From contig PFRS01000001.1 in the NCBI GenBank assembly GCA_002788675.1, positions 170,308-234,307 on the forward strand: 64,000 bases of DNA, read 5' to 3'. The notes under the pieces are model-generated. The model made no database searches. It was not told the origin of the DNA and was given only the letters and a program-made list of their open reading frames with translations. The translations under genes and the position numbers were made by a program. This stretch comes from Candidatus Pacebacteria bacterium CG_4_9_14_0_2_um_filter_40_15. GTDB lineage: Bacteria > Patescibacteriota > Microgenomatia > UBA1400 > PJMF01. This document shows positions 1-64,000 of the stretch, in pieces; positions within the stretch are counted from its first letter, which is position 1, and each line of letters opens with the position of its first letter.

Positions 1-351
1 CTCTCTTCTACCGTGACCATGTAACATCACCACATTTTCTAACACTGTTTCTGGAATATTTCTCTCAGGTATTGCTGGCAATGTAATTTTATCCACCAGA
101 TAAATATGTGGCATGTCTGGCGCTACAATAACAGACTGTTCTAAGGCTTCATTAAAACGACTTGGAGGCCTTCCAACCATAATGGAACCGCCTATGAATG
201 GAATCTTCAGTTCTGAGTTAGGAACGGCAACAGTACTCTTTAAAGCTGCAAGTATTTTAGCAGTCTGACTCTCTTTTTCGTCTGTCTTTTCTTCGACTAT
301 TTCTTCTTCTGTCTCTTCTGAAGCATGTTTACCGATATGTTCACCTATCAT
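1..351 (-). CDS. hypothetical protein, partial (runs off window start)
   Basis: Minus-strand ATG at 351 (MIGEHIGKHASEETEEE...GHGRRE), open to position 1. An in-frame stop lies upstream at 382-384. AGAGGA sits about 15 nt upstream. Not in the ORF track because it is incomplete. No recognisable family. Confidence 0.3.
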   Translation of the reverse strand, partial: MIGEHIGKHASEETEEEIVEEKTDEKESQTAKILAALKSTVAVPNSELKIPFIGGSIMVGRPPSRFNEALEQSVIVAPDMPHIYLVDKITLPAIPERNIPETVLENVVMLHGHGRRE

Positions 352-456
352 CCTTTTAGTATACTGTCCTCTTGCTTCAGTTTAAACCGCTATTCTAAAA
401 TTGATGTGCAAACAATTTTTTCTGCATACTAGCAAGCAAAAACACAAATAAACCAC

Positions 457-485
457 TTGTAAAAAAAAACAATCAAGTATATAAT
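457..485 (+). promoter_or_regulatory. sigma70-like promoter TTGTAA-17nt-TATAAT upstream of rplJ
   Basis: TTGTAA at 457-462, 17-nt A-rich spacer, TATAAT at 480-485. It lies about 215 nt upstream of the rplJ start. Confidence 0.45.
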
Positions 486-702
486 TCCCTTCTAGTCTCC
501 AAAGACAGTGTGCACAGCCACAAAGGTTTTCCCAAACCCGGGCTCAGAAGTCATACCGAGGAACGATACAAAACTTTTGTTTTTCCCCTAGAGGGATCGT
601 CTTCACTCTTCACTTTTTTTGGAAACTACTTACAAGTTGAAACAACACGTTTGGAGCATACTCATGTGCCCGATCGATAAAGTAAATGAGTAGAAAGTAG
701 AT
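486..702 (+). promoter_or_regulatory. rplJ 5' leader (candidate L10(L12)4 autoregulatory leader)
   Basis: About 215-nt untranslated leader between the promoter and rplJ. Long structured leaders upstream of rplJ are the established site of L10 feedback regulation. The structure itself was not verified. Confidence 0.3.
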
Positions 703-1209
703 ATGCCAAGTCAAAAAAATCAAAAGCAGGTTGAAATGCTTAAAGCAAAATTTGATAACGCACAGTCTGTGGCCATTGTTGATTACTCTGGAACAACTGT
801 AAATGATCAAGTAACTTTAAGATCTGCAATCACTGCTGCAGGCGGTGAAATGCTCGTGGCTAAAAATACTCTTATCGACATCGCTGCCGGTAAAGGTAAT
901 CTTAGTGAATCACTTGAAGGTATGAACGCAGTTGTGTTCTCAAACACAGATGCTGTTGCTGCCATCAAGCAACTCTTCGCCTTTCACAAGGACGCAGATA
1001 AATTAACTATCAAGCAAGGAATGATGGACGGAAAAGTCCTCAGTTCTGCAGAAGTAGAAGCTCTCAGTAAGCTTCCAGGTAAAAACGAACTCATCGCGAT
1101 GCTGCTCAACCGCTTACAATCACCAGCTACTGGTCTTGTAAACGTTCTAAAAGCAGGTCAAAGAGACCTCGTCTATGCTCTTAAAGCAATCGCTGAGAAA
1201 GGTGCCTAA
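703..1209 (+). CDS. rplJ: 50S ribosomal protein L10
   Basis: 168 aa. Typical L10 sequence ([21 protein letters not shown]...[10 protein letters not shown]), immediately followed by rplL. Confidence 0.9.
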
Positions 1210-1289
1210 ATTGGCGCTACAGTACAAAGTAAATTAATAAGTAAAAGAATACAAAGCAAACCGACAATAATTCTTAAGAAAGGAAACAT

Positions 1290-1667
1290 ATGTCAGCAAA
1301 CGTAACAAAAATCGTTGATGCAGTTAAGGAACTCTCACTCGTTGAAGTTTCAGAACTCGTTAAAGCTCTCGAAGAAGAGTTTGGTGTAAGTGCAGCAGCT
1401 CCTATGATGATGGGTGCTATGCCAGCAGCAGCTGCAGAAGCAGTTGAAGAAAAGGACGAATTCGACGTCGTTCTCAAAGAAGCAGGATCTAACAAGATCG
1501 CAGCTATTAAAGCTGTTCGCGTTCTCAAGCCAGAACTCGGTCTTGGTGATGCTAAAACCTTCGTTGAATCAGCACCAAAGACTGTTCTCGAAGCAGCAAA
1601 CAAAGATGACGCAGAAGCAGCTAAGAAGTCTCTCGAAGAGGCAGGCTGTATCGTTGAACTCAAATAA
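1290..1667 (+). CDS. rplL: 50S ribosomal protein L7/L12
   Basis: 125 aa. N-terminal dimerisation helix, Ala/Pro/Met-rich hinge ([17 protein letters not shown]), C-terminal domain [29 protein letters not shown]...EAGC. GGAAACATATG RBS. Confidence 0.92.
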
Positions 1668-1700
1668 TTTGATTTCGCGTTTTTCGCTCAAAAATAAAAA

Positions 1701-1726
1701 ACCTCTCAGAAATGAGAGGTTTTTTA
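1701..1726 (+). terminator. rho-independent terminator after rplL
   Basis: CCTCTC-agaaatg-GAGAGG stem-loop followed by TTTTTT. Confidence 0.7.
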
Positions 1727-1827
1727 GTACGTATTTCACAAAAATTTCGCCTTGATCTACTAACTACCTTCCCTCCTCAAAAAAATCTGTCATACTCATA
1801 CATAAACATATAGATACTGAACCCCTC

Positions 1828-2547
1828 ATGCCACCAGAAGCCACTCAAATAAATCTTGAACGTTCACAAAAGTTAAATCAAGCTGCTAAAGAATCATTAG
1901 CTGCAATAGCAAATTGCTTAAAAATATCTCAACTCAATCAAGAAATTTCAGCAGCTGAAGTACAGCAACAACGGGGCAGTTTCAGCCAGGAAGTACTTGA
2001 TACATTACTCCAGAACGCTGAAACAAAACGAATGCACATTCAGGATAAAAATATGAGTACCTTCCTTTCAACAGTCGACGCTGTTGACCATGTTCCTGAC
2101 TTACGCCTCGTGGATGACGCTGCAATTGAAGCAACAAAAACTGGTCTTATCCGCGATGAAAACTACACGCAAATCAAAGAAGCAATTGAGCGTTTAAAAA
2201 TTGAGCTTCAAGACAGAAATGCACAACTAATCATTGCTGAACTTGTCACTCTTTCCAGCTGTACTGCTGTCAGAGATAGTCTAAAGCTACTTCCCATCGC
2301 ACAGAATTCAGAACTTATTAGAGCTGAAAACTTGCCAGCTATCAACCAACAAGCTGAGACACATAGTAAGAACTTGCAAGATAAAAAAACTGATGAGTAT
2401 ACAAAACGTATCCAAACTGCCAAATTACCTCAAGACCTTTTATCTCTCCAAAACCAAATAATCACAGACTACGAACAAGTCGAGATAACCAAAGAACAGT
2501 ATATTAGATTACTTGAAGAAATTCGTAATCATCCTGTTGTGCCTTAG
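1828..2547 (+). CDS. hypothetical protein, predicted coiled-coil, Q/E/L-rich
   Basis: 239-aa ORF with no recognisable catalytic motifs and a heptad-like composition. Confidence 0.45.
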   Translation: MPPEATQINLERSQKLNQAAKESLAAIANCLKISQLNQEISAAEVQQQRGSFSQEVLDTLLQNAETKRMHIQDKNMSTFLSTVDAVDHVPDLRLVDDAAIEATKTGLIRDENYTQIKEAIERLKIELQDRNAQLIIAELVTLSSCTAVRDSLKLLPIAQNSELIRAENLPAINQQAETHSKNLQDKKTDEYTKRIQTAKLPQDLLSLQNQIITDYEQVEITKEQYIRLLEEIRNHPVVP

Positions 2548-2851
2548 CCTGAAAGCGACAACTCAGTTTCAGCACATTTTTGCACATCCTCATGTGGTGT
2601 ATAATTCAAAAAACAGAAATATACCTATGGAACGAACAAAATACCCTCACGATCGCAATAAATATTCTCAATTATTCGCACTTGCAAAAGAATCGTTTCA
2701 AGCGGGAGATGCCGATGGACTTGAAACGTATATATCTCAAGCAAACTCACTCTATTCAGAAGGGTATATGACTCGCCAAGAAAAAAAAGACATCACAAAA
2801 TTGGTACACATCTTTTTAGATGTGCTGCTCCACCCTTTCAACGATATATAA
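2513..2851 (+). CDS. hypothetical small protein with signal-peptide-like N-terminus
   Basis: MKKFVIILLCLSLKA looks like a signal peptide. It overlaps the upstream ORF by 35 nt. An alternative ATG lies at 2627. Confidence 0.35.
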   Translation: MKKFVIILLCLSLKATTQFQHIFAHPHVVYNSKNRNIPMERTKYPHDRNKYSQLFALAKESFQAGDADGLETYISQANSLYSEGYMTRQEKKDITKLVHIFLDVLLHPFNDI

Positions 2852-3163
2852 CACTTTTCTCTTCTCAAGTAGCACCCTTATCCGTAGTAAACACAAATGT
2901 TCTTATTATTTTGTTTTTTTCGAGTATTTTCCCATTGTTTTCCACAGTTAAAAAATTATTGGATGTGACGAATTACATTATAAGACTTTTATGTGGATAA
3001 TATCTAACAGCATCAAATGCTAGCAAATTGCCCATTGACCCACTTCATTCCACTCTGCTACCTTTAATGGTACATACGTTAGTGTTTGTATCACTTCTCA
3101 CCGGAAAGTTAAGATACTCAAGACAAACATTTTGTATCAAGTAATAGCAATAAAGAAAGCAGC

Positions 3164-3433
3164 ATGAACTCACAAACAGTGACACCAAATGTTTCAGAAG
3201 ATGACAAAAAAACCGGTCGAGCAAACGATGCAACAAAGTTAGACATCAATAACCTTCCGGATCTTCTTACCGTACGAGAGGTCGCTGACTTGCTACGAGT
3301 CTCACCGCTCACCATTAAACGATGGGGAAAGCGCGGCAAGCTTCCTGCTATTCGCATCAACTCTCGAGGTGATCGACGTTACAAGAAAGAAGCCGTTCTC
3401 TGGCTTCTTGGAGTCACTCCAGAAGAAGAATAG
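3164..3433 (+). CDS. excisionase/Xis-family helix-turn-helix DNA-binding protein
   Basis: LTVREVADLLRVSPLTIKRWGKRGKLPAIRINSRGDRRYKKEAV matches the excisionase-family HTH_17-type motif. Stand-alone 89-aa protein. Confidence 0.6.
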   Translation: MNSQTVTPNVSEDDKKTGRANDATKLDINNLPDLLTVREVADLLRVSPLTIKRWGKRGKLPAIRINSRGDRRYKKEAVLWLLGVTPEEE

Positions 3434-3460
3434 ACGCTCCTCTACCATTGCAAAATAAGA

Positions 3461-3484
3461 AGCCCCTCAAATGAGGGGCTTTTG
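3461..3484. terminator. bidirectional intrinsic terminator between the HTH gene (+) and the glycosyltransferase (-)
   Basis: AGCCCCTC-aaat-GAGGGGCT hairpin with TTT on the plus side and an A-run upstream that serves the minus strand. Confidence 0.5.
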
Positions 3485-3513
3485 AATTTCTATTAAATAG
3501 TTCATGAGTGAAT

Positions 3514-4329
3514 TTACAAACCCACTAGATCCCGTAAAACCAGCTTGATAAACGTAATCAAGCTCAGTTGTCTTCTCCAGCGCCAGGGCTCTTGAATAAG
3601 GCGGTACAGCCACTCAAGACCTATTGTTCGCATGAAGGCTGGTGCTCTCTGTACTTTTCCAAGTAACATATCAAAGGCACCGCCAACAACCATTGCCAGC
3701 TGCACACCATTCTTTTCAAGAAATGCACGATTATCACTAATCCACTGTTCTTGTGCTGGTGCACCAAGTGCTATAAAAACAACATCAGGTAAAACTTTTT
3801 GTATACAATCTTTAACAGCAGTGTGTTCAACAGTTGTGGGAGCCAAAGCATTCACATACCCACTCGTCCACCAAAGTGTCTGACCACTCACTTTAGAAGC
3901 AGATTTAGGTCCAACATCCACCGGGCACTCCCGAATCTGCCACTGTAAATAGTTTAGATTGTTATAAGATACTCCCCCAATCACCATAACAGTCGCTTTT
4001 TTGTCTTTAGCCTGGGAGAGGATTTTCTTAACGAGGTCTACGCCTGGGATACGTTCTTTGATTTTGTCGCCCCTTCCCACCAGACTAAATAGCCTGGAGG
4101 CAACTACGAGACCAATGCCATCGGGTACTAAGTAGTCCGCCTGGCACAAAACTTTGGCGAAGCTCTTGTTGTTTTGTGCAAGCACAATTTGTTCAGGATT
4201 TGGAGTGAAAAGCGTGACCAACTGCTTTTTTTTGTTTGGTAAAATAGCTATTTTTTCTAGCAGATCGCTCACTCGATTGCTATAAAGGTTTAAATAGGAT
4301 AAAAAGTTTGATTTGTCTGTGTTTTTCAT
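3514..4329 (-). CDS. WecB/TagA/CpsF-family (GT26) glycosyltransferase
   Basis: 271 aa. The C-terminal LEWLYRLIQEPWRWRRQ motif is characteristic of WecG/TagA UDP-ManNAc(A) transferases. Confidence 0.8.
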   Translation of the reverse strand: MKNTDKSNFLSYLNLYSNRVSDLLEKIAILPNKKKQLVTLFTPNPEQIVLAQNNKSFAKVLCQADYLVPDGIGLVVASRLFSLVGRGDKIKERIPGVDLVKKILSQAKDKKATVMVIGGVSYNNLNYLQWQIRECPVDVGPKSASKVSGQTLWWTSGYVNALAPTTVEHTAVKDCIQKVLPDVVFIALGAPAQEQWISDNRAFLEKNGVQLAMVVGGAFDMLLGKVQRAPAFMRTIGLEWLYRLIQEPWRWRRQLSLITFIKLVLRDLVGL

Positions 4330-4807
4330 TGATCTTAGTAAGCATTAAAAAATACAAATACCCAAAACAAAAACGAATAAAAATGCGACTTTTTGCCAGT
4401 CAGTCGATCAAAATATTTTGAGCAACTATGTTGCATTAGTAACACTTTTGTAGTGGTGCTTCCTTATATTGTACACTATGCAAACCTTCGTATATTGTTC
4501 GCGTTATAATTGTGGGACTATTGTCAAACCATATAAAACACGAAGGAAACAGCCATCTGTTGTGCAATGCAGGGCTCCCCTCTTTTCACAGTACCCTCTT
4601 TTTACTGCTTTTAGAGTACATATTATCCAGATGTGTGAACACATTTTCTCATTTTTTTCATTTTCACAATCAGTTTCAAAGGCAGATACATCATCAAATT
4701 GACTTAAAATGAATACACTGACGCCAACCGAGCCTAACCAGACCGAAACATCTTGGTAGCAACCAGGCAGACTCTAGCAGTAGTCGATTTTGAGCGAACA
4801 TACTATA

Positions 4808-6217
4808 ATGAGCTCAAGAAAGCCACCTATGACTGTCAACGAACTTCGAAATCGCTACCCAACATTTCATTTCAGCTCGTGCAAGCACGAACTTTCCGAT
4901 CTTGGTCTGGAAGTCACATTTACCTACTCACTTGAAGACGAGCACACCTTTCATCACAAGGTTATTTTTCATGCTGTCACCCAAGACCTCCTGCAACAGA
5001 TTTCATCCGACGAACTAGATACCTATCTACTCACTATTGGCCTTTCCGAAATGCTCAACTACTGGAAACTAACTGCAAGTCCAAAGGTGCATATTTCAGC
5101 CGTATCACTTTCAGCCACACAACTGGCCTGGTGGAAAGATCTCCTGATTCAAGGCCTGGGCGAATATTTCTATGTAAACCAAATCAAGTTTACCGACCCT
5201 GACTTTGTTACCTTTACGTGCCAAACACCAGCAACACAAGATATTCCACTTAAAAAGGCCATAATTCCTACGTTCAGTACCCCAAAAGTACTCATTCCCG
5301 TTGGTGGTGGCAAAGATTCTGCCGTGACCCTTTCTCTAATTGGCGCAACTGTTCCAGATTCCGCAGGATTTATGGTGAACGCCATTCCTTCTGCGGTTGA
5401 AACCCTTGCCGTCAGCCCAATCAAAACAAAAGTAACCGTGACTCGCATCCTCGATCCACACATGCTAGAGCTTAACTCTCAAGGATTTTTAAATGGGCAT
5501 GTGCCTATTTCATCTGTGTTAGCCTCTATGAGCGTGTTTGCAGGCAGAGTTTTTGGCTATACTCACGTGACCATTTCAAATGAACGCAGCTCTAATGAAG
5601 GCAACATCTTCTACTGCGACCGAGACATAAACCATCAGTACTCTAAAACGTTTGCGTTTGAAGAGAGCTTTACCAGCTATTGCCAAACCTATTTACCTCA
5701 AGAAACCCCTCATTATTTTTCATTCCTCAGACCAATCTACGAACTCCAAATTGCCAAAATATTTGCTCAATTCCCCGAGTACCACGCCCTATTTAGAAGC
5801 TGCAATCGTGGCCAAAAAAACAATTCTTGGTGTGGCGAGTGTTCAAAATGTCTGTTTGCCTACAGCATCATGGTGCCGTTCCTCGGCAAAGAGAAAACCG
5901 CTGAATACTTTGGTAAAGATATGTTCCAAGATACAACACTCTACTACCTAGCAGAAGAATTACTTGGAGTTGGCGAAAAGAAACCATTCGAATGCGTAGG
6001 CACGCATGAAGAAACTATCTGTGCCTTCTACTTAGCCACAAAACAATATCAAGGTGAAACCCTACCACCACTTCTTGCCCTTGTACAAGAAAAAATTCTC
6101 CGTTCAGAAACAGAGTTAGAAGCACGTACTCAAGCAATTTTTGACGGCTGGAATCTCCAACATCTTATTCCTGCACAATTTGAAACTCTCCTAAAGGAAC
6201 ATACCCATGTCGAATGA
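4808..6217 (+). CDS. PP-loop (GGGKDS) ATP-pyrophosphatase superfamily protein, candidate MurL-like partner of MurD
   Basis: IPVGGGKDSAV PP-loop motif and CGECSKC cysteine cluster. The ORF can start at TTG 4790 or ATG 4808. Its 3' end overlaps murD by 11 nt, indicating translational coupling. Confidence 0.55.
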   Translation: MSSRKPPMTVNELRNRYPTFHFSSCKHELSDLGLEVTFTYSLEDEHTFHHKVIFHAVTQDLLQQISSDELDTYLLTIGLSEMLNYWKLTASPKVHISAVSLSATQLAWWKDLLIQGLGEYFYVNQIKFTDPDFVTFTCQTPATQDIPLKKAIIPTFSTPKVLIPVGGGKDSAVTLSLIGATVPDSAGFMVNAIPSAVETLAVSPIKTKVTVTRILDPHMLELNSQGFLNGHVPISSVLASMSVFAGRVFGYTHVTISNERSSNEGNIFYCDRDINHQYSKTFAFEESFTSYCQTYLPQETPHYFSFLRPIYELQIAKIFAQFPEYHALFRSCNRGQKNNSWCGECSKCLFAYSIMVPFLGKEKTAEYFGKDMFQDTTLYYLAEELLGVGEKKPFECVGTHEETICAFYLATKQYQGETLPPLLALVQEKILRSETELEARTQAIFDGWNLQHLIPAQFETLLKEHTHVE

Positions 6218-7574
6218 AGCTTCAGATACAACGATTATCTTAGGTCTTGGTCGGGAGGGCCTCTCAACAGCACGCTACCTACTTTCCAAACATAACAACC
6301 TTTCGCTGCTCCTTCTTGACGAGAAACCACTTTCTGAACTAGAGCCAGAATGGCAAAAATTAGTTGAAAAAGACACTATCTCGTTTGCACAAACTGTGCC
6401 AACTGAAACAGAATCGCCATTAGTCTATTGTGCGCCAGGCATTCCTCCGCACAATCCACTCTATAAGGCACTTGAAGCAAAAAATGCAGTGTTTACCTCA
6501 AACCTTGAACTCTTCTGTACCACTATAAGTCAAGAATATGCAAAAGTTATAACAATTGGAGTCACTGGCACCAAGGGTAAAAGCACTACATCTGCACTTC
6601 TTTACCATGTCTTACAAACGGCTGGCTTTTCTGTGTCATATGCTGGTAATGTGGGCATTCCTGCACTCGATATTCTGCCTGAAATTTCAGCTGAAGAAAC
6701 ACACTATGTTGTGCTCGAACTTTCAAGTCATCAGCTCGGAAGAATCAATACTAGTCCAAATATAGCCGTGGTACAAAATATTGTCCCAGAACATTTAGAC
6801 TACTATGGCACTTTCGAAAACTATCTTGCTGCTAAAATGAACATTGCTAAACATCAAACTGATCACGATCGCATCATCTACTCTCTCGATTTTGAAACAA
6901 GTGCCCAAGTAGCAGCACTCAGTCCCGGTAAAAAATATGGATACAGTCTAGAAAATCCAAATACTAACGAGGTATCTCAGCGCGTTCTTCAACAAATCAA
7001 AGCAAGTAATACTAAATTAATTGGTCAGCATAACCGTTACAATATTGCGCCCAGCATCATCATTGGAGAAGTTCTTGGCATAGATGCTGATCTGATTCAC
7101 ACTGCCTTGGAATCATTCCAACCTCTCTCTCATCGCCTAGAAATGGTGCCCAGCGATGATGGAGTTCTCTATATAAACGACTCACTTGCAACTACTCCAG
7201 AAGCTACCATCGCTGCTATCGATGCATTTATAGATAAACAAATCATTTTAATCTCAGGTGGGTATGATAGATCGCTTGATTTTTTCGATTTAGCAAAAAA
7301 AATTGTCACTACTCGAACTATTAAAGCTATCATTCTCTTTCCTCCCACTGGTGAAAATATTGCAAACTTCATGTATAAAATTAACCCCGATTCAGCAGTC
7401 TTAAAAACAAGCTACTTTAAAGTTGAATCCATGTCTGAAGCAGTCCATATCGCCAAAAAAATGGCCCGTAAAGACGACGTTGTACTTATGAGCCCTGCGG
7501 CTGCCAGCTTTGGTAGATTTAGAGATTACGCAGATCGTGGTAATCAATTTAAGCGCTATGTACAAGGAAACTAA
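6207..7574 (+). CDS. murD: UDP-N-acetylmuramoyl-L-alanine--glutamate ligase (MurD or MurD2-type)
   Basis: 455 aa. Mur ligase P-loop GVTGTKGKSTTSAL and a C-terminal Mur ligase domain. Confidence 0.85.
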   Translation: MSNEASDTTIILGLGREGLSTARYLLSKHNNLSLLLLDEKPLSELEPEWQKLVEKDTISFAQTVPTETESPLVYCAPGIPPHNPLYKALEAKNAVFTSNLELFCTTISQEYAKVITIGVTGTKGKSTTSALLYHVLQTAGFSVSYAGNVGIPALDILPEISAEETHYVVLELSSHQLGRINTSPNIAVVQNIVPEHLDYYGTFENYLAAKMNIAKHQTDHDRIIYSLDFETSAQVAALSPGKKYGYSLENPNTNEVSQRVLQQIKASNTKLIGQHNRYNIAPSIIIGEVLGIDADLIHTALESFQPLSHRLEMVPSDDGVLYINDSLATTPEATIAAIDAFIDKQIILISGGYDRSLDFFDLAKKIVTTRTIKAIILFPPTGENIANFMYKINPDSAVLKTSYFKVESMSEAVHIAKKMARKDDVVLMSPAAASFGRFRDYADRGNQFKRYVQGN

Positions 7575-8283
7575 TTCCCTTGTGATCCGACACTCCTTCA
7601 AGCATTCCGAGCACTTCAATGTCATAAGGTTCTTGATAAAAAACCGTATCAACAACGAGCTCAAGTGCCCCCGCATGATGCAGAGAACCATCAATGGTCG
7701 TGGTAATATTCTTTGGTAAGCCATCTATATAGATACTCTCAAATTGTGAAAAAGTCTCTTTTCCTCGAGCTGAATTAAAATCACCACAGAGTACATGCGA
7801 CGGAAAATCCGCAACTTGTTTTTTCAGTTCAGCAAAATCTCGTGCCTGTTCTTCTGAACTTTCACCATCACCCGTCCAAGTAAAATGTGTGGTTCCAATG
7901 GACATGAGCTGACCACTTCTTGAGTAAAATTTTCCCATAAGTATGCCTCGGTCAACTGAGTTTGGAGTGCTAAATTTGGGAATATTACCCACACCTTTGT
8001 AATAGTGATGCGAATATTCTTCGTGATCTAAGTGACTAAACAGTGCAACTCCCCAAGGACCGCGAGGACTAATTGAGTAGGGATTTGGCTCATCGATAGA
8101 TGTCATGGGTAAAAATTCATACTGACCAAGTGAAAAACCAAGTTGAATTGCCAAACCAGGGAGATCAGCTGCAAATATTTCCTGAAAACAAATTACCTCA
8201 GGGTTAATTCTATTAATGACTGGAACAAAACGATCAAAATGCTGATCGCCTTCAATATTAAGAGTTACAACTGAAATTGCCAT
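7549..8283 (-). CDS. endonuclease/exonuclease/phosphatase (EEP) family protein
   Basis: MAISVVTLNIEGDQH...ICFQE...GDFNS core motifs. Start chosen at the internal ATG 8283, preceded by an AAGGAAAAAT RBS. The upstream in-frame extension to 8448 lacks an RBS. Confidence 0.6.
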   Translation of the reverse strand: MAISVVTLNIEGDQHFDRFVPVINRINPEVICFQEIFAADLPGLAIQLGFSLGQYEFLPMTSIDEPNPYSISPRGPWGVALFSHLDHEEYSHHYYKGVGNIPKFSTPNSVDRGILMGKFYSRSGQLMSIGTTHFTWTGDGESSEEQARDFAELKKQVADFPSHVLCGDFNSARGKETFSQFESIYIDGLPKNITTTIDGSLHHAGALELVVDTVFYQEPYDIEVLGMLEGVSDHKGISFLVHSA

Positions 8284-8391
8284 ATTTTTCCTTCTTAGAC
8301 TCAAACTTGTCTCACCGTCTATTCTGCCACAAAGCAAACCAAATGAGAACTTTCTATTGATCAAAGCATTTGCAAGCGGGACAGAAACACT

Positions 8392-8517
8392 CGTATAGTC
8401 GGTGATGTCTTTTCTGCAACCTGACGATAGTAGATGGAGCAACACCACGTATAGTCGGTGAGTCTTTTCTGCGACCTGACGTTAGTAGATGAAGAAAGGA
8501 TGACTCACCGACTATAC
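8392..8517. repeat. tandem 44-45-bp direct repeat plus 16-bp-stem hairpin overlapping the mreB stop codon
   Basis: Unit CGTATAGTCGGTGA(T)GTCTTTTCTGC(A/G)ACCTGACG(A/T)TAGTAGATG occurs at 8392-8436 and 8448-8491. Its inverted partner GACTCACCGACTATAC at 8502-8517 pairs with 8449-8464. Confidence 0.6.
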
Positions 8518-9527
8518 CCCAAACTCTGCTTAAACTCATCCAAATTCTCAAGTGCAGTACCAATACCTTTAATCACCGCTTCAGCTGGATCGTCCACAAT
8601 CGAAACCGGAACACCTAGCCTATCCGTTAAGTGTTGGCTCAGACCATCAAGATCAGCCCCACCGCCTGAAACTAAAATACCTTTATCAACAATATCAACG
8701 GTGAGTTCTGGTGGAATAGTAGTTAACATATCCTTAATGAGGTACTCATACTCATCAAATACCTTAAGCGTTTGAGCAGCCAAATCTTGAGTATTCACTT
8801 TTATCTCACGTGGGTTGCCTTTAATGCTATCTTTACCTGCAACAAGGAGATTTTTTTGCACAGATTTGTCGAGAGATACTAAAGATCTCTTTAATTTTTC
8901 AGCAGTTTCAAAGGCAACGGTGAACTCTTTTTTGCGCCTGAGTTCATACTGCAAACGCTCTGTGAAGTAATCCCCTGCCTTGTAGGTAGTTGCTGAAGCA
9001 ATCATACTACCAAGTGAAATAACTGCTGCTTCAACGACTCCAGAACCGAGTTGCAGCAAAATCGTGCCAGATGCATCGGCAATTGGCACACCTGCACCAA
9101 TAGAAGCTGCCAATGGTTGAGAGACGGTATACACTTCGCTCGCTCCAACACTGTAGAGTAAATCTGATAGTATCTGCTGACTCACCTCAGTTTTGTTTGC
9201 GGGTACACTGGCCATAATTTTTTTGCTGGCAAACGGCACTTTCGAAGTAACGCGTTGTAAATAAATCCTCAGCAAGGCCTGTGCAGAGTGAAAGTCATAC
9301 ACCATACCTTCTTTTATTGGCTGAAGAACTACTACTCCTTTGAGCACTCGTCCTCGCATAGCTGCTGCTTCTGCTCCAACGGCAACAACTTTTTTGCTAA
9401 CAGTTTCAACAGCTAAGAAAGCTGGCTCACGAAGCAACACTCCTTCTGAAGGAGTCCAAATACGGATCATACTTGATCCAAGATCAATGCCAATCTGCTG
9501 TGAAAAGAGGCGTGAAATGCTAGACAT
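8505..9527 (-). CDS. mreB: MreB-like actin-family rod-shape protein (divergent)
   Basis: IGIDLGSSMIRIW phosphate-1 motif and GILVSGGGADLDGLSQHLTDRLGVPVSIVDDPAEAVIKGIG phosphate-2/adenosine motifs. Confidence 0.8.
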   Translation of the reverse strand: MSSISRLFSQQIGIDLGSSMIRIWTPSEGVLLREPAFLAVETVSKKVVAVGAEAAAMRGRVLKGVVVLQPIKEGMVYDFHSAQALLRIYLQRVTSKVPFASKKIMASVPANKTEVSQQILSDLLYSVGASEVYTVSQPLAASIGAGVPIADASGTILLQLGSGVVEAAVISLGSMIASATTYKAGDYFTERLQYELRRKKEFTVAFETAEKLKRSLVSLDKSVQKNLLVAGKDSIKGNPREIKVNTQDLAAQTLKVFDEYEYLIKDMLTTIPPELTVDIVDKGILVSGGGADLDGLSQHLTDRLGVPVSIVDDPAEAVIKGIGTALENLDEFKQSLGYSR

Positions 9528-9572
9528 ATCCTAAAGATTTCCTTTTGTGTGCTTTCCCTATATAATACGGGT

Positions 9573-10922
9573 ATGACTTCTATTTTCAATAGAAAAACTA
9601 TTTATACTTTTGTCTCTGCAGCTTTCATTATTGTTGGTACTGCTGTGGCTATCCAGTACGCCAAGGGAAACCTGCGCGTTACCGAGCAAGGATTTGTGCA
9701 AGGTACTGGTCTTCTGGCAGCTAACTCTTTTCCTACTGGGGCAGAAGTACACATTGACGACAAACTTGTAACTGCTACTGATGATACCATCTATCTTGAA
9801 CCTGGTCTCTACAATGTGGCCATCATTAAAGAAGGATACACTCCTTGGAACAAACAAGTTCGTATCGCAAAAGAACTCGTTACTCAAACAAATGCACAAC
9901 TCTTCCCGATTGCACCAAGTCTCTCAACACTCACCTTTACTGGCGTAACAAACCTGCAGCCTTCCCCAGATGGCGAAAAAGTCATTTACTACTCTGCTTC
10001 TGCCAGTGCTGAAAAGAAAAATGGTCTCTACATCTTGGGACTTACTCCAAACAACAACCTCACCCTCAGCAAAGGACCTAAGCAAATCGCTGAAGATTCT
10101 CGTAATTTCGACTTAACTACCGCACGCTATATCTGGTCACCTGATTCAACTGAAGTTATGGTTTTTAATGAAAACCGTACGGTTTTACTCGACGCAAGTA
10201 AATTAAATGATCTCGATTTACTGCCAGACATCGGCTACAAACAAAAACAGGTACTCAGCGAGTGGGAGCAAGAAATGTATCTTCGAGAAAGACAATTCTT
10301 AGCAGACTTTCCAGAAGAAATCATTCAGATTGCAACCATGAGTGCTGAAAATATTTACATTTCTCCAGACAAAAAACGTCTTATCTATACCGCGACTGAA
10401 ACCATCGCACTACCAGAAAACATGGTGCCTGATTCATTACCCTCAACCAATTCAATTGAAGAAGTTCGCGCACTAGAGCCTAACACCATCTATATCTATG
10501 ACCGCGAAGAAGACCGCAACTACCGCATAGCCGAGATTGCATCTGATTCTGCTAGAGCTACCAAAAAACTACTTGCATTTGATGCGTTTGATCCAAACTC
10601 TGCGCTTATCACAGCATCTCCAAGTTCCTTCACTAGTCTGCAAGCAACTGAATCTGCTCAAACGGCAAACAACTTTAACAGTTATCACAGTCCTGTGTAT
10701 GCAAATACTTTCCAATGGTATCCAGATTCAAAGCACTTACTTTACGTTGAAAATAATCAGATCAAAATCATGGAATTTGATGGCGGGAACCAAGTTACCC
10801 TCTACTCAGGACCATTTGCTGATCACTTTGTCTACCCTTCTCCAAACGGAGAGCGACTGATTATCATCACAAGCTTTAGCCCAGATTCTCCAATGAATCT
10901 CTACGCTGTTGAACTCAAGTAA
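9573..10922 (+). CDS. membrane-anchored PEGA-domain protein with TolB-like beta-propeller
   Basis: N-terminal TM helix. PEGA motif (FPTGAEVHIDDKLVTATDDTIYLEPGLYNVAIIKEGYTPWNKQVRI). Repeated SPDG/SPD(S/K) blade motifs. ATG 9573 lies 7 nt after a TATAAT box; a GTG alternative lies at 9549. Confidence 0.6.
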   Translation: MTSIFNRKTIYTFVSAAFIIVGTAVAIQYAKGNLRVTEQGFVQGTGLLAANSFPTGAEVHIDDKLVTATDDTIYLEPGLYNVAIIKEGYTPWNKQVRIAKELVTQTNAQLFPIAPSLSTLTFTGVTNLQPSPDGEKVIYYSASASAEKKNGLYILGLTPNNNLTLSKGPKQIAEDSRNFDLTTARYIWSPDSTEVMVFNENRTVLLDASKLNDLDLLPDIGYKQKQVLSEWEQEMYLRERQFLADFPEEIIQIATMSAENIYISPDKKRLIYTATETIALPENMVPDSLPSTNSIEEVRALEPNTIYIYDREEDRNYRIAEIASDSARATKKLLAFDAFDPNSALITASPSSFTSLQATESAQTANNFNSYHSPVYANTFQWYPDSKHLLYVENNQIKIMEFDGGNQVTLYSGPFADHFVYPSPNGERLIIITSFSPDSPMNLYAVELK

Positions 10923-10938
10923 TCATCCTCAAAAAAAT

Positions 10939-12039
10939 TTATCTGTGCAGCTTAAAAACAGTCATACTGCCACTGCCGACTTTGAGTCGAGTGTCATTAT
11001 CTGTGAGAATCACTTTAAAGGTATGCACATAGGGAAACAGTAAGAAAAGCGAGCGCGCAGCTAACTTCATCCGATCACAGTACATTTTGTTAAACAATTC
11101 TGAAAAAGATTCTCGATACATTGTGCCATCACTAATAAACATCTTTTGAAAAAGTGACGGCATCCATAACCTCGAATTCCCCTTAGTAAAAGACTTAAAT
11201 TTCTTTTCGAGCTGATCCACACTGAAATCTAAATTCCAGACGAACTCCCCCACTCCCAAATGCCAGGAAGAACGTACGATTAAGGCGTTTAACAACGTAT
11301 GAATGTCGCTAAAGGCATCTTTTTTTACACCATTTTCAAATGAACGGCCGCCAATACGATCACGACCAACATGCATTTTGTCGGCAGCAACTAACGCCCA
11401 TTGCAACGGCGTTCCATCTGCTAAATCCAATTTATTTTGAATTAACACGGGTTCTTCATGAAATAGAATTGCGTAGAGCGCTTGCCTAAACTCGTATGCA
11501 TTTTTTGAACTACGCTCGAACAACTTGGTAAGTAACCATGCACTGTAAGTGCTGTGCTCTTTACGTGTTTGTAAATTTCCGAGGTCGTGTGTCATACCCA
11601 CTAAAGTCATAAGGACTTCAGTCCTTTCATCGAATATACCACTACCATCAAAGGACGTTCCAGCTCGCTGCAATAGTTCTAAACCTGTCTGACTTACCCA
11701 AAGAGTATGGCGATCGGTATGATCATTAAAACCATTCTTAAGTTCTTGATCTAACACTGGACCCACATAGTTTAATGCTCTCCCTAAGCCGCTATACAGG
11801 TACGAAAGCGCCTCGCCACGAGACTTGATGCTCATGTAATGGTCGAAGTTAAAAACAGGTTTAATTCGAGGGCTGGCGTAGTTGGTTAAAAAAGGGAAAT
11901 CCTTCTTTTGATACGGAATAGAAAGCTCATCGAGGAATTGCCAAAACGGCACATTGTCTGGTCGCAAAAACTGATTGCTGGTGAGGGGGCTAACTAACGG
12001 GGTAGATCGATCTGATTGAGTGTGTTTCTGATTTGCCAT
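10939..12039 (-). CDS. HD-domain phosphohydrolase, dGTPase(Dgt)-like
   Basis: HTDRHTLWVSQTGLEL and MTHDLGNLQTRKEH resemble the His/Asp metal-binding motifs of dNTP triphosphohydrolases. Confidence 0.5.
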   Translation of the reverse strand: MANQKHTQSDRSTPLVSPLTSNQFLRPDNVPFWQFLDELSIPYQKKDFPFLTNYASPRIKPVFNFDHYMSIKSRGEALSYLYSGLGRALNYVGPVLDQELKNGFNDHTDRHTLWVSQTGLELLQRAGTSFDGSGIFDERTEVLMTLVGMTHDLGNLQTRKEHSTYSAWLLTKLFERSSKNAYEFRQALYAILFHEEPVLIQNKLDLADGTPLQWALVAADKMHVGRDRIGGRSFENGVKKDAFSDIHTLLNALIVRSSWHLGVGEFVWNLDFSVDQLEKKFKSFTKGNSRLWMPSLFQKMFISDGTMYRESFSELFNKMYCDRMKLAARSLFLLFPYVHTFKVILTDNDTRLKVGSGSMTVFKLHR

Positions 12040-12177
12040 GATGCCTAGAAATGTCGGTTAGAACACTCTCTTAAGGACGATCGTACTATACCACACTTGA
12101 CTAAAACCAGCGATGAGTAGTTGATGTGCAGAACTACTCACTCCTCAGCGGATGGTATAATTACCCTGAGTGAACAT

Positions 12178-12249
12178 GTCCTCATAGTTCAACGGATAAA
12201 ACAGTTGCCTCCTAAGCGACAGCTCCAGGTTCGATTCCTGGTGGGGACA
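12178..12249 (+). tRNA. tRNA-Arg (anticodon CCT)
   Basis: Hand-folded cloverleaf. Acceptor GTCCTCA/TGGGGAC with one G-U pair. Anticodon stem GTTGC/GCGAC with loop CT-CCT-AA. T-arm CCAGG-TTCGATT-CCTGG. GG present in the D-loop. Discriminator A, no encoded CCA. Confidence 0.7.
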
Positions 12250-12255
12250 CATACG

Positions 12256-12283
12256 AAAAAAGATCCCAAGTGGATCTTTTTTT
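12256..12283 (+). terminator. intrinsic terminator after tRNA-Arg
   Basis: AGATCC-caagt-GGATCT hairpin followed by TTTTTTT. Confidence 0.5.
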
Positions 12284-12401
12284 GTATGTATTCCTAGCAA
12301 AGGCATTGATCCCACGAACAAAGTGAGTTAGTTCTGCCGCCAAGTGACCTTGGAATTTTCTCTTTCTAGAATACACAAATCACGTGGCTAATACCCGGAG
12401 G

Positions 12402-12421
12402 GTAGATTCCTGGTGGGGACA
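12402..12421 (+). repeat. direct repeat of the tRNA-Arg 3' end (GATTCCTGGTGGGGACACA)
   Basis: 19-20-nt exact copy of the tRNA T-arm/acceptor 3' half, about 155 bp downstream of the tRNA. No full cloverleaf can be folded around it. Confidence 0.5.
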
Positions 12422-12423
12422 CA

Positions 12424-12454
12424 AATAAAAAGTGCCAGGCGAAACGCCTGGCAC
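12424..12454 (-). terminator. intrinsic terminator for ndk
   Basis: GTGCCAGGCG-aaa-CGCCTGGCAC hairpin. On the minus strand it is followed by a TTTTTATTT run, directly downstream of the ndk stop. Confidence 0.5.
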
Positions 12455-12476
12455 TTCACAATACATTCTTCTCAAG

Positions 12477-12959
12477 TTACTTTAGCGCATCCATTTCATA
12501 ATCTGCATAGATCACGGCTTCGCGGACACCTGCGTAGTGGAAAAGTTCTTCATCACTAAACACGATAGAAATTTCTCGTTTTGCATCACTGCCACTTGAA
12601 GAAGCGTGGATGAGGTTAAACTGTTGACTCATTCCGAAGTCTCCTCGGATAGAACCTGCTTCAGCCTCGCGGCCAAGAGTTGTTCCGACGAGTTTGCGAA
12701 CGACTGGAACGGCATCAATGCCCTCCCAAACCATACACACAATTGGCATAGAGCCCATGAATGACTTGAGGTCACCAAAGAAGCTTTTGTCTTTGTGCTC
12801 GACGTACCACTCACTGAGTTGCTTGTCATTTAAGTTAACCATCTTTAACCCGATGAGTTTAAGACCTTTGCGCTCGAAGCGACTAATAATTTCACCAATA
12901 AGTCCTCGTTGAAGACCATCTGGCTTGACTAGAACTGCTGTTCTTGTTGTATCAGACAT
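12477..12959 (-). CDS. ndk: nucleoside diphosphate kinase
   Basis: 160 aa, classic NDK fold sequence with an NLIHAS active-site histidine region. Confidence 0.9.
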   Translation of the reverse strand: MSDTTRTAVLVKPDGLQRGLIGEIISRFERKGLKLIGLKMVNLNDKQLSEWYVEHKDKSFFGDLKSFMGSMPIVCMVWEGIDAVPVVRKLVGTTLGREAEAGSIRGDFGMSQQFNLIHASSSGSDAKREISIVFSDEELFHYAGVREAVIYADYEMDALK

Positions 12960-13036
12960 AATGTCCTTTCTGTTGTACTGTTCACTAACAAACGTACGTA
13001 CTATTTACTTTTTTTTACTTATTACAAACCGTTATT

Positions 13037-14338
13037 TTACGCTAAAAACTTCTTAAATTGAGCATCAGATTTGTATGGACCAACAACTGCAAGGCGTAGT
13101 GCTCCAGGTTGAATGATCTCTTTCATGAGCGCATGTACTTCTTCTAAAGTGATTTTTCGAAGTTTAGCAATTACCTCATCTGGATCTTCCGCTTTATTAT
13201 TCAAGAGCTGTCGCAAACCATAGTACTGTGCCACTGACTCACTATCCTCGAAAGAAAGAGTCATCGAACCAATAATGTACTCCTTTGCTGAATCAAGCTC
13301 ATCTTGAGTAAATAAACGCTTTCCGCTGGCGACATCGGTGAACTCTGCTTTGATAACTTCAATTGCTTCAAAAATTCTCTTCGGAGTAACTCCTGCGGAA
13401 GCCCCAAACACACCTGTATCATGGAAGTAGTCAGCTGATGAACGAACATAGTAACATAAGCCTCGCTTCTCTCTCACCTCAGTAAAGAGACGAGAACTCA
13501 TGTTGCCACCAAGCATTACACTAGCTAGCGAAAGCACATTCTTTTGCTCATCAGATCTAGCTATACTCGGCCAGCCGAGTACTAAATGAGCTTGCTCAGT
13601 TTTTTTGTATGCAACTTTAAGTTTATGAGGAGACCATGGGCCTTTTTTGCTCATTTTAGTAGTCACATCAAACTTGCCAGTAGCTCGTACATCTGTTTCT
13701 TTGCTAAATGCTTCAAGCACAAGCTTCTTTGTATCAGCAGACTCAACAACCGATGGATCTCCAGCAAGAATCAAGACCATATTACCTAAACCATACCATT
13801 GTTTAAGGAAACGTTTAAAGTTCTCTGTTTTAAGTGAAGAAACTGTCTCCTTTGAACCAAGCACGTCATGTCCTAAAGCTGAGCCTTCAAAAGTCATGCG
13901 TTCAAAGATATTCTCCACTTGTCGCATTGGCATGTCTTCATACATATTTATTTCTTCAATAATGACACCTTTTTCTCGATCAATGTCTTCTTGCTTTAAT
14001 AATGGACGAAGCAGCATGTCTGAAACAACATCAATGGCCACGCCTACGTGCTTACTTGAGGATTTTACATAGTATCCCGTGTATTCTTTGCTTGTAAATG
14101 CATTAAAGTCAGCTCCAATCGAGTCGATAGACTTTGCCAATATTTGCGCAGTTGGATAACTCTGAGTACCTTTGAAAACCATATGTTCAAAGAAGTGGGC
14201 AATCCCCTCTTCTCGAGGTTGTTCAAATCGAGAACCAGTATTACACAACGCAAGTACGGTGACTGACTCCACGCCTGCCATTGGGACCACCATCACCGGT
14301 AATCCATTTTTTAGTTTTGAGAGTGAATGTTTCGTCAT
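13037..14338 (-). CDS. M16-family zinc metallopeptidase (insulinase/pitrilysin-like)
   Basis: Inverted zinc motif HFFEH...E near the N-terminus. About 430 aa, with the two-domain M16 architecture. Confidence 0.8.
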   Translation of the reverse strand: MTKHSLSKLKNGLPVMVVPMAGVESVTVLALCNTGSRFEQPREEGIAHFFEHMVFKGTQSYPTAQILAKSIDSIGADFNAFTSKEYTGYYVKSSSKHVGVAIDVVSDMLLRPLLKQEDIDREKGVIIEEINMYEDMPMRQVENIFERMTFEGSALGHDVLGSKETVSSLKTENFKRFLKQWYGLGNMVLILAGDPSVVESADTKKLVLEAFSKETDVRATGKFDVTTKMSKKGPWSPHKLKVAYKKTEQAHLVLGWPSIARSDEQKNVLSLASVMLGGNMSSRLFTEVREKRGLCYYVRSSADYFHDTGVFGASAGVTPKRIFEAIEVIKAEFTDVASGKRLFTQDELDSAKEYIIGSMTLSFEDSESVAQYYGLRQLLNNKAEDPDEVIAKLRKITLEEVHALMKEIIQPGALRLAVVGPYKSDAQFKKFLA

Positions 14339-14397
14339 CGTACAATTCCTTTTACTTTCGTCTCACCTACTCTTATTAGAGTAAGTGTCTAATTCTT

Positions 14398-16380
14398 TTA
14401 CATTTTTTCTACAGTTTTAATTCCTAATGTGGACAATCCATGCATAAGTACTTTTACCACAGACTGCGTTATTGCCAACCTGAGTTCAGTTACATGGGCA
14501 TCACTTTCATCAATGATTTTAGACTCGCTATAAAACGCATTAAACGACTGTGCCACCACAAAAAGATAGTTTGCGATGTGATGTGGCGCATATTCAGAGG
14601 CAGATTGCGAAAGAGTATCGAAATACATCAAAACATTTAGCAATAGATCTTTTTCATTTTTTTGAAGTGCGACTTTTGATTGTGTCAAACTATTAACTAA
14701 TATATCAATATGTTCAGCACTATATCTATTTTTGACTGTTATGCCTGCTTCTGATGCTTTGGCAAGCACACTCTTGGCTCGAACTAGAGAGTACAAGATG
14801 TAGGGACCTGAATTTCCAGTAAAAGCAAGTGATTCATCGAAATCAAAGGCTATGTCTTTGCCTATAGACTGCTTTAAAAAGGCGAATTTAATGGCACTCA
14901 GCCCCACCACCTCTGAAATTTCAGTTCGTTCTGCTTTGGTAAAGGTTTGGCGAGTGTCTGCAAGCACTTTTTCAATACGTGAATGAGCTTCATCCATCAG
15001 CCATTCTGCTGTAATAATTTTGCCGGTTCTGCTAGACATCTTTCCTTCGGGCAAGCGAACCATACCATGTGACATATGCACAGTCTTTGCGCGAAGGTCT
15101 GGATTGGTAATTTCTAGAGCCTTAAGCAAAACTTTGAAATATTCGTCTATCTCGTTTCCAGTAATGATAAGCGAAGTGTCATATTTAAAACGTCGATATT
15201 TTTCTGGAGCGAGGCCAAGCTCTTTTGCCTCGTAGGTTGGTAAGCCAAGTGAATTAATAAAGACGCGATTGTGTAAGTTGTATTTTTCACCAGGAAAAAT
15301 CACAGCACCTTCACTTTCAACAAAAACCCCTTTTGCTAAAAACTCGCGGACAATTTTAATGCCAAACTCTCCGACGACACTTTCGTAGAAGAAGTCCTCA
15401 AACTTCATGCCAATTCGCTGATACATGCTGTCAAAATAGGCTAAAGACCATGCCCGTCCGCGTGTATACAGTTTTTTAACTTCATCGTAGTTTTGGGCGG
15501 TCTGAGCAACATATTGTTTGTAATCGACCTGTGGCTCCCAACCGGTTTGTTCAACTAAATTTTCTTGTCCCGATAAAAAGGTAAGGTAATTAATATCCTT
15601 CATTTGTTCTGCTGAAGCTGGTTCATCTTTGTATGCTGACGCCCCAGTAGCATATGACTTGCCGAGGAAGTTAACTTTTTCTGAAAGTGTTTTTTCTTCC
15701 ATTTTGTCGACTGCTGCCATAATTGATACTTCTGGAAACTGTTGTTGGAGCAGTTTTTTCATACCCCAAACACTCTTAGCTACATGCATGCCAACATCAC
15801 CTTGGTAACAGACACGATGCACCTGTGCCCCTTGGCTCTCCAGAACCCTCGAAATGGCTTCACCAATAACATTACTGTATAAATGCCCGATATGCAGTTC
15901 TTTAAACGGATTTGGGTCTGTAAATTCGACCAGTATTTCTTTGCCTTGCAGTAATTGCGGACCAGAAATGTGCTCTTCTAACAAAAGTGATGAAAGGTTT
16001 TGTGTAAGAAAAGTATCGGTTAGTGTCATATTTACAAAACCAGGTCCTGCTACTGACACTGATTTGAAAATTTCTTTATTTTCTTCAAGAGTAACTGCAA
16101 TCTTTGCAGCCAATTCCCTTGGGTTTGAAACATGCAGTGTATCTAATACCGATGGATTCTCTTTTTTAAGCTTACCGAAAAGTGACATACTTGCTGGAAA
16201 TGCAAAGTGACCGTGCGATGGATCTGCTGGCCGTTCAATCAAGACTGAACTGTCTATAAGCGTATTTGGAATTCCTAATTGTAAAAGCGTTTCAACTATG
16301 TGAGATGAGAGTGTTTGAGTAAGTGAGTTTGTTGACATACTGGTTCGCAATGACTGCATACTTGATACATGATACACCAC
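14398..16380 (-). CDS. argS: arginine--tRNA ligase
   Basis: HIGH motif (LHIGHLYS), KMSSRTGK variant of KMSKS, ArgRS N-terminal additional domain. An alternative start lies at 16359. Confidence 0.9.
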   Translation of the reverse strand: MVYHVSSMQSLRTSMSTNSLTQTLSSHIVETLLQLGIPNTLIDSSVLIERPADPSHGHFAFPASMSLFGKLKKENPSVLDTLHVSNPRELAAKIAVTLEENKEIFKSVSVAGPGFVNMTLTDTFLTQNLSSLLLEEHISGPQLLQGKEILVEFTDPNPFKELHIGHLYSNVIGEAISRVLESQGAQVHRVCYQGDVGMHVAKSVWGMKKLLQQQFPEVSIMAAVDKMEEKTLSEKVNFLGKSYATGASAYKDEPASAEQMKDINYLTFLSGQENLVEQTGWEPQVDYKQYVAQTAQNYDEVKKLYTRGRAWSLAYFDSMYQRIGMKFEDFFYESVVGEFGIKIVREFLAKGVFVESEGAVIFPGEKYNLHNRVFINSLGLPTYEAKELGLAPEKYRRFKYDTSLIITGNEIDEYFKVLLKALEITNPDLRAKTVHMSHGMVRLPEGKMSSRTGKIITAEWLMDEAHSRIEKVLADTRQTFTKAERTEISEVVGLSAIKFAFLKQSIGKDIAFDFDESLAFTGNSGPYILYSLVRAKSVLAKASEAGITVKNRYSAEHIDILVNSLTQSKVALQKNEKDLLLNVLMYFDTLSQSASEYAPHHIANYLFVVAQSFNAFYSESKIIDESDAHVTELRLAITQSVVKVLMHGLSTLGIKTVEKM

Positions 16381-17308
16381 TCGGTGTTATGTTCTAAGAA
16401 CATACTTATCAAAGAGACCAATCACTTGGTGGTACCACTCTCCATTTTTGTACTATCGCTACTACAAACTCAGCAACTTGCATTTCACAAGTGTGTGCGT
16501 ATCGTGCATCTACGGATCATATTTTGATGATCGTTCGTTAGATTTTTACCTCGCAACTATTAAGATGCGGAGTAAAAGTCTCATGAGGGCTCGCGACTTC
16601 CCCTGGTGACGAAGCTACAAGGATAGTATATCAAATAAAACGAGTACGGTCTAACACACAAACTTGACCCGAATGGTATTGAGTACATTTTGTTGTTTTG
16701 ACCCTTTGTAAATTATTGTCAATAGTCCATGATTCCAGACTATTATTTTGTACTCTATATGCACATATTTGGAGAGGTGCACTTCAAAAAGCAAGTATCT
16801 TCTCACTTTCGGGTATTATTCGCTTTCACCGCTATATACATTTTTTCTTGCAAAAAAAATGAAAATGAAAAGACTCCTTGCAACTGTAAAAAAGAAATGA
16901 AGACCACTTCAAAGTACTCATTTCCCAAATATACACAAGAGTGTGAAATAAAATAAACCACAGAACATGTTTAAGAGCCTGATCATGAAAAGTTGTGACC
17001 AAGGCCCAACTACTCGGACGCTGTATAACACAAATGAATCTACCAGATAAGACCAGGCATAGCTATTGGGCATAAAAAAAACCACTTATTGAGAACATGA
17101 AACATAGGTTATGCAAAAATATGCCTATTTTTGGCATTTCACAGCCCTGTTTTTGTACTGAGCAGTTTTCTAGATCTGGTTTCGGGATGCGTTCGGTTTT
17201 ATACATTTTTACTACTTGCATGCAATGCCCAAACATGAAAGATTTAGTACTTATACATGCAAATTAACATAGTTTTGAGCTAAAATTGCTATCACTGCCA
17301 ATTTCTTG

Positions 17309-18232
17309 CTATTTTCCGCTCAAAATTGCGCCCTCTTTAAGGATAAATTCGACGGTACCTTCAGTATCAGTACGAAATAATCGACTACCAATATCCTCTA
17401 TTTGACGTAGTACTTGAGGTGAGGGATGCCCATATGTGTTATTTTTGCCAACTGAGACTACTGAAATTTCGGGTGATATTTCCCCGAGAAACTCCTTTGC
17501 CGTGCTTGTTTTAGCCCCGTGGTGCCCTATTTTTAGCACATTCACGGACTGTAGCGTTTGACTATCTAGCAATGCCAACTCGGCTTCTTTCTCGAGGTCA
17601 CCAGACAAGAATACACCCACCCCATCAATATCCATAATTATGCCTATAGATAGGTTGTTTTTTGTAGTTTTTGCAATTACATTTCCATCTAACCAACAGC
17701 TATTTTTATCCCATAACTGTGTTTCGGCTATGCTCTCAAAACAGTCACTTTCCAGGCGTGAGGCAAAAAAGGGATTGATCACCTTTCCAGTAATTTTTGT
17801 ATCTAAATGAATAATTTCACCATTAAACGGAAGTACTACTTCTCCTCCAGTGGCATGTATCTGGCTTATTTCCTCGAGTACTGTGCTTGAAATGAGTGTG
17901 TCTGGCTCTAGCGGTAAGTACATAATTGCTGAAACAACATACGATTCAAAGACAAATGGAAAGCCCCCAATGTGATCTGCATCTGGATGAGTTAACACTA
18001 CTAACTCAATTTTTTTATCCCAAAATGGCATCTTTTCTTCAAGACATTCTAAAACAGATGCATTTCTGCCTGTATCTACAAGCATTTGAGTTCCCCCATG
18101 GGTTATAAGGATAGCATCTCCTTGACCAACATCGCAAAAGATTACTCGCGACTGAGTCGTTGTTTCCTCAATAAAAAGGCCTCCAGCAACAAGAAAGCTT
18201 ATCAAGATGAGATTATAAAAAAGGCGTAGCAC
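17309..18232 (-). CDS. comEC: ComEC/Rec2 C-terminal metallo-beta-lactamase domain (downstream fragment of a frameshifted comEC)
   Basis: CDVGQGDAILI and HPDADHIGG MBL motifs. It begins with GTG overlapping the upstream fragment by 20 nt, in the +1 frame. Confidence 0.65.
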   Translation of the reverse strand: MLRLFYNLILISFLVAGGLFIEETTTQSRVIFCDVGQGDAILITHGGTQMLVDTGRNASVLECLEEKMPFWDKKIELVVLTHPDADHIGGFPFVFESYVVSAIMYLPLEPDTLISSTVLEEISQIHATGGEVVLPFNGEIIHLDTKITGKVINPFFASRLESDCFESIAETQLWDKNSCWLDGNVIAKTTKNNLSIGIIMDIDGVGVFLSGDLEKEAELALLDSQTLQSVNVLKIGHHGAKTSTAKEFLGEISPEISVVSVGKNNTYGHPSPQVLRQIEDIGSRLFRTDTEGTVEFILKEGAILSGK

Positions 18233-19202
18233 GATACTGAAAATACCTTCTTCTTGAGAAGAATACTAATAAGAGCGCCAGATAATACAGAAGAACTGTA
18301 GTAAAGGTTACTTTATACGAAATATTGGTTGGAAAATATGCCCCTACCTCAAGGAGTAATGAAAATGCACGAACAAGCACTGTAAATGCACTCACCAATG
18401 GCAGGCTCGGCATGTTTGCGGACGAAAACACTAGCATAGACGCTGTCTGCCAGGCTAAAAGAACGAATCCAAAGAAGAGTAAAAGAGCTACTACGGGAGA
18501 AAACACTACAGAAAAGAAAATACTTAGTGGATTCCAAGCCCCAAAGTAAAACAACAACAGCGGAGCTATGCACATATTCACGTACACTGACGTTTTTAAT
18601 TGTGAAACAACATACTCTCCAATATTGGCGATTCTATAGCGCGGAACAAGAAAGTACAGTGAAAACACTGCCCCATACGAGAGTAAGAATGATGCAGAAA
18701 CTACGGTCAGATCCGACGTGGGCAACACAGTACAGATGGTATAGAACCCAACTAGAAGTAGATACACATACTTCCTAGAGCTCAACCGTTTTAGGATAGT
18801 ACCTCCAAATACATACCACTGCATAACCAGAACCCTAATAATTGGAGTTGAAAATCCGATCATAGCGCCAAAGACAGTTAAGAATAGTAACGACACCCAG
18901 AGCTTAACTACCCATGGTATTGGCAACCACCTTACTGATTTTAAAATGTATCCTCGCAGCAAACTAACATGCATACCTGAAATGACAAAAAAATACAACG
19001 TCCCTGTAGTTTTTATTTGTAACATGGTTGAGTTTGACAAATCAGCGCTATTTCCAAGCAACAAACTATTAAAATAACCACTCGGGGTCACCTCGAGTAG
19101 CCTTTTTACGTTCGAAAGTAACAAATCTAGATAATTAGTGAGGTATGTGCTGAACATGCGCTGCCGAACTTTAAGCCCTTCTCTTTTTGCAATACTTTGC
19201 AA
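18213..19202 (-). CDS. comEC: ComEC/Rec2 competence (polytopic membrane channel) domain (upstream fragment of frameshifted comEC)
   Basis: LLLGNSADLSNSTMLQIKTTGTLYFFVISGMHVSLL competence-domain signature and many TM helices. It terminates inside an A6/T6 homopolymer. Confidence 0.65.
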   Translation of the reverse strand: MQSIAKREGLKVRQRMFSTYLTNYLDLLLSNVKRLLEVTPSGYFNSLLLGNSADLSNSTMLQIKTTGTLYFFVISGMHVSLLRGYILKSVRWLPIPWVVKLWVSLLFLTVFGAMIGFSTPIIRVLVMQWYVFGGTILKRLSSRKYVYLLLVGFYTICTVLPTSDLTVVSASFLLSYGAVFSLYFLVPRYRIANIGEYVVSQLKTSVYVNMCIAPLLLFYFGAWNPLSIFFSVVFSPVVALLLFFGFVLLAWQTASMLVFSSANMPSLPLVSAFTVLVRAFSLLLEVGAYFPTNISYKVTFTTVLLYYLALLLVFFSRRRYFQYRATPFL

Positions 19203-19655
19203 GTAGTTCTATTTATCAATCTTTTTTACATAAAAAATATGCTTGTCAGTCAGACTCATCTTCTGCCAATTTGCTACTTTTAGCTCTATTTGAGATCATA
19301 TTTTTTGACTCAATAAGTGTGACCAAACCTGGTGCTAACCCTTTGAATGGGTATCGGTTTCATCGATCGTTAGTAACTCAATGGACACATAACACTCTTA
19401 GACACAGCCACTTTAACAGGCAAACAAATACCAAATCAATAATTACTGCATTTTGTATTCTCTCTATTACTATTCATAAATATATCAAACATGGGTAAAA
19501 ATGATCGTCATTTTTATTATTAATACATCTTATTTATGATACTTTTTGGATGCATAAAATGTATGAAGCACCTTTGAGTACGAATCATTTGCGAAACTAG
19601 GTTTACTATATCGTGAAGAAGAATGCATAACAACCCATAGCATCGTCCGATATAA

Positions 19656-20357
19656 TTACAACTGTATCAATTGTTTTAGTTCTTCAAATACTGATTCTGA
19701 CAAGACTTCCTTTTCTACCAGTTCTTCTATTCGAGCATACGGTCTGTTAGCAACTATAGCCTCTGCACGCTTTGCACCGACTCCGGGCAGTGTATCAAGC
19801 TGCTCAACTGAACCAAAATTAATTGACACCACAGTTCCCTCCTCACCTGCATTTTGTGCTGTCTTTTCTGTTGCTGCAGACTGATGAGCTGTGTGTAGCA
19901 AAGTGGTGAGTTCGCTACACACATCCAAAACATCCTGATCTTCAAGAAATGGAATGTACACGCCTTCAGCATCATTAAGTCGATGCGCTAAATTGAGAGT
20001 TGTCTGGACAAAAATGCTGTCAGCATTACTCGCAAAACCACCTGCTGTGGTAACCAAGTCACCTACCCGGCTTCCGTTAGCAAGTTGATACATACCAGGA
20101 TTTGATACTGCTCCTGATATTGCAACCGTCACGTTCCGAGACTCCTCTGGAGGAGTTACTTTCTCATCTTGAGAATCAGCTTGAGGACAAGCAATAACGT
20201 CTGGTTCAAGGACTTCATACGCTTGAGTAGCACCAACAAATACCCAAGAGCCAAACCCCACACTACAAATGCCAAGTAAAAAGCAAAATGAAAGTATCAC
20301 CCTCATGAGGGTTTGTTTTGATAGACGTAACAATAAAAACTTAAGATCAGGAAACAT
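19656..20357 (-). CDS. comEA: ComEA: SLBB domain plus tandem helix-hairpin-helix DNA receptor
   Basis: N-terminal TM. SLBB region (VTVAISGAVSNPGMYQLANGSRVGDLV). C-terminal HhH pair (LDTLPGVGAKRAEAIVANRPYARIEEL). An alternative ATG lies at 20306. Confidence 0.8.
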   Translation of the reverse strand: MFPDLKFLLLRLSKQTLMRVILSFCFLLGICSVGFGSWVFVGATQAYEVLEPDVIACPQADSQDEKVTPPEESRNVTVAISGAVSNPGMYQLANGSRVGDLVTTAGGFASNADSIFVQTTLNLAHRLNDAEGVYIPFLEDQDVLDVCSELTTLLHTAHQSAATEKTAQNAGEEGTVVSINFGSVEQLDTLPGVGAKRAEAIVANRPYARIEELVEKEVLSESVFEELKQLIQL

Positions 20358-20443
20358 AGATCAAGATTAGACCATAATTCTGACATGTTCTGTAGAAAAG
20401 TGGAGCACTGCATCCTGGAGCAACGTCCTCCAGTTAAGTAAGA

Positions 20444-23400
20444 CTAATTTGATTGGGCACTCGAGGTACTGACGAGATCAGTCTGAAGGTCTACTTGTGC
20501 AGATACTGTAGCAGTTGACTGAGGTTCAGGCGAGACGACTGGAGTCTCAGTAGTAGGTGCAGGACTTGGTGTTGAAGTTGAAGTTGGTGTTGGTGTTGCA
20601 ACAGGTGCAGGAGTTAAGCCAGAAGCTCCAGCTGAATCCAAAACTTGCACAGGACTTGCTGGAGCGTTGTCGCTTAGCACGGCAAACCATTGCATTGTTC
20701 GATCACTTTCGTTAGAAGTTTTAAATTTCACTACAAAACCGATATTTGTAACAGATTCAACTGAATACTCACCAGAAAACACTTCTGTTCCAGATAAGAA
20801 CACCGTAGGAACCTCAGAAAACGGCTTTTTAAAGTTCACTTGTATTCTTGTCGCACCAGCAGGAACCACAAATGTGCCCAGTGTTTCACCTTCAAAGCGA
20901 ACAGCGTCTTTAAAGACAACTTGTCGCATAAAAGCAACAGAATCTGCAAACTCAGCTTTGGCTGAAAAGACCACGTTGGTTAAAAACTTCCACATACCAT
21001 CGCTGAGCGATAGATACTGTGCCCAATTCGCAAATTCAGCAGATTGAGTACTTTCTGTTGTTTGACCCAACACCACGCCTGTTGCAGTTACGACTGCTCC
21101 ATTAGCATCAATTTTAAGCGCCAAAGCATCGATTTGCTGTTGCTGTTCCTGCATAGCACTAACCAAAAGCGTTGGTAATCGAGAGTAGTTAATTCCCATG
21201 TACCCATCAACCTGGTTAGTGAAGGTAATCTCAGGGAAAATCTTTGCAACATCCTGGGCAATCAGACCGATGTCACTACTGCCGCCGTCTTTCCAGTTGA
21301 AGGTGTAGGTCTGCAACTGCATAACTTTGCTCAGTACCTCTGCTCCACTCAAATCAACCAAGTTTTCTTTAAGCCGTATGTCAGAACTTGAGGTGGTTAG
21401 GGTTCCATCTGCAGTCAAGTTAAGATCGGCACTGTAGGTACCAGAACCAACGGCGCTGAAGCGGGCATTGCCGACGACATCCAGCTTTATGCCTGGAACT
21501 GTTGAGCCAATTCCCACATTCTCTGTGCTAGAATCTACAAATAAGACACCATCATTAGTGTCACCATCCCAAGAGAAGTCCATATCCGTTTGGTTTGCCC
21601 AGTTTCCACTAAAGATAGCTGCTTCAACTTGGATACTTGGTGTACCACCTGCCTGCAAACGCAGTTTATTGTTTCCAAAGTCCATCTTGGTATCTGTGTC
21701 ACCATTGTGATATACCTCACCCCCCGGATAAACTCCAACTCCAATGTTGCCTGAAACATCTAATTTTGTAGCTGGAGATGAGGTGCCAATTCCCATGTTT
21801 CCACCAACTGACAAATCATAGTTAAAGCGGCTCGTACCAAAACTAGTACTTACCGAAAACACTGAATTACAACAATCCCTAAAAAGAGCTATGTCACCGT
21901 TGGTTCCACCAGCATTAAACTGCAACCAACCACTGCCAATACCATATCCAACAGTTTGAATTGAAGTAGATTGGTTTTCGGCGTTGTAGAGAGATAACAC
22001 CCCACTATTCGAAACCTTCATACGCGTTGCACCGCTGGCACTAGCAACAATAATATCTTGATCTCCAGTTTCATTAAAGATACTCAAGGCTTTGCCTGTT
22101 ACAGCCCCTTGCACATCAAGTTTGCTGACAGGACTATCTGTGCCAATTCCAATAGTTTCGGCTGAAGCATCAATTGTGAATACATTATAGTTTGTATCGC
22201 CGTTCCAGATAAAGTCGAGATTAGCCCTATTTAGATTACCTGTTAAGTAGTCATTTGTTCCTTCTGAAAGTGTCAAAAAACGAAGTCCTCCAGCCTGGAA
22301 CTCAAGTTGATCTGTTGAGGCGACAATCTTGGTATCAATGTCCCCTCGACTGATTATTGAACCATTAAAACCAATATCCCCTGCCACATCGAGCATATAT
22401 CCTGGAATGGTCGTACCAATTCCCAAATTACCAACTGTATCTAGAGCCATAAAGTATGGTGCACCCGTTCCAAACAATAGCGCATTACTCTCGTAGGTTT
22501 GTTGTGTCAAAATCTTCCAAGTTGCTCCCGCTAAACCACTCTTCAAGAAATATCCTGCCGAGTAGCCTGAATCTGAAGTATACGCACGGATGAGTGAATC
22601 TTTACCAGCACCTGCCTCAACATCGAGTCTAACTGTTGGTGCATTAGTTCCAATACCAATCATTCCTGCGCTATCATCTATAAAGAATGAATTCGCAAAA
22701 TTAGCTGTTGCAATCTCAAAATCAGGATCTGTTCCAACAGTAGCAATATCTATTTTCCCGTCTGATCTTGAAATAAACCTGGTGTAATTGCTGGCGTCAT
22801 ACCCTACTCGTAATTGTTCTGCAGTATTTAAGATATGAACAACTGCATTTGGATTGGTGCCAAATCCGACATAATGAGAACTTGGATTTATTTCCATGAT
22901 CCTATTAGCAGCTGCAGCATTATTTGTGGCACCAATAATGAAGTTACCATTACTGTACTGCGTACCAGCCCCCATACCCATGTGAACACTTACTTCTGAA
23001 GCATTAGTTTTTGTAAAAACAAGCTGATCCTCTGTGTTCGAATAAAGATGAACTATGCTGGCAGGAGCAGTTGTACCAACACCTAAATTCCCACTCACAT
23101 TCAATGCAGCGTTGCTGCCCGTTGTTGAAACTTGCCATCCACCACCGCTCATACGCTCTAGAGTGGTGTCATATGTTGCCGATCCTCCTCCAACATTCCA
23201 GGTTCCAGAACCGGTCATTGCAAAACGACGATACCCTTCTGTGCTAATTCCTCCAGAAAATAACGAGTTTACACTATTATCGGTGATCAAGTTAAGGAAA
23301 GATCTACCATCTGAAAGCTTAATAAATCCATTATCAAATCCACCAGAAATCTCGGTAGCACCCACATTCCAGTCATTTATCTTCAATACAGTGTTGAAGG

Positions 23401-26400
23401 TATTTGGCGCTGCAGAACTTGAAAAATCAAGGAAACCATTTGCATCAATTTTTGTTATCGCAGTTCCTGAGCTATTTTGCCATTCGGTTAAATTCCCTGG
23501 AGTTGTAGCATTTGCTTGGAAAATTGAAGTTACTCCAGAGGCTGATCCTTTAACGTGTACTTTACTCACAGGAGAAGTAGTTCCAATTCCCACATTTCCT
23601 AAAGGACTTAATAACACATGTCCATCTGCATTTAGAGCAATATTTCCACCGTTATGAGCATAAATATCATAGTTATAGAATGTATGTCTTGCACTTGGTG
23701 TTATACAATTTCTGTTACTACAACCATACTGATCCCAAGTAATATTGCCACTTCTGTCTAGATTAAAGACTGTTGAACCTGAGGCACTGGCGCTAATGAT
23801 ATTTTGATTGCCTGTTTCATTGAGGATGACGAGGGCTTTGCCGGTGGCGTCGCCGTTTACGTTGAAAATGCCGATTGGAGAGGTGGTGCCGATGCCGACA
23901 TTGCCAGAATTATCTACTCTCATTATTTCTACGCCTTGGATTTTAAAAAGATTTGAGGAGCCCGCATACGTTGCGTCTAAGTTGGTATTTCCATTTATAG
24001 TATCGTAGTAGACAAAAAAGTCAGTGTTGCTTCTAAATAAACCACTTTTTGGAGCAGCTGTTTTTACTGAAATATAATTGCTACCAGCTACCTGATAACT
24101 TCTAATTTCTCCACTGCCTGAAGTGTAGCCAGAATCAATCACACCATCAACTGAAAGCTTGTTTTGAGGACTCGTTGTTCCGATGCCTAGGTTTCCATTT
24201 CTATCAATTCTCATAGCTTCAGAAAGAGCGGTCCCATTTGTCGTTGAAAATGCTAATGCAGATCCGTAACCTGCATACTTTATGCCATAAGCCTTTACAT
24301 TTACAACGGAAGTCCCATTTACAGCACCCTCATGAACCCCATCAAAACCAAGACCCGCATTAAAATTATATGCTGCCGTATTTATGAATAGTGACCCACC
24401 AGCACTTCCGTTTCCAGTTCCGCTTCCTATATTAACTAACCCAAATGATGGAGTATTTCCATTCCAGGTAATTCCTGTTGTCCCTGTAACGTTTAGTTTG
24501 CCTAACGGCGCTCTCGTGCCGATGCCTACGTTGCCATCATTCTGAATCACAAACCTAGTTGTCCCAGAAGCGCTTGCAGTAAATATACTTTGATTTCCTG
24601 TTTCATTCAGAATTGCTAAAGCCTTGCCTGTGGATGCTCCTTCAACATTGAGTTTTCCGATTGGGGTGGTGGTGCCTATACCGATATTGCCAAAATCACT
24701 AATTCTCACCCTCTCAACCCCCCCAACAGAAAATCCTAAGCTATCTGCTGTCCCCGCAGTTGGTTGAAAAATACCATTATCAACACCAGCACTCCCAAAA
24801 TTATATGCAGGTGTACCTGCAGTACCATAAGTATTATTAGTAAAACCTGATGCACTAAATCTTGAGTTAATATTTCCACCTGCACCATTAACACCCAGGA
24901 TAACTGTGCCACCACTGCCTCCTCTTAGTTCAATATTGCCTCCATCTATTCTGAGACCAGACGCACTGACAGAACCAAATATATTTGGAGCAGCACTATC
25001 AAGCACTTTAACATTTCCGTTCACATCAAGTTTTTGGGCTGGGGTTGTCGTGCCGATGCCTACATTTCCAGAACTATTTTGAAAATAAACATCACCCGAA
25101 TTAAAATTAATGTTACCTGATGCATCGAGTTGTTGTCTCACTGATGAACCTGAAAATAATTGTAGTTCATTAGACGCAATTAATTTAATAGGATATCCAC
25201 TTCCAGATATCGTTACCAATAAACTCCCTTGTCCAGATCTTTCGAATAATGCACCTGTTTCCATTCCCGTCATATGTAATTTATAACTTGGAGCTGTCGT
25301 CCCCACCCCCACATTCCCCATAAAATAAGAATTCCCTGTTCCATTTACCTGTAAGTTACTTCCCAAAGTAGTAAGTCCAGTTACTCCAAGTGTAGAAGAA
25401 AGTGTTGTAGCTCCAGATACTTCTAAGGTGTTATTTAAGTTAGAAGCACCAGTTACTCCAAGATTTCCTGATAGTGTTGTATTTCCAGTCACTCCAAGGG
25501 TTGTACTGGCTGTTAGTGCTCCTCCAACGTTGGTAGCTCCATTCAAATAAGTGGTCCCAACCACATGTAATTTACTAGTTGGAACAGTAGTTCCCAATCC
25601 AACATTAGTTCCATTGTCATATAAAACAGAATCAGTAATAGCAAAGGTACTAGAGAATTTAGTTAAATAATTAGTTGTGCCACTTCCACCCATAGAAGCA
25701 GATGTTCCACTACAGTTTCCTGTAGCTAAACAAACAATTCCAGAAGCATCTGGAAAGGTCCAGGTTCTACCTGCTGTTAGGTCTTGGGAGGTTATTGTTC
25801 CCGTAAATTGCCCTGCTCCCTGAGCAACGGGCGAAATTGAGATGGGGTCGGTGTTAACTGGTGAAACAGTAAATACTCCACTACTTGTTTGACTTCCTAA
25901 AGTTACATTTCCAGAGGAATCAATCTTAAAAAAGGTATTGCTTCCATCCGTGCTTTCTACTCTAAAAACATCTGCTGTCCCACTGGAAGCTTGCTTAACT
26001 ACCAGTCCAGTGGCTCCAATATTTGTTGGAGTGATTGTTTGCGTGCTGCCAGGGTTGTTTACCAAGCAAGTAGGACACACGTCTCCTCCACCACTTACCG
26101 TTCCCCAAGCTAGCGAGCCACTCGAAACAGTGAGCACTTCACCATCTCCGCCCAGTCCCAAAGCTGCCAAAGTATTGGCACCACTTGCATACAAAATGTC
26201 GCCAGTGTTGTAGGAGGCCAGACCCGTGCCACCGTTGGTGGTTGGTAATGTGCCAGTAAGATAACTTGCACCACTGGCCAAATTAAGAGGGCTGGAACTT
26301 ACTACCCCACCCAAACTACTCTGCATTATGCCTGTTGAAAGCCCTGAAAAAGTTATCGTTCCTGATGAAGTCAGTCCAGTTGCCCCAGTAATTGCACCTG

Positions 26401-27316
26401 CATTGAGAATGCCTCCTCCAGAGTTGTTAAATCCACTGAGAACAGTAGTGGTGCCAAGCACCGACAAATTGCCAGAGATTGTGGTATTTCCAGACACATA
26501 CAGCTTGCTGGTGGGATCGGTAGTACCAATTCCTACGTTGTCTGTTGCGGTTCCTAGCACAACTGATGCCCCATTTTTTGTCCAGCCAGATACATTGAGT
26601 GCTACGGCATCGGCAGCAACGGTAATGGTTTTCCCCGAGTTTGTGAGTGAAACTCCCGTGCCTGCCTCCCAGGTGAGCGTGTCATCGTTACTTTCTGCCG
26701 AAAGTGTAGTGGAACCAATCTTAAAATTTTTAAAAATATTCTGAGCAGATCCCAAATCGGTGTTTTGCAATACCAGTCGTTGATCGCCAGTTATGGTTAA
26801 TCCATCTTGGGCTTCGATCGAGTACACCACATTTGTAGCCTCGATTTCTCCGCCTTGTACTACTAAATCTCCTGCCACAGTTACATTGCCATCGATGTTG
26901 GCATCGCCTTGCACTTCGAGTGCCCCAAGTACCAACGCTTCAGCCAATGAAACAGTGTCCGAAAAAACTGTTTTAATTCTAAAAACTAAGCTGTCTGCTT
27001 CTTCTGGTGAAACAACTCCTTTTACCTGGCCCCGGCTCTGATCATCAGAAGTGCTGCCAAGTACGGTAGGTTTTTCAGGCGATACCTGGCCAGTTTTGGA
27101 CATCGGTCGAGTAGTTTCATAGCGACGGAGCACACCAAAACCAAAAGTGTACACACAACTAGTGGTCAAAACAAACAACCCCACAACAAAAAGTAGGGCC
27201 ACCGCTCTTTTCCTGAGGTGTGTGACCAATTCACGCATATATAGTATATGGTACTGTTTTTTCGAGGAAATATGCAGACGAAGATCGACCGAATAAAGAG
27301 GATCAAATATACTCAA
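20444..27316 (-). CDS. giant (2290-aa) membrane-anchored surface protein of tail-fibre-like repeats with internal peptidase-S74 chaperone domain
   Basis: N-terminal TM (AVALLFVVGLFVLTT). Dozens of G(N)VGIGTT(S/T)P..KL.V modules. SDIRLKENL...GLIAQDV...EQQQQIDAL module 314-224 aa from the C-terminus. PT-rich C-terminal linker. A possible alternative start lies at 27238. Confidence 0.85.
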   Translation of the reverse strand: MSIFDPLYSVDLRLHISSKKQYHILYMRELVTHLRKRAVALLFVVGLFVLTTSCVYTFGFGVLRRYETTRPMSKTGQVSPEKPTVLGSTSDDQSRGQVKGVVSPEEADSLVFRIKTVFSDTVSLAEALVLGALEVQGDANIDGNVTVAGDLVVQGGEIEATNVVYSIEAQDGLTITGDQRLVLQNTDLGSAQNIFKNFKIGSTTLSAESNDDTLTWEAGTGVSLTNSGKTITVAADAVALNVSGWTKNGASVVLGTATDNVGIGTTDPTSKLYVSGNTTISGNLSVLGTTTVLSGFNNSGGGILNAGAITGATGLTSSGTITFSGLSTGIMQSSLGGVVSSSPLNLASGASYLTGTLPTTNGGTGLASYNTGDILYASGANTLAALGLGGDGEVLTVSSGSLAWGTVSGGGDVCPTCLVNNPGSTQTITPTNIGATGLVVKQASSGTADVFRVESTDGSNTFFKIDSSGNVTLGSQTSSGVFTVSPVNTDPISISPVAQGAGQFTGTITSQDLTAGRTWTFPDASGIVCLATGNCSGTSASMGGSGTTNYLTKFSSTFAITDSVLYDNGTNVGLGTTVPTSKLHVVGTTYLNGATNVGGALTASTTLGVTGNTTLSGNLGVTGASNLNNTLEVSGATTLSSTLGVTGLTTLGSNLQVNGTGNSYFMGNVGVGTTAPSYKLHMTGMETGALFERSGQGSLLVTISGSGYPIKLIASNELQLFSGSSVRQQLDASGNINFNSGDVYFQNSSGNVGIGTTTPAQKLDVNGNVKVLDSAAPNIFGSVSASGLRIDGGNIELRGGSGGTVILGVNGAGGNINSRFSASGFTNNTYGTAGTPAYNFGSAGVDNGIFQPTAGTADSLGFSVGGVERVRISDFGNIGIGTTTPIGKLNVEGASTGKALAILNETGNQSIFTASASGTTRFVIQNDGNVGIGTRAPLGKLNVTGTTGITWNGNTPSFGLVNIGSGTGNGSAGGSLFINTAAYNFNAGLGFDGVHEGAVNGTSVVNVKAYGIKYAGYGSALAFSTTNGTALSEAMRIDRNGNLGIGTTSPQNKLSVDGVIDSGYTSGSGEIRSYQVAGSNYISVKTAAPKSGLFRSNTDFFVYYDTINGNTNLDATYAGSSNLFKIQGVEIMRVDNSGNVGIGTTSPIGIFNVNGDATGKALVILNETGNQNIISASASGSTVFNLDRSGNITWDQYGCSNRNCITPSARHTFYNYDIYAHNGGNIALNADGHVLLSPLGNVGIGTTSPVSKVHVKGSASGVTSIFQANATTPGNLTEWQNSSGTAITKIDANGFLDFSSSAAPNTFNTVLKINDWNVGATEISGGFDNGFIKLSDGRSFLNLITDNSVNSLFSGGISTEGYRRFAMTGSGTWNVGGGSATYDTTLERMSGGGWQVSTTGSNAALNVSGNLGVGTTAPASIVHLYSNTEDQLVFTKTNASEVSVHMGMGAGTQYSNGNFIIGATNNAAAANRIMEINPSSHYVGFGTNPNAVVHILNTAEQLRVGYDASNYTRFISRSDGKIDIATVGTDPDFEIATANFANSFFIDDSAGMIGIGTNAPTVRLDVEAGAGKDSLIRAYTSDSGYSAGYFLKSGLAGATWKILTQQTYESNALLFGTGAPYFMALDTVGNLGIGTTIPGYMLDVAGDIGFNGSIISRGDIDTKIVASTDQLEFQAGGLRFLTLSEGTNDYLTGNLNRANLDFIWNGDTNYNVFTIDASAETIGIGTDSPVSKLDVQGAVTGKALSIFNETGDQDIIVASASGATRMKVSNSGVLSLYNAENQSTSIQTVGYGIGSGWLQFNAGGTNGDIALFRDCCNSVFSVSTSFGTSRFNYDLSVGGNMGIGTSSPATKLDVSGNIGVGVYPGGEVYHNGDTDTKMDFGNNKLRLQAGGTPSIQVEAAIFSGNWANQTDMDFSWDGDTNDGVLFVDSSTENVGIGSTVPGIKLDVVGNARFSAVGSGTYSADLNLTADGTLTTSSSDIRLKENLVDLSGAEVLSKVMQLQTYTFNWKDGGSSDIGLIAQDVAKIFPEITFTNQVDGYMGINYSRLPTLLVSAMQEQQQQIDALALKIDANGAVVTATGVVLGQTTESTQSAEFANWAQYLSLSDGMWKFLTNVVFSAKAEFADSVAFMRQVVFKDAVRFEGETLGTFVVPAGATRIQVNFKKPFSEVPTVFLSGTEVFSGEYSVESVTNIGFVVKFKTSNESDRTMQWFAVLSDNAPASPVQVLDSAGASGLTPAPVATPTPTSTSTPSPAPTTETPVVSPEPQSTATVSAQVDLQTDLVSTSSAQSN

Positions 27317-27550
27317 AAAAATAACAAATATGTATAAGAAGTATCATTGACAAATCAAGTTATTTTTTTAACTCAATTTCGTCTAGAATGGAATAAGTCT
27401 TACACTTTGAGATTGGTTTTGCGTGCTTAAACCACATTTATGCAAAAAAAACAAAACTGAGTACAAAGTGTACGAACGATTAAAAGAAGCTCCAATAAAA
27501 AAGACTAAATACTCTCTTTTTTAAGATAGCGATGGAGTAAAAAAGTAAAT

Positions 27551-28369
27551 ATGAAATTGAGTACATTTATTCGGAAACCAGCACTCACAGCCCTTGTACT
27601 TGGTAGTATCGCAGCCGTAGCATTTCCCTCACAACTCTTTGCTCAAGAAAAACTCGATACACCTCTGGGCATTGCCTACCAATTAAAGGTCGTCAGTGCC
27701 ATTGACGTCTTCAATGGCATGATCGTTTCAATTGGTGACAGTGCATATACCGAAAGTAACGGTACCTACGACCGCAATATGTATGGCGTTATCGACTTAT
27801 CACCGAGTATAGAGTTCACTTTTGGTAATACTGAAGATACTCTGCCTGTTATTGCTGATGGCACAGCCTACGTGGCAGTTTCAGGAGAAAATGGACCAAT
27901 TAACGAAGGTGACCTCATTACCAGCTCCTCAAAACCAGGAGTAGGTATGAAGGCAACAAAATCTGGCTTTACGTTAGGCGTTGCCGAAGAAAGCTACGCA
28001 GGAAGCACAGCGGAAGAACAAGGCTTAGTGGCAATTCGCATCAATAAACAGTTCACTTTTGGTGATGATTCACCAGATTCTGAAACTATTTCCGATCGTC
28101 TGCGAAACGTAGTAAGTTTAAGTGCAATTGCTGCCTTTGAAGAGCCAACCAAGGTTTTTAAGTATGTTGTGGCCGGAATCATTCTCACAATTGCAGTACT
28201 TGTCAGTTTTATTAGCCTGGGGCGCACGTCGCAAAAAGGAATTGAAGCCATTGGCCGAAACCCGCTGGCTCGCAGTAGCATTATAGCCAGTATTTTTGGT
28301 AATGTAGTGGTAGCCCTGTTTATGTTAGTAGCAGGAGTAGTAGGAGCGTACATCATGGTAACCCTTTAA
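27551..28369 (+). CDS. F-type ATPase c-subunit-like hairpin fused to signal peptide plus ~180-aa exported domain; lacks the conserved carboxylate
   Basis: The C-terminus GIEAIGRNPLARSSIIASIFGNVVVALFMLVAGVVGAYIMV aligns with the c-subunit loop/helix-2 (...IEGIARQPE...ALVEAL...), with Leu at the ion-binding Glu/Asp position. It is the first gene of the atp-like operon. Confidence 0.5.
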   Translation: MKLSTFIRKPALTALVLGSIAAVAFPSQLFAQEKLDTPLGIAYQLKVVSAIDVFNGMIVSIGDSAYTESNGTYDRNMYGVIDLSPSIEFTFGNTEDTLPVIADGTAYVAVSGENGPINEGDLITSSSKPGVGMKATKSGFTLGVAEESYAGSTAEEQGLVAIRINKQFTFGDDSPDSETISDRLRNVVSLSAIAAFEEPTKVFKYVVAGIILTIAVLVSFISLGRTSQKGIEAIGRNPLARSSIIASIFGNVVVALFMLVAGVVGAYIMVTL

Positions 28370-28370
28370 T

Positions 28371-28994
28371 ATGCAAGCATTCGACATCAACGTACTCTCT
28401 CTCTGGCTCATTTTTATTCTTGAGCTCATTATTGCTGGGATTGTACTTTCAGCCCACAGTAAAACCAAAAATTTCGAGAGAGACTATAAAAAAGCCATCA
28501 AAGATACACAAAAAGAACTTGAAGACGTGGTTACCGATACCGCCCGCGAAGCAAGTGAATCACTCGACGAAGTAAGCAGTGTTGCGCGAACAGCAGCTCA
28601 ACAAATACACGAACTTTCAGAGCGACTTAAAGAAGAAATCGAGACATCTCTCCTGACAGAAACAAAAGCACAACTCAGCAATCTAGAATCTTCAGCTAAA
28701 GAGCAAATTGCAGAACTTAATCAGGAGCTTATCGGCGCCGTGAGCCACACAAAATCACAAATGAACTCGCTGTTACTTGCACACGTTAAAGAAGCCACCA
28801 AGGAAATCGACACCTATCGCGATGAGCAAAAGTCAGCACTAGCAGAAAAAGCTGCAAACCAGGTGCAACTAGTTGCAAAACAGTACTTAAGTGAAAATCT
28901 TTCAAAAGAACAAGTACACACCCTCTGCTTAGCCCTTATTTCAAAAACATTAGAAGTGCGAAGTACTCCAAGTACCAAAGAGAAATCTGCCTAA
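28371..28994 (+). CDS. ATP synthase b-subunit-like stator protein
   Basis: One N-terminal TM helix followed by about 170 aa of charged coiled-coil. It sits in the operon position of atpF. Confidence 0.55.
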   Translation: MQAFDINVLSLWLIFILELIIAGIVLSAHSKTKNFERDYKKAIKDTQKELEDVVTDTAREASESLDEVSSVARTAAQQIHELSERLKEEIETSLLTETKAQLSNLESSAKEQIAELNQELIGAVSHTKSQMNSLLLAHVKEATKEIDTYRDEQKSALAEKAANQVQLVAKQYLSENLSKEQVHTLCLALISKTLEVRSTPSTKEKSA

Positions 28995-28997
28995 GCT

Positions 28998-29459
28998 ATG
29001 ACTGCCAACCAACTACAAGACTATCTTATTGAGTCAATCCACTCTGCCCACACGCTGTCAGCCCTGAGAACACATATCAGCACGCTGCGCAGCATGCTCT
29101 ATAGAAGTACCAGCAAAAAGCTCGATGCATACTTGCTGAATGAACTTCCTGAAAAGTTCTCCTTTGTAACTAAGCTACTGCGTGAAGCAGCCGACCCCAT
29201 TCAACAAGAAAAATTGCTCGAACTCACAGAAAAAATACTGCTTTCTTTTGAAACGCTCTACCTCACCCTACCCTACTCTCCAACCGAGAGCCAGTTGGGC
29301 AAGTATAAGCAGTTATTTGCTGCCCAAATTTCACAACCGTTCATAATTAAGGTTGAACTCGACCCCGATACTCTTGGCAAAATCACCTGGGAATTTGCAG
29401 GCGCACGCAAAACGGCTTCTGTGTTTGATACTTTGGCAGCAGAAGGAGGCCAGTTATGA
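28998..29459 (+). CDS. ATP synthase delta (OSCP)-like subunit
   Basis: 153 aa in the atpH position. The C-terminus is weakly OSCP-like (IIKVELDPDTLGKI...SVFDTL). Confidence 0.4.
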   Translation: MTANQLQDYLIESIHSAHTLSALRTHISTLRSMLYRSTSKKLDAYLLNELPEKFSFVTKLLREAADPIQQEKLLELTEKILLSFETLYLTLPYSPTESQLGKYKQLFAAQISQPFIIKVELDPDTLGKITWEFAGARKTASVFDTLAAEGGQL

Positions 29460-30937
29460 CCCAAGCTACCATTCAGTACCCAACAGTTGCCAGTGAATAT
29501 GCAGTTGTAACCGCAGTAAATCATCCTCTAGTCAGAGCTAAAGGTTTTCAAACACTCCTTCCTAACGAAGTCGTTATTTTTGCAAATGGAGTGTTAGGTC
29601 AGGTCCTCTCTTTTGATGAACATGGCATCGACATCATGATTTTTTCTGAAACTTCTGTAGCTGTTGGAACCAAAATTTCCAGAACTGGCACTGAACTTTC
29701 ATTTCCCGTTTCAAAACTCAAGATGGGCACCATTTTTTCACCTTTAGGTGAAAGCATTTTTGGCACTGCCAATGCACAAAAAAATGAGACTTTCCGAACC
29801 ATATTCAGAACACCACCCGCTATTTCAACGCGAACTCGCATCACAGAACAATTAGAAACCGGCTACAGTTTAACCGACATTCTACTGCCCATAGGCTGTG
29901 GTCAGAGAGAGTTGCTGGTTGGCGACAGAAAAGCCGGAAAAAGTGACTTTGCTCGCGGTGTGGCGCTCACTCAAGCGCGCCTCGGAACCACTGTGGTGTA
30001 TGGCATGATTGGAAAAAAGGTTTCAGACATTAAACGAACCTACGACTTTTTTAAAAAAAATAAAATCCTCGATACAATTGTCATGATTGCTTCAACTACT
30101 CAGGACCCTGTAAGTACCATTTCGGTAACTCCAATGGCCGCCATGAGCGTAGCAGAACACCTGGTTGGTCAAGGAAACAATGTCTTACTCATTTTAGACG
30201 ACCTCACGACACATGCCGAGTTTTATCGTGAACTTTCACTCTTGGCAAAGCGATTTCCCGGTAGAGATTCCTATCCTGGCGACATTTTTTACCTGCATGC
30301 ACAATTATTAGAGCGTGCTGGCGTCTTTCTACAGGACGACAAAAAAGATGCAAAAGGCATTGCCCTCACCTGTTTACCTGTGGTGCGTACCGTGAACAGC
30401 GACTTAACCGACTTCATTACTTCAAACCTCATTAGTATTACCGACGGGCACCTCCTCTTTGATACAAAACTCTATGCACAGGGTCTACGCCCTGCTATCG
30501 ACACCAAGCTGTCGGTAACACGTGTGGGAAAACAAACACAAACACAGCTCCAACGAGATCTTAACCAAAAGCTAACCAGCTTTATTGCCGAATACAACAA
30601 AACCAAAAATCTTACCCATTTGGGCAGCGAAATTAGCAGACGAAGTCAGGATATTCTTCAAAAGGGTGACCTGTTTACAAGGTTTATGAGCGATTCAACC
30701 CAAGAAGCTCACTCTCAGACAGTACGACTCCTCATTGTGGGCATGATTTGGGCAGGATGGTTTACGAATACGCATGAGAACGTGTTACTCAGCTCTATGC
30801 ATCAGCTCAATAAAATGTATCAGACGAAGGACGTGGCAGCACAGCTCAACAAGATGGTGCTGGCCGAATCATTTGACGCATTCTTAAAAGATATTTCACA
30901 AAATGAAACTATGTTACGAGATATATGCCAGATATAA
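29456..30937 (+). CDS. atpA: F1 ATPase alpha subunit
   Basis: RELLVGDRKAGKS P-loop. LSLLAKRFPGRDSYPGDIFYLHAQLLERA. ISITDGHLLFDTKLYAQGLRPAIDTKLSVTRVG. All close to canonical alpha. Confidence 0.85.
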   Translation: MTQATIQYPTVASEYAVVTAVNHPLVRAKGFQTLLPNEVVIFANGVLGQVLSFDEHGIDIMIFSETSVAVGTKISRTGTELSFPVSKLKMGTIFSPLGESIFGTANAQKNETFRTIFRTPPAISTRTRITEQLETGYSLTDILLPIGCGQRELLVGDRKAGKSDFARGVALTQARLGTTVVYGMIGKKVSDIKRTYDFFKKNKILDTIVMIASTTQDPVSTISVTPMAAMSVAEHLVGQGNNVLLILDDLTTHAEFYRELSLLAKRFPGRDSYPGDIFYLHAQLLERAGVFLQDDKKDAKGIALTCLPVVRTVNSDLTDFITSNLISITDGHLLFDTKLYAQGLRPAIDTKLSVTRVGKQTQTQLQRDLNQKLTSFIAEYNKTKNLTHLGSEISRRSQDILQKGDLFTRFMSDSTQEAHSQTVRLLIVGMIWAGWFTNTHENVLLSSMHQLNKMYQTKDVAAQLNKMVLAESFDAFLKDISQNETMLRDICQI

Positions 30938-31791
30938 AGAGTCTTAAACTCCAGCATGAATCACTGTCAACCATAAATGACTTTTTTTCTGCGTATCAAC
31001 GACTCACCATCTATCAAATGCAAAAAAATCGCACGGCCACGATTAATAGCCGTACTTTTTCTGATGGACTGATAGAAACCTTTATTGACGTTAAACAATC
31101 ACTTAAAAAACTGTTTGATTCGAGCAAGCATAAAGATAAAATTTCCTTCTCAACCCTCGAAAAAAATGGTAGATCAGTAGCTGTATTTATTTCATTTGAA
31201 ACAAAATTTTCTACTGAAGTATTTAGAAGATCATTCGCCCATTTTAAAGAAAGCATAGCTGAGGGAGACTATGAAATTGTCCTGTTGGGCAGCACGGCCA
31301 AACGACTTTTCAGTGAGTACTATCCCGAAGGCACGCCCTTCACCTACTTTGACATTTCCGAAAAAAATATTAACATTTCTGAGAAAAGTGAGTTCTTCGA
31401 GCATATTCTTAAGTATGAAACTGTGGAAGTCTACTATCCTTTTTTTGTGTCACTTCTGCAGCAAGAAGCGCAATCGAGCACTATCTCGGGTGATGTACCT
31501 GTTGGTGATACTCTTCTCGAGGCAGAGCGCCAGAACCGACGCTACTTTTTTGAACCAGATAAACAAATTATTTTACACTTTTTTGAAGTTCAAATTCTGC
31601 GTTCAATTCTGCAACAAAAAATTCGTGAAGCCCAGCTGGCAACCCTGGGTGCACGTATTACAACACTGCAGTACACCCAACAAAATATTGAAGAAGAATT
31701 GCATAAAGTACATGCCCTCACGCGCAAATCACTCAAAAAGCAATCAAGTAGAAAACAACGCAACAGATTAGCTGGTATGAACTTATGGTAA
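30925..31791 (+). CDS. atpG: F1 ATPase gamma-like subunit
   Basis: 288 aa in the atpG position, with a gamma-like N-terminal helix and a YFFEPD...ARITTLQ C-terminal region. Confidence 0.55.
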   Translation: MPDIKSLKLQHESLSTINDFFSAYQRLTIYQMQKNRTATINSRTFSDGLIETFIDVKQSLKKLFDSSKHKDKISFSTLEKNGRSVAVFISFETKFSTEVFRRSFAHFKESIAEGDYEIVLLGSTAKRLFSEYYPEGTPFTYFDISEKNINISEKSEFFEHILKYETVEVYYPFFVSLLQQEAQSSTISGDVPVGDTLLEAERQNRRYFFEPDKQIILHFFEVQILRSILQQKIREAQLATLGARITTLQYTQQNIEEELHKVHALTRKSLKKQSSRKQRNRLAGMNLW

Positions 31792-31827
31792 GAATACTCT
31801 ATACTTACCTCAGAGCGAATCAAAAAT

Positions 31828-33540
31828 ATGGCAACAAAAGGAATAATTAAAGCTATCAGAAGCAACGTGACCGAAGTTGAATTTTTAGAAAATCAACCAA
31901 ATATTTTTGACGTGCTCACCGATCCCAACGATCCTTCTGTCCAGATCGAAGTGATCTCCTCTGCTGGCGATCAGCGCTATTTCTGTTTTATTCTTCGAGG
32001 CGAAAAAAAAATTACCCGCGGAACAGAAGTTATTTCTACCGAAAAACCACTTTCCATCCCAGTAGGAGATACCGTGCTTGGCCGAGCCTTCGACATTTTT
32101 GGCACTCCTCAAGATAGCGGCGCTGCACTTTCAACCAAAACAATTCGTCCAATCCATACTGGTGAGCGAACCTCCATTGAAGAAACCATAATTCCCTCTG
32201 AAATTTTGATTACCGGTGTGCGCGTGATTGATTTCTTTACGCCAATTCTTAAAGGTAGCAAAACAGGTCTTGTGGGAGGTGCTGGTCTAGGTAAAACCAT
32301 TTTACTGACCGAGCTGATTCATAATGTGGTCGAAACTAAAGCTACAAACAAACAAAACAAAGCTAACAAAACCGTCTCGGTCTTTAGCGCCGTTGGGGAG
32401 CGTTCTCGTGAAGCGCAGGAACTACTCGAAAACTTAAAAGACTCGGGTGTGCTGCCCAGCACAACCATGGTGATTGGACAAATGGGAGAAAACCCTGCAG
32501 TTCGTTTCCGTACGGCATCTGCTGCGGCCACCGTGGCCGAACATTTCCGAGATTCTGGTAATGACGTGCTCTTCTTTATTGATAATATGTACCGTTATAG
32601 TCAGGCTGGCTATGAATTAGCAACCTTAATGCGCGCTATTCCTTCTGAAGAAGGATATCAACCAACACTCCCTTCTGAAATTGGCACCTTGCACGAGCGA
32701 CTAGTCTCGAACAAGACTGCTCACCTCACCACCATCGAAGCCATTTATTTGCCTTCCGATGACCTGCAAGACTACAGTGTGCGCTCAACCTTCGACTACC
32801 TTGATAGTTACATTGTGCTCTCGAGAGATGTCTACCAATCTGGCCGCCTTCCCGCAGTCGATCTGCTCGACTCAAACTCGTCTGCTCTTGCTGTTGATGT
32901 GGTAGGAGAACGCCACTTCAACCTCTATTTGGAAACAAAAAAAATTCTCGAATCTGCAAAAGAAATTGAGCGAATTGTTTCATTGGTTGGTCTATCTGAA
33001 CTTTCAGTTGAAGATCAAAAAAAATACAAACGCTCTGTGCTGATCCAAAACTACATGACTCAAAACCTAGCAGTGGCCGAGCCACAAACAGGTCGTCCTG
33101 GTGTTTTTGCACAAGTTGAAACAACTCTTAACGATCTCGAAAAAATTCTTTCGGGCTCATTTGATGATGCTGACCCAGATCTCTTTTTGTACGTCGAATC
33201 TATTAAGGATGAGTGGAAAAATTCAGGTGGAGACTCAGCTGCCCCCAATTCAAGCGCTTTAGAGGAATCTCCCATCGCTATATCGACCGAAATCGAAGAA
33301 AACCAGCCTAAAACTGATCCAGCTGCCATTCCCATGGTACTTTCAGATAATGAAGCCAAAAAAATTGCTGCTGAAAAGCTAGCCGTGAAACAACGAAAAG
33401 AAGATAGCAGAACTATCGAAGAAAAGTATAAAACAACGCTACTCTCAAATGCTGAAGTTGCTGCCAAAACAGACATCAGCGAACACCTCGAAAATAAAGC
33501 GACTGAGTACACCCCAACAAAAATGGATTCCGACGAGTAA
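31828..33540 (+). CDS. atpD: F1 ATPase beta subunit with ~90-aa charged C-terminal extension
   Basis: GGAGLGKT P-loop, VGERSRE catalytic Glu, IDNMYRYSQAG, PSEEGYQPTL, AIYLPSDDLQDYS, LSVEDQ (DELSEED-like). The extension from about aa 478 (nt ~33259-33540) has no counterpart in canonical beta. Confidence 0.9.
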   Translation: MATKGIIKAIRSNVTEVEFLENQPNIFDVLTDPNDPSVQIEVISSAGDQRYFCFILRGEKKITRGTEVISTEKPLSIPVGDTVLGRAFDIFGTPQDSGAALSTKTIRPIHTGERTSIEETIIPSEILITGVRVIDFFTPILKGSKTGLVGGAGLGKTILLTELIHNVVETKATNKQNKANKTVSVFSAVGERSREAQELLENLKDSGVLPSTTMVIGQMGENPAVRFRTASAAATVAEHFRDSGNDVLFFIDNMYRYSQAGYELATLMRAIPSEEGYQPTLPSEIGTLHERLVSNKTAHLTTIEAIYLPSDDLQDYSVRSTFDYLDSYIVLSRDVYQSGRLPAVDLLDSNSSALAVDVVGERHFNLYLETKKILESAKEIERIVSLVGLSELSVEDQKKYKRSVLIQNYMTQNLAVAEPQTGRPGVFAQVETTLNDLEKILSGSFDDADPDLFLYVESIKDEWKNSGGDSAAPNSSALEESPIAISTEIEENQPKTDPAAIPMVLSDNEAKKIAAEKLAVKQRKEDSRTIEEKYKTTLLSNAEVAAKTDISEHLENKATEYTPTKMDSDE

Positions 33541-33543
33541 GAG

Positions 33544-33852
33544 TTGTTAACACAGGGCTCGGTCCTACACACTATGTCAAACATTCCAGATACATTTAAC
33601 CTTGTTGTCTACGACGAATCTGGCGAGCTCTTTTCAGGACCAGTAGCTGCCATTGAAGCAGTAAACGAAGCCGGACCCTTTAGTGTGCTCTCGGGGCACA
33701 CCAACTTTATCTCGGTGATTTCTGGATCGCTCGACAATAATAAACTAGTCATCCATTTTTTGGATGGCAACATGCGAGAATTTATTATTCAGCAAGGCGT
33801 TTTGAAAATATTCGAAAACGCCGCTGAAATTTTTCTGGTTTTTGAGACGTAA
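33544..33852 (+). CDS. atpC: F1 ATPase epsilon-like subunit
   Basis: FNLVVYDESGELFSGPVAAIEAVNEAGPFSVLSGHTNFISVI resembles the epsilon beta-sandwich. Likely start at ATG 33574. Confidence 0.6.
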   Translation: MLTQGSVLHTMSNIPDTFNLVVYDESGELFSGPVAAIEAVNEAGPFSVLSGHTNFISVISGSLDNNKLVIHFLDGNMREFIIQQGVLKIFENAAEIFLVFET

Positions 33853-33864
33853 AGTGTAGCTGGG

Positions 33865-36342
33865 CTACACCACAACCAAGTTGATAATCTTACCTGGAAC
33901 ATAAATCTCTTTTTTAATCTCTTTGCCTTGTAGATACTTCTGAATTTCTTCGGTTGTTCGGGCTCTCTCAAGAATTCCGTCCTCATCAGCAATATCTTCT
34001 GAAGCTACCTCTAACTGTGCGCGCACTTTACCATTAATTTGTACCGGAATAATCACTGCTTGAGCCTTTGCCAATTCTGGATCGAACACTGGCCAGCTGC
34101 TGGTATGCACAAAGTCTGTGTCTGCAACTCCAGTAACTTGGTGGTACAGTTCATCAGCCAAGAAAGGCGCAAACGGTGCAAACATTTTTGCAACTATTTC
34201 CTTTTGGGACACTGTCATATCTGCCCCACTCTTTTGAGCTGCTTCCCAAGCATTACTAAGTTTCATCAGTTCGGCAATTGCCGTATTAAACTTCAATTTT
34301 GGAATGTCTTCAGTTACTTTTTTGAGGGTTTGGTGAAGCACTTGTGTGAGTGAAATATCTTCATCTTTAGTAGTTGTTGGTGAGCTAACCAATCGATTAA
34401 TGCGTTGCAAGAATTTATACACTCCAATCACCGCACGAACATCCCATGGTTTGTCTGCTTCAAGAGGACCCATGAACATTTCATACACCCGGAGGGTATC
34501 CGCACCAAATTTTTCGATAATTTCGTCTGGATTAATAACGTTGCCTTTACTCTTACTCATTTTTTTGCCATCGGGACCTAAAATCATGCCTTGGTGACGC
34601 ATTTTTCCGAATGGTTCATCAAAAGCTAAATGGCCTTCATCTCGAAGGAATTTAGTGAAGAAACGAGAGTACAACAAATGCAACACAATGTGTTCAGGAC
34701 CAATCATGTAGAGATCGACTGGCAACCATTTATTCAGTTGCTCTGAGATTGCCAAGCTTTCAGTATTTCGAGAATCAACGTATCGCAGGTAGTACCAACT
34801 TGAATCAACAAAGGTATCCATGGTGTCAAACTCTGGGCGCCAGCCTTTTCCATAGAGTTTTTCGGTGCGTGCAATAAATTCTTTTGAAGATTTAAGTGGT
34901 GACTCGCCTGTTGGATTGAAGTCGACATCGGTGGGCAGCTGCCAAGGCAAGTGCTCTTCTTTAACAGGATGTGGATTGCCTTCTGGATCGTAGACTACTG
35001 GAATGGGTGTTCCCCAATAGCGCTGACGAGAAATTAACCAATCGCGAAGACGATACGTAGTTACGCGCTTGCCAAAACCCTCTGCTTCCATGTGATCCAT
35101 GATTTTTTCTTGGGCTTTAGAGACGCTCAAACCATCCAAAAAGTCGGAATTCATGATCACGCCATCATCTTCATAGACGTGCTCGGTAGCAGTGATATCA
35201 GAGCGATCACCGTCTGTTGCTTCAATTACTCGAATCACTTCTATTTTTTCGGCAGAACTGGTTACCTGTAGGTTAACAAACTTTACAAACTGGAAGTCCC
35301 GGACATCATGGGCTGGTACACCCACCACGGCACCAGTTCCAAAACTACCTAGCACAAAGTCGGACACCCAAACCGGCATGTCTCGACCAGTTAATGGATT
35401 GACCGCATAGAGTCCCGTAAACGCACCAGACTTCTTCTTGCCTTCTTGCTGACGTTCGAGCTCTGTTTTTTTCTCGGCTGCTTCTAGGTAAGCGGCAACG
35501 GTGGCGTTTTCTTGAGCAACTTCAATGGCCAGAGAATGTTCAGGGGCCAACACCACAAAGGTAGCTCCAAAGTTTGTGTCTGGCCGTGTAGTAAAGCAGG
35601 TAATAGATTTGTCTGAACCTTTAATTGGATAGGTAACTTCGATTCCTGTTTTCTTGCCAATCCAGTTAAGTTGTTGGGCTTTAGTTGGCTCTGGCCAGTC
35701 GACGGTGTCGAGTCCTGAGATAAGTTCATCCTTGTACTTGGTAATCTGGAAATACCACTGTTTCATGTCTTTTTGAATAACTTCACTGTCGCAGCGCTCG
35801 CAGAGTCCTTCAACAACTTGTTCGTTTGCTAACACGGTCTGACACGAAGGACACCAGTTCACTTTGCCATCTTTTTGATACGCCAGACCCTTGTTGTAGA
35901 GCTGTAGGAAGATCCACTGAGTCCACTTGTAGTAGCCAGGGTTGTTGGTGGCGATTTCGTTGTCCCAATCGTATGAAATTCCCAAGCGTTTAATTTGTCG
36001 ACGGAAGGTGTTGATGGCGTTCTTGGTGGTTTCTGCCGGATGGACACCAGTTTTGATGGCATAGTTTTCTGCAGGCAAACCAAAGGCATCCCAACCTACG
36101 GGGAAAAATACGTCCTTACCATTCATGCGATCGTATCGAGCTACAATATCGAGGGCAGTTTTGCTTTCAACATGTCCCACATGCAAACCAGAGCCAGATG
36201 GATACGCAAACGCAAAGAGCAGATACTGCTTTTGTACCAAATCTTGACCTTTTTTTTGGGTACCAAGAAACAAGCGGGCCTCTTCCCAAGCGTGTTGCCA
36301 CTTGGTTTCAACTGCTGTGTGATCGTAGTACTCTTTTGGCAT
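33865..36342 (-). CDS. leuS: leucine--tRNA ligase
   Basis: 825 aa. HVGH (HIGH) and KMSKSKGN motifs, CP1 editing insertion. Confidence 0.92.
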   Translation of the reverse strand: MPKEYYDHTAVETKWQHAWEEARLFLGTQKKGQDLVQKQYLLFAFAYPSGSGLHVGHVESKTALDIVARYDRMNGKDVFFPVGWDAFGLPAENYAIKTGVHPAETTKNAINTFRRQIKRLGISYDWDNEIATNNPGYYKWTQWIFLQLYNKGLAYQKDGKVNWCPSCQTVLANEQVVEGLCERCDSEVIQKDMKQWYFQITKYKDELISGLDTVDWPEPTKAQQLNWIGKKTGIEVTYPIKGSDKSITCFTTRPDTNFGATFVVLAPEHSLAIEVAQENATVAAYLEAAEKKTELERQQEGKKKSGAFTGLYAVNPLTGRDMPVWVSDFVLGSFGTGAVVGVPAHDVRDFQFVKFVNLQVTSSAEKIEVIRVIEATDGDRSDITATEHVYEDDGVIMNSDFLDGLSVSKAQEKIMDHMEAEGFGKRVTTYRLRDWLISRQRYWGTPIPVVYDPEGNPHPVKEEHLPWQLPTDVDFNPTGESPLKSSKEFIARTEKLYGKGWRPEFDTMDTFVDSSWYYLRYVDSRNTESLAISEQLNKWLPVDLYMIGPEHIVLHLLYSRFFTKFLRDEGHLAFDEPFGKMRHQGMILGPDGKKMSKSKGNVINPDEIIEKFGADTLRVYEMFMGPLEADKPWDVRAVIGVYKFLQRINRLVSSPTTTKDEDISLTQVLHQTLKKVTEDIPKLKFNTAIAELMKLSNAWEAAQKSGADMTVSQKEIVAKMFAPFAPFLADELYHQVTGVADTDFVHTSSWPVFDPELAKAQAVIIPVQINGKVRAQLEVASEDIADEDGILERARTTEEIQKYLQGKEIKKEIYVPGKIINLVVV

Positions 36343-36404
36343 GTGTTTCCTTTATATATAGTATCTGTTTGCGACGCGAGCGTTCGCATGTTTGTTATAA
36401 AAAC

Positions 36405-36455
36405 AAAAAATCCCCTGGTGGGGATCATTTTTTTCTGTATGAAAAACCCCACTGT
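36405..36455 (-). promoter_or_regulatory. attenuator-like terminator/antiterminator hairpins in the leuS 5' leader
   Basis: On the minus strand, GTGGGG (rc of 36447-36452) is followed by ATCCCC-acca-GGGGAT and then TTTTTT (rc of 36410-36434). The CCCCAC segment can pair with either partner. It lies about 70 nt upstream of the leuS ATG. Confidence 0.4.
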
Positions 36456-36545
36456 CTTAGTGTAACTCAAGAAGGAGTGAAAGAAGAAGGGTGTGTTTTT
36501 TCATACAATCGAATTATATCACACTCATATAGATAGCTCAGACTA

Positions 36546-37262
36546 ATGACAAGGCGCCCACAAGACATGTATACTGAGGCTATGCAAATGGATAAGCGAC
36601 TTCCCTTTTTTATACTCAGTTTTGTGCTCATTGCCGTTTGGATCTCAGTTCCCTTCCTGTATACCTACTCTCTCCAGTTAGTGGCACTCACCTTTCTGCT
36701 TTTTATTTGGCTTCGTTTTAAACATAATCGAGAGAATGTTACTCAAATTATCCCCTCAAAAGGAAGCTCTGAGCTTATTCCCATTACAATCGTTTTTATG
36801 CTCCTTATCTCCGCTACCGGGAACACCCACTCTTGGGTGTACTCACTTACCTATGTGTATCTTTTTATCATGCTTTTCTCCCTGCCAAGAGGTACCGCAA
36901 TCATCATGGCCACCGGGACCTTATTACTCCAAGCCTTCTTAGTACACACATTTTCAGCTCAAGAACTCATTATTTTAATGAACATTCCAGTCATCACAAC
37001 AGTACTCCTCTTTGCAAAACAGCAGTATGAAAAAGCTACCCTCGAAGAGGAAATGCTTATGGAAGAAGACGAGCAACTTTCGTCCTCACTTACTGAAAAT
37101 GCTGCCTTGGAGTCATATATCAAGGAGTTTCTCTTACCTAAAACTGAGGTACTTTCGTCTCTAGAGGAGCCACAAACTGAACTCGAAAAAACACTCCATT
37201 CACAAATAACGTTGATCAGCACTGAGAGTCGAAAAATACTGGAGCGATCACAACAACAGTAA
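36546..37262 (+). CDS. polytopic membrane protein with acidic coiled-coil C-terminus (first gene of the surface-protein operon)
   Basis: Four to five hydrophobic helices, then a glutamate-rich tail (EEEMLMEEDEQLSSSLTE...). No family recognised. Confidence 0.5.
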   Translation: MTRRPQDMYTEAMQMDKRLPFFILSFVLIAVWISVPFLYTYSLQLVALTFLLFIWLRFKHNRENVTQIIPSKGSSELIPITIVFMLLISATGNTHSWVYSLTYVYLFIMLFSLPRGTAIIMATGTLLLQAFLVHTFSAQELIILMNIPVITTVLLFAKQQYEKATLEEEMLMEEDEQLSSSLTENAALESYIKEFLLPKTEVLSSLEEPQTELEKTLHSQITLISTESRKILERSQQQ

Positions 37263-37276
37263 CTATACAATTAACT

Positions 37277-38032
37277 ATGTCTACACGCACGCTCACCAGA
37301 ATTATTTTGAGCAGCCTTTGCTTACTCTGCCTGACGGCATTTTCTTGGCGCATATCTGAAGTTCAAGCAGAGCGACTAGAGTCCGACTCATACGTGATTC
37401 AATTTGGCAACTTCAACGTAACTTCCGGAGAAAAAAGTTCGAGTAACTACAACGTCACCGATACTGTTGGTCAAACCGCCGCCGGCGCGTTTGGAGAGTA
37501 CGGGACCTCTGGCTACTTTGTTGGGGCAGGTTTTCAATACATTTACCAAATAAAGACTTTTAGCTTCATCATTAGTGACCTCACTATGGATCTAGGAGAA
37601 CTAACTGACGGTGCCTTTGGCACTGACAATCACACTCTCGAGATAACTACACGAGGAGCTGGTGGCTACACAATCTATGCCTACGAACAACACCCCCTCC
37701 GCATTCCAACAACAAGCTACATAATTAATGATACAACTTGCGATGCAGGCACCTGTACAACCTCAGCAGCCAGTATTTGGACCAATCCCAGCATCGATGG
37801 CTTTGGATTCAATATTCAAGGTGATGACATTCCAACAGATTTCGTAAATAACACCTACTTCCGTCCATTTGCTAATGACGAAGCAGCAGCTACCATGCAA
37901 CCAGTAATGTCATCTTCCAATATTGCCTTGCAACGTACTTCGACGGTAACCTATCAAGCCGCAAAAGCCGGAGATACAGCCGCTGGTCAATTCCAAACTG
38001 CCGTAGTGTACGTCGCTGTACCAGGATATTAA
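37277..38032 (+). CDS. secreted WxL-like (small) surface protein
   Basis: Signal peptide. Homologous to the C-terminal domain of the 505-aa neighbour. Shared landmarks are L..LGEL, TTCDAGTC / ATCTGDSTASNC, GFGFNIQG / GFGYSLDN and a hydrophobic Y-rich C-terminus. Confidence 0.5.
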   Translation: MSTRTLTRIILSSLCLLCLTAFSWRISEVQAERLESDSYVIQFGNFNVTSGEKSSSNYNVTDTVGQTAAGAFGEYGTSGYFVGAGFQYIYQIKTFSFIISDLTMDLGELTDGAFGTDNHTLEITTRGAGGYTIYAYEQHPLRIPTTSYIINDTTCDAGTCTTSAASIWTNPSIDGFGFNIQGDDIPTDFVNNTYFRPFANDEAAATMQPVMSSSNIALQRTSTVTYQAAKAGDTAAGQFQTAVVYVAVPGY

Positions 38033-38034
38033 GT

Positions 38035-39000
38035 ATGAACAAAAAAAGAACTCAAAAATTCATTTCTGCACTAGCTCTTAGTGTGGTACTTGGCTTAGTA
38101 TCTTTGTACCCAAACTCTGTTTCTGCACAAGGTTTTAATCTTACGGTCACTCCTGAAGTACATTACATGCGAATAAAACCAGGCTCAAAGATACGTCACA
38201 CCATCACTCTCGAAAACAAAGGTGACGTAGCTCTGACAGTAACCCCCACAATCTATGACTTTGAAGCGGATGGTGAGTCTGGACGAGCAATCCTCAAAAG
38301 TGCCACCACATTCCCATATCTAGATCTCGAACACATTCAGAACAGCTCACTCACCATACCTCCACATAAACGAGCTCAGCTTGGGCTACTCTTTTCTGTT
38401 CCAGAAGATGCCCCCGAAAAGGAATACCCCCTTACGGTACTCTTTAAAAGTGAACCCGTGCAGTCTCAGACAGAGACTTCACAATCTCAACTAGTTGGTG
38501 CGATAGGAAGCAATCTTATTGTACTTATTTCTCAAGATGAACAAACTTCAGACTTAATAAATATTGATTCAATATCAATCCCCTTCTTTGTTGATAGTTT
38601 TAAAAAGGTTACCTTACAACCTAAGATAAAGAACAATCACTTTGCCGCTACAAACACAGCTGGAACGGTGATTGTGAAGAATATGTTTAACACTGAAGTT
38701 GCTCGATTTAATATTTTTCCAGATACAATCTTGGGATACAGTTCAAGAATACTTAGAGCCCTCAAGACAGAATTTCAACCAGATATCGAGCCAGAGGCTG
38801 TGCCTTTTGCATTTAAACCATCATTTCTTCTTGGTTTATATACAGTAGAAGTCAGCATTACTGCCCCCTATACCAGTGCATATTCTGATGAAGTAATTGC
38901 ATTCGACACTTTTACGTTCTTTGCAGTACCTATTATTCCAATACTGGTTGGGTTGCTGGGAATTGTGAGTGCCATTGGGTATGTGATATATAAGAAATAA
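38035..39000 (+). CDS. DUF916/DUF3324-like surface protein: signal peptide, Ig-like beta domain, C-terminal TM anchor plus KK
   Basis: FNLTVTPEVHYMRIKPGSKIRHTITLENKGDVALTVTPTIYDF Ig-like strand pattern. Single C-terminal TM (AVPIIPILVGLLGIVSAIGYVIYKK). Confidence 0.45.
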   Translation: MNKKRTQKFISALALSVVLGLVSLYPNSVSAQGFNLTVTPEVHYMRIKPGSKIRHTITLENKGDVALTVTPTIYDFEADGESGRAILKSATTFPYLDLEHIQNSSLTIPPHKRAQLGLLFSVPEDAPEKEYPLTVLFKSEPVQSQTETSQSQLVGAIGSNLIVLISQDEQTSDLINIDSISIPFFVDSFKKVTLQPKIKNNHFAATNTAGTVIVKNMFNTEVARFNIFPDTILGYSSRILRALKTEFQPDIEPEAVPFAFKPSFLLGLYTVEVSITAPYTSAYSDEVIAFDTFTFFAVPIIPILVGLLGIVSAIGYVIYKK

Positions 39001-39077
39001 ACTGGTACTTGAAGCCCACACCCTTTCCGTTTAGACTGGATCTAGGTCAAGAATTTGGTCGCTATTGTAGGTATGCT

Positions 39078-40526
39078 ATGAAACATCGTAAATCAAAAAA
39101 ACTCATTGTGTTATCAACTTTTATTCTTGCCATCGCAGTTGCAGGAAAATGGGCACAAAATAGCGAGTCTGCTAGTTTAACTTCTGTTTCGGTTACCGTC
39201 TCAAACCCACGTCCTTCTTTTAGAGGTGTACTTGGAGCTGGAAATACTGTTGGAACTTCACAAGTTATTATTAATACTTCTGGATATCCTTCAACTACAA
39301 CAGCTCAACTCCAAACTGATGACATTCTCTTAGTAGGTAATGCAGGTACCATGAGTCCTTATACCATTACTAATGTAGTAAGTAATTCACTGGCAAATAT
39401 TACTCCAGTCCTTGCTGCTGGTGATGCCGATACTTCTGATGATGTCATTTCAACCCAATCTGCCGTTCATACCGTCAGATTTACTACTGCTAACGCTATT
39501 TCAAATGGTGGGTTTAGAATTTTAGTTCCTGCTCATGGAACTGCTACTGATGCAAATGATGGTCTACCTGATCAAGGCGCCTTTGATTTCGGAACAGCTG
39601 CCCCAACCGTGACCTGTCCAACAGACATAACTGGGTATGATTTTGTTACAGGTACTGCAACTGCAAGTGCTGTAACAATCGGAAGTACTGACTATCATGC
39701 ATATGAGTGTCTGTATTCTGGAGTTGGTGCTATTGCAACTGTCTTTGATGGCACAACCAATGATGCTATATCTATTAACGACATTATAAATCCAGCACCT
39801 GCTAGTGGCCACACAACAGGCACCGCAGATTCATACAGAATCATCCTCCAACATTTAGACAGTTCATACACAGCTGTAGATAGTACCACTGTTGCTATTG
39901 GCGTTATAGAAGCTGTCCGTGTAACTGCAAGCGTCGCACCACAGATTACCTTCTCTATTGCTGGTGTAACCAGTGGATCAACTTCATGCGGAGTAACCAC
40001 AGACGTCACAACAACCGCAACTGCTGTTCCACTTGGTGAACTATCTATCGCTTCTTTCACAGATGCAGCACAAACGCTGACTGTCTCAACTAATGCTACA
40101 AATGGCTATGCTGTAACCGCTTTCGAGAGTGACCAACTTGGACTCGATGGAGCAACATGTACCGGAGATAGCACTGCTTCAAACTGTATTCCCGATTCAG
40201 TTGGTGACAATGCAGCACTCAGTCATACTGCTAATGATGAATGGAATACCACAACAGTAAAAGGATTTGGATACTCTCTGGACAACGCAGATGCAAATAC
40301 TGTCGCTTTCGAGTACACAACAGCTACCGGTACCTGTACTGGAACATACTGTGCAAAGCAATTTGCAGATAACGAGGATGGCCAGGCAGCGCAACAACTC
40401 TTTAGTAGCACAACAGTGGCAGACAGTGAAAATGTTGATGTCTGCTACAGAGCTGTGATCTCAAACGTACAAGCCGCTGGTTTTTATGAAAACTACGTAA
40501 CCTATACTGCTACTGCTACATTCTAG
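39078..40526 (+). CDS. secreted WxL-like (large) surface protein, Thr/Ala-rich
   Basis: Signal peptide MKHRKSKKLIVLSTFILAIAVAG (ATG 39078; TTG alternative at 39009). The C-terminal ~190 aa are homologous to the 251-aa protein. Confidence 0.5.
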   Translation: MKHRKSKKLIVLSTFILAIAVAGKWAQNSESASLTSVSVTVSNPRPSFRGVLGAGNTVGTSQVIINTSGYPSTTTAQLQTDDILLVGNAGTMSPYTITNVVSNSLANITPVLAAGDADTSDDVISTQSAVHTVRFTTANAISNGGFRILVPAHGTATDANDGLPDQGAFDFGTAAPTVTCPTDITGYDFVTGTATASAVTIGSTDYHAYECLYSGVGAIATVFDGTTNDAISINDIINPAPASGHTTGTADSYRIILQHLDSSYTAVDSTTVAIGVIEAVRVTASVAPQITFSIAGVTSGSTSCGVTTDVTTTATAVPLGELSIASFTDAAQTLTVSTNATNGYAVTAFESDQLGLDGATCTGDSTASNCIPDSVGDNAALSHTANDEWNTTTVKGFGYSLDNADANTVAFEYTTATGTCTGTYCAKQFADNEDGQAAQQLFSSTTVADSENVDVCYRAVISNVQAAGFYENYVTYTATATF

Positions 40527-40542
40527 TACTCAGAAAGAACAA

Positions 40543-41589
40543 ATGAAGACTGCCCGCCCAATTCACACTCTTAAAAAAATTGCTACCTTAGCTGACGCTT
40601 TAGGAGTTGGAACCTTACTGTTCTCGAATACAATTTTTGCTCAAGACTTCACTCAGACTGATGATACGGTAACCCTTACAGCCATCCCGCCAAGAGTTGG
40701 TGATCAAGAACCAATTAAGCTTGCTCCTGGTGCTAAAGAACAAGTGCAACTTAGAATTAGGAATAATTCAACAAAAGCCATAACCATCAACTCGGTTGCT
40801 CAAGATTTTATGCTTGATCTTGATGGACAAACCCCTATTCCACTTAACGAAGATTCAGGAAGTAGATGGAGCTTAGCAGACTGGCTCGTTGTCGCACCAA
40901 ATCAACAAACTATTGAACCACAAGAAACTGCTGGAACTTCTGTTCTTATCGAAGTTCCTGAAGATGCTCTCCCTGGTGGGCACTATGCAATGGTTACCCA
41001 CGAACCAACCACTGGAGTTGTTTCCGAAGATGGTGAATCAGCTTCTGTAATCAGTCAAAAAGTTGGTTCTCTCTTTTATGTTATCGTTGATGGCGTTATT
41101 CATGAGGAAGCCTTTATTCGCGACTTCTCATTTCCCCAGCTCACAGAAGTCGGACCTGTTGATTTTTCATTCTTTGTTGATAATCAATCTGATATTCACA
41201 TCAAGCCACAGGTTTCAATTGAGATCTATAACCTCTTTAACCAAAAAATTGACACTATCCAGATAGAGAGCAAAAATGTATTCCCATTATATAGTCGTGG
41301 TTTCTCTGGAAGTTGGGATCGTGTTTGGGGTCATGGTTTTTACACTGCCAAACTCATAATGAGTTATGGTGAACAAGGAAATGTTGCACTTGCTTCAACT
41401 ACTTTCTGGCTCTTCCCAGTCAAGATAGTACTATCAATATTGGTTATTATATTGGTCCTACTTGCAATGCTCATTTCAATCCGAAGACATATCTTGCACA
41501 AAAACCAAGATAAAGACAAACAGATCAAAGAATTAGAGGATCAGCTAGCTGAAGTCAGTAAAGATCAACTCGAAAAACACGAAGAATAG
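40543..41589 (+). CDS. DUF916/DUF3324-like surface protein with C-terminal TM and charged cytoplasmic tail
   Basis: Signal peptide, two beta-rich domains, TM (VKIVLSILVIILVLLAMLI), then a lysine/glutamate-rich tail. Confidence 0.45.
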   Translation: MKTARPIHTLKKIATLADALGVGTLLFSNTIFAQDFTQTDDTVTLTAIPPRVGDQEPIKLAPGAKEQVQLRIRNNSTKAITINSVAQDFMLDLDGQTPIPLNEDSGSRWSLADWLVVAPNQQTIEPQETAGTSVLIEVPEDALPGGHYAMVTHEPTTGVVSEDGESASVISQKVGSLFYVIVDGVIHEEAFIRDFSFPQLTEVGPVDFSFFVDNQSDIHIKPQVSIEIYNLFNQKIDTIQIESKNVFPLYSRGFSGSWDRVWGHGFYTAKLIMSYGEQGNVALASTTFWLFPVKIVLSILVIILVLLAMLISIRRHILHKNQDKDKQIKELEDQLAEVSKDQLEKHEE

Positions 41590-41595
41590 TTACAT

Positions 41596-43653
41596 GTGCG
41601 ATGGAAAAATTTCCTTCTACCACTGCTTCTAGGTAGTTTGCTCTTTTGCATACCTGCAGGAGTGTTTGGTCAGGATGCAGGAGTCTTACCTGGTGAAACG
41701 CTTTCAACAAACCCCAAAGAACGCCCTGAGTACGTCACAGCAATAGTTCCTGATATCGTTCCACCATCAACTCCTATCCTTATTAGTCCTGAAGATGAAA
41801 CGGTGCTTACCGTATCCGCACCAACCTTTGAGTGGCAAGGCTCCACTGACAATGTTGGGGTAGATCACTACCAATTTTGGTTTGATGGGGTACTGCTTTT
41901 TGATTCGATTCCCACAACAGCAACTGCTAACTCTGAATACACGCTACTGTATGACAGTTTACTTAATCACTACTTTTTAACTCCTAAGACTCCTCTGTCA
42001 GATGGTTCCCATACCTGGCAAATACATGCGTATGATGCTGCCGATAATTACTCAGAGTCAGTGATCTGGAGTTTTATCATTGATACCACTGCACCCTACT
42101 TCAAGATTACAGATATTGGACCAGAAATAGTCGACATTAATACGGGAAATGCTGAAAGCGTTCCAACAGATGCCATTCACTTGGCAGATAATGAACCATT
42201 GCTCAAGGGTACGGGCGAATCAAACGCGACAGTTCAACTTACTATCACAATCCCAGGTGATCCCACACAAAACCATTCATTTTCTGTCGACGGAAGTGGA
42301 AATTGGGACTTTCAAGTTGGCATTCTGCCTCGAGACACTGAAATAACATTCGACTTCGTTATTTCAGACAGCGCTGGAAACATATCAGTGATTAGTGGAC
42401 TAAAAATAATCATTGATCCGATTGTTATTATTATCCCACCTCCATCCCCCATACCCACACCAACACCAAGCCCATCACCCACCCCTGGAATAACACCCAC
42501 ACCAAGTCCATCACCAACACCGGGAGTAAGTCCTTTTCCTTCACCCAGCCCTAGCCCTGAGGCAAGCCCAATTATTGTCATTCCAATATTGCCTCCTCGA
42601 GAAATAATTCATGAGATTGTACAAGAAAGCCTGGAAGCAATACCTGTGGAAATTTCAAGCTCACTACCTGTGCAGCTATTCTTAAGCATTGGTCGAGCAC
42701 TTGACTGGATAGCTCCAGCTGGAGCTCTGTTACTCACAGCAGCCCCTCCATTGCTCACGCTTTTATCATTACTCCTTCAGTTCGGAGGAAGTCTAACCTG
42801 GCAGCTTTTGTTACGCCTACTTCAAGCATTAGGTCTGCTTCCTGCCAAAGATCCACAAGGAATTGTGTATAACAGTGAAACAAATGAGCCTGTTCCCTTT
42901 GCATTACTTACCATTCAAAGCGTTGATCCTGATGCAGGTATATTTGAAACAGTCGTCACAGATGAAAATGGCATATACCAAGGCATTCAACTCCCAAGAG
43001 GAAAATATACAATAACGGTTACACACCAGGACTTCGTCTTCCCTACGGCCAAAGTAAAGCCGAAATACTTGACGAGTTCTGACTTTTATACAGGTGAGGT
43101 CTTCAACGTTACCAGTGACGAGACGCATCAGCTGTTCCTTATACCAGTAGACCCGAAAGAAACCAGTCAAAAAGAAAAAACACTCAAGAGCCGACTTAAT
43201 TTGACCGTGGCACGGCTCAGAATGAAGAACATTATCGTTCCGATGTTCAGCATCTCCCTGGTAATAACCATAATCAGTCCCTCTTGGCTGAACTATCTAG
43301 TAATAGCATGCTATCTACTGGTCTTTGCCCAAAAGTACTTTTTTACAAATAGAAGAGCCAACGTCCGAGGCACAATTACGAACAAAGCTGGAGAACCAAT
43401 ACGAGACGCAATTATCAAGCTGAGTGATCCAAATACAACTGACTTAGTGGTTCTAGTATCTTCAAATAAAAAGGGACAGTATGCGGCACACTGTCCACCA
43501 GGTAAGTACTACATCACAGTCACCAAAATGGGCTTTGTATGGTATCGTGAGACTGGTAGTATGAGATTTGAAGAATTAACCGTTGAAGACGTTACTATTG
43601 AATATAATGTAACACTCACATCAACTGAAGAAATCACCGTCTCGCTTTTGTAA
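41596..43653 (+). CDS. large surface protein: Ig-like domain, PT/PS-rich linker, TM segments, two Cna-B/CarboxypepD_reg (transthyretin-like) domains
   Basis: GTG start right after the upstream stop. Signal peptide. PTFEWQGSTDNVGVDHYQFW Ig-like motif. IPTPTPSPSPTPGITPTPSPSPTPG linker. VVTDENGIYQGIQLPRGKYTITV and GQYAAHCPPGKYYITV Cna-B-like motifs. Confidence 0.55.
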   Translation: MRWKNFLLPLLLGSLLFCIPAGVFGQDAGVLPGETLSTNPKERPEYVTAIVPDIVPPSTPILISPEDETVLTVSAPTFEWQGSTDNVGVDHYQFWFDGVLLFDSIPTTATANSEYTLLYDSLLNHYFLTPKTPLSDGSHTWQIHAYDAADNYSESVIWSFIIDTTAPYFKITDIGPEIVDINTGNAESVPTDAIHLADNEPLLKGTGESNATVQLTITIPGDPTQNHSFSVDGSGNWDFQVGILPRDTEITFDFVISDSAGNISVISGLKIIIDPIVIIIPPPSPIPTPTPSPSPTPGITPTPSPSPTPGVSPFPSPSPSPEASPIIVIPILPPREIIHEIVQESLEAIPVEISSSLPVQLFLSIGRALDWIAPAGALLLTAAPPLLTLLSLLLQFGGSLTWQLLLRLLQALGLLPAKDPQGIVYNSETNEPVPFALLTIQSVDPDAGIFETVVTDENGIYQGIQLPRGKYTITVTHQDFVFPTAKVKPKYLTSSDFYTGEVFNVTSDETHQLFLIPVDPKETSQKEKTLKSRLNLTVARLRMKNIIVPMFSISLVITIISPSWLNYLVIACYLLVFAQKYFFTNRRANVRGTITNKAGEPIRDAIIKLSDPNTTDLVVLVSSNKKGQYAAHCPPGKYYITVTKMGFVWYRETGSMRFEELTVEDVTIEYNVTLTSTEEITVSLL

Positions 43654-44358
43654 CACAGAAACCAAGGTTTCTCTTCCTCATATAACTCAGGTGCCTAAAA
43701 TAAACGCTATCGGCTAACATAACCAAGGCCTTCTCCCAAGCCATACCTCCCCAATACCCTCTCTGAATATTTTCCGTAATAAAGCATAAAAAGTGCTGAT
43801 AATTAGTGATAAGTTCTTTTACTTTTAAGACTAGCAGAGCATACCACGCGGGTGCCAATACCAGGTTAAGCAATAGATCAATGATATCTGACTCTGTAAG
43901 ACCCTAAACATACAAAAAACAATAAGAATGAGTGAAATAGACAAATAATAATCACTCGTCAAAACTTATACAGTAATAATTCCATCCAATAATTTTGAAA
44001 AAGTAGCATTAGTTAACATGCAATAATTCAAGTATTATTTGGCATTTACCTCTGCTATAAATACACTTTCTCAGCAGCGCTAGCTAAATCGCACGCAAAT
44101 ACATTCATTTTGTGCAACAATGATATTAATTGCACAAAATATCGTTAATTATTTAACGCATGTACCGAACAAATCATTCACGCAACTTATCGGCATAATT
44201 ACTGCATGATCTTAAAATAGAATTAACGCAATGATGAAAGTTAATTATTAAGTTATAAAAACAAGCTAAAACATATAATTAATAAAATGAAAATCATGCA
44301 CCCGAAAACACGTGTAAAATACAACATAAAAACCTCTGCTCCATTAAATGAAGCTGTT

Positions 44359-45117
44359 TTATTTGACTAAGAAGCCTGAAAAGGCTGACTGAAATTGTGA
44401 AAGAACTTTCCGAGCTGAAATAGCATTTGGATAGTAATAAGCAACTAAACCGTTATCTTCTTGCAATGTATCCCGAAAACGATCATAAGCCGTAATAAAC
44501 ACCTTTTTCTGTTGATCAGTCAGACCATCCCCCTCGGCAAATTGTGCTAGCAGCTGACTAACCTCAGTGCTAATACTTGAGTAAGCAGTGGCTAAGTCAC
44601 TCAGTGAAAAGTTTCGGATAACGGTACTTCTCTCAAAGCCAAATTTCCATGCATCTATAGAGAAAAGTGCTATTGAGTGTGGATACATTTTTTTACACAG
44701 CAGGTATAGCTCTTGAGAAAGTGAGCCTGGGACACAATATACGCCACGACTTAATTGAATCGCATGCTCTGCTACGAGCTGTGAGCGTAGGTATCTAAAC
44801 TGTGGATCACTGCTGGGTGCCTCTTGAAAGACGATACACTCCCATTCGCCAGAGTACGAATCCCATTTAGAATCTAAAGCCGGAAATTGGGCGTTGAGCT
44901 GCTCGATACCTTTGTCTGTTAAGTAATACCTCAGCTCCTGCCCTATCTTCTCGGTGGAAAAGATTCCTGATTTCGATAAATAGTGCAATATTGAACGAAC
45001 ACCGCCATCAGTTGTATTTTGTAGCAATTGCTGAGCTGCATCAGTTGTAACAAACGCATCTTGACTCCCTAAAACTGGGTACGCAAGCATTGCTAGTGAG
45101 AGGGCATTTTTTTTCAT
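44359..45117 (-). CDS. PaaX-like (winged-helix) transcriptional regulator-domain protein
   Basis: SKWDSYSGEWECIVF...QLSRGVYCVPGSLSQELY resembles the PaaX central and C-terminal W..W / GVW..P motifs. Lies in an AT-rich island divergent from the 18-kb gene. Confidence 0.4.
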   Translation of the reverse strand: MKKNALSLAMLAYPVLGSQDAFVTTDAAQQLLQNTTDGGVRSILHYLSKSGIFSTEKIGQELRYYLTDKGIEQLNAQFPALDSKWDSYSGEWECIVFQEAPSSDPQFRYLRSQLVAEHAIQLSRGVYCVPGSLSQELYLLCKKMYPHSIALFSIDAWKFGFERSTVIRNFSLSDLATAYSSISTEVSQLLAQFAEGDGLTDQQKKVFITAYDRFRDTLQEDNGLVAYYYPNAISARKVLSQFQSAFSGFLVK

Positions 45118-45140
45118 ATTAGTTATAAGTTTTTAGATGC

Positions 45141-45173
45141 TATTTTCGCATATATTCGCATTATATTCGCACA
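45141..45173. promoter_or_regulatory. three direct ~10-bp repeats (TATATTCGCA) in the promoter region of the PaaX-like gene
   Basis: TTCGCA cores at 45145, 45155 and 45166, 25-55 bp upstream of the minus-strand start at 45117. Operator/iteron-like. Confidence 0.35.
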
Positions 45174-45631
45174 TTTTCCAGGTTTATCATAGGTGTCGGC
45201 CTCTATTACCGAATCCACATTACAGTAACAATGCAATTTTAGAATAAATATTTAGGCATCAAAGTAGTACATTATTAATACATTATCCACATTAAGTAGT
45301 CACCGAAACTCAAAAATCTTAATTATTGTTAACAACATTTTGCTTTTTATGCAAATTTCCTCGAGTATAATCTTCTGTTTTTCCAGATGATTAGTTTTAC
45401 CTTCACATAGTATAGCTTTTCTAAACAAAATAACAATTACTTTTTACTGTGCATAAATGCCCCTTTTCTTCATGTTTTTCTGCTAAATCCAAAGAAAACA
45501 CGATGCCGTGATTACATTTGATATGCATTGATAGCCCCAGAATGTTTATCGCACGTATTCATACTATGCCTGGAAGAACTTTTTTTTGTTCATTGCACTT
45601 TTGCCAGAAAGCCCACTCATTCTCCAGACTA

Positions 45632-45659
45632 TTGACCCGAGTGTCTCGAGTAATATACA
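45632..45659 (+). promoter_or_regulatory. candidate promoter of the 18-kb giant gene (TTGACC-16-TATACA) with CTCGAG palindrome in the spacer
   Basis: Read by eye. It lies about 75 nt upstream of ATG 45736. Confidence 0.3.
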
Positions 45660-45735
45660 CTGATATGAGTCAAGTCTAATGGGTCTAATGAATCTGGTAG
45701 CCAAAATTTCAGAACACCCATGCAAGAAAAAATAA

Positions 45736-48700
45736 ATGACTGCCCAAAGCAAATATCTTTCTAGCATTTTCCTTTCACTTTCCACATTTTTGGAAAGTGC
45801 TTTGTCACACACACACGAGCGCGATGAAGCGCACGCTGTATTCACTGAGTTCGTTGCATCCAAAGCTTCACTGTCATCACAGTGGCAGCTGAGTGAATTA
45901 CACCGGTTTTTAACCAATTCAGCTGCTCACCAGACAGTAAGCCCCTCCGTGCGAGATGCTTTGATGATGTTTGTCCAAAAATATCCACCCTACCAGACTA
46001 GCGTTTTTCTTCACGAATATCTTTTAGCACTCAAAGCTGACAACTGCTCAAGCTCAACCATCAAAAATTACCGCAGTGATATCAACCAATTTGTTAGTTT
46101 TACCAATGAAACTGAGGTAGAAAAAGCCTTCACAAAACCCAAAGCTGAACTTTTCATTGCTGCACAGGCAAATAAAGATTTGAAGGAATCCTCTATCAGG
46201 CGTAAGCTCGTGAGTATTGTTCAGTTCTCTCTCTGGTTGCAGGCAGAGGGTGTCCTCCATTCAGTTTCAGAAATCGAGACTCTCTCAGACAAATTACCCC
46301 AACTTATTGAGAAAGCACCTCAAAAAGATATTCCAATCCAGGAGCCTACTCGACGATACTCTTCTGTGCCAACCTCAAGTGCATCATCATTTGCCACCGC
46401 AAAACACACTCTACACAATCAATCTAACGCCCAATCTAGTCAAGATATACGATCACGTATCAAATCAGGTCTGGCAACCATTCAAAATAAGATCCAACCT
46501 CAAGCAAAAAAACAGGCTCTGCCTTATCTAAACCTGGCTATTATCATGCTTTTTGCAGTCACACTCGGCTTCTTTGGCTATCGCCAGTTTGTGGCTGATG
46601 CAGACAAGCCTTTAGCCTACCCAACCAGTCCTACCAGGCCAAACCGCGTACTCCAATTCCAAGGTCGCCTTACTGACACCAGCCAAAACCCTATTACTAC
46701 CGCCACAGACATGGCTTTCCGCCTGTACGACTCTAATTCTGGAGGCACTCTGCTCTGGAACTCTGGCACCTGTAGTGTGACTCCAGATCAAGACGGTATC
46801 TTTAATGCCGATTTAGGCAGCAGTTGTGGAACTGAAATTTCTGAAAACGTCTTCACCGAGAACTCCAACGTCTGGCTCGAGGTCGAAATCGACACTGAAA
46901 CCCTTTCTCCTCGACAAAGCATCAAGACCGTTCCGTACGCGCTTAACTCTGAAACTCTCCAAGGCTATCCCATAGAAGCAACAGGTGCCGCTATAAAGAA
47001 CACCGTGGTTACTATGAATAACAATGGCGAGGTGATCTTCGGTGAAGTTTCGCCAACTCTTAAAGCTGTTTCGGGTAATTTCTCGATTGAAGCCGAAACC
47101 CTCACTCTTAAAACAGCGGCTGGCTCAAACGGTAATATTGCCCTTTCTCCAGATGGCACTGGCGACGTACTAGTAAACTCCGACCTTTTTGTTGATGGCT
47201 ATATAGCTGCTCCCGGTGCCACACTCAGTGCCACCTACGCTGGCGGCACTGCCCTGATTGCCCGAGGTGGACCAAGTGGATCCGCTAACATTCAGGTGTG
47301 GCAGAATAATGCCGGTAGTGCTTTAAGTGTGGTGGATGAGAGTGGGAATATTGGAATTGGAACAAGTAACCCAAATGAAGCATTAGAACTTGGTTCAGGA
47401 AAATCATTACGCTTTAATTCGTTAGATGCAAATCACATAAGATTTTATGACAGCACTACTGAAACAGCATTCATTCGAACAGAATTCTCGGGAGTCGGTC
47501 CAACTGGAAATGATTTAATTTTGGGATCTGATCTTTCTTCACAAACACTGGTTCTTGAAAGAGGTGGAAATGTGGGCATAGGCACTAACGATCCTTCTGC
47601 GCATCTCCAGATTGCTAACAAAGGTGAAGCAACTGGAACATACCTACTCCGCGTTGATGGAAGTGCTGCTGCAGGAGGCTTCAAGGCTTTTGGGAACAAT
47701 ATTGAATTACTTACATACCGAGGAAGCATGAATGAATTGAGAGTTGGTGGCGCTTATCTAAGTACTAATCCTCCAGCAAGTGGCGCAATCATTGAAGGAA
47801 ATGTAGGTATTGGATCAAGCATACCTGCCCAAAAACTCGACATCGTCGGCAACCTCCAATTCTCCGGCGCCCTCATGCCATCTGGAGCTGCAGGAACCGC
47901 AGGCTACGTTCTGCAATCTAATGGTATTGGTGTGGCTCCAACTTGGGTAAGTTCAGCTACTCTACCTGGATCTGGCCTCTGGGACGTGACTGCAAATGTC
48001 TTTCATCCTAAAGAAGCCTATGGTGACGTTGTTGATCTTGCCATTGGTGGCACCTCAACTGCAAGTGCAGATATTTTGCTTCAGAGTAATGGCAGAGCAT
48101 ATTTTGGGGGAAATGTAGGTATTGGAACAGCTTCTGGTTCATATCCACTTCAAGTTGAAGGAGATGCTCTTATTCATACTGCCAGCAGTTATCTTTACTT
48201 AAGTAGAACAAATACCAATAACCGCATGAACTATCGATCTTGGGACATTGATTATGGTGCTCGAGCTGACATTAGAAATATTAATGCTGCTGGTATTCTT
48301 TCTTTCTGGACTGGTGGAACAGCAGCTGCTAACCAAAGAATGACTATTGCTGCAGATGGCAACGTCGGTATCGGCACCACTTCTCCCGTTGGCCTTCTTA
48401 ATGTCGAAGGAGCTGCCATAGGAAAAGCCCTATCTATCCTGAACGAAACGGGTAATCAGGCAATTTTTGTTGCCTCTGCATCGGGAACGAACAGATTTAT
48501 TATTCAGAATGATGGCAATGTTGGAATTGGCACCAGTGCTCCAACTGCCTTGTTCCAAATCAGTGATCGGTGGCAAGGAACAAACTCAACATTTGGATCT
48601 ACCAACTCTTCGGGAGCACAACTCAACTACACGGGTAGTGTCGCTACTCCAATCTTCACCTTCACCGGGGATACTGATACAGGTATAGGCAGAGGTGGGG

Positions 48701-51700
48701 CAAATATTCTTAACTTCTTTACCAATAACACTGAGCAAGTGCGTATCGCATCGGATGGCAACGTCGGCATCGGCACCACAAACCCTCAAGAAAAATTAGA
48801 TGTCTTGGGTGATGTGCGAATTAGAAACACTTCAACTAACACTTATTACTTTAACTACAACACCGTGCATGGTGATGGCCGCCAAGAGCTAGAACATATT
48901 GGCGCTGGAGGAACTAGTAGAGTTTTCGAGGCAAATGGTGGTAGAGCCATAGGATTTGGCCCAGAATGGGGAGCATCTGCTTGGGGAATCACTGCTCCTA
49001 TCTTAACAACTTCTAACTCACTTGCTTTAGTTGGTCACATAGTAGGTGGCGGTTTGATCACGAGCGGTACCCATAAAAGTTTGCTTATTGGTACGCCAGA
49101 ATCAAGTCCCACCACAGGTTATGGTATTACTGATACTATCGACCTAGGAACAGTATCATTTGCCTCAAATACTTGGTCTGGAACTCGCCCTGCAATGAGG
49201 TATACCGCTTCTGAACACAATTTCAGAGTTAACTCTGGTACAGGAAATACTAACCCAGGAACTTCAGCTCTCTTTATTGATGCAAATGGAAACATCGGCA
49301 TTAGTTCTGAAACCCCAATCGGTTTATTCAATGTTGATGGCGCCGCCATCGGCAAAGCCCTCGTCATCCTCAATGAAACCGGCAACCAAGACATCATCGC
49401 AGCAAGTGCCAGTGGCGTAACCCGCTTCCGCGTTGCACAAGATGGCTATGTCTACGGTGAGCGCTTCACCGACATTAGCAACAGCACCTACTACGTTGAC
49501 CCTGCAGCTGTAACCACTTCTGCAATTCTTAATGGAAACGTAGGTATCGGAACAACTACAGCCAACTACACTCTCGACATAGACGGTGAACTCAATCTAA
49601 CGGATGCCATCCGTGTTGCAGGAGACGCAGGCACCTTGGGTTGGTTCCTCACTTCATCCGCTGGTGGAGTTAACACCTGGACCGACCCTGCCAGCATTAC
49701 TGGTGCTGGCTACTGGGCTGAAACAGATGGCGTGCTGCATCCAAAGTCTCCTTATACCAGTGTTGTCGACCTCGCTCTTGGTGGAAATTCTACTGCGAGT
49801 GCAAATATTCATCTTCAATCTAATGGTAAAGCTTACTTTGCGGGGAATGTGGGCATTGGTACTAACTCTCCTATCGGCCTTCTTAACATCGAGGGAGCCG
49901 CCACTGGCAAAGCCCTAGCCATCCTCAACGAGACAGGTAATCAAGCAATCTTCACCGCAAGTGCAAGTGGCGTCAGTAAGGTTACTATTGCTAACTCTGG
50001 TAATGTTGGTATTGCAACCACAGCTCCTCAAGAAAAGTTGGTTATTGCGTCTACTGCTGATCAAAATACTAGATTACATCTAAAAGAGACGGGGATAAGC
50101 TGGTCAAGACCAATCGACGGCTTTTACGGATGGTCGTCCACAGCGGGATCAACTTCAATTACCTCAGATAATGATGTGAGTAACACTCCTGCCCTGACTT
50201 ACAATGCTTATACAAATCACATCTTCCAAGTAAACCAAGGCACACTCTCTCAAGGATTGTTTATTGGAAGAGACAGTACCAGCGGCTTTGCCAAAGTTCG
50301 TGTTGGTACAGGAAGCACGAGCGCCACATCCTCACTACTCAGTGTTAATGGTAGCGCAACTATTGGAAATGGTTACATCAGTAGTACAGCTCCAACAAAT
50401 GGCTTACTTGTTCAAGGCAATGTGGGCATTGGCCTTACAAACCCATCATATCTACTCCACGTAAATGGTGCTTCACAAATTGATACTCTGCGCATTGATC
50501 AAAACGCTAGTAATACTCGCCTTTTTACAGGTGCCACTTTAGAACTTCAATCAAATATTGGTGGAGCATCATCTGCTGTTAAGATCAGCAGAAACGGTGG
50601 AACTGCTATGAGTTCTGGTTACACATTACTTGAGCTAGGTGGATCCGATATTGCTTCCATGCCATCAGATGGATACTTACTAAAAGCGTATGATAAATTC
50701 GTTATTCAGGGTTCTGGCAACGTCGGTATCGGCTCAATCACCCCTGCCTACAAACTCGACGTTACTGGCGACATTAATTTGACCGGTGCCCTTCGAGTAG
50801 CTGGCGATGCAGGTACGAGCGGGTACATTTTAACCTCAACCGGAGGCAGTGCTAACCAATGGACAAATCCAGACGATATCTTCACCGCTGGCCTCTGGAA
50901 AGAAACAAATGGTGTGTTTCATCCAAAGACTCCTTACACTGACGTTGTTGACCTTGCATTGGGTGGTAACTCGACTGCGAGTGCAAATATTCATTTGCAA
51001 TCTAATGGCCAAGCATATTTTGGAGGTAGTGTCGGCATAGGCTCCACAACTCCAGGAACAACCCTCGATGTAACAGGCACCGGCCGCTTCTCTAGCACTC
51101 TGACCGCTTCCAATGGCCTTACTCAAACAACAGGTGCTCTTAACTTGACTGCTACCAGTGGAGCTCTCAGCTTATCTGGACTAAGTGCTTCTTCTATAAA
51201 TACTGGCGCTAATGCTCTTACCTTTACATCTAGTAACTTCAACACGACTGGTACTGGTATCAACACCACAAACATTGGTGCTACTACAAGAGGTACCGGT
51301 GCATTCACAACTCTTGCTGCTAATAGCACAGTTACTCTTACTGGAGTAGCAACTGGCACAGACAACACCGTCCTCGTTCTTAACGGTTCTAACCAAGTGA
51401 TTAGTGATGAAATTGATCCTAGAGTCTGGGGTACTACTTTAGTTGATGGTTCTGGTACTACTAACTATCTACCTAAGTGGACTCCAGATGGAGATTCACT
51501 TGGCAATTCTATTGTCTATGACAATGGTACTAATGTAGGAATTGGAACAAACAATCCAGGTGGTAAATTGACAGTTGCAGGATCAACAGGTATTTCGAGA
51601 TCTGTAAATATTGATAATAGTGAAATTAAATTTAGAGGTGATGGAGTTGCTCATATCTCAATATTTGGCCCAGATACAGGCAGATCAAATCTTCAAATTA

Positions 51701-54700
51701 ATGTGACGAGTGCAAGCGCTCTTATGGGAACAATTGGAACAAATATAGCAACCTTTGCAACTACTGGAAATGTCGGTATTGGAACAACTGTCCCAGGAGC
51801 TAAGTTAGCAGTTTCAGGGGGGAATATCTTACTTGATGCTGCTCAATGGATTGGTACTGGAATTGGAAATGGGCTTGAGTTAGGTTCTGGATCAACATAT
51901 ACAGCAAACAACGCTTTAGGTAACGTTCTGGTTAATATAGATAGTAACAATAATGCTACAGCCTCATATTTTGCAGTCGCAAAGGATAACACTGGAACTT
52001 CAGGAACTGAGTTATTTAGAATACAAGAAAATGGTAACGTCGGCATCGGCTCCGCAACTCCAGCATACAAACTCGACGTCGTCGGTGACGTCAGTCTCTC
52101 AGGTGCAATCCGCGCCGGAGGTGATGCTGGATCTAGCACTTTCCTACTCACTTCAAGTGGTGGCGGTGTTAACACATGGACAGATCCTGCTGACCTAACC
52201 GATGCAGGTCTTTGGAAAGAAACAAATGGCGTCTTCCATCCAAAAACTCCTTACACTGATGTTGTTGACCTTGCACTTGGTGGTAACTCTACTGCGAGTG
52301 CAAATATTCATTTGCAATCTAATGGCCAAGCATATTTTGCTGGCAATGTAGCAATTGGCACCACCAGCCCAGTTTCTATTGGCGGAGCACAAGTACTTAA
52401 TGTGTATGGTACAGGTGGAGCAAATGTAGTATTAGGCGGCAATAATGGTGTGGTTGGAGGTACTGCAGGCTCTGTTCAGTATGGTGGTAGAACTGCTATT
52501 TACTTTTCAGTTGGTAACAATAACTATGTTAATGGTAACGACAGAGTTGCTACAATTAACGCCAGTGGAAACTTTGGAATCGGCACCACCTCACCAATCG
52601 GCAAGCTCAATGTAGAAGGCGCAGCAATTGGCAAAGCCCTCACCATCCTCAACGAAACCGGAAATCAAGATATCCTGGCTGCAAGTGCTAGTGGCACAAC
52701 TCGCTTCCGCATTGCTCAAGATGGACACGTCTATGGCGAGCGTTTTGTTGACATAAGTAACAGTAGTTACTTTGTTGACCCTGCTGCAGTTACAACATCA
52801 GCCATTCTAAACGGTAATGTAGGTATTGGAACAACTACCGCTAACTACACACTTGATGTTGATGGTGAACTCAACCTCACGGATGCTCTGCGCGTTGCAG
52901 GAGATGCCGGCACAAGTGGCTACTTCCTCACATCTTCCGCCGGCGGAGCTAACACCTGGACAGATCCAGCCAGCATCACCGGAGCTGGTTTTTGGGATGT
53001 TACTTCAAATGTACTGCATCCTAAGTCTCCATACACCGGCGTAGTTGATCTTGCAATTGGTGGTAACTCCACAGCTAGTGCAAACATTCATCTTCAATCT
53101 AACGGACAGGCATACTTTGCAGGAAATGTTGGCATTGGCACCAGCACCCCAAACACAGCAAAACTTGTACTAAGAAATTCTAGCACTGAAGATATCTTTA
53201 ACGCATTTGATGCCGGTACGGAAGTGATGACTATTATAGATGGAGGAAATGTTGGTATTGGCTCTATAGCTCCAGGAACAACCTTTGATGTAACAGGCAC
53301 AGGTAGATTCTCAAGCACCCTGACACTTAACGGCGTAGCAGCTGGCACAGATAACACTGTCTTAGTTCTCAATGGCAGTAACCAAGTAGTACAAGATGAA
53401 ATTGATGCTAGAGTCTGGGGCACAACTCTTATAGATGGATCTGGAATTGCTAACTATGTAGCCAGATTCACTGATGCAGACACTCTCGCCACAGGCGTAC
53501 TCTATGATAATGCAACAAATGTTGGTATTGGCAGCACCTCACCAACAAGCAAACTCGACGTCCTTGGCGCCATCAACGCCAGCGCTGGCTACTACTATGG
53601 TGGAACTGGTTCTCCACTTTCTGTTGAACTGACTCGCACCGTTCCAACTACTGTTGATGACTATGTTGAAATTGGTAACTTTAATTTAGCAAATGGCGCA
53701 CATAACTATAGAATATCTGTAACAGTATCAGATACAGCCTTTTCAGTTTCAAAACAATATATTGTTCCAGTTAACTATAACGGTACCGCTAACACCTATA
53801 AAACACTTCTTCCAACTGTTGATGGAGGAGCTTATTCAGGAAATAACTACGAAGTTGACCTGAATTCAAACGCAAACGTAGCAACGTTACGCATCAGAAG
53901 AACACAAGGTACAACAGCTGGAACTGCTTACGTAAGAATTGAATCAGTCGGCAAAACAACAGATGTCTTCACAGCCAGCTCTGCCACCGGCAGCACTACT
54001 GCTCCAACCGCTTACTACAACCCACTAACTCAGAATGTGGCTACTGGTAATGTGGGTATTGGCACTGCTTCACCTTCAGAAAAACTTGAAGTATATGGCT
54101 CAGCTGCAAATATTGAAATCACAGCTTCCTCTGGAAATGGCGGCATTCGATTTGCCAATGCTGCTGGTCGTTTCCAAACATATTTAGATGGTTCAACAAA
54201 CAACTATGTTATAGATAGTCTAAACGGCGGCATCAGCCCAAGTTTAGCAGTCGCATACACAACTGGCTATGTCGGCATCGGCACCACCGCTCCAGCAACC
54301 CAGCTCGAATCAAAATCACTCACAGGTGTTAACAACTACTTCCGCCTTAACACCACCGATGCTGATAACGCCACCTCTGCAAATCACCTTCAGTTTGCAG
54401 AAGCAGATGTGGTCAAATGGGACCTCAAAACCATCGGAAATAACGCAGATCGGCTGATTTTGGATAGTGCTAGTGTTAGTGATGTTATGACTTTCAACCA
54501 AGATGGAAATGTTGGAGTTGGAACTACAGCTCCAGCAAATTTATTTGAAGTAAATAATGGCATCCTGTCAATTAAAAATGATTCAACCTCACCAGAACTC
54601 AGAATAGAAAGAGTTGGCTATAATTACTGGAGATTCTTTAACTCTGCCGGTCATTTTTACACTCAACCAAGTAGCGGCAGCTCAGACTACTCAATTCGAG

Positions 54701-57700
54701 ATGCATCAAATACTAGTTTATTTATAGTTAAAGGAAACGGAAATGTTGGTATTGGCACCACGGGACCAGGTGCACGCCTAGACGTTTCTGGCAGTGGCAC
54801 AAATAGTAAATCTCTCATCCTGCGATCTGGAGAAGGCACCTCTGGATTTGGAGACAGCGAGCAAATCCAATTTGCATACAATGGCGGAATCGAATATTCA
54901 CAAGCTATTCGAACACGCCATAACTCCTCTGCCGACAGTGGCAACTCAATCGATTTCTACACCTGGGACTTCGGCACCGATGCTGTTGGCGATGCAGGCA
55001 CCCTCCACTCCATGAGTATCAACGGTGGCAACGTCGGCATCGGCTCCCTCAACCCAACAGCAACCCTGGATGTGGTCGGTTCAATCAACTTCAACGCCAC
55101 CACCATAACCTTCGACGACACCAACCTCAGTTCTGCCATAACCCTAACAGACGTGGATACAGGCTTTGACAGTGCCGACACCGGCATAGTCGACGCCATT
55201 AACACTGCGTACAACGCAGCCATTGGCTCATCTGGTAGTGGTGGAATGTGGACAGACACAACTCCTGGTGCAGGCTCTGGAATCATCTACCCAAGCAGCG
55301 CTACCGACGACTTTGCAGTAGGTGGAACTGCCCTTGCTGCTGCCTTCTCGGTTGATGAGTCAAACAATCTTGTCAGAATTGGTGATGGAGCTGGATCAAG
55401 TGGATCACTTAATATGTACTCAAGTGGCGGTGATACTGGTTCAATAGTCTTTAATACTTCGGATCAATGGGATTTTTCAGGTGGGGATGTTGACTTCAAT
55501 CAAGGTGTCGCAATTGGTCCAGGAATTGGAGAACCTGCTACAGACAGAACACTCGCGGTCGGCACCAACTTTGCTGTAGACAATACCACCTACGAAATCT
55601 ACTCCTCAAGCACTATTACTTCACCAACTTTAACTGCAGATAGAACTTCATACGGTATGTATATGAACATGATAAACAATAAAACTGAAGACATAGCTGG
55701 TGGCTTTGATTCAGACGCCTATGGTGTGTATGGAAACGTCTACACAACTGGAACAAGCACCTTCAGAACTAACACCGGTGTCTACGGATATGCCAGAAAT
55801 GACAGTACTGCGACTGCAGATCTTGGTACCCTAACTGGTACCTCAGGTATTGCCTACCAAAATGCTATTTCTGGAACTATCCCAACAGCTTATGGTTTAT
55901 ATGGAGCAATCCAGGGTGATACTGGAGTTGGTTCAACAAGCATCATTACTCAAGCATATGGAAACTATAATCAGGTATACGCTTACAATTCAACGATTCC
56001 AACAGCATATGGTAATTTCAATAGAGTTAGAACAATTAATTCTTACTCTGGAGATATTACAAATGCATATGGAACCTACAACGAAGTTTATGTTGATTCT
56101 GACGTGGGTGGAGATATAACAAACGGCCGAGCTGGATACTTCATCACCAACAAACGCGCGACTGCAACTAACATGACCAATGCATACGGTGTGTATATTG
56201 ACGCAAATTCTGGAACCACAACCTACGGTGCAGCAATTTATGCCGATGATGTCAATGCGACCAACAACTACGGCATCTACTTGAATGCCCTCAACGCCTC
56301 AGCTCAAAACTACGGCATTTGGGGCGATTCTGGTGACTGGATTCTTGATGCAGATGGTGATGGCATCGCAGGTGGCACCGGTGCCGGTGGCGATTTAGTA
56401 CTTGGAGAAAGCCAAGACTTCGAACTCTACCACGATGGCACCAACTCTTATGTTAATAACCTGACTGGCGACCTCTATATCCAAAGTGGCAGTAATGATG
56501 TGATTTTGGCAAATACTGGAGGAAGTGTGGGTGTTGGAACAACTAGTCCTGCTGCCGTTGCTTTCTTTGGTGGTGGTAAAACGCTAAATCTATCTGATAC
56601 TTCCACAAATTTACCAAATATTAGATTGCAGAATGCAACGAAAGATTTCACACTGGGTGTAGATGGACAGGCTGCATATATGTATAGCGCAAGTGCATTG
56701 GATTATAGGTTCTATACTAGCGGAACGGAAAAATTCCGCATCGCTACCTCCGGAAACGTCGGTATCGGCTCAACCTCACCTGGCTATCTCTTCGACGTAG
56801 CCGGTGGCACCGGCATCGTTGGTCGCTTCTCTGGCAGAGTAATCGGTGCAGATGCTGTTAACTCTGATGAATTTGTTACTTTAAGCCAGCTTACGAGTGG
56901 CACTGGTTCATACTGGACCAGAACTGGCACAAACCTCTTGCCTACTACAGCAGGTGATGATGTCTACTTACCAACAGGATCAGTCTTAGGCGTAAACTAC
57001 GACCCATCAACTATTACTGGCGGCGTAGCCGCATTTAATGGGAATGTGGGAGTTGGAACAATAACTCCAGGACAACTTCTTGATGTGGTAGGAGAAATCG
57101 AGCTGGCTAACTACATCTACTTTGCAAATGCAGCTACCGAGTATCTACAATGGAATAGCTCGGACTTTATCCTTTCGGACGACCTACTGGCTGCTTCAAA
57201 TGGTGCAAGTAACCTAGGTGCAGACGCAACTCGATGGGGTGGTGTGTATGTGGGTAGTTCGAATGTACATATTGGTGCTACTGGAAATGAAGGTATCGTT
57301 GGGTACGACACTACCAACAGCTGGTTAACTTTTGATTCAAATGGAGATGGTGCTCAAGAAATGAAAATTGAGAGTGCAGGAAATGTAAGTATCGGAACAA
57401 CCAGTGCCTTAAGTGCAAAATTCTACGTGCACTCCGGAACACTCGATAACGTCGCTAGTTTTAGAAGCGGCGATGACTTAGCTCGTTTTGAAGTACGCGA
57501 TAACGATGGCGGTGGATTCTTTAATGTAAAAGATCAGTACGTTTCTATTGGTGGTGGAAATTCGTTGAGTATAGAAAACGTTAATATTGATACAGCCAAT
57601 GGAAACGTTGGTATGGGAACAACTGGTCCTGGCGCAAAACTACATATTAGTGGGGCTGCTGCAAACACCTTTATAGATGGCGACAGTGCAAGTGGAAGTC

Positions 57701-60700
57701 AGATGACCATACGAGGATACACCAACACAAACAATCGTCTCTACATCGGCTATAACACAACTTCTGATTACGCAAGAATTCAAGCAATTACAGAAGGCAC
57801 TTCTGTTCGTCCACTGGCTCTACAAGAATCTGGCGGAAATGTTGGAATTGGAATCACTGCCCCAACTGCCCTCCTCCATACTCTAGACGGAGATATTCTC
57901 TTTGATCGCGCCTCTGTTGGCATCACCCAAGATACTGCCTCGGATAGAAATGCCAGGTACCTTAGTGTTCTCCAAGATCATATCGATGTAGAAAATAGTG
58001 ATGGCGCCTATGTCATCACCGTTCCAAACACAAGCAACACTATGATGAACATTAAAATTACTGGCTATAACTACAACAGCACGTCTGGTGCATGGGAAGT
58101 CATCATCGGCGGATACTGGTACGACACCGGTGACGCATGGATAAATACCTCTGTTGAAATCAAAGGTAAAGCACCATTCAACCGTGTTCGCTTAATGAAA
58201 AATGGCACAACTCCAGTCATCGTGCTTGGTAATGATACCGATGTCGACAACTGGGATGCTCCACAGATTAATGTAGACGTTGATATTGCTGGCTACAGCG
58301 GTCAGACAGGCCTAGCTACTGGCTGGTCAGCCGCCCTCAGCACCGATATTTCTGCCCTTACCGCAGATGACGAACCAGCAATTGCCTACTACTGGAACAG
58401 TGCTGGAAACCTGGGCATTGGCACCGTTAACCCAGCTGCATTTAAACTCGAAGTTGCCGGAAATGTTGGACCAGCCGCAGATAGCTTATACAGTCTTGGC
58501 AGTGACACAGTTAGATGGCAACACATCTATGCAGACCAACTACATGTACCAACAATTACTGGTGTTGCCGGCATCTGGGACACCGACCTCGACACCGGCA
58601 TCCAACTTGAAGAAATCGCTGACGAAGACAAGATCCGCTTCGACACCGCTGGTAGCGAACGCATGATTATTGGTGCTGATGGCAATGTGGGTATTGGTTC
58701 AACCGCTCCAACCACGCTCTTAGACATTAAGGGATACAAACCAGGCGAAGCATTAGTAAAAATTCAAGATACCACTGGCACCCTCGAAGACTACGTAAGC
58801 GTCGCATCTTCATCTGGCGCACTCATGTTCCGCATGGCTCACAACGGAGATTTTTACGCACAAAAGTTTATTTCTCGAAGCAACAATGCCTACTTCCTCG
58901 AGCCATCCAGCATCGCCCATGGCGCAGCCATCTACGGAAACGTGGGCATCGGCACCAGCTCTACTCCAAATGCAAAACTGCATGTTCAAAATTCTGGTAC
59001 TGAGGATATTCTTAACCTTTTTGATGGATCAACCGAAGTCTTAACCGTCCTCGATGGTGGAAATGTGGGTATTGGAACAAACGATCCTACAACAAAACTT
59101 GATGTATACAAAGCGGCCACTGGAACTGCACTAAGAGTGGTAGGATCAGCAGCTGGAAGTACTCAAGATACCTCCATAGATTTAGCATTAATGAATGCCG
59201 TCACCGCAAATTATGGACGTATCGGCATCCAAGCGACAAACGGAGGAACAGGAATAGAGTCAGGAGATATGTATTTCAGTACGGTTCAAAATGGAACTTT
59301 AAGTGAAAAAATGAGAATTATTGGTAATGGAAATGTTGGTATAGGAACAACCGGCCCAAGCCAATTGATGCAAATAAATTCAGGTTCCGATTTGAATTTA
59401 CGCATCTCAAAATCCACTTATTCAGACAATTTTGACTTTGGTATATCCGGCCACACAGCAACCATTGGCTACACTGCAGGTACCGCTACGGATTCAAATA
59501 TTGATATTTCTACAAACGGAACCAGAAGAATGTATCTCACCGACGATGGAAATGTCGGTATTGGAGAAAACACCGCCGTGTCAGCAAAAGTTCATGTTCT
59601 TGAGGCAAGTCCACTTGGGGGAAGTGTTAAACAAATTATCCAAAACATAACCACAAATGGTTGGTCAGGATTAACATTCTGGGACGAAGGATATAGTGAA
59701 GTTTCTCGAATTCATCACTTTAACTCAAGCTGGGCTACATCTGGAGCATGGGAAACTGATGCACTTGCAATTGCTAACAACATTGAAGGAATTAACCTCG
59801 TTGCCGATGGTGCCTCTGGTGATATCGAATTCTTTACTGGTGGCCAGAACCGAAGAATGATTATTCAGAGTGATGGAAATGTCGGTATTGGAACAACCAC
59901 AGTAGTATCCAAACTTCAATCTTCTGGAGCTGCTCAAACAACCTCGCCTACTGGAGGAAGTGCAGCTGGCACTGGATTATATATTACAAATACCGACGCT
60001 AATTACGGAATGATGTTTGGTGTTTCAAGCAGTGGTACTGGCTGGATTCAACAACAAAGAAGCAATGCTGTTAATACACAGTATCCTTTATTACTCAATC
60101 CAATTGGTGGAAATATAGGTATTGGAACAACCACAACAAATCAAAAACTTACTATTGGCGGCGCAGGTGCGGTCCTCGGTGTCGACAATACCGCAATCTT
60201 CCAAGCAAAAAACTCGGGTGGAACTTATGAATCTTTCCTTTGGCCTAGATGGAGTGATAATGTTACGTATCTTAATTACGGAACTGGCGGCTTTAATATT
60301 AGAAATAATACCAGTACATCATCTATTTTTGTTAAAGATGATGGGAATGTAGGTATCGGCAACATTACAAACCCAACACAAAAGTTGCAAGTAAACGGTG
60401 TTGGAATGTTCGGCACAGCAAACGTGAGTGAAGTTTTGTTAGGAATGACTGCCAACACAACCGGTCACGAAGGACTTTCGCTCTATCATAATGGGTCGGC
60501 AAGCTTTATTGAATCTATCGATGCTTCGGTTGCATGGCATGATATGACTTTTAGAGGTAGCAATTTCACTTTTTCATCTGCTGGTTCTGGTAATGATTTT
60601 CATATTGGTTCAAATGGAAACATTGGTATCGGCACAACTGCATCATCTGATAACAAGCTTACAATTATCAGTGATGTAACTGCTCCTTCATTCACCAACC

Positions 60701-63675
60701 GAGGTCTCTACATTGACTATAACCACACAGCAGGAACAGGTGGAACCTACCTCGTCGGTCTTGATGCGGATGTCGATAGTAGTGTTGCCAATGAGATAAT
60801 AATAGGTGGAAGAATTATTGCTGATAATAGTAATGCCGGAACTGGATCGATAGGTCTTATTGTTTTGGGAGGAAATTCAAGCTATGGTTGGAGCGCAACA
60901 GAAGATGTTGGACTCAAAGTTGGTGGAGCTGATTACAGTATAGATATTATGGAAGGAGCGGTTCGCCTAGGAACCTTCGGTATCCTTGCAGAGGGACATG
61001 TTTTGAAACCAAGCTCTACAGCTGCAAATAACATGATCTTCAATAAATATGACTCAGCAGGAGGTTTTTACTTTAGAGCCACTTCAACTGTGGGGGGCAC
61101 TTCCCCATACTCAGATTTACTTGCAATAGACAACGATGGTAACACATGGTTGGGAAAAACTGATGATAACTCACAAACTACTTTAAAAAGACAAAATGGT
61201 ACAACCGAGGGTGGTCATTTAGTTCTACAGCAAGGTGGTTCCTATACTTCTGCTGTAAACATGGATTCATACGGCAATAGCTTCCGCCTTTGGAATGGGC
61301 CAGCAACTACATCTACTGCTGATTTCTTCAACAACAACGGAACTCAAGTTATGAATTTAACCACAGATGGTAGTGCATCTGACTATGCTGAAACAATCTT
61401 TGGAAATTTGGACATGGAGGGTGGAGACATAATTTATGCTGTACCTGCAGAAAATGAAGATGGTGTTAGATCAGAACTCACTACTTCAGAAAATGACTCC
61501 AGAGTTATTGGTGTTATTTCTACAGCACCAGGAACAACGCTAAAAGCACCTATACTGATTGAAGGACAGCTTACAAGAGGAACATTAATTGGTAAATACA
61601 CTCAAGATGTTAAGGCATTATGGCCTGAACTTCAACCTGTGGCGCTTTCAGGTCGTGTTCCAGTCAAAGTCATTACCAATCCAGGCGAAGTAATTGAAGC
61701 TGGTAAAGCAATAGTTTCATCTAAAGAAAAAGGTATCGGTCAAAAAGCAAAAGTTGCTGGAATGAGTGTCGGTAAAACCATGACCTCATTTAACCCAAGT
61801 AGCATGAGCTGTACACCAGTGAGTTCAGTAGATAGCATTAATTGGCCTGCAGATCCAGATGGAAATAATCAAGCCAAACCTTGTTACACACTTCCAGATG
61901 GTCGCCATGTTGGTAAAGTAATGATCATGGTTTCAAATAGTTATGTAGACCCAACCATTCAGATAACAGATAATGGAATGCTTGCTCTTACTACTACAAA
62001 TGGAAGCTTCACTGCAACATATCAAGGCTCTGCACTTTCAACTATTGGAGGCTTCAGCAAAGCTCTCATTGCTGAGCTCAGAGCTGGACTCATTACTACT
62101 CAAAGACTGGTTGTTGAACAAACCGCCACCATCTCTAACCTCAGCGTCAACTCCCTGACTATACAAGGCATGTCGATCGCAGACTACATTGCCGGTATTG
62201 TAAATAGCAGCAGTGTCTCCAACAGTACTGCCCTCATCTCTCCAGTTGGCAACAACACCGTCATTACCACCGCAACAGTCTCAGGCGAAATTGCCTTCAC
62301 CAACACGGATGGCGACACAGTTGCAGCAATCACCGAAGAAGGTGACTTCTCTGCCACAGGTACATCTTCACTTGGTTCACTCCTGGTCCAAAACGATGCA
62401 ACCATCTCTGGCACTCTCACCGTTGCTACCCTCAGTGCCCAAACTTCAAAACTTGGCAGCATCATGGCAGATGGCCCAGCCACCTTCTCTGCAACCGTCA
62501 GCGCAGAATCACTGATTGCCAACCAAATCACAGCAACTTCAACTCGACTCACTCAGATGGAAGCTAAGCTGGCTGAAGTTGAAAAACTCAAAGCAGTTGC
62601 TGCCGAAATCGAAACAGCAACTGTGTCTGGTACGCTCTATGCCAACAACATTGATGGCCTCGACACCAAGATCTACACTGCCACTGCAGCTCAAAAATCA
62701 TCACTGCTCGATATTGTAACTGGCACAGATAGCATCACCAACATTAACGATGTCATTCAAGCGGTCGACAGCGTTGGCTACACAGCAACACAATCGGCAG
62801 ATCTTAACGTCAGTCTCTCAGAACTCACCATGGATACAGATGATATTTCTCTGAATGTTGATGCCCTCTTTGTGAACAAATACTTCAAAGTAAATGGCGG
62901 CGCCTACATTGCTGGAAACTTAGGTATCGGCAACAGCATCTTCGTCGAAAAAGATATCGCAGCAGGAGAATCTGTTACTGTAGCAAACACCCTGACCATC
63001 GGAAGCGACAGCATCGCTTACACTGGCACCAACACTTTTGAAATCCAGCCAGCTGGTACAGGCTCACTCTCACTCATGGCAGGACTGATGATTCTTGAGG
63101 AAAATGGCACAGCAACAGTAAATGGAAACTTCACCATTGAAGGCGACACTACCGTTAAGGGCACACTCTTTGCTGATCTGCTTGCTCCTACAGACTACGG
63201 CAACCCACTCCAGGTGCAGGTTGCAGGTATTTCCGACACTAATGAAGTCAAAAAATCTCGCTTCGAAATCATCGATGAACTCGGCACTCCAGTTGCAACT
63301 ATCTCGGCTGAAGGAAAAGCTGAGTTTGCTGGAGGCGTCAGCTTGCAAGGTGGCCTGAGTGTTGGTACCGAAGATCTCGGAGCAGCCGATCTCAACAACG
63401 TAGACGGCGCTAACCGCCCAATCCTGAACAGTAACAAGACATCTGGTAAAGCCACCATTCCAAGTGGTACCAAAGAAATTACCATTCGCTCTAACAAGGT
63501 TGGGCCAGACTCTCTCATCTACGTGACTCCAGTCGGTAGCACCAACAACAAAGTCCTCTATGTGATCTCTCAACAAGATGAAAACCCAACTGAAAACAGA
63601 CAGGGTGAGTTCGTAGTAGGCTTTGATGAAGCTCTTACCCAAGAGGTGCACCTTAACTGGTGGATAGTGAATTAG
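45736..63675 (+). CDS. giant (5979-aa) surface protein: N-terminal tyrosine-recombinase SAM-like/core-binding domain, TM helix, ~5700 aa of tail-fibre-like repeats
   Basis: Uninterrupted 17.9-kb ORF. Residues ~88-175 match the integrase N-terminal SAM-like pattern (FLHEYLLALKADNCSSSTIKNYRSDINQFVSF...SSIRRKLVSIVQFSLWLQAEG). TM at aa ~262-283. Repeated ~130-aa modules ending ...LALGGNSTASANIHLQSNGQAYFAGNVGIGT. Confidence 0.85.
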   Translation: MTAQSKYLSSIFLSLSTFLESALSHTHERDEAHAVFTEFVASKASLSSQWQLSELHRFLTNSAAHQTVSPSVRDALMMFVQKYPPYQTSVFLHEYLLALKADNCSSSTIKNYRSDINQFVSFTNETEVEKAFTKPKAELFIAAQANKDLKESSIRRKLVSIVQFSLWLQAEGVLHSVSEIETLSDKLPQLIEKAPQKDIPIQEPTRRYSSVPTSSASSFATAKHTLHNQSNAQSSQDIRSRIKSGLATIQNKIQPQAKKQALPYLNLAIIMLFAVTLGFFGYRQFVADADKPLAYPTSPTRPNRVLQFQGRLTDTSQNPITTATDMAFRLYDSNSGGTLLWNSGTCSVTPDQDGIFNADLGSSCGTEISENVFTENSNVWLEVEIDTETLSPRQSIKTVPYALNSETLQGYPIEATGAAIKNTVVTMNNNGEVIFGEVSPTLKAVSGNFSIEAETLTLKTAAGSNGNIALSPDGTGDVLVNSDLFVDGYIAAPGATLSATYAGGTALIARGGPSGSANIQVWQNNAGSALSVVDESGNIGIGTSNPNEALELGSGKSLRFNSLDANHIRFYDSTTETAFIRTEFSGVGPTGNDLILGSDLSSQTLVLERGGNVGIGTNDPSAHLQIANKGEATGTYLLRVDGSAAAGGFKAFGNNIELLTYRGSMNELRVGGAYLSTNPPASGAIIEGNVGIGSSIPAQKLDIVGNLQFSGALMPSGAAGTAGYVLQSNGIGVAPTWVSSATLPGSGLWDVTANVFHPKEAYGDVVDLAIGGTSTASADILLQSNGRAYFGGNVGIGTASGSYPLQVEGDALIHTASSYLYLSRTNTNNRMNYRSWDIDYGARADIRNINAAGILSFWTGGTAAANQRMTIAADGNVGIGTTSPVGLLNVEGAAIGKALSILNETGNQAIFVASASGTNRFIIQNDGNVGIGTSAPTALFQISDRWQGTNSTFGSTNSSGAQLNYTGSVATPIFTFTGDTDTGIGRGGANILNFFTNNTEQVRIASDGNVGIGTTNPQEKLDVLGDVRIRNTSTNTYYFNYNTVHGDGRQELEHIGAGGTSRVFEANGGRAIGFGPEWGASAWGITAPILTTSNSLALVGHIVGGGLITSGTHKSLLIGTPESSPTTGYGITDTIDLGTVSFASNTWSGTRPAMRYTASEHNFRVNSGTGNTNPGTSALFIDANGNIGISSETPIGLFNVDGAAIGKALVILNETGNQDIIAASASGVTRFRVAQDGYVYGERFTDISNSTYYVDPAAVTTSAILNGNVGIGTTTANYTLDIDGELNLTDAIRVAGDAGTLGWFLTSSAGGVNTWTDPASITGAGYWAETDGVLHPKSPYTSVVDLALGGNSTASANIHLQSNGKAYFAGNVGIGTNSPIGLLNIEGAATGKALAILNETGNQAIFTASASGVSKVTIANSGNVGIATTAPQEKLVIASTADQNTRLHLKETGISWSRPIDGFYGWSSTAGSTSITSDNDVSNTPALTYNAYTNHIFQVNQGTLSQGLFIGRDSTSGFAKVRVGTGSTSATSSLLSVNGSATIGNGYISSTAPTNGLLVQGNVGIGLTNPSYLLHVNGASQIDTLRIDQNASNTRLFTGATLELQSNIGGASSAVKISRNGGTAMSSGYTLLELGGSDIASMPSDGYLLKAYDKFVIQGSGNVGIGSITPAYKLDVTGDINLTGALRVAGDAGTSGYILTSTGGSANQWTNPDDIFTAGLWKETNGVFHPKTPYTDVVDLALGGNSTASANIHLQSNGQAYFGGSVGIGSTTPGTTLDVTGTGRFSSTLTASNGLTQTTGALNLTATSGALSLSGLSASSINTGANALTFTSSNFNTTGTGINTTNIGATTRGTGAFTTLAANSTVTLTGVATGTDNTVLVLNGSNQVISDEIDPRVWGTTLVDGSGTTNYLPKWTPDGDSLGNSIVYDNGTNVGIGTNNPGGKLTVAGSTGISRSVNIDNSEIKFRGDGVAHISIFGPDTGRSNLQINVTSASALMGTIGTNIATFATTGNVGIGTTVPGAKLAVSGGNILLDAAQWIGTGIGNGLELGSGSTYTANNALGNVLVNIDSNNNATASYFAVAKDNTGTSGTELFRIQENGNVGIGSATPAYKLDVVGDVSLSGAIRAGGDAGSSTFLLTSSGGGVNTWTDPADLTDAGLWKETNGVFHPKTPYTDVVDLALGGNSTASANIHLQSNGQAYFAGNVAIGTTSPVSIGGAQVLNVYGTGGANVVLGGNNGVVGGTAGSVQYGGRTAIYFSVGNNNYVNGNDRVATINASGNFGIGTTSPIGKLNVEGAAIGKALTILNETGNQDILAASASGTTRFRIAQDGHVYGERFVDISNSSYFVDPAAVTTSAILNGNVGIGTTTANYTLDVDGELNLTDALRVAGDAGTSGYFLTSSAGGANTWTDPASITGAGFWDVTSNVLHPKSPYTGVVDLAIGGNSTASANIHLQSNGQAYFAGNVGIGTSTPNTAKLVLRNSSTEDIFNAFDAGTEVMTIIDGGNVGIGSIAPGTTFDVTGTGRFSSTLTLNGVAAGTDNTVLVLNGSNQVVQDEIDARVWGTTLIDGSGIANYVARFTDADTLATGVLYDNATNVGIGSTSPTSKLDVLGAINASAGYYYGGTGSPLSVELTRTVPTTVDDYVEIGNFNLANGAHNYRISVTVSDTAFSVSKQYIVPVNYNGTANTYKTLLPTVDGGAYSGNNYEVDLNSNANVATLRIRRTQGTTAGTAYVRIESVGKTTDVFTASSATGSTTAPTAYYNPLTQNVATGNVGIGTASPSEKLEVYGSAANIEITASSGNGGIRFANAAGRFQTYLDGSTNNYVIDSLNGGISPSLAVAYTTGYVGIGTTAPATQLESKSLTGVNNYFRLNTTDADNATSANHLQFAEADVVKWDLKTIGNNADRLILDSASVSDVMTFNQDGNVGVGTTAPANLFEVNNGILSIKNDSTSPELRIERVGYNYWRFFNSAGHFYTQPSSGSSDYSIRDASNTSLFIVKGNGNVGIGTTGPGARLDVSGSGTNSKSLILRSGEGTSGFGDSEQIQFAYNGGIEYSQAIRTRHNSSADSGNSIDFYTWDFGTDAVGDAGTLHSMSINGGNVGIGSLNPTATLDVVGSINFNATTITFDDTNLSSAITLTDVDTGFDSADTGIVDAINTAYNAAIGSSGSGGMWTDTTPGAGSGIIYPSSATDDFAVGGTALAAAFSVDESNNLVRIGDGAGSSGSLNMYSSGGDTGSIVFNTSDQWDFSGGDVDFNQGVAIGPGIGEPATDRTLAVGTNFAVDNTTYEIYSSSTITSPTLTADRTSYGMYMNMINNKTEDIAGGFDSDAYGVYGNVYTTGTSTFRTNTGVYGYARNDSTATADLGTLTGTSGIAYQNAISGTIPTAYGLYGAIQGDTGVGSTSIITQAYGNYNQVYAYNSTIPTAYGNFNRVRTINSYSGDITNAYGTYNEVYVDSDVGGDITNGRAGYFITNKRATATNMTNAYGVYIDANSGTTTYGAAIYADDVNATNNYGIYLNALNASAQNYGIWGDSGDWILDADGDGIAGGTGAGGDLVLGESQDFELYHDGTNSYVNNLTGDLYIQSGSNDVILANTGGSVGVGTTSPAAVAFFGGGKTLNLSDTSTNLPNIRLQNATKDFTLGVDGQAAYMYSASALDYRFYTSGTEKFRIATSGNVGIGSTSPGYLFDVAGGTGIVGRFSGRVIGADAVNSDEFVTLSQLTSGTGSYWTRTGTNLLPTTAGDDVYLPTGSVLGVNYDPSTITGGVAAFNGNVGVGTITPGQLLDVVGEIELANYIYFANAATEYLQWNSSDFILSDDLLAASNGASNLGADATRWGGVYVGSSNVHIGATGNEGIVGYDTTNSWLTFDSNGDGAQEMKIESAGNVSIGTTSALSAKFYVHSGTLDNVASFRSGDDLARFEVRDNDGGGFFNVKDQYVSIGGGNSLSIENVNIDTANGNVGMGTTGPGAKLHISGAAANTFIDGDSASGSQMTIRGYTNTNNRLYIGYNTTSDYARIQAITEGTSVRPLALQESGGNVGIGITAPTALLHTLDGDILFDRASVGITQDTASDRNARYLSVLQDHIDVENSDGAYVITVPNTSNTMMNIKITGYNYNSTSGAWEVIIGGYWYDTGDAWINTSVEIKGKAPFNRVRLMKNGTTPVIVLGNDTDVDNWDAPQINVDVDIAGYSGQTGLATGWSAALSTDISALTADDEPAIAYYWNSAGNLGIGTVNPAAFKLEVAGNVGPAADSLYSLGSDTVRWQHIYADQLHVPTITGVAGIWDTDLDTGIQLEEIADEDKIRFDTAGSERMIIGADGNVGIGSTAPTTLLDIKGYKPGEALVKIQDTTGTLEDYVSVASSSGALMFRMAHNGDFYAQKFISRSNNAYFLEPSSIAHGAAIYGNVGIGTSSTPNAKLHVQNSGTEDILNLFDGSTEVLTVLDGGNVGIGTNDPTTKLDVYKAATGTALRVVGSAAGSTQDTSIDLALMNAVTANYGRIGIQATNGGTGIESGDMYFSTVQNGTLSEKMRIIGNGNVGIGTTGPSQLMQINSGSDLNLRISKSTYSDNFDFGISGHTATIGYTAGTATDSNIDISTNGTRRMYLTDDGNVGIGENTAVSAKVHVLEASPLGGSVKQIIQNITTNGWSGLTFWDEGYSEVSRIHHFNSSWATSGAWETDALAIANNIEGINLVADGASGDIEFFTGGQNRRMIIQSDGNVGIGTTTVVSKLQSSGAAQTTSPTGGSAAGTGLYITNTDANYGMMFGVSSSGTGWIQQQRSNAVNTQYPLLLNPIGGNIGIGTTTTNQKLTIGGAGAVLGVDNTAIFQAKNSGGTYESFLWPRWSDNVTYLNYGTGGFNIRNNTSTSSIFVKDDGNVGIGNITNPTQKLQVNGVGMFGTANVSEVLLGMTANTTGHEGLSLYHNGSASFIESIDASVAWHDMTFRGSNFTFSSAGSGNDFHIGSNGNIGIGTTASSDNKLTIISDVTAPSFTNRGLYIDYNHTAGTGGTYLVGLDADVDSSVANEIIIGGRIIADNSNAGTGSIGLIVLGGNSSYGWSATEDVGLKVGGADYSIDIMEGAVRLGTFGILAEGHVLKPSSTAANNMIFNKYDSAGGFYFRATSTVGGTSPYSDLLAIDNDGNTWLGKTDDNSQTTLKRQNGTTEGGHLVLQQGGSYTSAVNMDSYGNSFRLWNGPATTSTADFFNNNGTQVMNLTTDGSASDYAETIFGNLDMEGGDIIYAVPAENEDGVRSELTTSENDSRVIGVISTAPGTTLKAPILIEGQLTRGTLIGKYTQDVKALWPELQPVALSGRVPVKVITNPGEVIEAGKAIVSSKEKGIGQKAKVAGMSVGKTMTSFNPSSMSCTPVSSVDSINWPADPDGNNQAKPCYTLPDGRHVGKVMIMVSNSYVDPTIQITDNGMLALTTTNGSFTATYQGSALSTIGGFSKALIAELRAGLITTQRLVVEQTATISNLSVNSLTIQGMSIADYIAGIVNSSSVSNSTALISPVGNNTVITTATVSGEIAFTNTDGDTVAAITEEGDFSATGTSSLGSLLVQNDATISGTLTVATLSAQTSKLGSIMADGPATFSATVSAESLIANQITATSTRLTQMEAKLAEVEKLKAVAAEIETATVSGTLYANNIDGLDTKIYTATAAQKSSLLDIVTGTDSITNINDVIQAVDSVGYTATQSADLNVSLSELTMDTDDISLNVDALFVNKYFKVNGGAYIAGNLGIGNSIFVEKDIAAGESVTVANTLTIGSDSIAYTGTNTFEIQPAGTGSLSLMAGLMILEENGTATVNGNFTIEGDTTVKGTLFADLLAPTDYGNPLQVQVAGISDTNEVKKSRFEIIDELGTPVATISAEGKAEFAGGVSLQGGLSVGTEDLGAADLNNVDGANRPILNSNKTSGKATIPSGTKEITIRSNKVGPDSLIYVTPVGSTNNKVLYVISQQDENPTENRQGEFVVGFDEALTQEVHLNWWIVN

Positions 63676-63800
63676 TCAATTCGACTAAAATATGGGCACT
63701 GCTAGAATCTTCCCTAACCAGAAAACAAAGCGGTTTTGACACTTAAATAGGCAAAAAAACTCTTGCCGTTTTCGATTTATAAATAAATACAACAACAAAA

Positions 63801-63830
63801 AGGCCAGGCAATTTGCCTGGCCTTTTCAAA
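63801..63830. terminator. bidirectional intrinsic terminator after the giant gene
   Basis: GGCCAGGCAA-tt-TGCCTGGCC hairpin flanked by an A-run upstream and TTTTC/AAAAAAA downstream. Confidence 0.7.
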
Positions 63831-63843
63831 AAAATTCGAACTA

Positions 63844-64000
63844 TTAATCTGCACAAATATAATACGTAGCATCAGTACCAACAACACAAGTACCTGCAAC
63901 ATTACATCTATCCCAGCTTTCACATATTTCAGTGTCGGATAAATTATCAAGATCAACACCCAGCGTAAACCCATCACCCGTAGCATCGACTGCATAGTTT
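63844..64000 (-). CDS. partial CDS (C-terminal end) of a cysteine-rich protein; gene continues beyond the window
   Basis: The minus-strand frame ends ...DATGDGFTLGVDLDNLSDTEICESWDRCNVAGTCVVGTDATYYICAD* with stop at 63844-63846. It converges on the same terminator. The ORF-track 72-aa ORF in another frame reads through the terminator and is rejected. Confidence 0.35.
   Translation of the reverse strand, partial: NYAVDATGDGFTLGVDLDNLSDTEICESWDRCNVAGTCVVGTDATYYICAD

Follow-up and report, generated by a model that had tools for sequence, protein, structure and literature searches.

The closest described relatives of the protein reported here are the Xer recombinases (XerC, XerD, XerA and XerH; PF02899), soluble proteins of ~300–400 amino acids (aa) that clamp their core site. 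Most base-specific contacts of XerH come from its N-terminal four-helix bundle, which inserts into the DNA major groove (PMC5241119). The giant proteins share the core-binding (CB) domain of these enzymes but have no catalytic domain and so no C-clamp; their CB domain, often in tandem copies, is instead tethered to a membrane helix that leads into a giant ectodomain, and they cannot be recombinases.

Tyrosine-recombinase parts in non-recombination roles are known from ALOG, MrpR/SroF and Ndc10, and the present family extends these to a membrane-tethered bacterial case. The ALOG plant transcription factors, whose CB domain was shed from a DIRS1-type recombinase, likewise have a CB domain without a catalytic domain, but they are eukaryotic, soluble and nuclear and carry a zinc-ribbon insert, whereas the giants are bacterial and membrane-tethered, with a single Cys (C104) and no insert in the CB domain (aa 86–181). 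The repressors MrpR (YopR) and SroF of SPbeta-like phages are soluble, phage-encoded and retain a degenerate catalytic domain, whereas the giant family is chromosomal, has no relatives among the viral contigs searched and keeps the CB domain only.

ToxR, CadC and TcpP share the predicted topology of the giants: a DNA-binding-type domain in the cytoplasm at the N-terminus, a single transmembrane helix (TM) and a C-terminal extracytoplasmic part. Those regulators have an OmpR-type winged helix and a sensor of 100–300 aa in place of a CB four-helix bundle and ~5,700 aa, and to our knowledge no bitopic regulator has a sensor domain that comes anywhere near the latter size. RodZ consists of an N-terminal cytoplasmic HTH that binds MreB, a single TM and a periplasmic domain; as in the giants, the cytoplasmic N-terminus of this type-II membrane protein is a DNA-binding fold, although RodZ is small and its fold (XRE HTH) is unrelated. 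A long G/T/S/N-rich fibre-like ectodomain is shared with giant surface proteins and trimeric chimeric fibres of episymbiotic or predatory bacteria (Bdellovibrio MAT fibres, PMC10769870); the NCBIfam model Bdello_MAT_N (NF053851, trimeric fibre) scored 21.7 bits at aa ~303–364 of the giant protein, far below its cut-off of 60.

Patescibacteria (CPR) account for much of bacterial diversity and probably live attached to host cells, yet the anchoring and regulation of their giant surface proteins, and the connection of these proteins to the cell interior, are almost entirely uncharacterised. The family described here offers a concrete handle on these questions: a cytoplasmic domain of DNA-reading ancestry, an obligate PaaX-fold partner and a conserved promoter/operator region. 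Neither full-text literature searches nor papers on CPR protein families and giant genes yielded a description of this architecture.

Architecture of the giant protein

All positions refer to the window, i.e., the whole 64,000-nucleotide stretch of DNA that was analysed. The giant gene has the following features:

45736..63675, + strand: giant open reading frame (ORF), 5,979 aa, a single uninterrupted frame from its ATG
45736..45990, + strand: four-helix N-terminal region, aa 1–85, probably a degenerate extra CB copy
45991..46278, + strand: Xer-type core-binding (SAM-like) domain, aa 86–181, with the Pfam match at aa 93–172 (nt 46012–46251)
46279..46515, + strand: low-complexity basic linker, aa 182–260, net charge +6, mostly predicted disordered (aa 196–233 and 255–262)
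46516..46584, + strand: sole transmembrane helix (signal anchor), aa 261–283
46585..46725, + strand: post-TM motif of the ectodomain base, LAYPTSPxRPNRxLxFQGRLTD, highly conserved, aa 284–330

The original prediction, made from the sequence letters alone, had placed the N-terminal SAM-like domain of integrases at residues ~88–175, and the Pfam search confirmed it: PF02899 (Phage_int_SAM_1) matched aa 93–172 over profile positions 2–83 of 83 (E-value 1.3e-8, 35.4 bits), above its gathering score of 22.3 and near the full model length. The related model PF13495 scored 27.0 on the same domain (cut-off: 27), and these two were the sole Pfam matches across the 5,979 aa. Matches to the NCBIfam models of XerC, XerD and XerA were confined to their first ~88 positions. 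The region aa 86–181 forms a canonical four-helix CB domain; a single-sequence search of the PDB gave no match, such a comparison needing profiles.

That no catalytic integrase domain follows was likewise upheld. The catalytic model PF00589 (active site R-K-H-R-H/W-Y) matched nowhere in the whole protein, and an HMM of the Xer catalytic domain constructed from 13 Chloroflexota Xer proteins found nothing in the giant protein, the six-frame translation of the window or 153 relatives (best E-value 0.27). Without the catalytic tyrosine domain, strand exchange at paired inverted core sites would in principle be impossible for the giant protein. We consider it highly probable that the window protein, in the architecture given above, starts with a non-catalytic DNA-reading domain of an Xer-type recombinase.

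Exactly one hydrophobic segment was found in the 5,979 aa (aa ~261–283), in agreement with the lone TM at aa ~262–283, followed in one frame by ~5700 extracellular aa, that had been proposed; the coordinates and residue numbers given earlier for the protein were accurate. The N-terminal 261 aa have a pI of 9.2 and a net charge of +5, and the ectodomain of ~5,700 aa is acidic (pI 4.4, net −240). The protein is thus predicted to be a single-pass membrane protein of type II (N-in, C-out). Within the cytoplasmic part the basic charge lies in the linker only, the CB domain itself being net neutral (pI 6.9). The second giant ORF of the window (20444..27316) also has a TM, preceded by a short tail only.

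The first 85 residues begin with a conserved MTAQxxY and comprise four helices in the AF2 model (aa 3–22, 26–42, 52–61 and 70–82). Profile alignment with hhalign related them to the first CB domain of relatives with two CB copies (Prob 91.7, E-value 7.9e-7) and gave no significant result against the protein's own CB domain (Prob 2.7). Since the support arises only via the first CB of the two-CB relatives, we grade the assignment of aa 1–85 as a degenerate additional CB copy as probable.

Taxonomic distribution and sequence conservation

The same aa 1–330 were found in ~60 Patescibacteria species genomes, where the ORFs continue for 1,000 to >3,800 aa, so that the N-terminus does recur in the giant genes of related genomes. 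The layout in these genomes is identical: CB domain, basic linker of ~75 aa, single TM and giant ectodomain. A search of representative proteins, with matches counted as clusters at 50% identity, returned 1,496 matches at E ≤ 1e-3, 437 at E ≤ 1e-10 and 91 at E ≤ 1e-30. The layout was inspected in the 150 best of these and is shared by almost all of them, the longest having 7,697 aa. One or two CB copies were present in 147 of 153 inspected proteins (two copies in about a third of the family), and 78 of the 153 reach at least 2,000 aa. A TM followed within 260 aa of the last CB copy in 123 of the 125 proteins that were sufficiently long (median gap 76 aa), and the net charge flanking it is +2 before and 0 after the helix family-wide. 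PF02899 matched 26 of 27 sampled CB copies of the family.

Mean pairwise identity among 43 relatives was 0.42 (without gaps) in the CB domain vs 0.14 in the linker, which supports purifying selection on the CB domain across the family, as judged from sequence comparison. The invariant polar residues T108, Y112, D115, R156 and K157 lie within motifs that align with XerD and XerA. Family CB domains are basic, with a median net charge of +5 and pI of 9.6, compared with +3 and 9.3 for real Xer CB domains.

These data also bear on the integrity of the reading frame. In 25 loci the aligned region starts with residue 1, at the earliest ATG of the ORF, and a conserved promoter and leader lie 40–100 nt upstream of this ATG; the start codon is supported by these comparisons. 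The only in-frame alternatives between M78 and the TM are four GTG/TTG codons (aa 149, 159, 168 and 211), with no ATG among them. It is very improbable that the architecture is an artefact, either of a wrong start or of a frameshift or assembly error by which two distinct genes, a small one for the CB domain and a giant one, would have been joined. Such an error could be suspected from interrupted versions in three short metagenomic contigs (a break after aa 516 in L001, a nonsense codon in L002 and a duplication/frameshift in L005) and from one 249-aa relative without a TM (P0005). The interruptions, however, fall at differing places, after or within the same layout, and dozens of independent assemblies are continuous through the CB domain, the TM and thousands of further residues; the conserved promoter and leader upstream of the ATG, and the lack of an ATG between M78 and the TM, also argue against it.

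Genomic context and regulatory region

Upstream of the giant gene lie the following features:

44359..45117, − strand: transcription regulator with a PaaX fold, 252 aa, adjacent to the giant gene and divergent from it
45118..45735, no strand assigned: divergent regulatory intergenic region, 618 bp (490–850 bp in 65 loci)
45632..45661, + strand: conserved sigma-70-like promoter of the giant gene, TTGACC-N18-TACACT
45674..45697, + strand: operator-like leader repeats, GTCTAAT-GG-GTCTAATGAATCTGG

The AF2 model of the 252-aa neighbour (pLDDT 88.3) had E. coli PaaX (8a39) as its top Foldseek match (277 columns, E-value 1.8e-7, prob 1.0), followed by 3l09 and 3kfw, and the model contains all three parts of the PaaX fold, i.e., wHTH, Cas2-like middle domain and helical C-terminal domain. 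The sequence models scored below their cut-offs (NCBIfam PaaX TIGR02277: E-value 5.5e-6, 26.1 bits, cut-off 264.6; Pfam PaaX_M: 15.3 bits, cut-off 24). The PaaX-like gene was present and divergent in 64 of 64 loci, these being the loci with enough upstream DNA and a detectable PaaX-like match. No paa (phenylacetate) genes were found within the window.

Conserved words in the intergenic region include TTCACATA (40 loci) and GTTTTCCACA (17 loci), and TATATTCGCA occurs twice at 45151–45171. The 15-nt core of the leader repeats was found in 47 of 68 loci, in most of these 42–58 nt before the ATG. A structured RNA was considered for the intergenic region and leader: the Rfam search of the 618 bp gave no match, and there is no covariation evidence because the GTCTAA/TTAGAC arms never vary. 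A protein operator seems the more likely identity of the repeats. The comparison of the leader with the E. coli PaaX operator (TGATTC-N27-GAATCA) was unconvincing, since the leader contains one TGAATC without a partner half-site. Inverted repeats around the promoter, which bear on the idea of an invertible promoter with phase variation driven by a host recombinase, are weak only.

Origin of the N-terminal domain

One of two explanations offered in the original prediction was that the N-terminus is the scar of a mobile-element integrase recently fused in-frame to the giant gene, with the AT-rich stretch at 43.7–45.7 kb as the inserted island. The domain is of integrase type and GC is slightly lower at 43–46 kb, as such an event would have it. 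The values at 43.7–45.7 kb (0.37–0.39 vs ~0.42 elsewhere) are nevertheless ordinary for non-coding DNA, and the stretch consists of the conserved PaaX-like gene and a pair of long intergenic regions, with synteny that begins at LeuRS in ~40 genomes; it is conserved chromosome and not an island. The genes farther upstream (36546..41589) are also conserved; they received no Pfam assignment even at E 0.5, with a weak WxLIP_PGBD hint.

Further evidence speaks against the fusion itself, which we hold to be extremely improbable: the architecture and synteny are identical in the ~60 species genomes, the CB domain is under purifying selection, no catalytic remnant was found upstream or anywhere else in the six-frame window by HMM, no tRNA lies at the border, flanking repeats occur at chance level only, and relatives are absent from all 2.9 million viral contigs searched. 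Because the start and the PaaX-like neighbour are common to hundreds of giants, the CB head is a domesticated module rather than a scar. The family presumably arose by ancient capture from an Xer-like gene.

Putative function of the CB head

The other explanation, in which a giant adhesin has recruited a DNA-binding domain as its cytoplasmic tail, holds for the architecture, which is family-wide and under purifying selection, while the function that went with it, such as tethering of the nucleoid or a partner, stays conjectural. The reading we prefer, at a little under an even chance, is that a domesticated non-catalytic CB module forms the cytoplasmic head of giant anchored surface fibres and has a membrane-tethered regulatory role; that this regulation works by DNA binding is more tentative. 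Most likely, we infer, the module holds DNA or a regulator to the membrane and so connects transcriptional control with the surface fibre. The basic CB domains of the family, the retained Xer motifs and the XerH precedent would fit a tethered DNA-reading role, as would the predicted topology and the conserved PaaX-like partner, promoter and repeats.

The CB module would in this case either keep its ancestral job, the major-groove recognition of a short DNA sequence, or hold a DNA-bound partner, and would act as a membrane-tethered regulatory head topologically analogous to ToxR and CadC. Together with the PaaX-like regulator and the GTCTAA-type leader repeats, the head would make transcription of its own locus depend on whether the surface fibre is assembled, in contact with a host or under tension. 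If the ectodomain is trimeric, as the weak MAT-fibre hint may suggest, three heads would be clustered at the membrane. Isolated recombinase CB domains without the catalytic-domain clamp are generally weak DNA binders, and the net neutral charge of the window's own CB domain (pI 6.9) counts against regulation through DNA binding. The PaaX-like regulator could by itself account for the leader repeats, which leaves no link between them and the CB domain, and the size of the ectodomain also speaks against this model.

That neutral charge would suit the main rival, which we regard as possible but unlikely, namely a protein-binding adaptor resembling RodZ, in which the CB fold has lost DNA binding and become a cytoplasmic docking domain. 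Candidate partners to which it would tie the giant fibre are the PaaX-like regulator (through membrane sequestration in anti-sigma style), the cytoskeletal protein MreB (encoded at 8505..9527 of the window) or a factor for secretion or assembly. A partner switch of two proteins would agree with the strict pairing of the giant and PaaX-like genes, RodZ shows that a DNA-binding fold can be reused in this way, and the invariant surface residues could equally mark a protein interface. Against an adaptor, the CB domains of the family as a whole are strongly basic, like genuine Xer CB domains, and their conserved residues fall in motifs that recombinases which bind DNA conserve as well.

Of the 153 inspected relatives, 6 have a TM and ectodomain without a detectable CB copy, so the fibre can do without this domain, which counts against the preferred reading. 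Some relatives (P0104, P0132 and P0142) have a short tail without CB, and these, like the short tail of the second giant ORF, would be compatible with a passive topology or anchor element, i.e., a helical N-terminus without ligand that keeps the N-terminus inside and fixes the signal anchor while the huge ectodomain is exported co-translationally. We find this improbable, as Xer motifs and invariant polar surface residues were kept while the linkers diverged to 14% identity, and a third of the family has duplicated the CB domain in tandem.

A more specific version of the preferred regulatory head is a contact-sensing transcription switch, in which the giant fibre of an episymbiotic Patescibacterium would report host attachment or tension through the membrane to the Xer-derived CB head; we regard it as doubtful. 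The head might, still tethered, bind the GTCTAA leader repeats upstream of the gene that encodes it, or might alternatively be freed by proteolysis (cf. Notch and SREBP) and act with or against the PaaX-like regulator. If true, such a switch would add a new class to the one-component transmembrane regulators of bacteria, and no earlier prokaryotic case of a solo CB domain domesticated as a transcription factor would be known.

The giant CB proteins are named “site-specific integrase” in GenBank, at sizes of 1,000–5,200 aa. This name is wrong, and as a systematic database error it can inflate the mobile-element counts of CPR genomes.

Core-binding domain of the giant protein

As originally predicted, the giant surface protein is encoded in one uninterrupted frame:

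45736..63675, + strand: giant ORF, 5,979 aa from ATG, uninterrupted

The SAM-like N-terminal domain of integrases, proposed for residues ~88-175, was recovered by Pfam as PF02899 (Phage_int_SAM_1) over the full model length at aa 93-172 (E 1.3e-8, 35.4 bits; gathering score 22.3 bits), and the related PF13495 scored exactly at its cut-off. Both lie on the core-binding (CB, SAM-like) domain and were the sole Pfam matches along the entire protein; the NCBIfam XerC, XerD, and XerA models matched it with their first ~88 positions only. The AlphaFold model of the N-terminus (built on five homologues) was confident over aa ~10-190 and matched the integrase N-terminal domain 3nrw and XerA with a Foldseek probability of 1.0. 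With 27 CB copies of the family combined into a profile, the PDB search returned XerA, 3nrw, and XerD, with S-T-I-K-N-Y-R-S-D-I aligned over N-T-L-N-A-Y-R-R-D-L and S-S-I-R-R-K-L-V-S-I over S-S-A-R-L-L-S-A-V of XerD; the family motifs lined up likewise with Chloroflexota Xer proteins. The giant protein genuinely belongs to the CB/SAM-like domain family. It does not qualify as a tyrosine recombinase, since the defining catalytic domain was searched for and is absent: neither the giant protein nor any of 153 relatives matched an HMM of this domain built from 13 genuine Xer proteins, and neither did the window translated in all six frames, where a search for an upstream catalytic remnant had originally been suggested.

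The top sequence match of the family CB profile was chain 14 of PDB 9i5v (residues 9-94, E 2.1e-5). This chain of 401 aa, whose deposited name is 'ribosome-associated translation inhibitor RaiA', is apparently a fused or wrongly delimited ORF with a Xer-like N-terminus.

In relatives with two CB domains the copies are placed exactly at residues 1-85 and 86-181 of the window protein, and profile-profile comparison linked residues 7-81 to the first of them (Prob 91.7, E 7.9e-7). Direct profile comparison of residues 1-85 with the giant protein's own CB was not significant, and on these grounds residues 1-85 were rated a probable degenerate CB copy.

Distribution and membrane topology of the family

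The genome of the window is patescibacterial (Minisyncoccota), of Pacebacteria/Microgenomates type. Orthologous giant genes were checked for the same N-terminus, and ~60 Patescibacteria genomes (scan with one genome per species) encode matching first 330 residues in ORFs that carry a hydrophobic helix near residue 250-290 and run on for 1,000 to >3,800 aa, usually up to the end of the retrieved DNA. An exhaustive search with the profile against 1.84 billion representative proteins yielded 1,496 matches at E<=1e-3, 437 at E<=1e-10, and 91 at E<=1e-30. Among 153 proteins inspected, 147 contained CB copies (one in 98, two in 50) and 78 were at least 2,000 aa long, the longest having 7,697 aa. The transmembrane (TM) helix follows the last CB, at a median gap of 76 residues, in 123 of the 125 proteins of sufficient length; the CB domain as cytoplasmic tail of a giant protein, one of two readings originally offered, is thus a conserved layout. 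Since mean pairwise identity in 43 close relatives was 42% without gaps in the CB vs. 14% in the linker and 20% in the first 85 residues, the CB is, by this comparison, under purifying selection.

The window protein has one hydrophobic segment (aa 261-283, predicted at ~262-283), preceded by a basic part (pI 9.2) and followed by 5,700 very acidic residues (pI 4.4), from which an N-in, C-out topology is predicted, in line with the proposed extracellular part. The post-TM region weakly matches the N-terminus of Bdellovibrio mosaic adhesive trimer fibres (PMC10769870), which hints at a trimeric fibre; such a fibre would cluster three CB heads.

The full-text literature search, including papers on CPR and giant genes, retrieved no description of this architecture, and the ALOG paper, which surveys the CB domain, makes no mention of a bacterial form tethered to the membrane. 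The combination of a domesticated CB domain with a bitopic regulator-like layout is new; both the architecture and its distribution are firmly established and would surprise recombinase or CPR specialists.

In GenBank, family membrane proteins of 1,131-5,466 aa are called 'site-specific integrase' or 'phage integrase N-terminal SAM-like domain-containing protein' (P0016, P0019, P0040, P0099, P0007). Several matching genome records bear plainly wrong organism names; the MAGs of many relatives are labelled 'uncultured Pseudomonadales', Limisphaerales, or Methylococcaceae and the loci are clearly patescibacterial. The giant gene is broken at differing points on short metagenomic contigs (L001 2482-6434; L002 5765-9148; L005 4461-6529; L004 433-1182), by a break after aa 516, TAA for TTA just past the post-TM motif, or a frame-shifting tandem duplication before the TM, and one 249-aa form stops without a TM. 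These interruptions could be sequencing errors, pseudogenes, or population-level on/off variation; frameshifted forms would give a soluble CB-only protein.

Translation start and upstream region

The protein alignment begins at residue 1, the first ATG of the ORF, in 25 loci, and the N-terminus MTAQxxY is conserved. The following features lie upstream:

45683-45697, + strand: leader motif GTCTAATGAATCTGG, 15 nt, ~20 nt past the promoter; a second GTCTAAT precedes the motif in the window
45632-45661, + strand: promoter TTGACC-N18-TACACT, conserved among related loci
44359..45117, - strand: PaaX-like gene, 252 aa, PaaX fold by structural match

The leader motif was found in 47 of 68 loci, mostly 42-58 nt ahead of the ATG, and is kept although the proteins share merely 35-59% identity. 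It occurs as direct hexamers phased at 9 bp or as the palindrome GTCTAA-N9-11-TTAGAC, with invariant GTCTAA/TTAGAC arms, and had no match in Rfam. We read it as a candidate protein operator; its possible binders are the PaaX-like protein and the CB module, alone or together.

The divergent intergenic region (45118-45735) spans 490-850 bp here and in 65 related loci, which is unusually long by Patescibacteria standards, and contains the conserved words TTCACATA (40/65 loci) and GTTTTCCACA (17/65) as well as a tandem TATATTCGCA x2 (45151-45171) adjoining the PaaX-like start. The 117-aa antisense ORF overlapping the giant-gene start (45564-45917, - strand) is probably no gene, since its sole tblastn matches (L001, L006) face the conserved giant-gene start.

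Genomic context

The top structural match of the PaaX-like model (pLDDT 88) was E. coli PaaX over its full length; the sequence scores under the curated PaaX cut-offs. In all 64 loci having a match (three loci were exceptional, two of them without upstream DNA), a homologue precedes the giant gene on the opposite strand, with 491-907 bp between the two. Synteny extends farther upstream: LeuRS, five genes lacking a Pfam assignment, and a Big_13/CarboxypepD_reg protein each keep their place in 31-49 loci. A search of 2.9 million viral contigs found no relative. The GC content of 0.37-0.39 at 43.7-45.7 kb, originally regarded as an AT-rich island supporting insertion, is due to two long intergenic regions, and this stretch, with its conserved PaaX-like gene, is conserved chromosome. 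Recent fusion of a mobile-element integrase, the second reading originally offered, was rejected in view of the PaaX-like pairing, the synteny, the absence of viral relatives, the GC explanation, and the family-wide architecture.

In the window the syntenic block (36546-43653) comprises the five Pfam-less genes between LeuRS and the PaaX-like gene, then the 685-aa Big_13/CarboxypepD_reg protein. Two of the Pfam-less genes (37277..38032 and 39009..40526) show 50-80% identity between genomes and 40543..41589 gives a weak WxLIP_PGBD hint; the block may represent a cell-surface apparatus tied to the giant gene. The 705-bp non-coding gap (43654-44358) that separates the Big_13 gene from the PaaX-like 3' end holds a perfect 11-nt inverted repeat (44107-44117/44130-44140) and a ~45-nt stretch (about 44187-44231) whose counterparts in distant loci (L065, L066) are 82-84% identical; this could be a terminator or small RNA.

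Putative function of the CB module

In XerH the N-terminal four-helix bundle supplies most base-specific contacts in the major groove (PMC5241119), and non-catalytic or solo recombinase folds repeatedly became DNA-binding regulators (ALOG, MrpR/YopR, SroF, Ndc10). Family CB domains are as basic as those of real Xer proteins (median net +5, pI 9.6); the window protein's own CB is neutral and its linker +6. Because of these precedents and the basic family domains we favour, by inference, a membrane-tethered head binding DNA or a regulator. Such a head would couple the giant fibre to the regulation of the very costly gene that encodes it, jointly with the PaaX-like regulator. In topology it would resemble ToxR, with a different fold. 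The main rival is a RodZ-like role in which the CB docks a protein; a purely passive anchor is unlikely, since the polar surface of the CB is conserved and the domain is tandemly duplicated.

Additional features of the window

The tRNA-Leu(aag) called by ARAGORN within the giant ORF (50551-50635) is almost certainly a false positive. A second giant ORF (20444-27316, - strand; 2,290 aa) begins with a short tail and a TM and lacks a CB domain. Its C-terminal region carries a Peptidase_S74 domain (endosialidase chaperone) and an H-type lectin match scoring below the cut-off, which make it tail-fibre-like. It adjoins ComEA (19656..20357) and a split ComEC (17309..19202).
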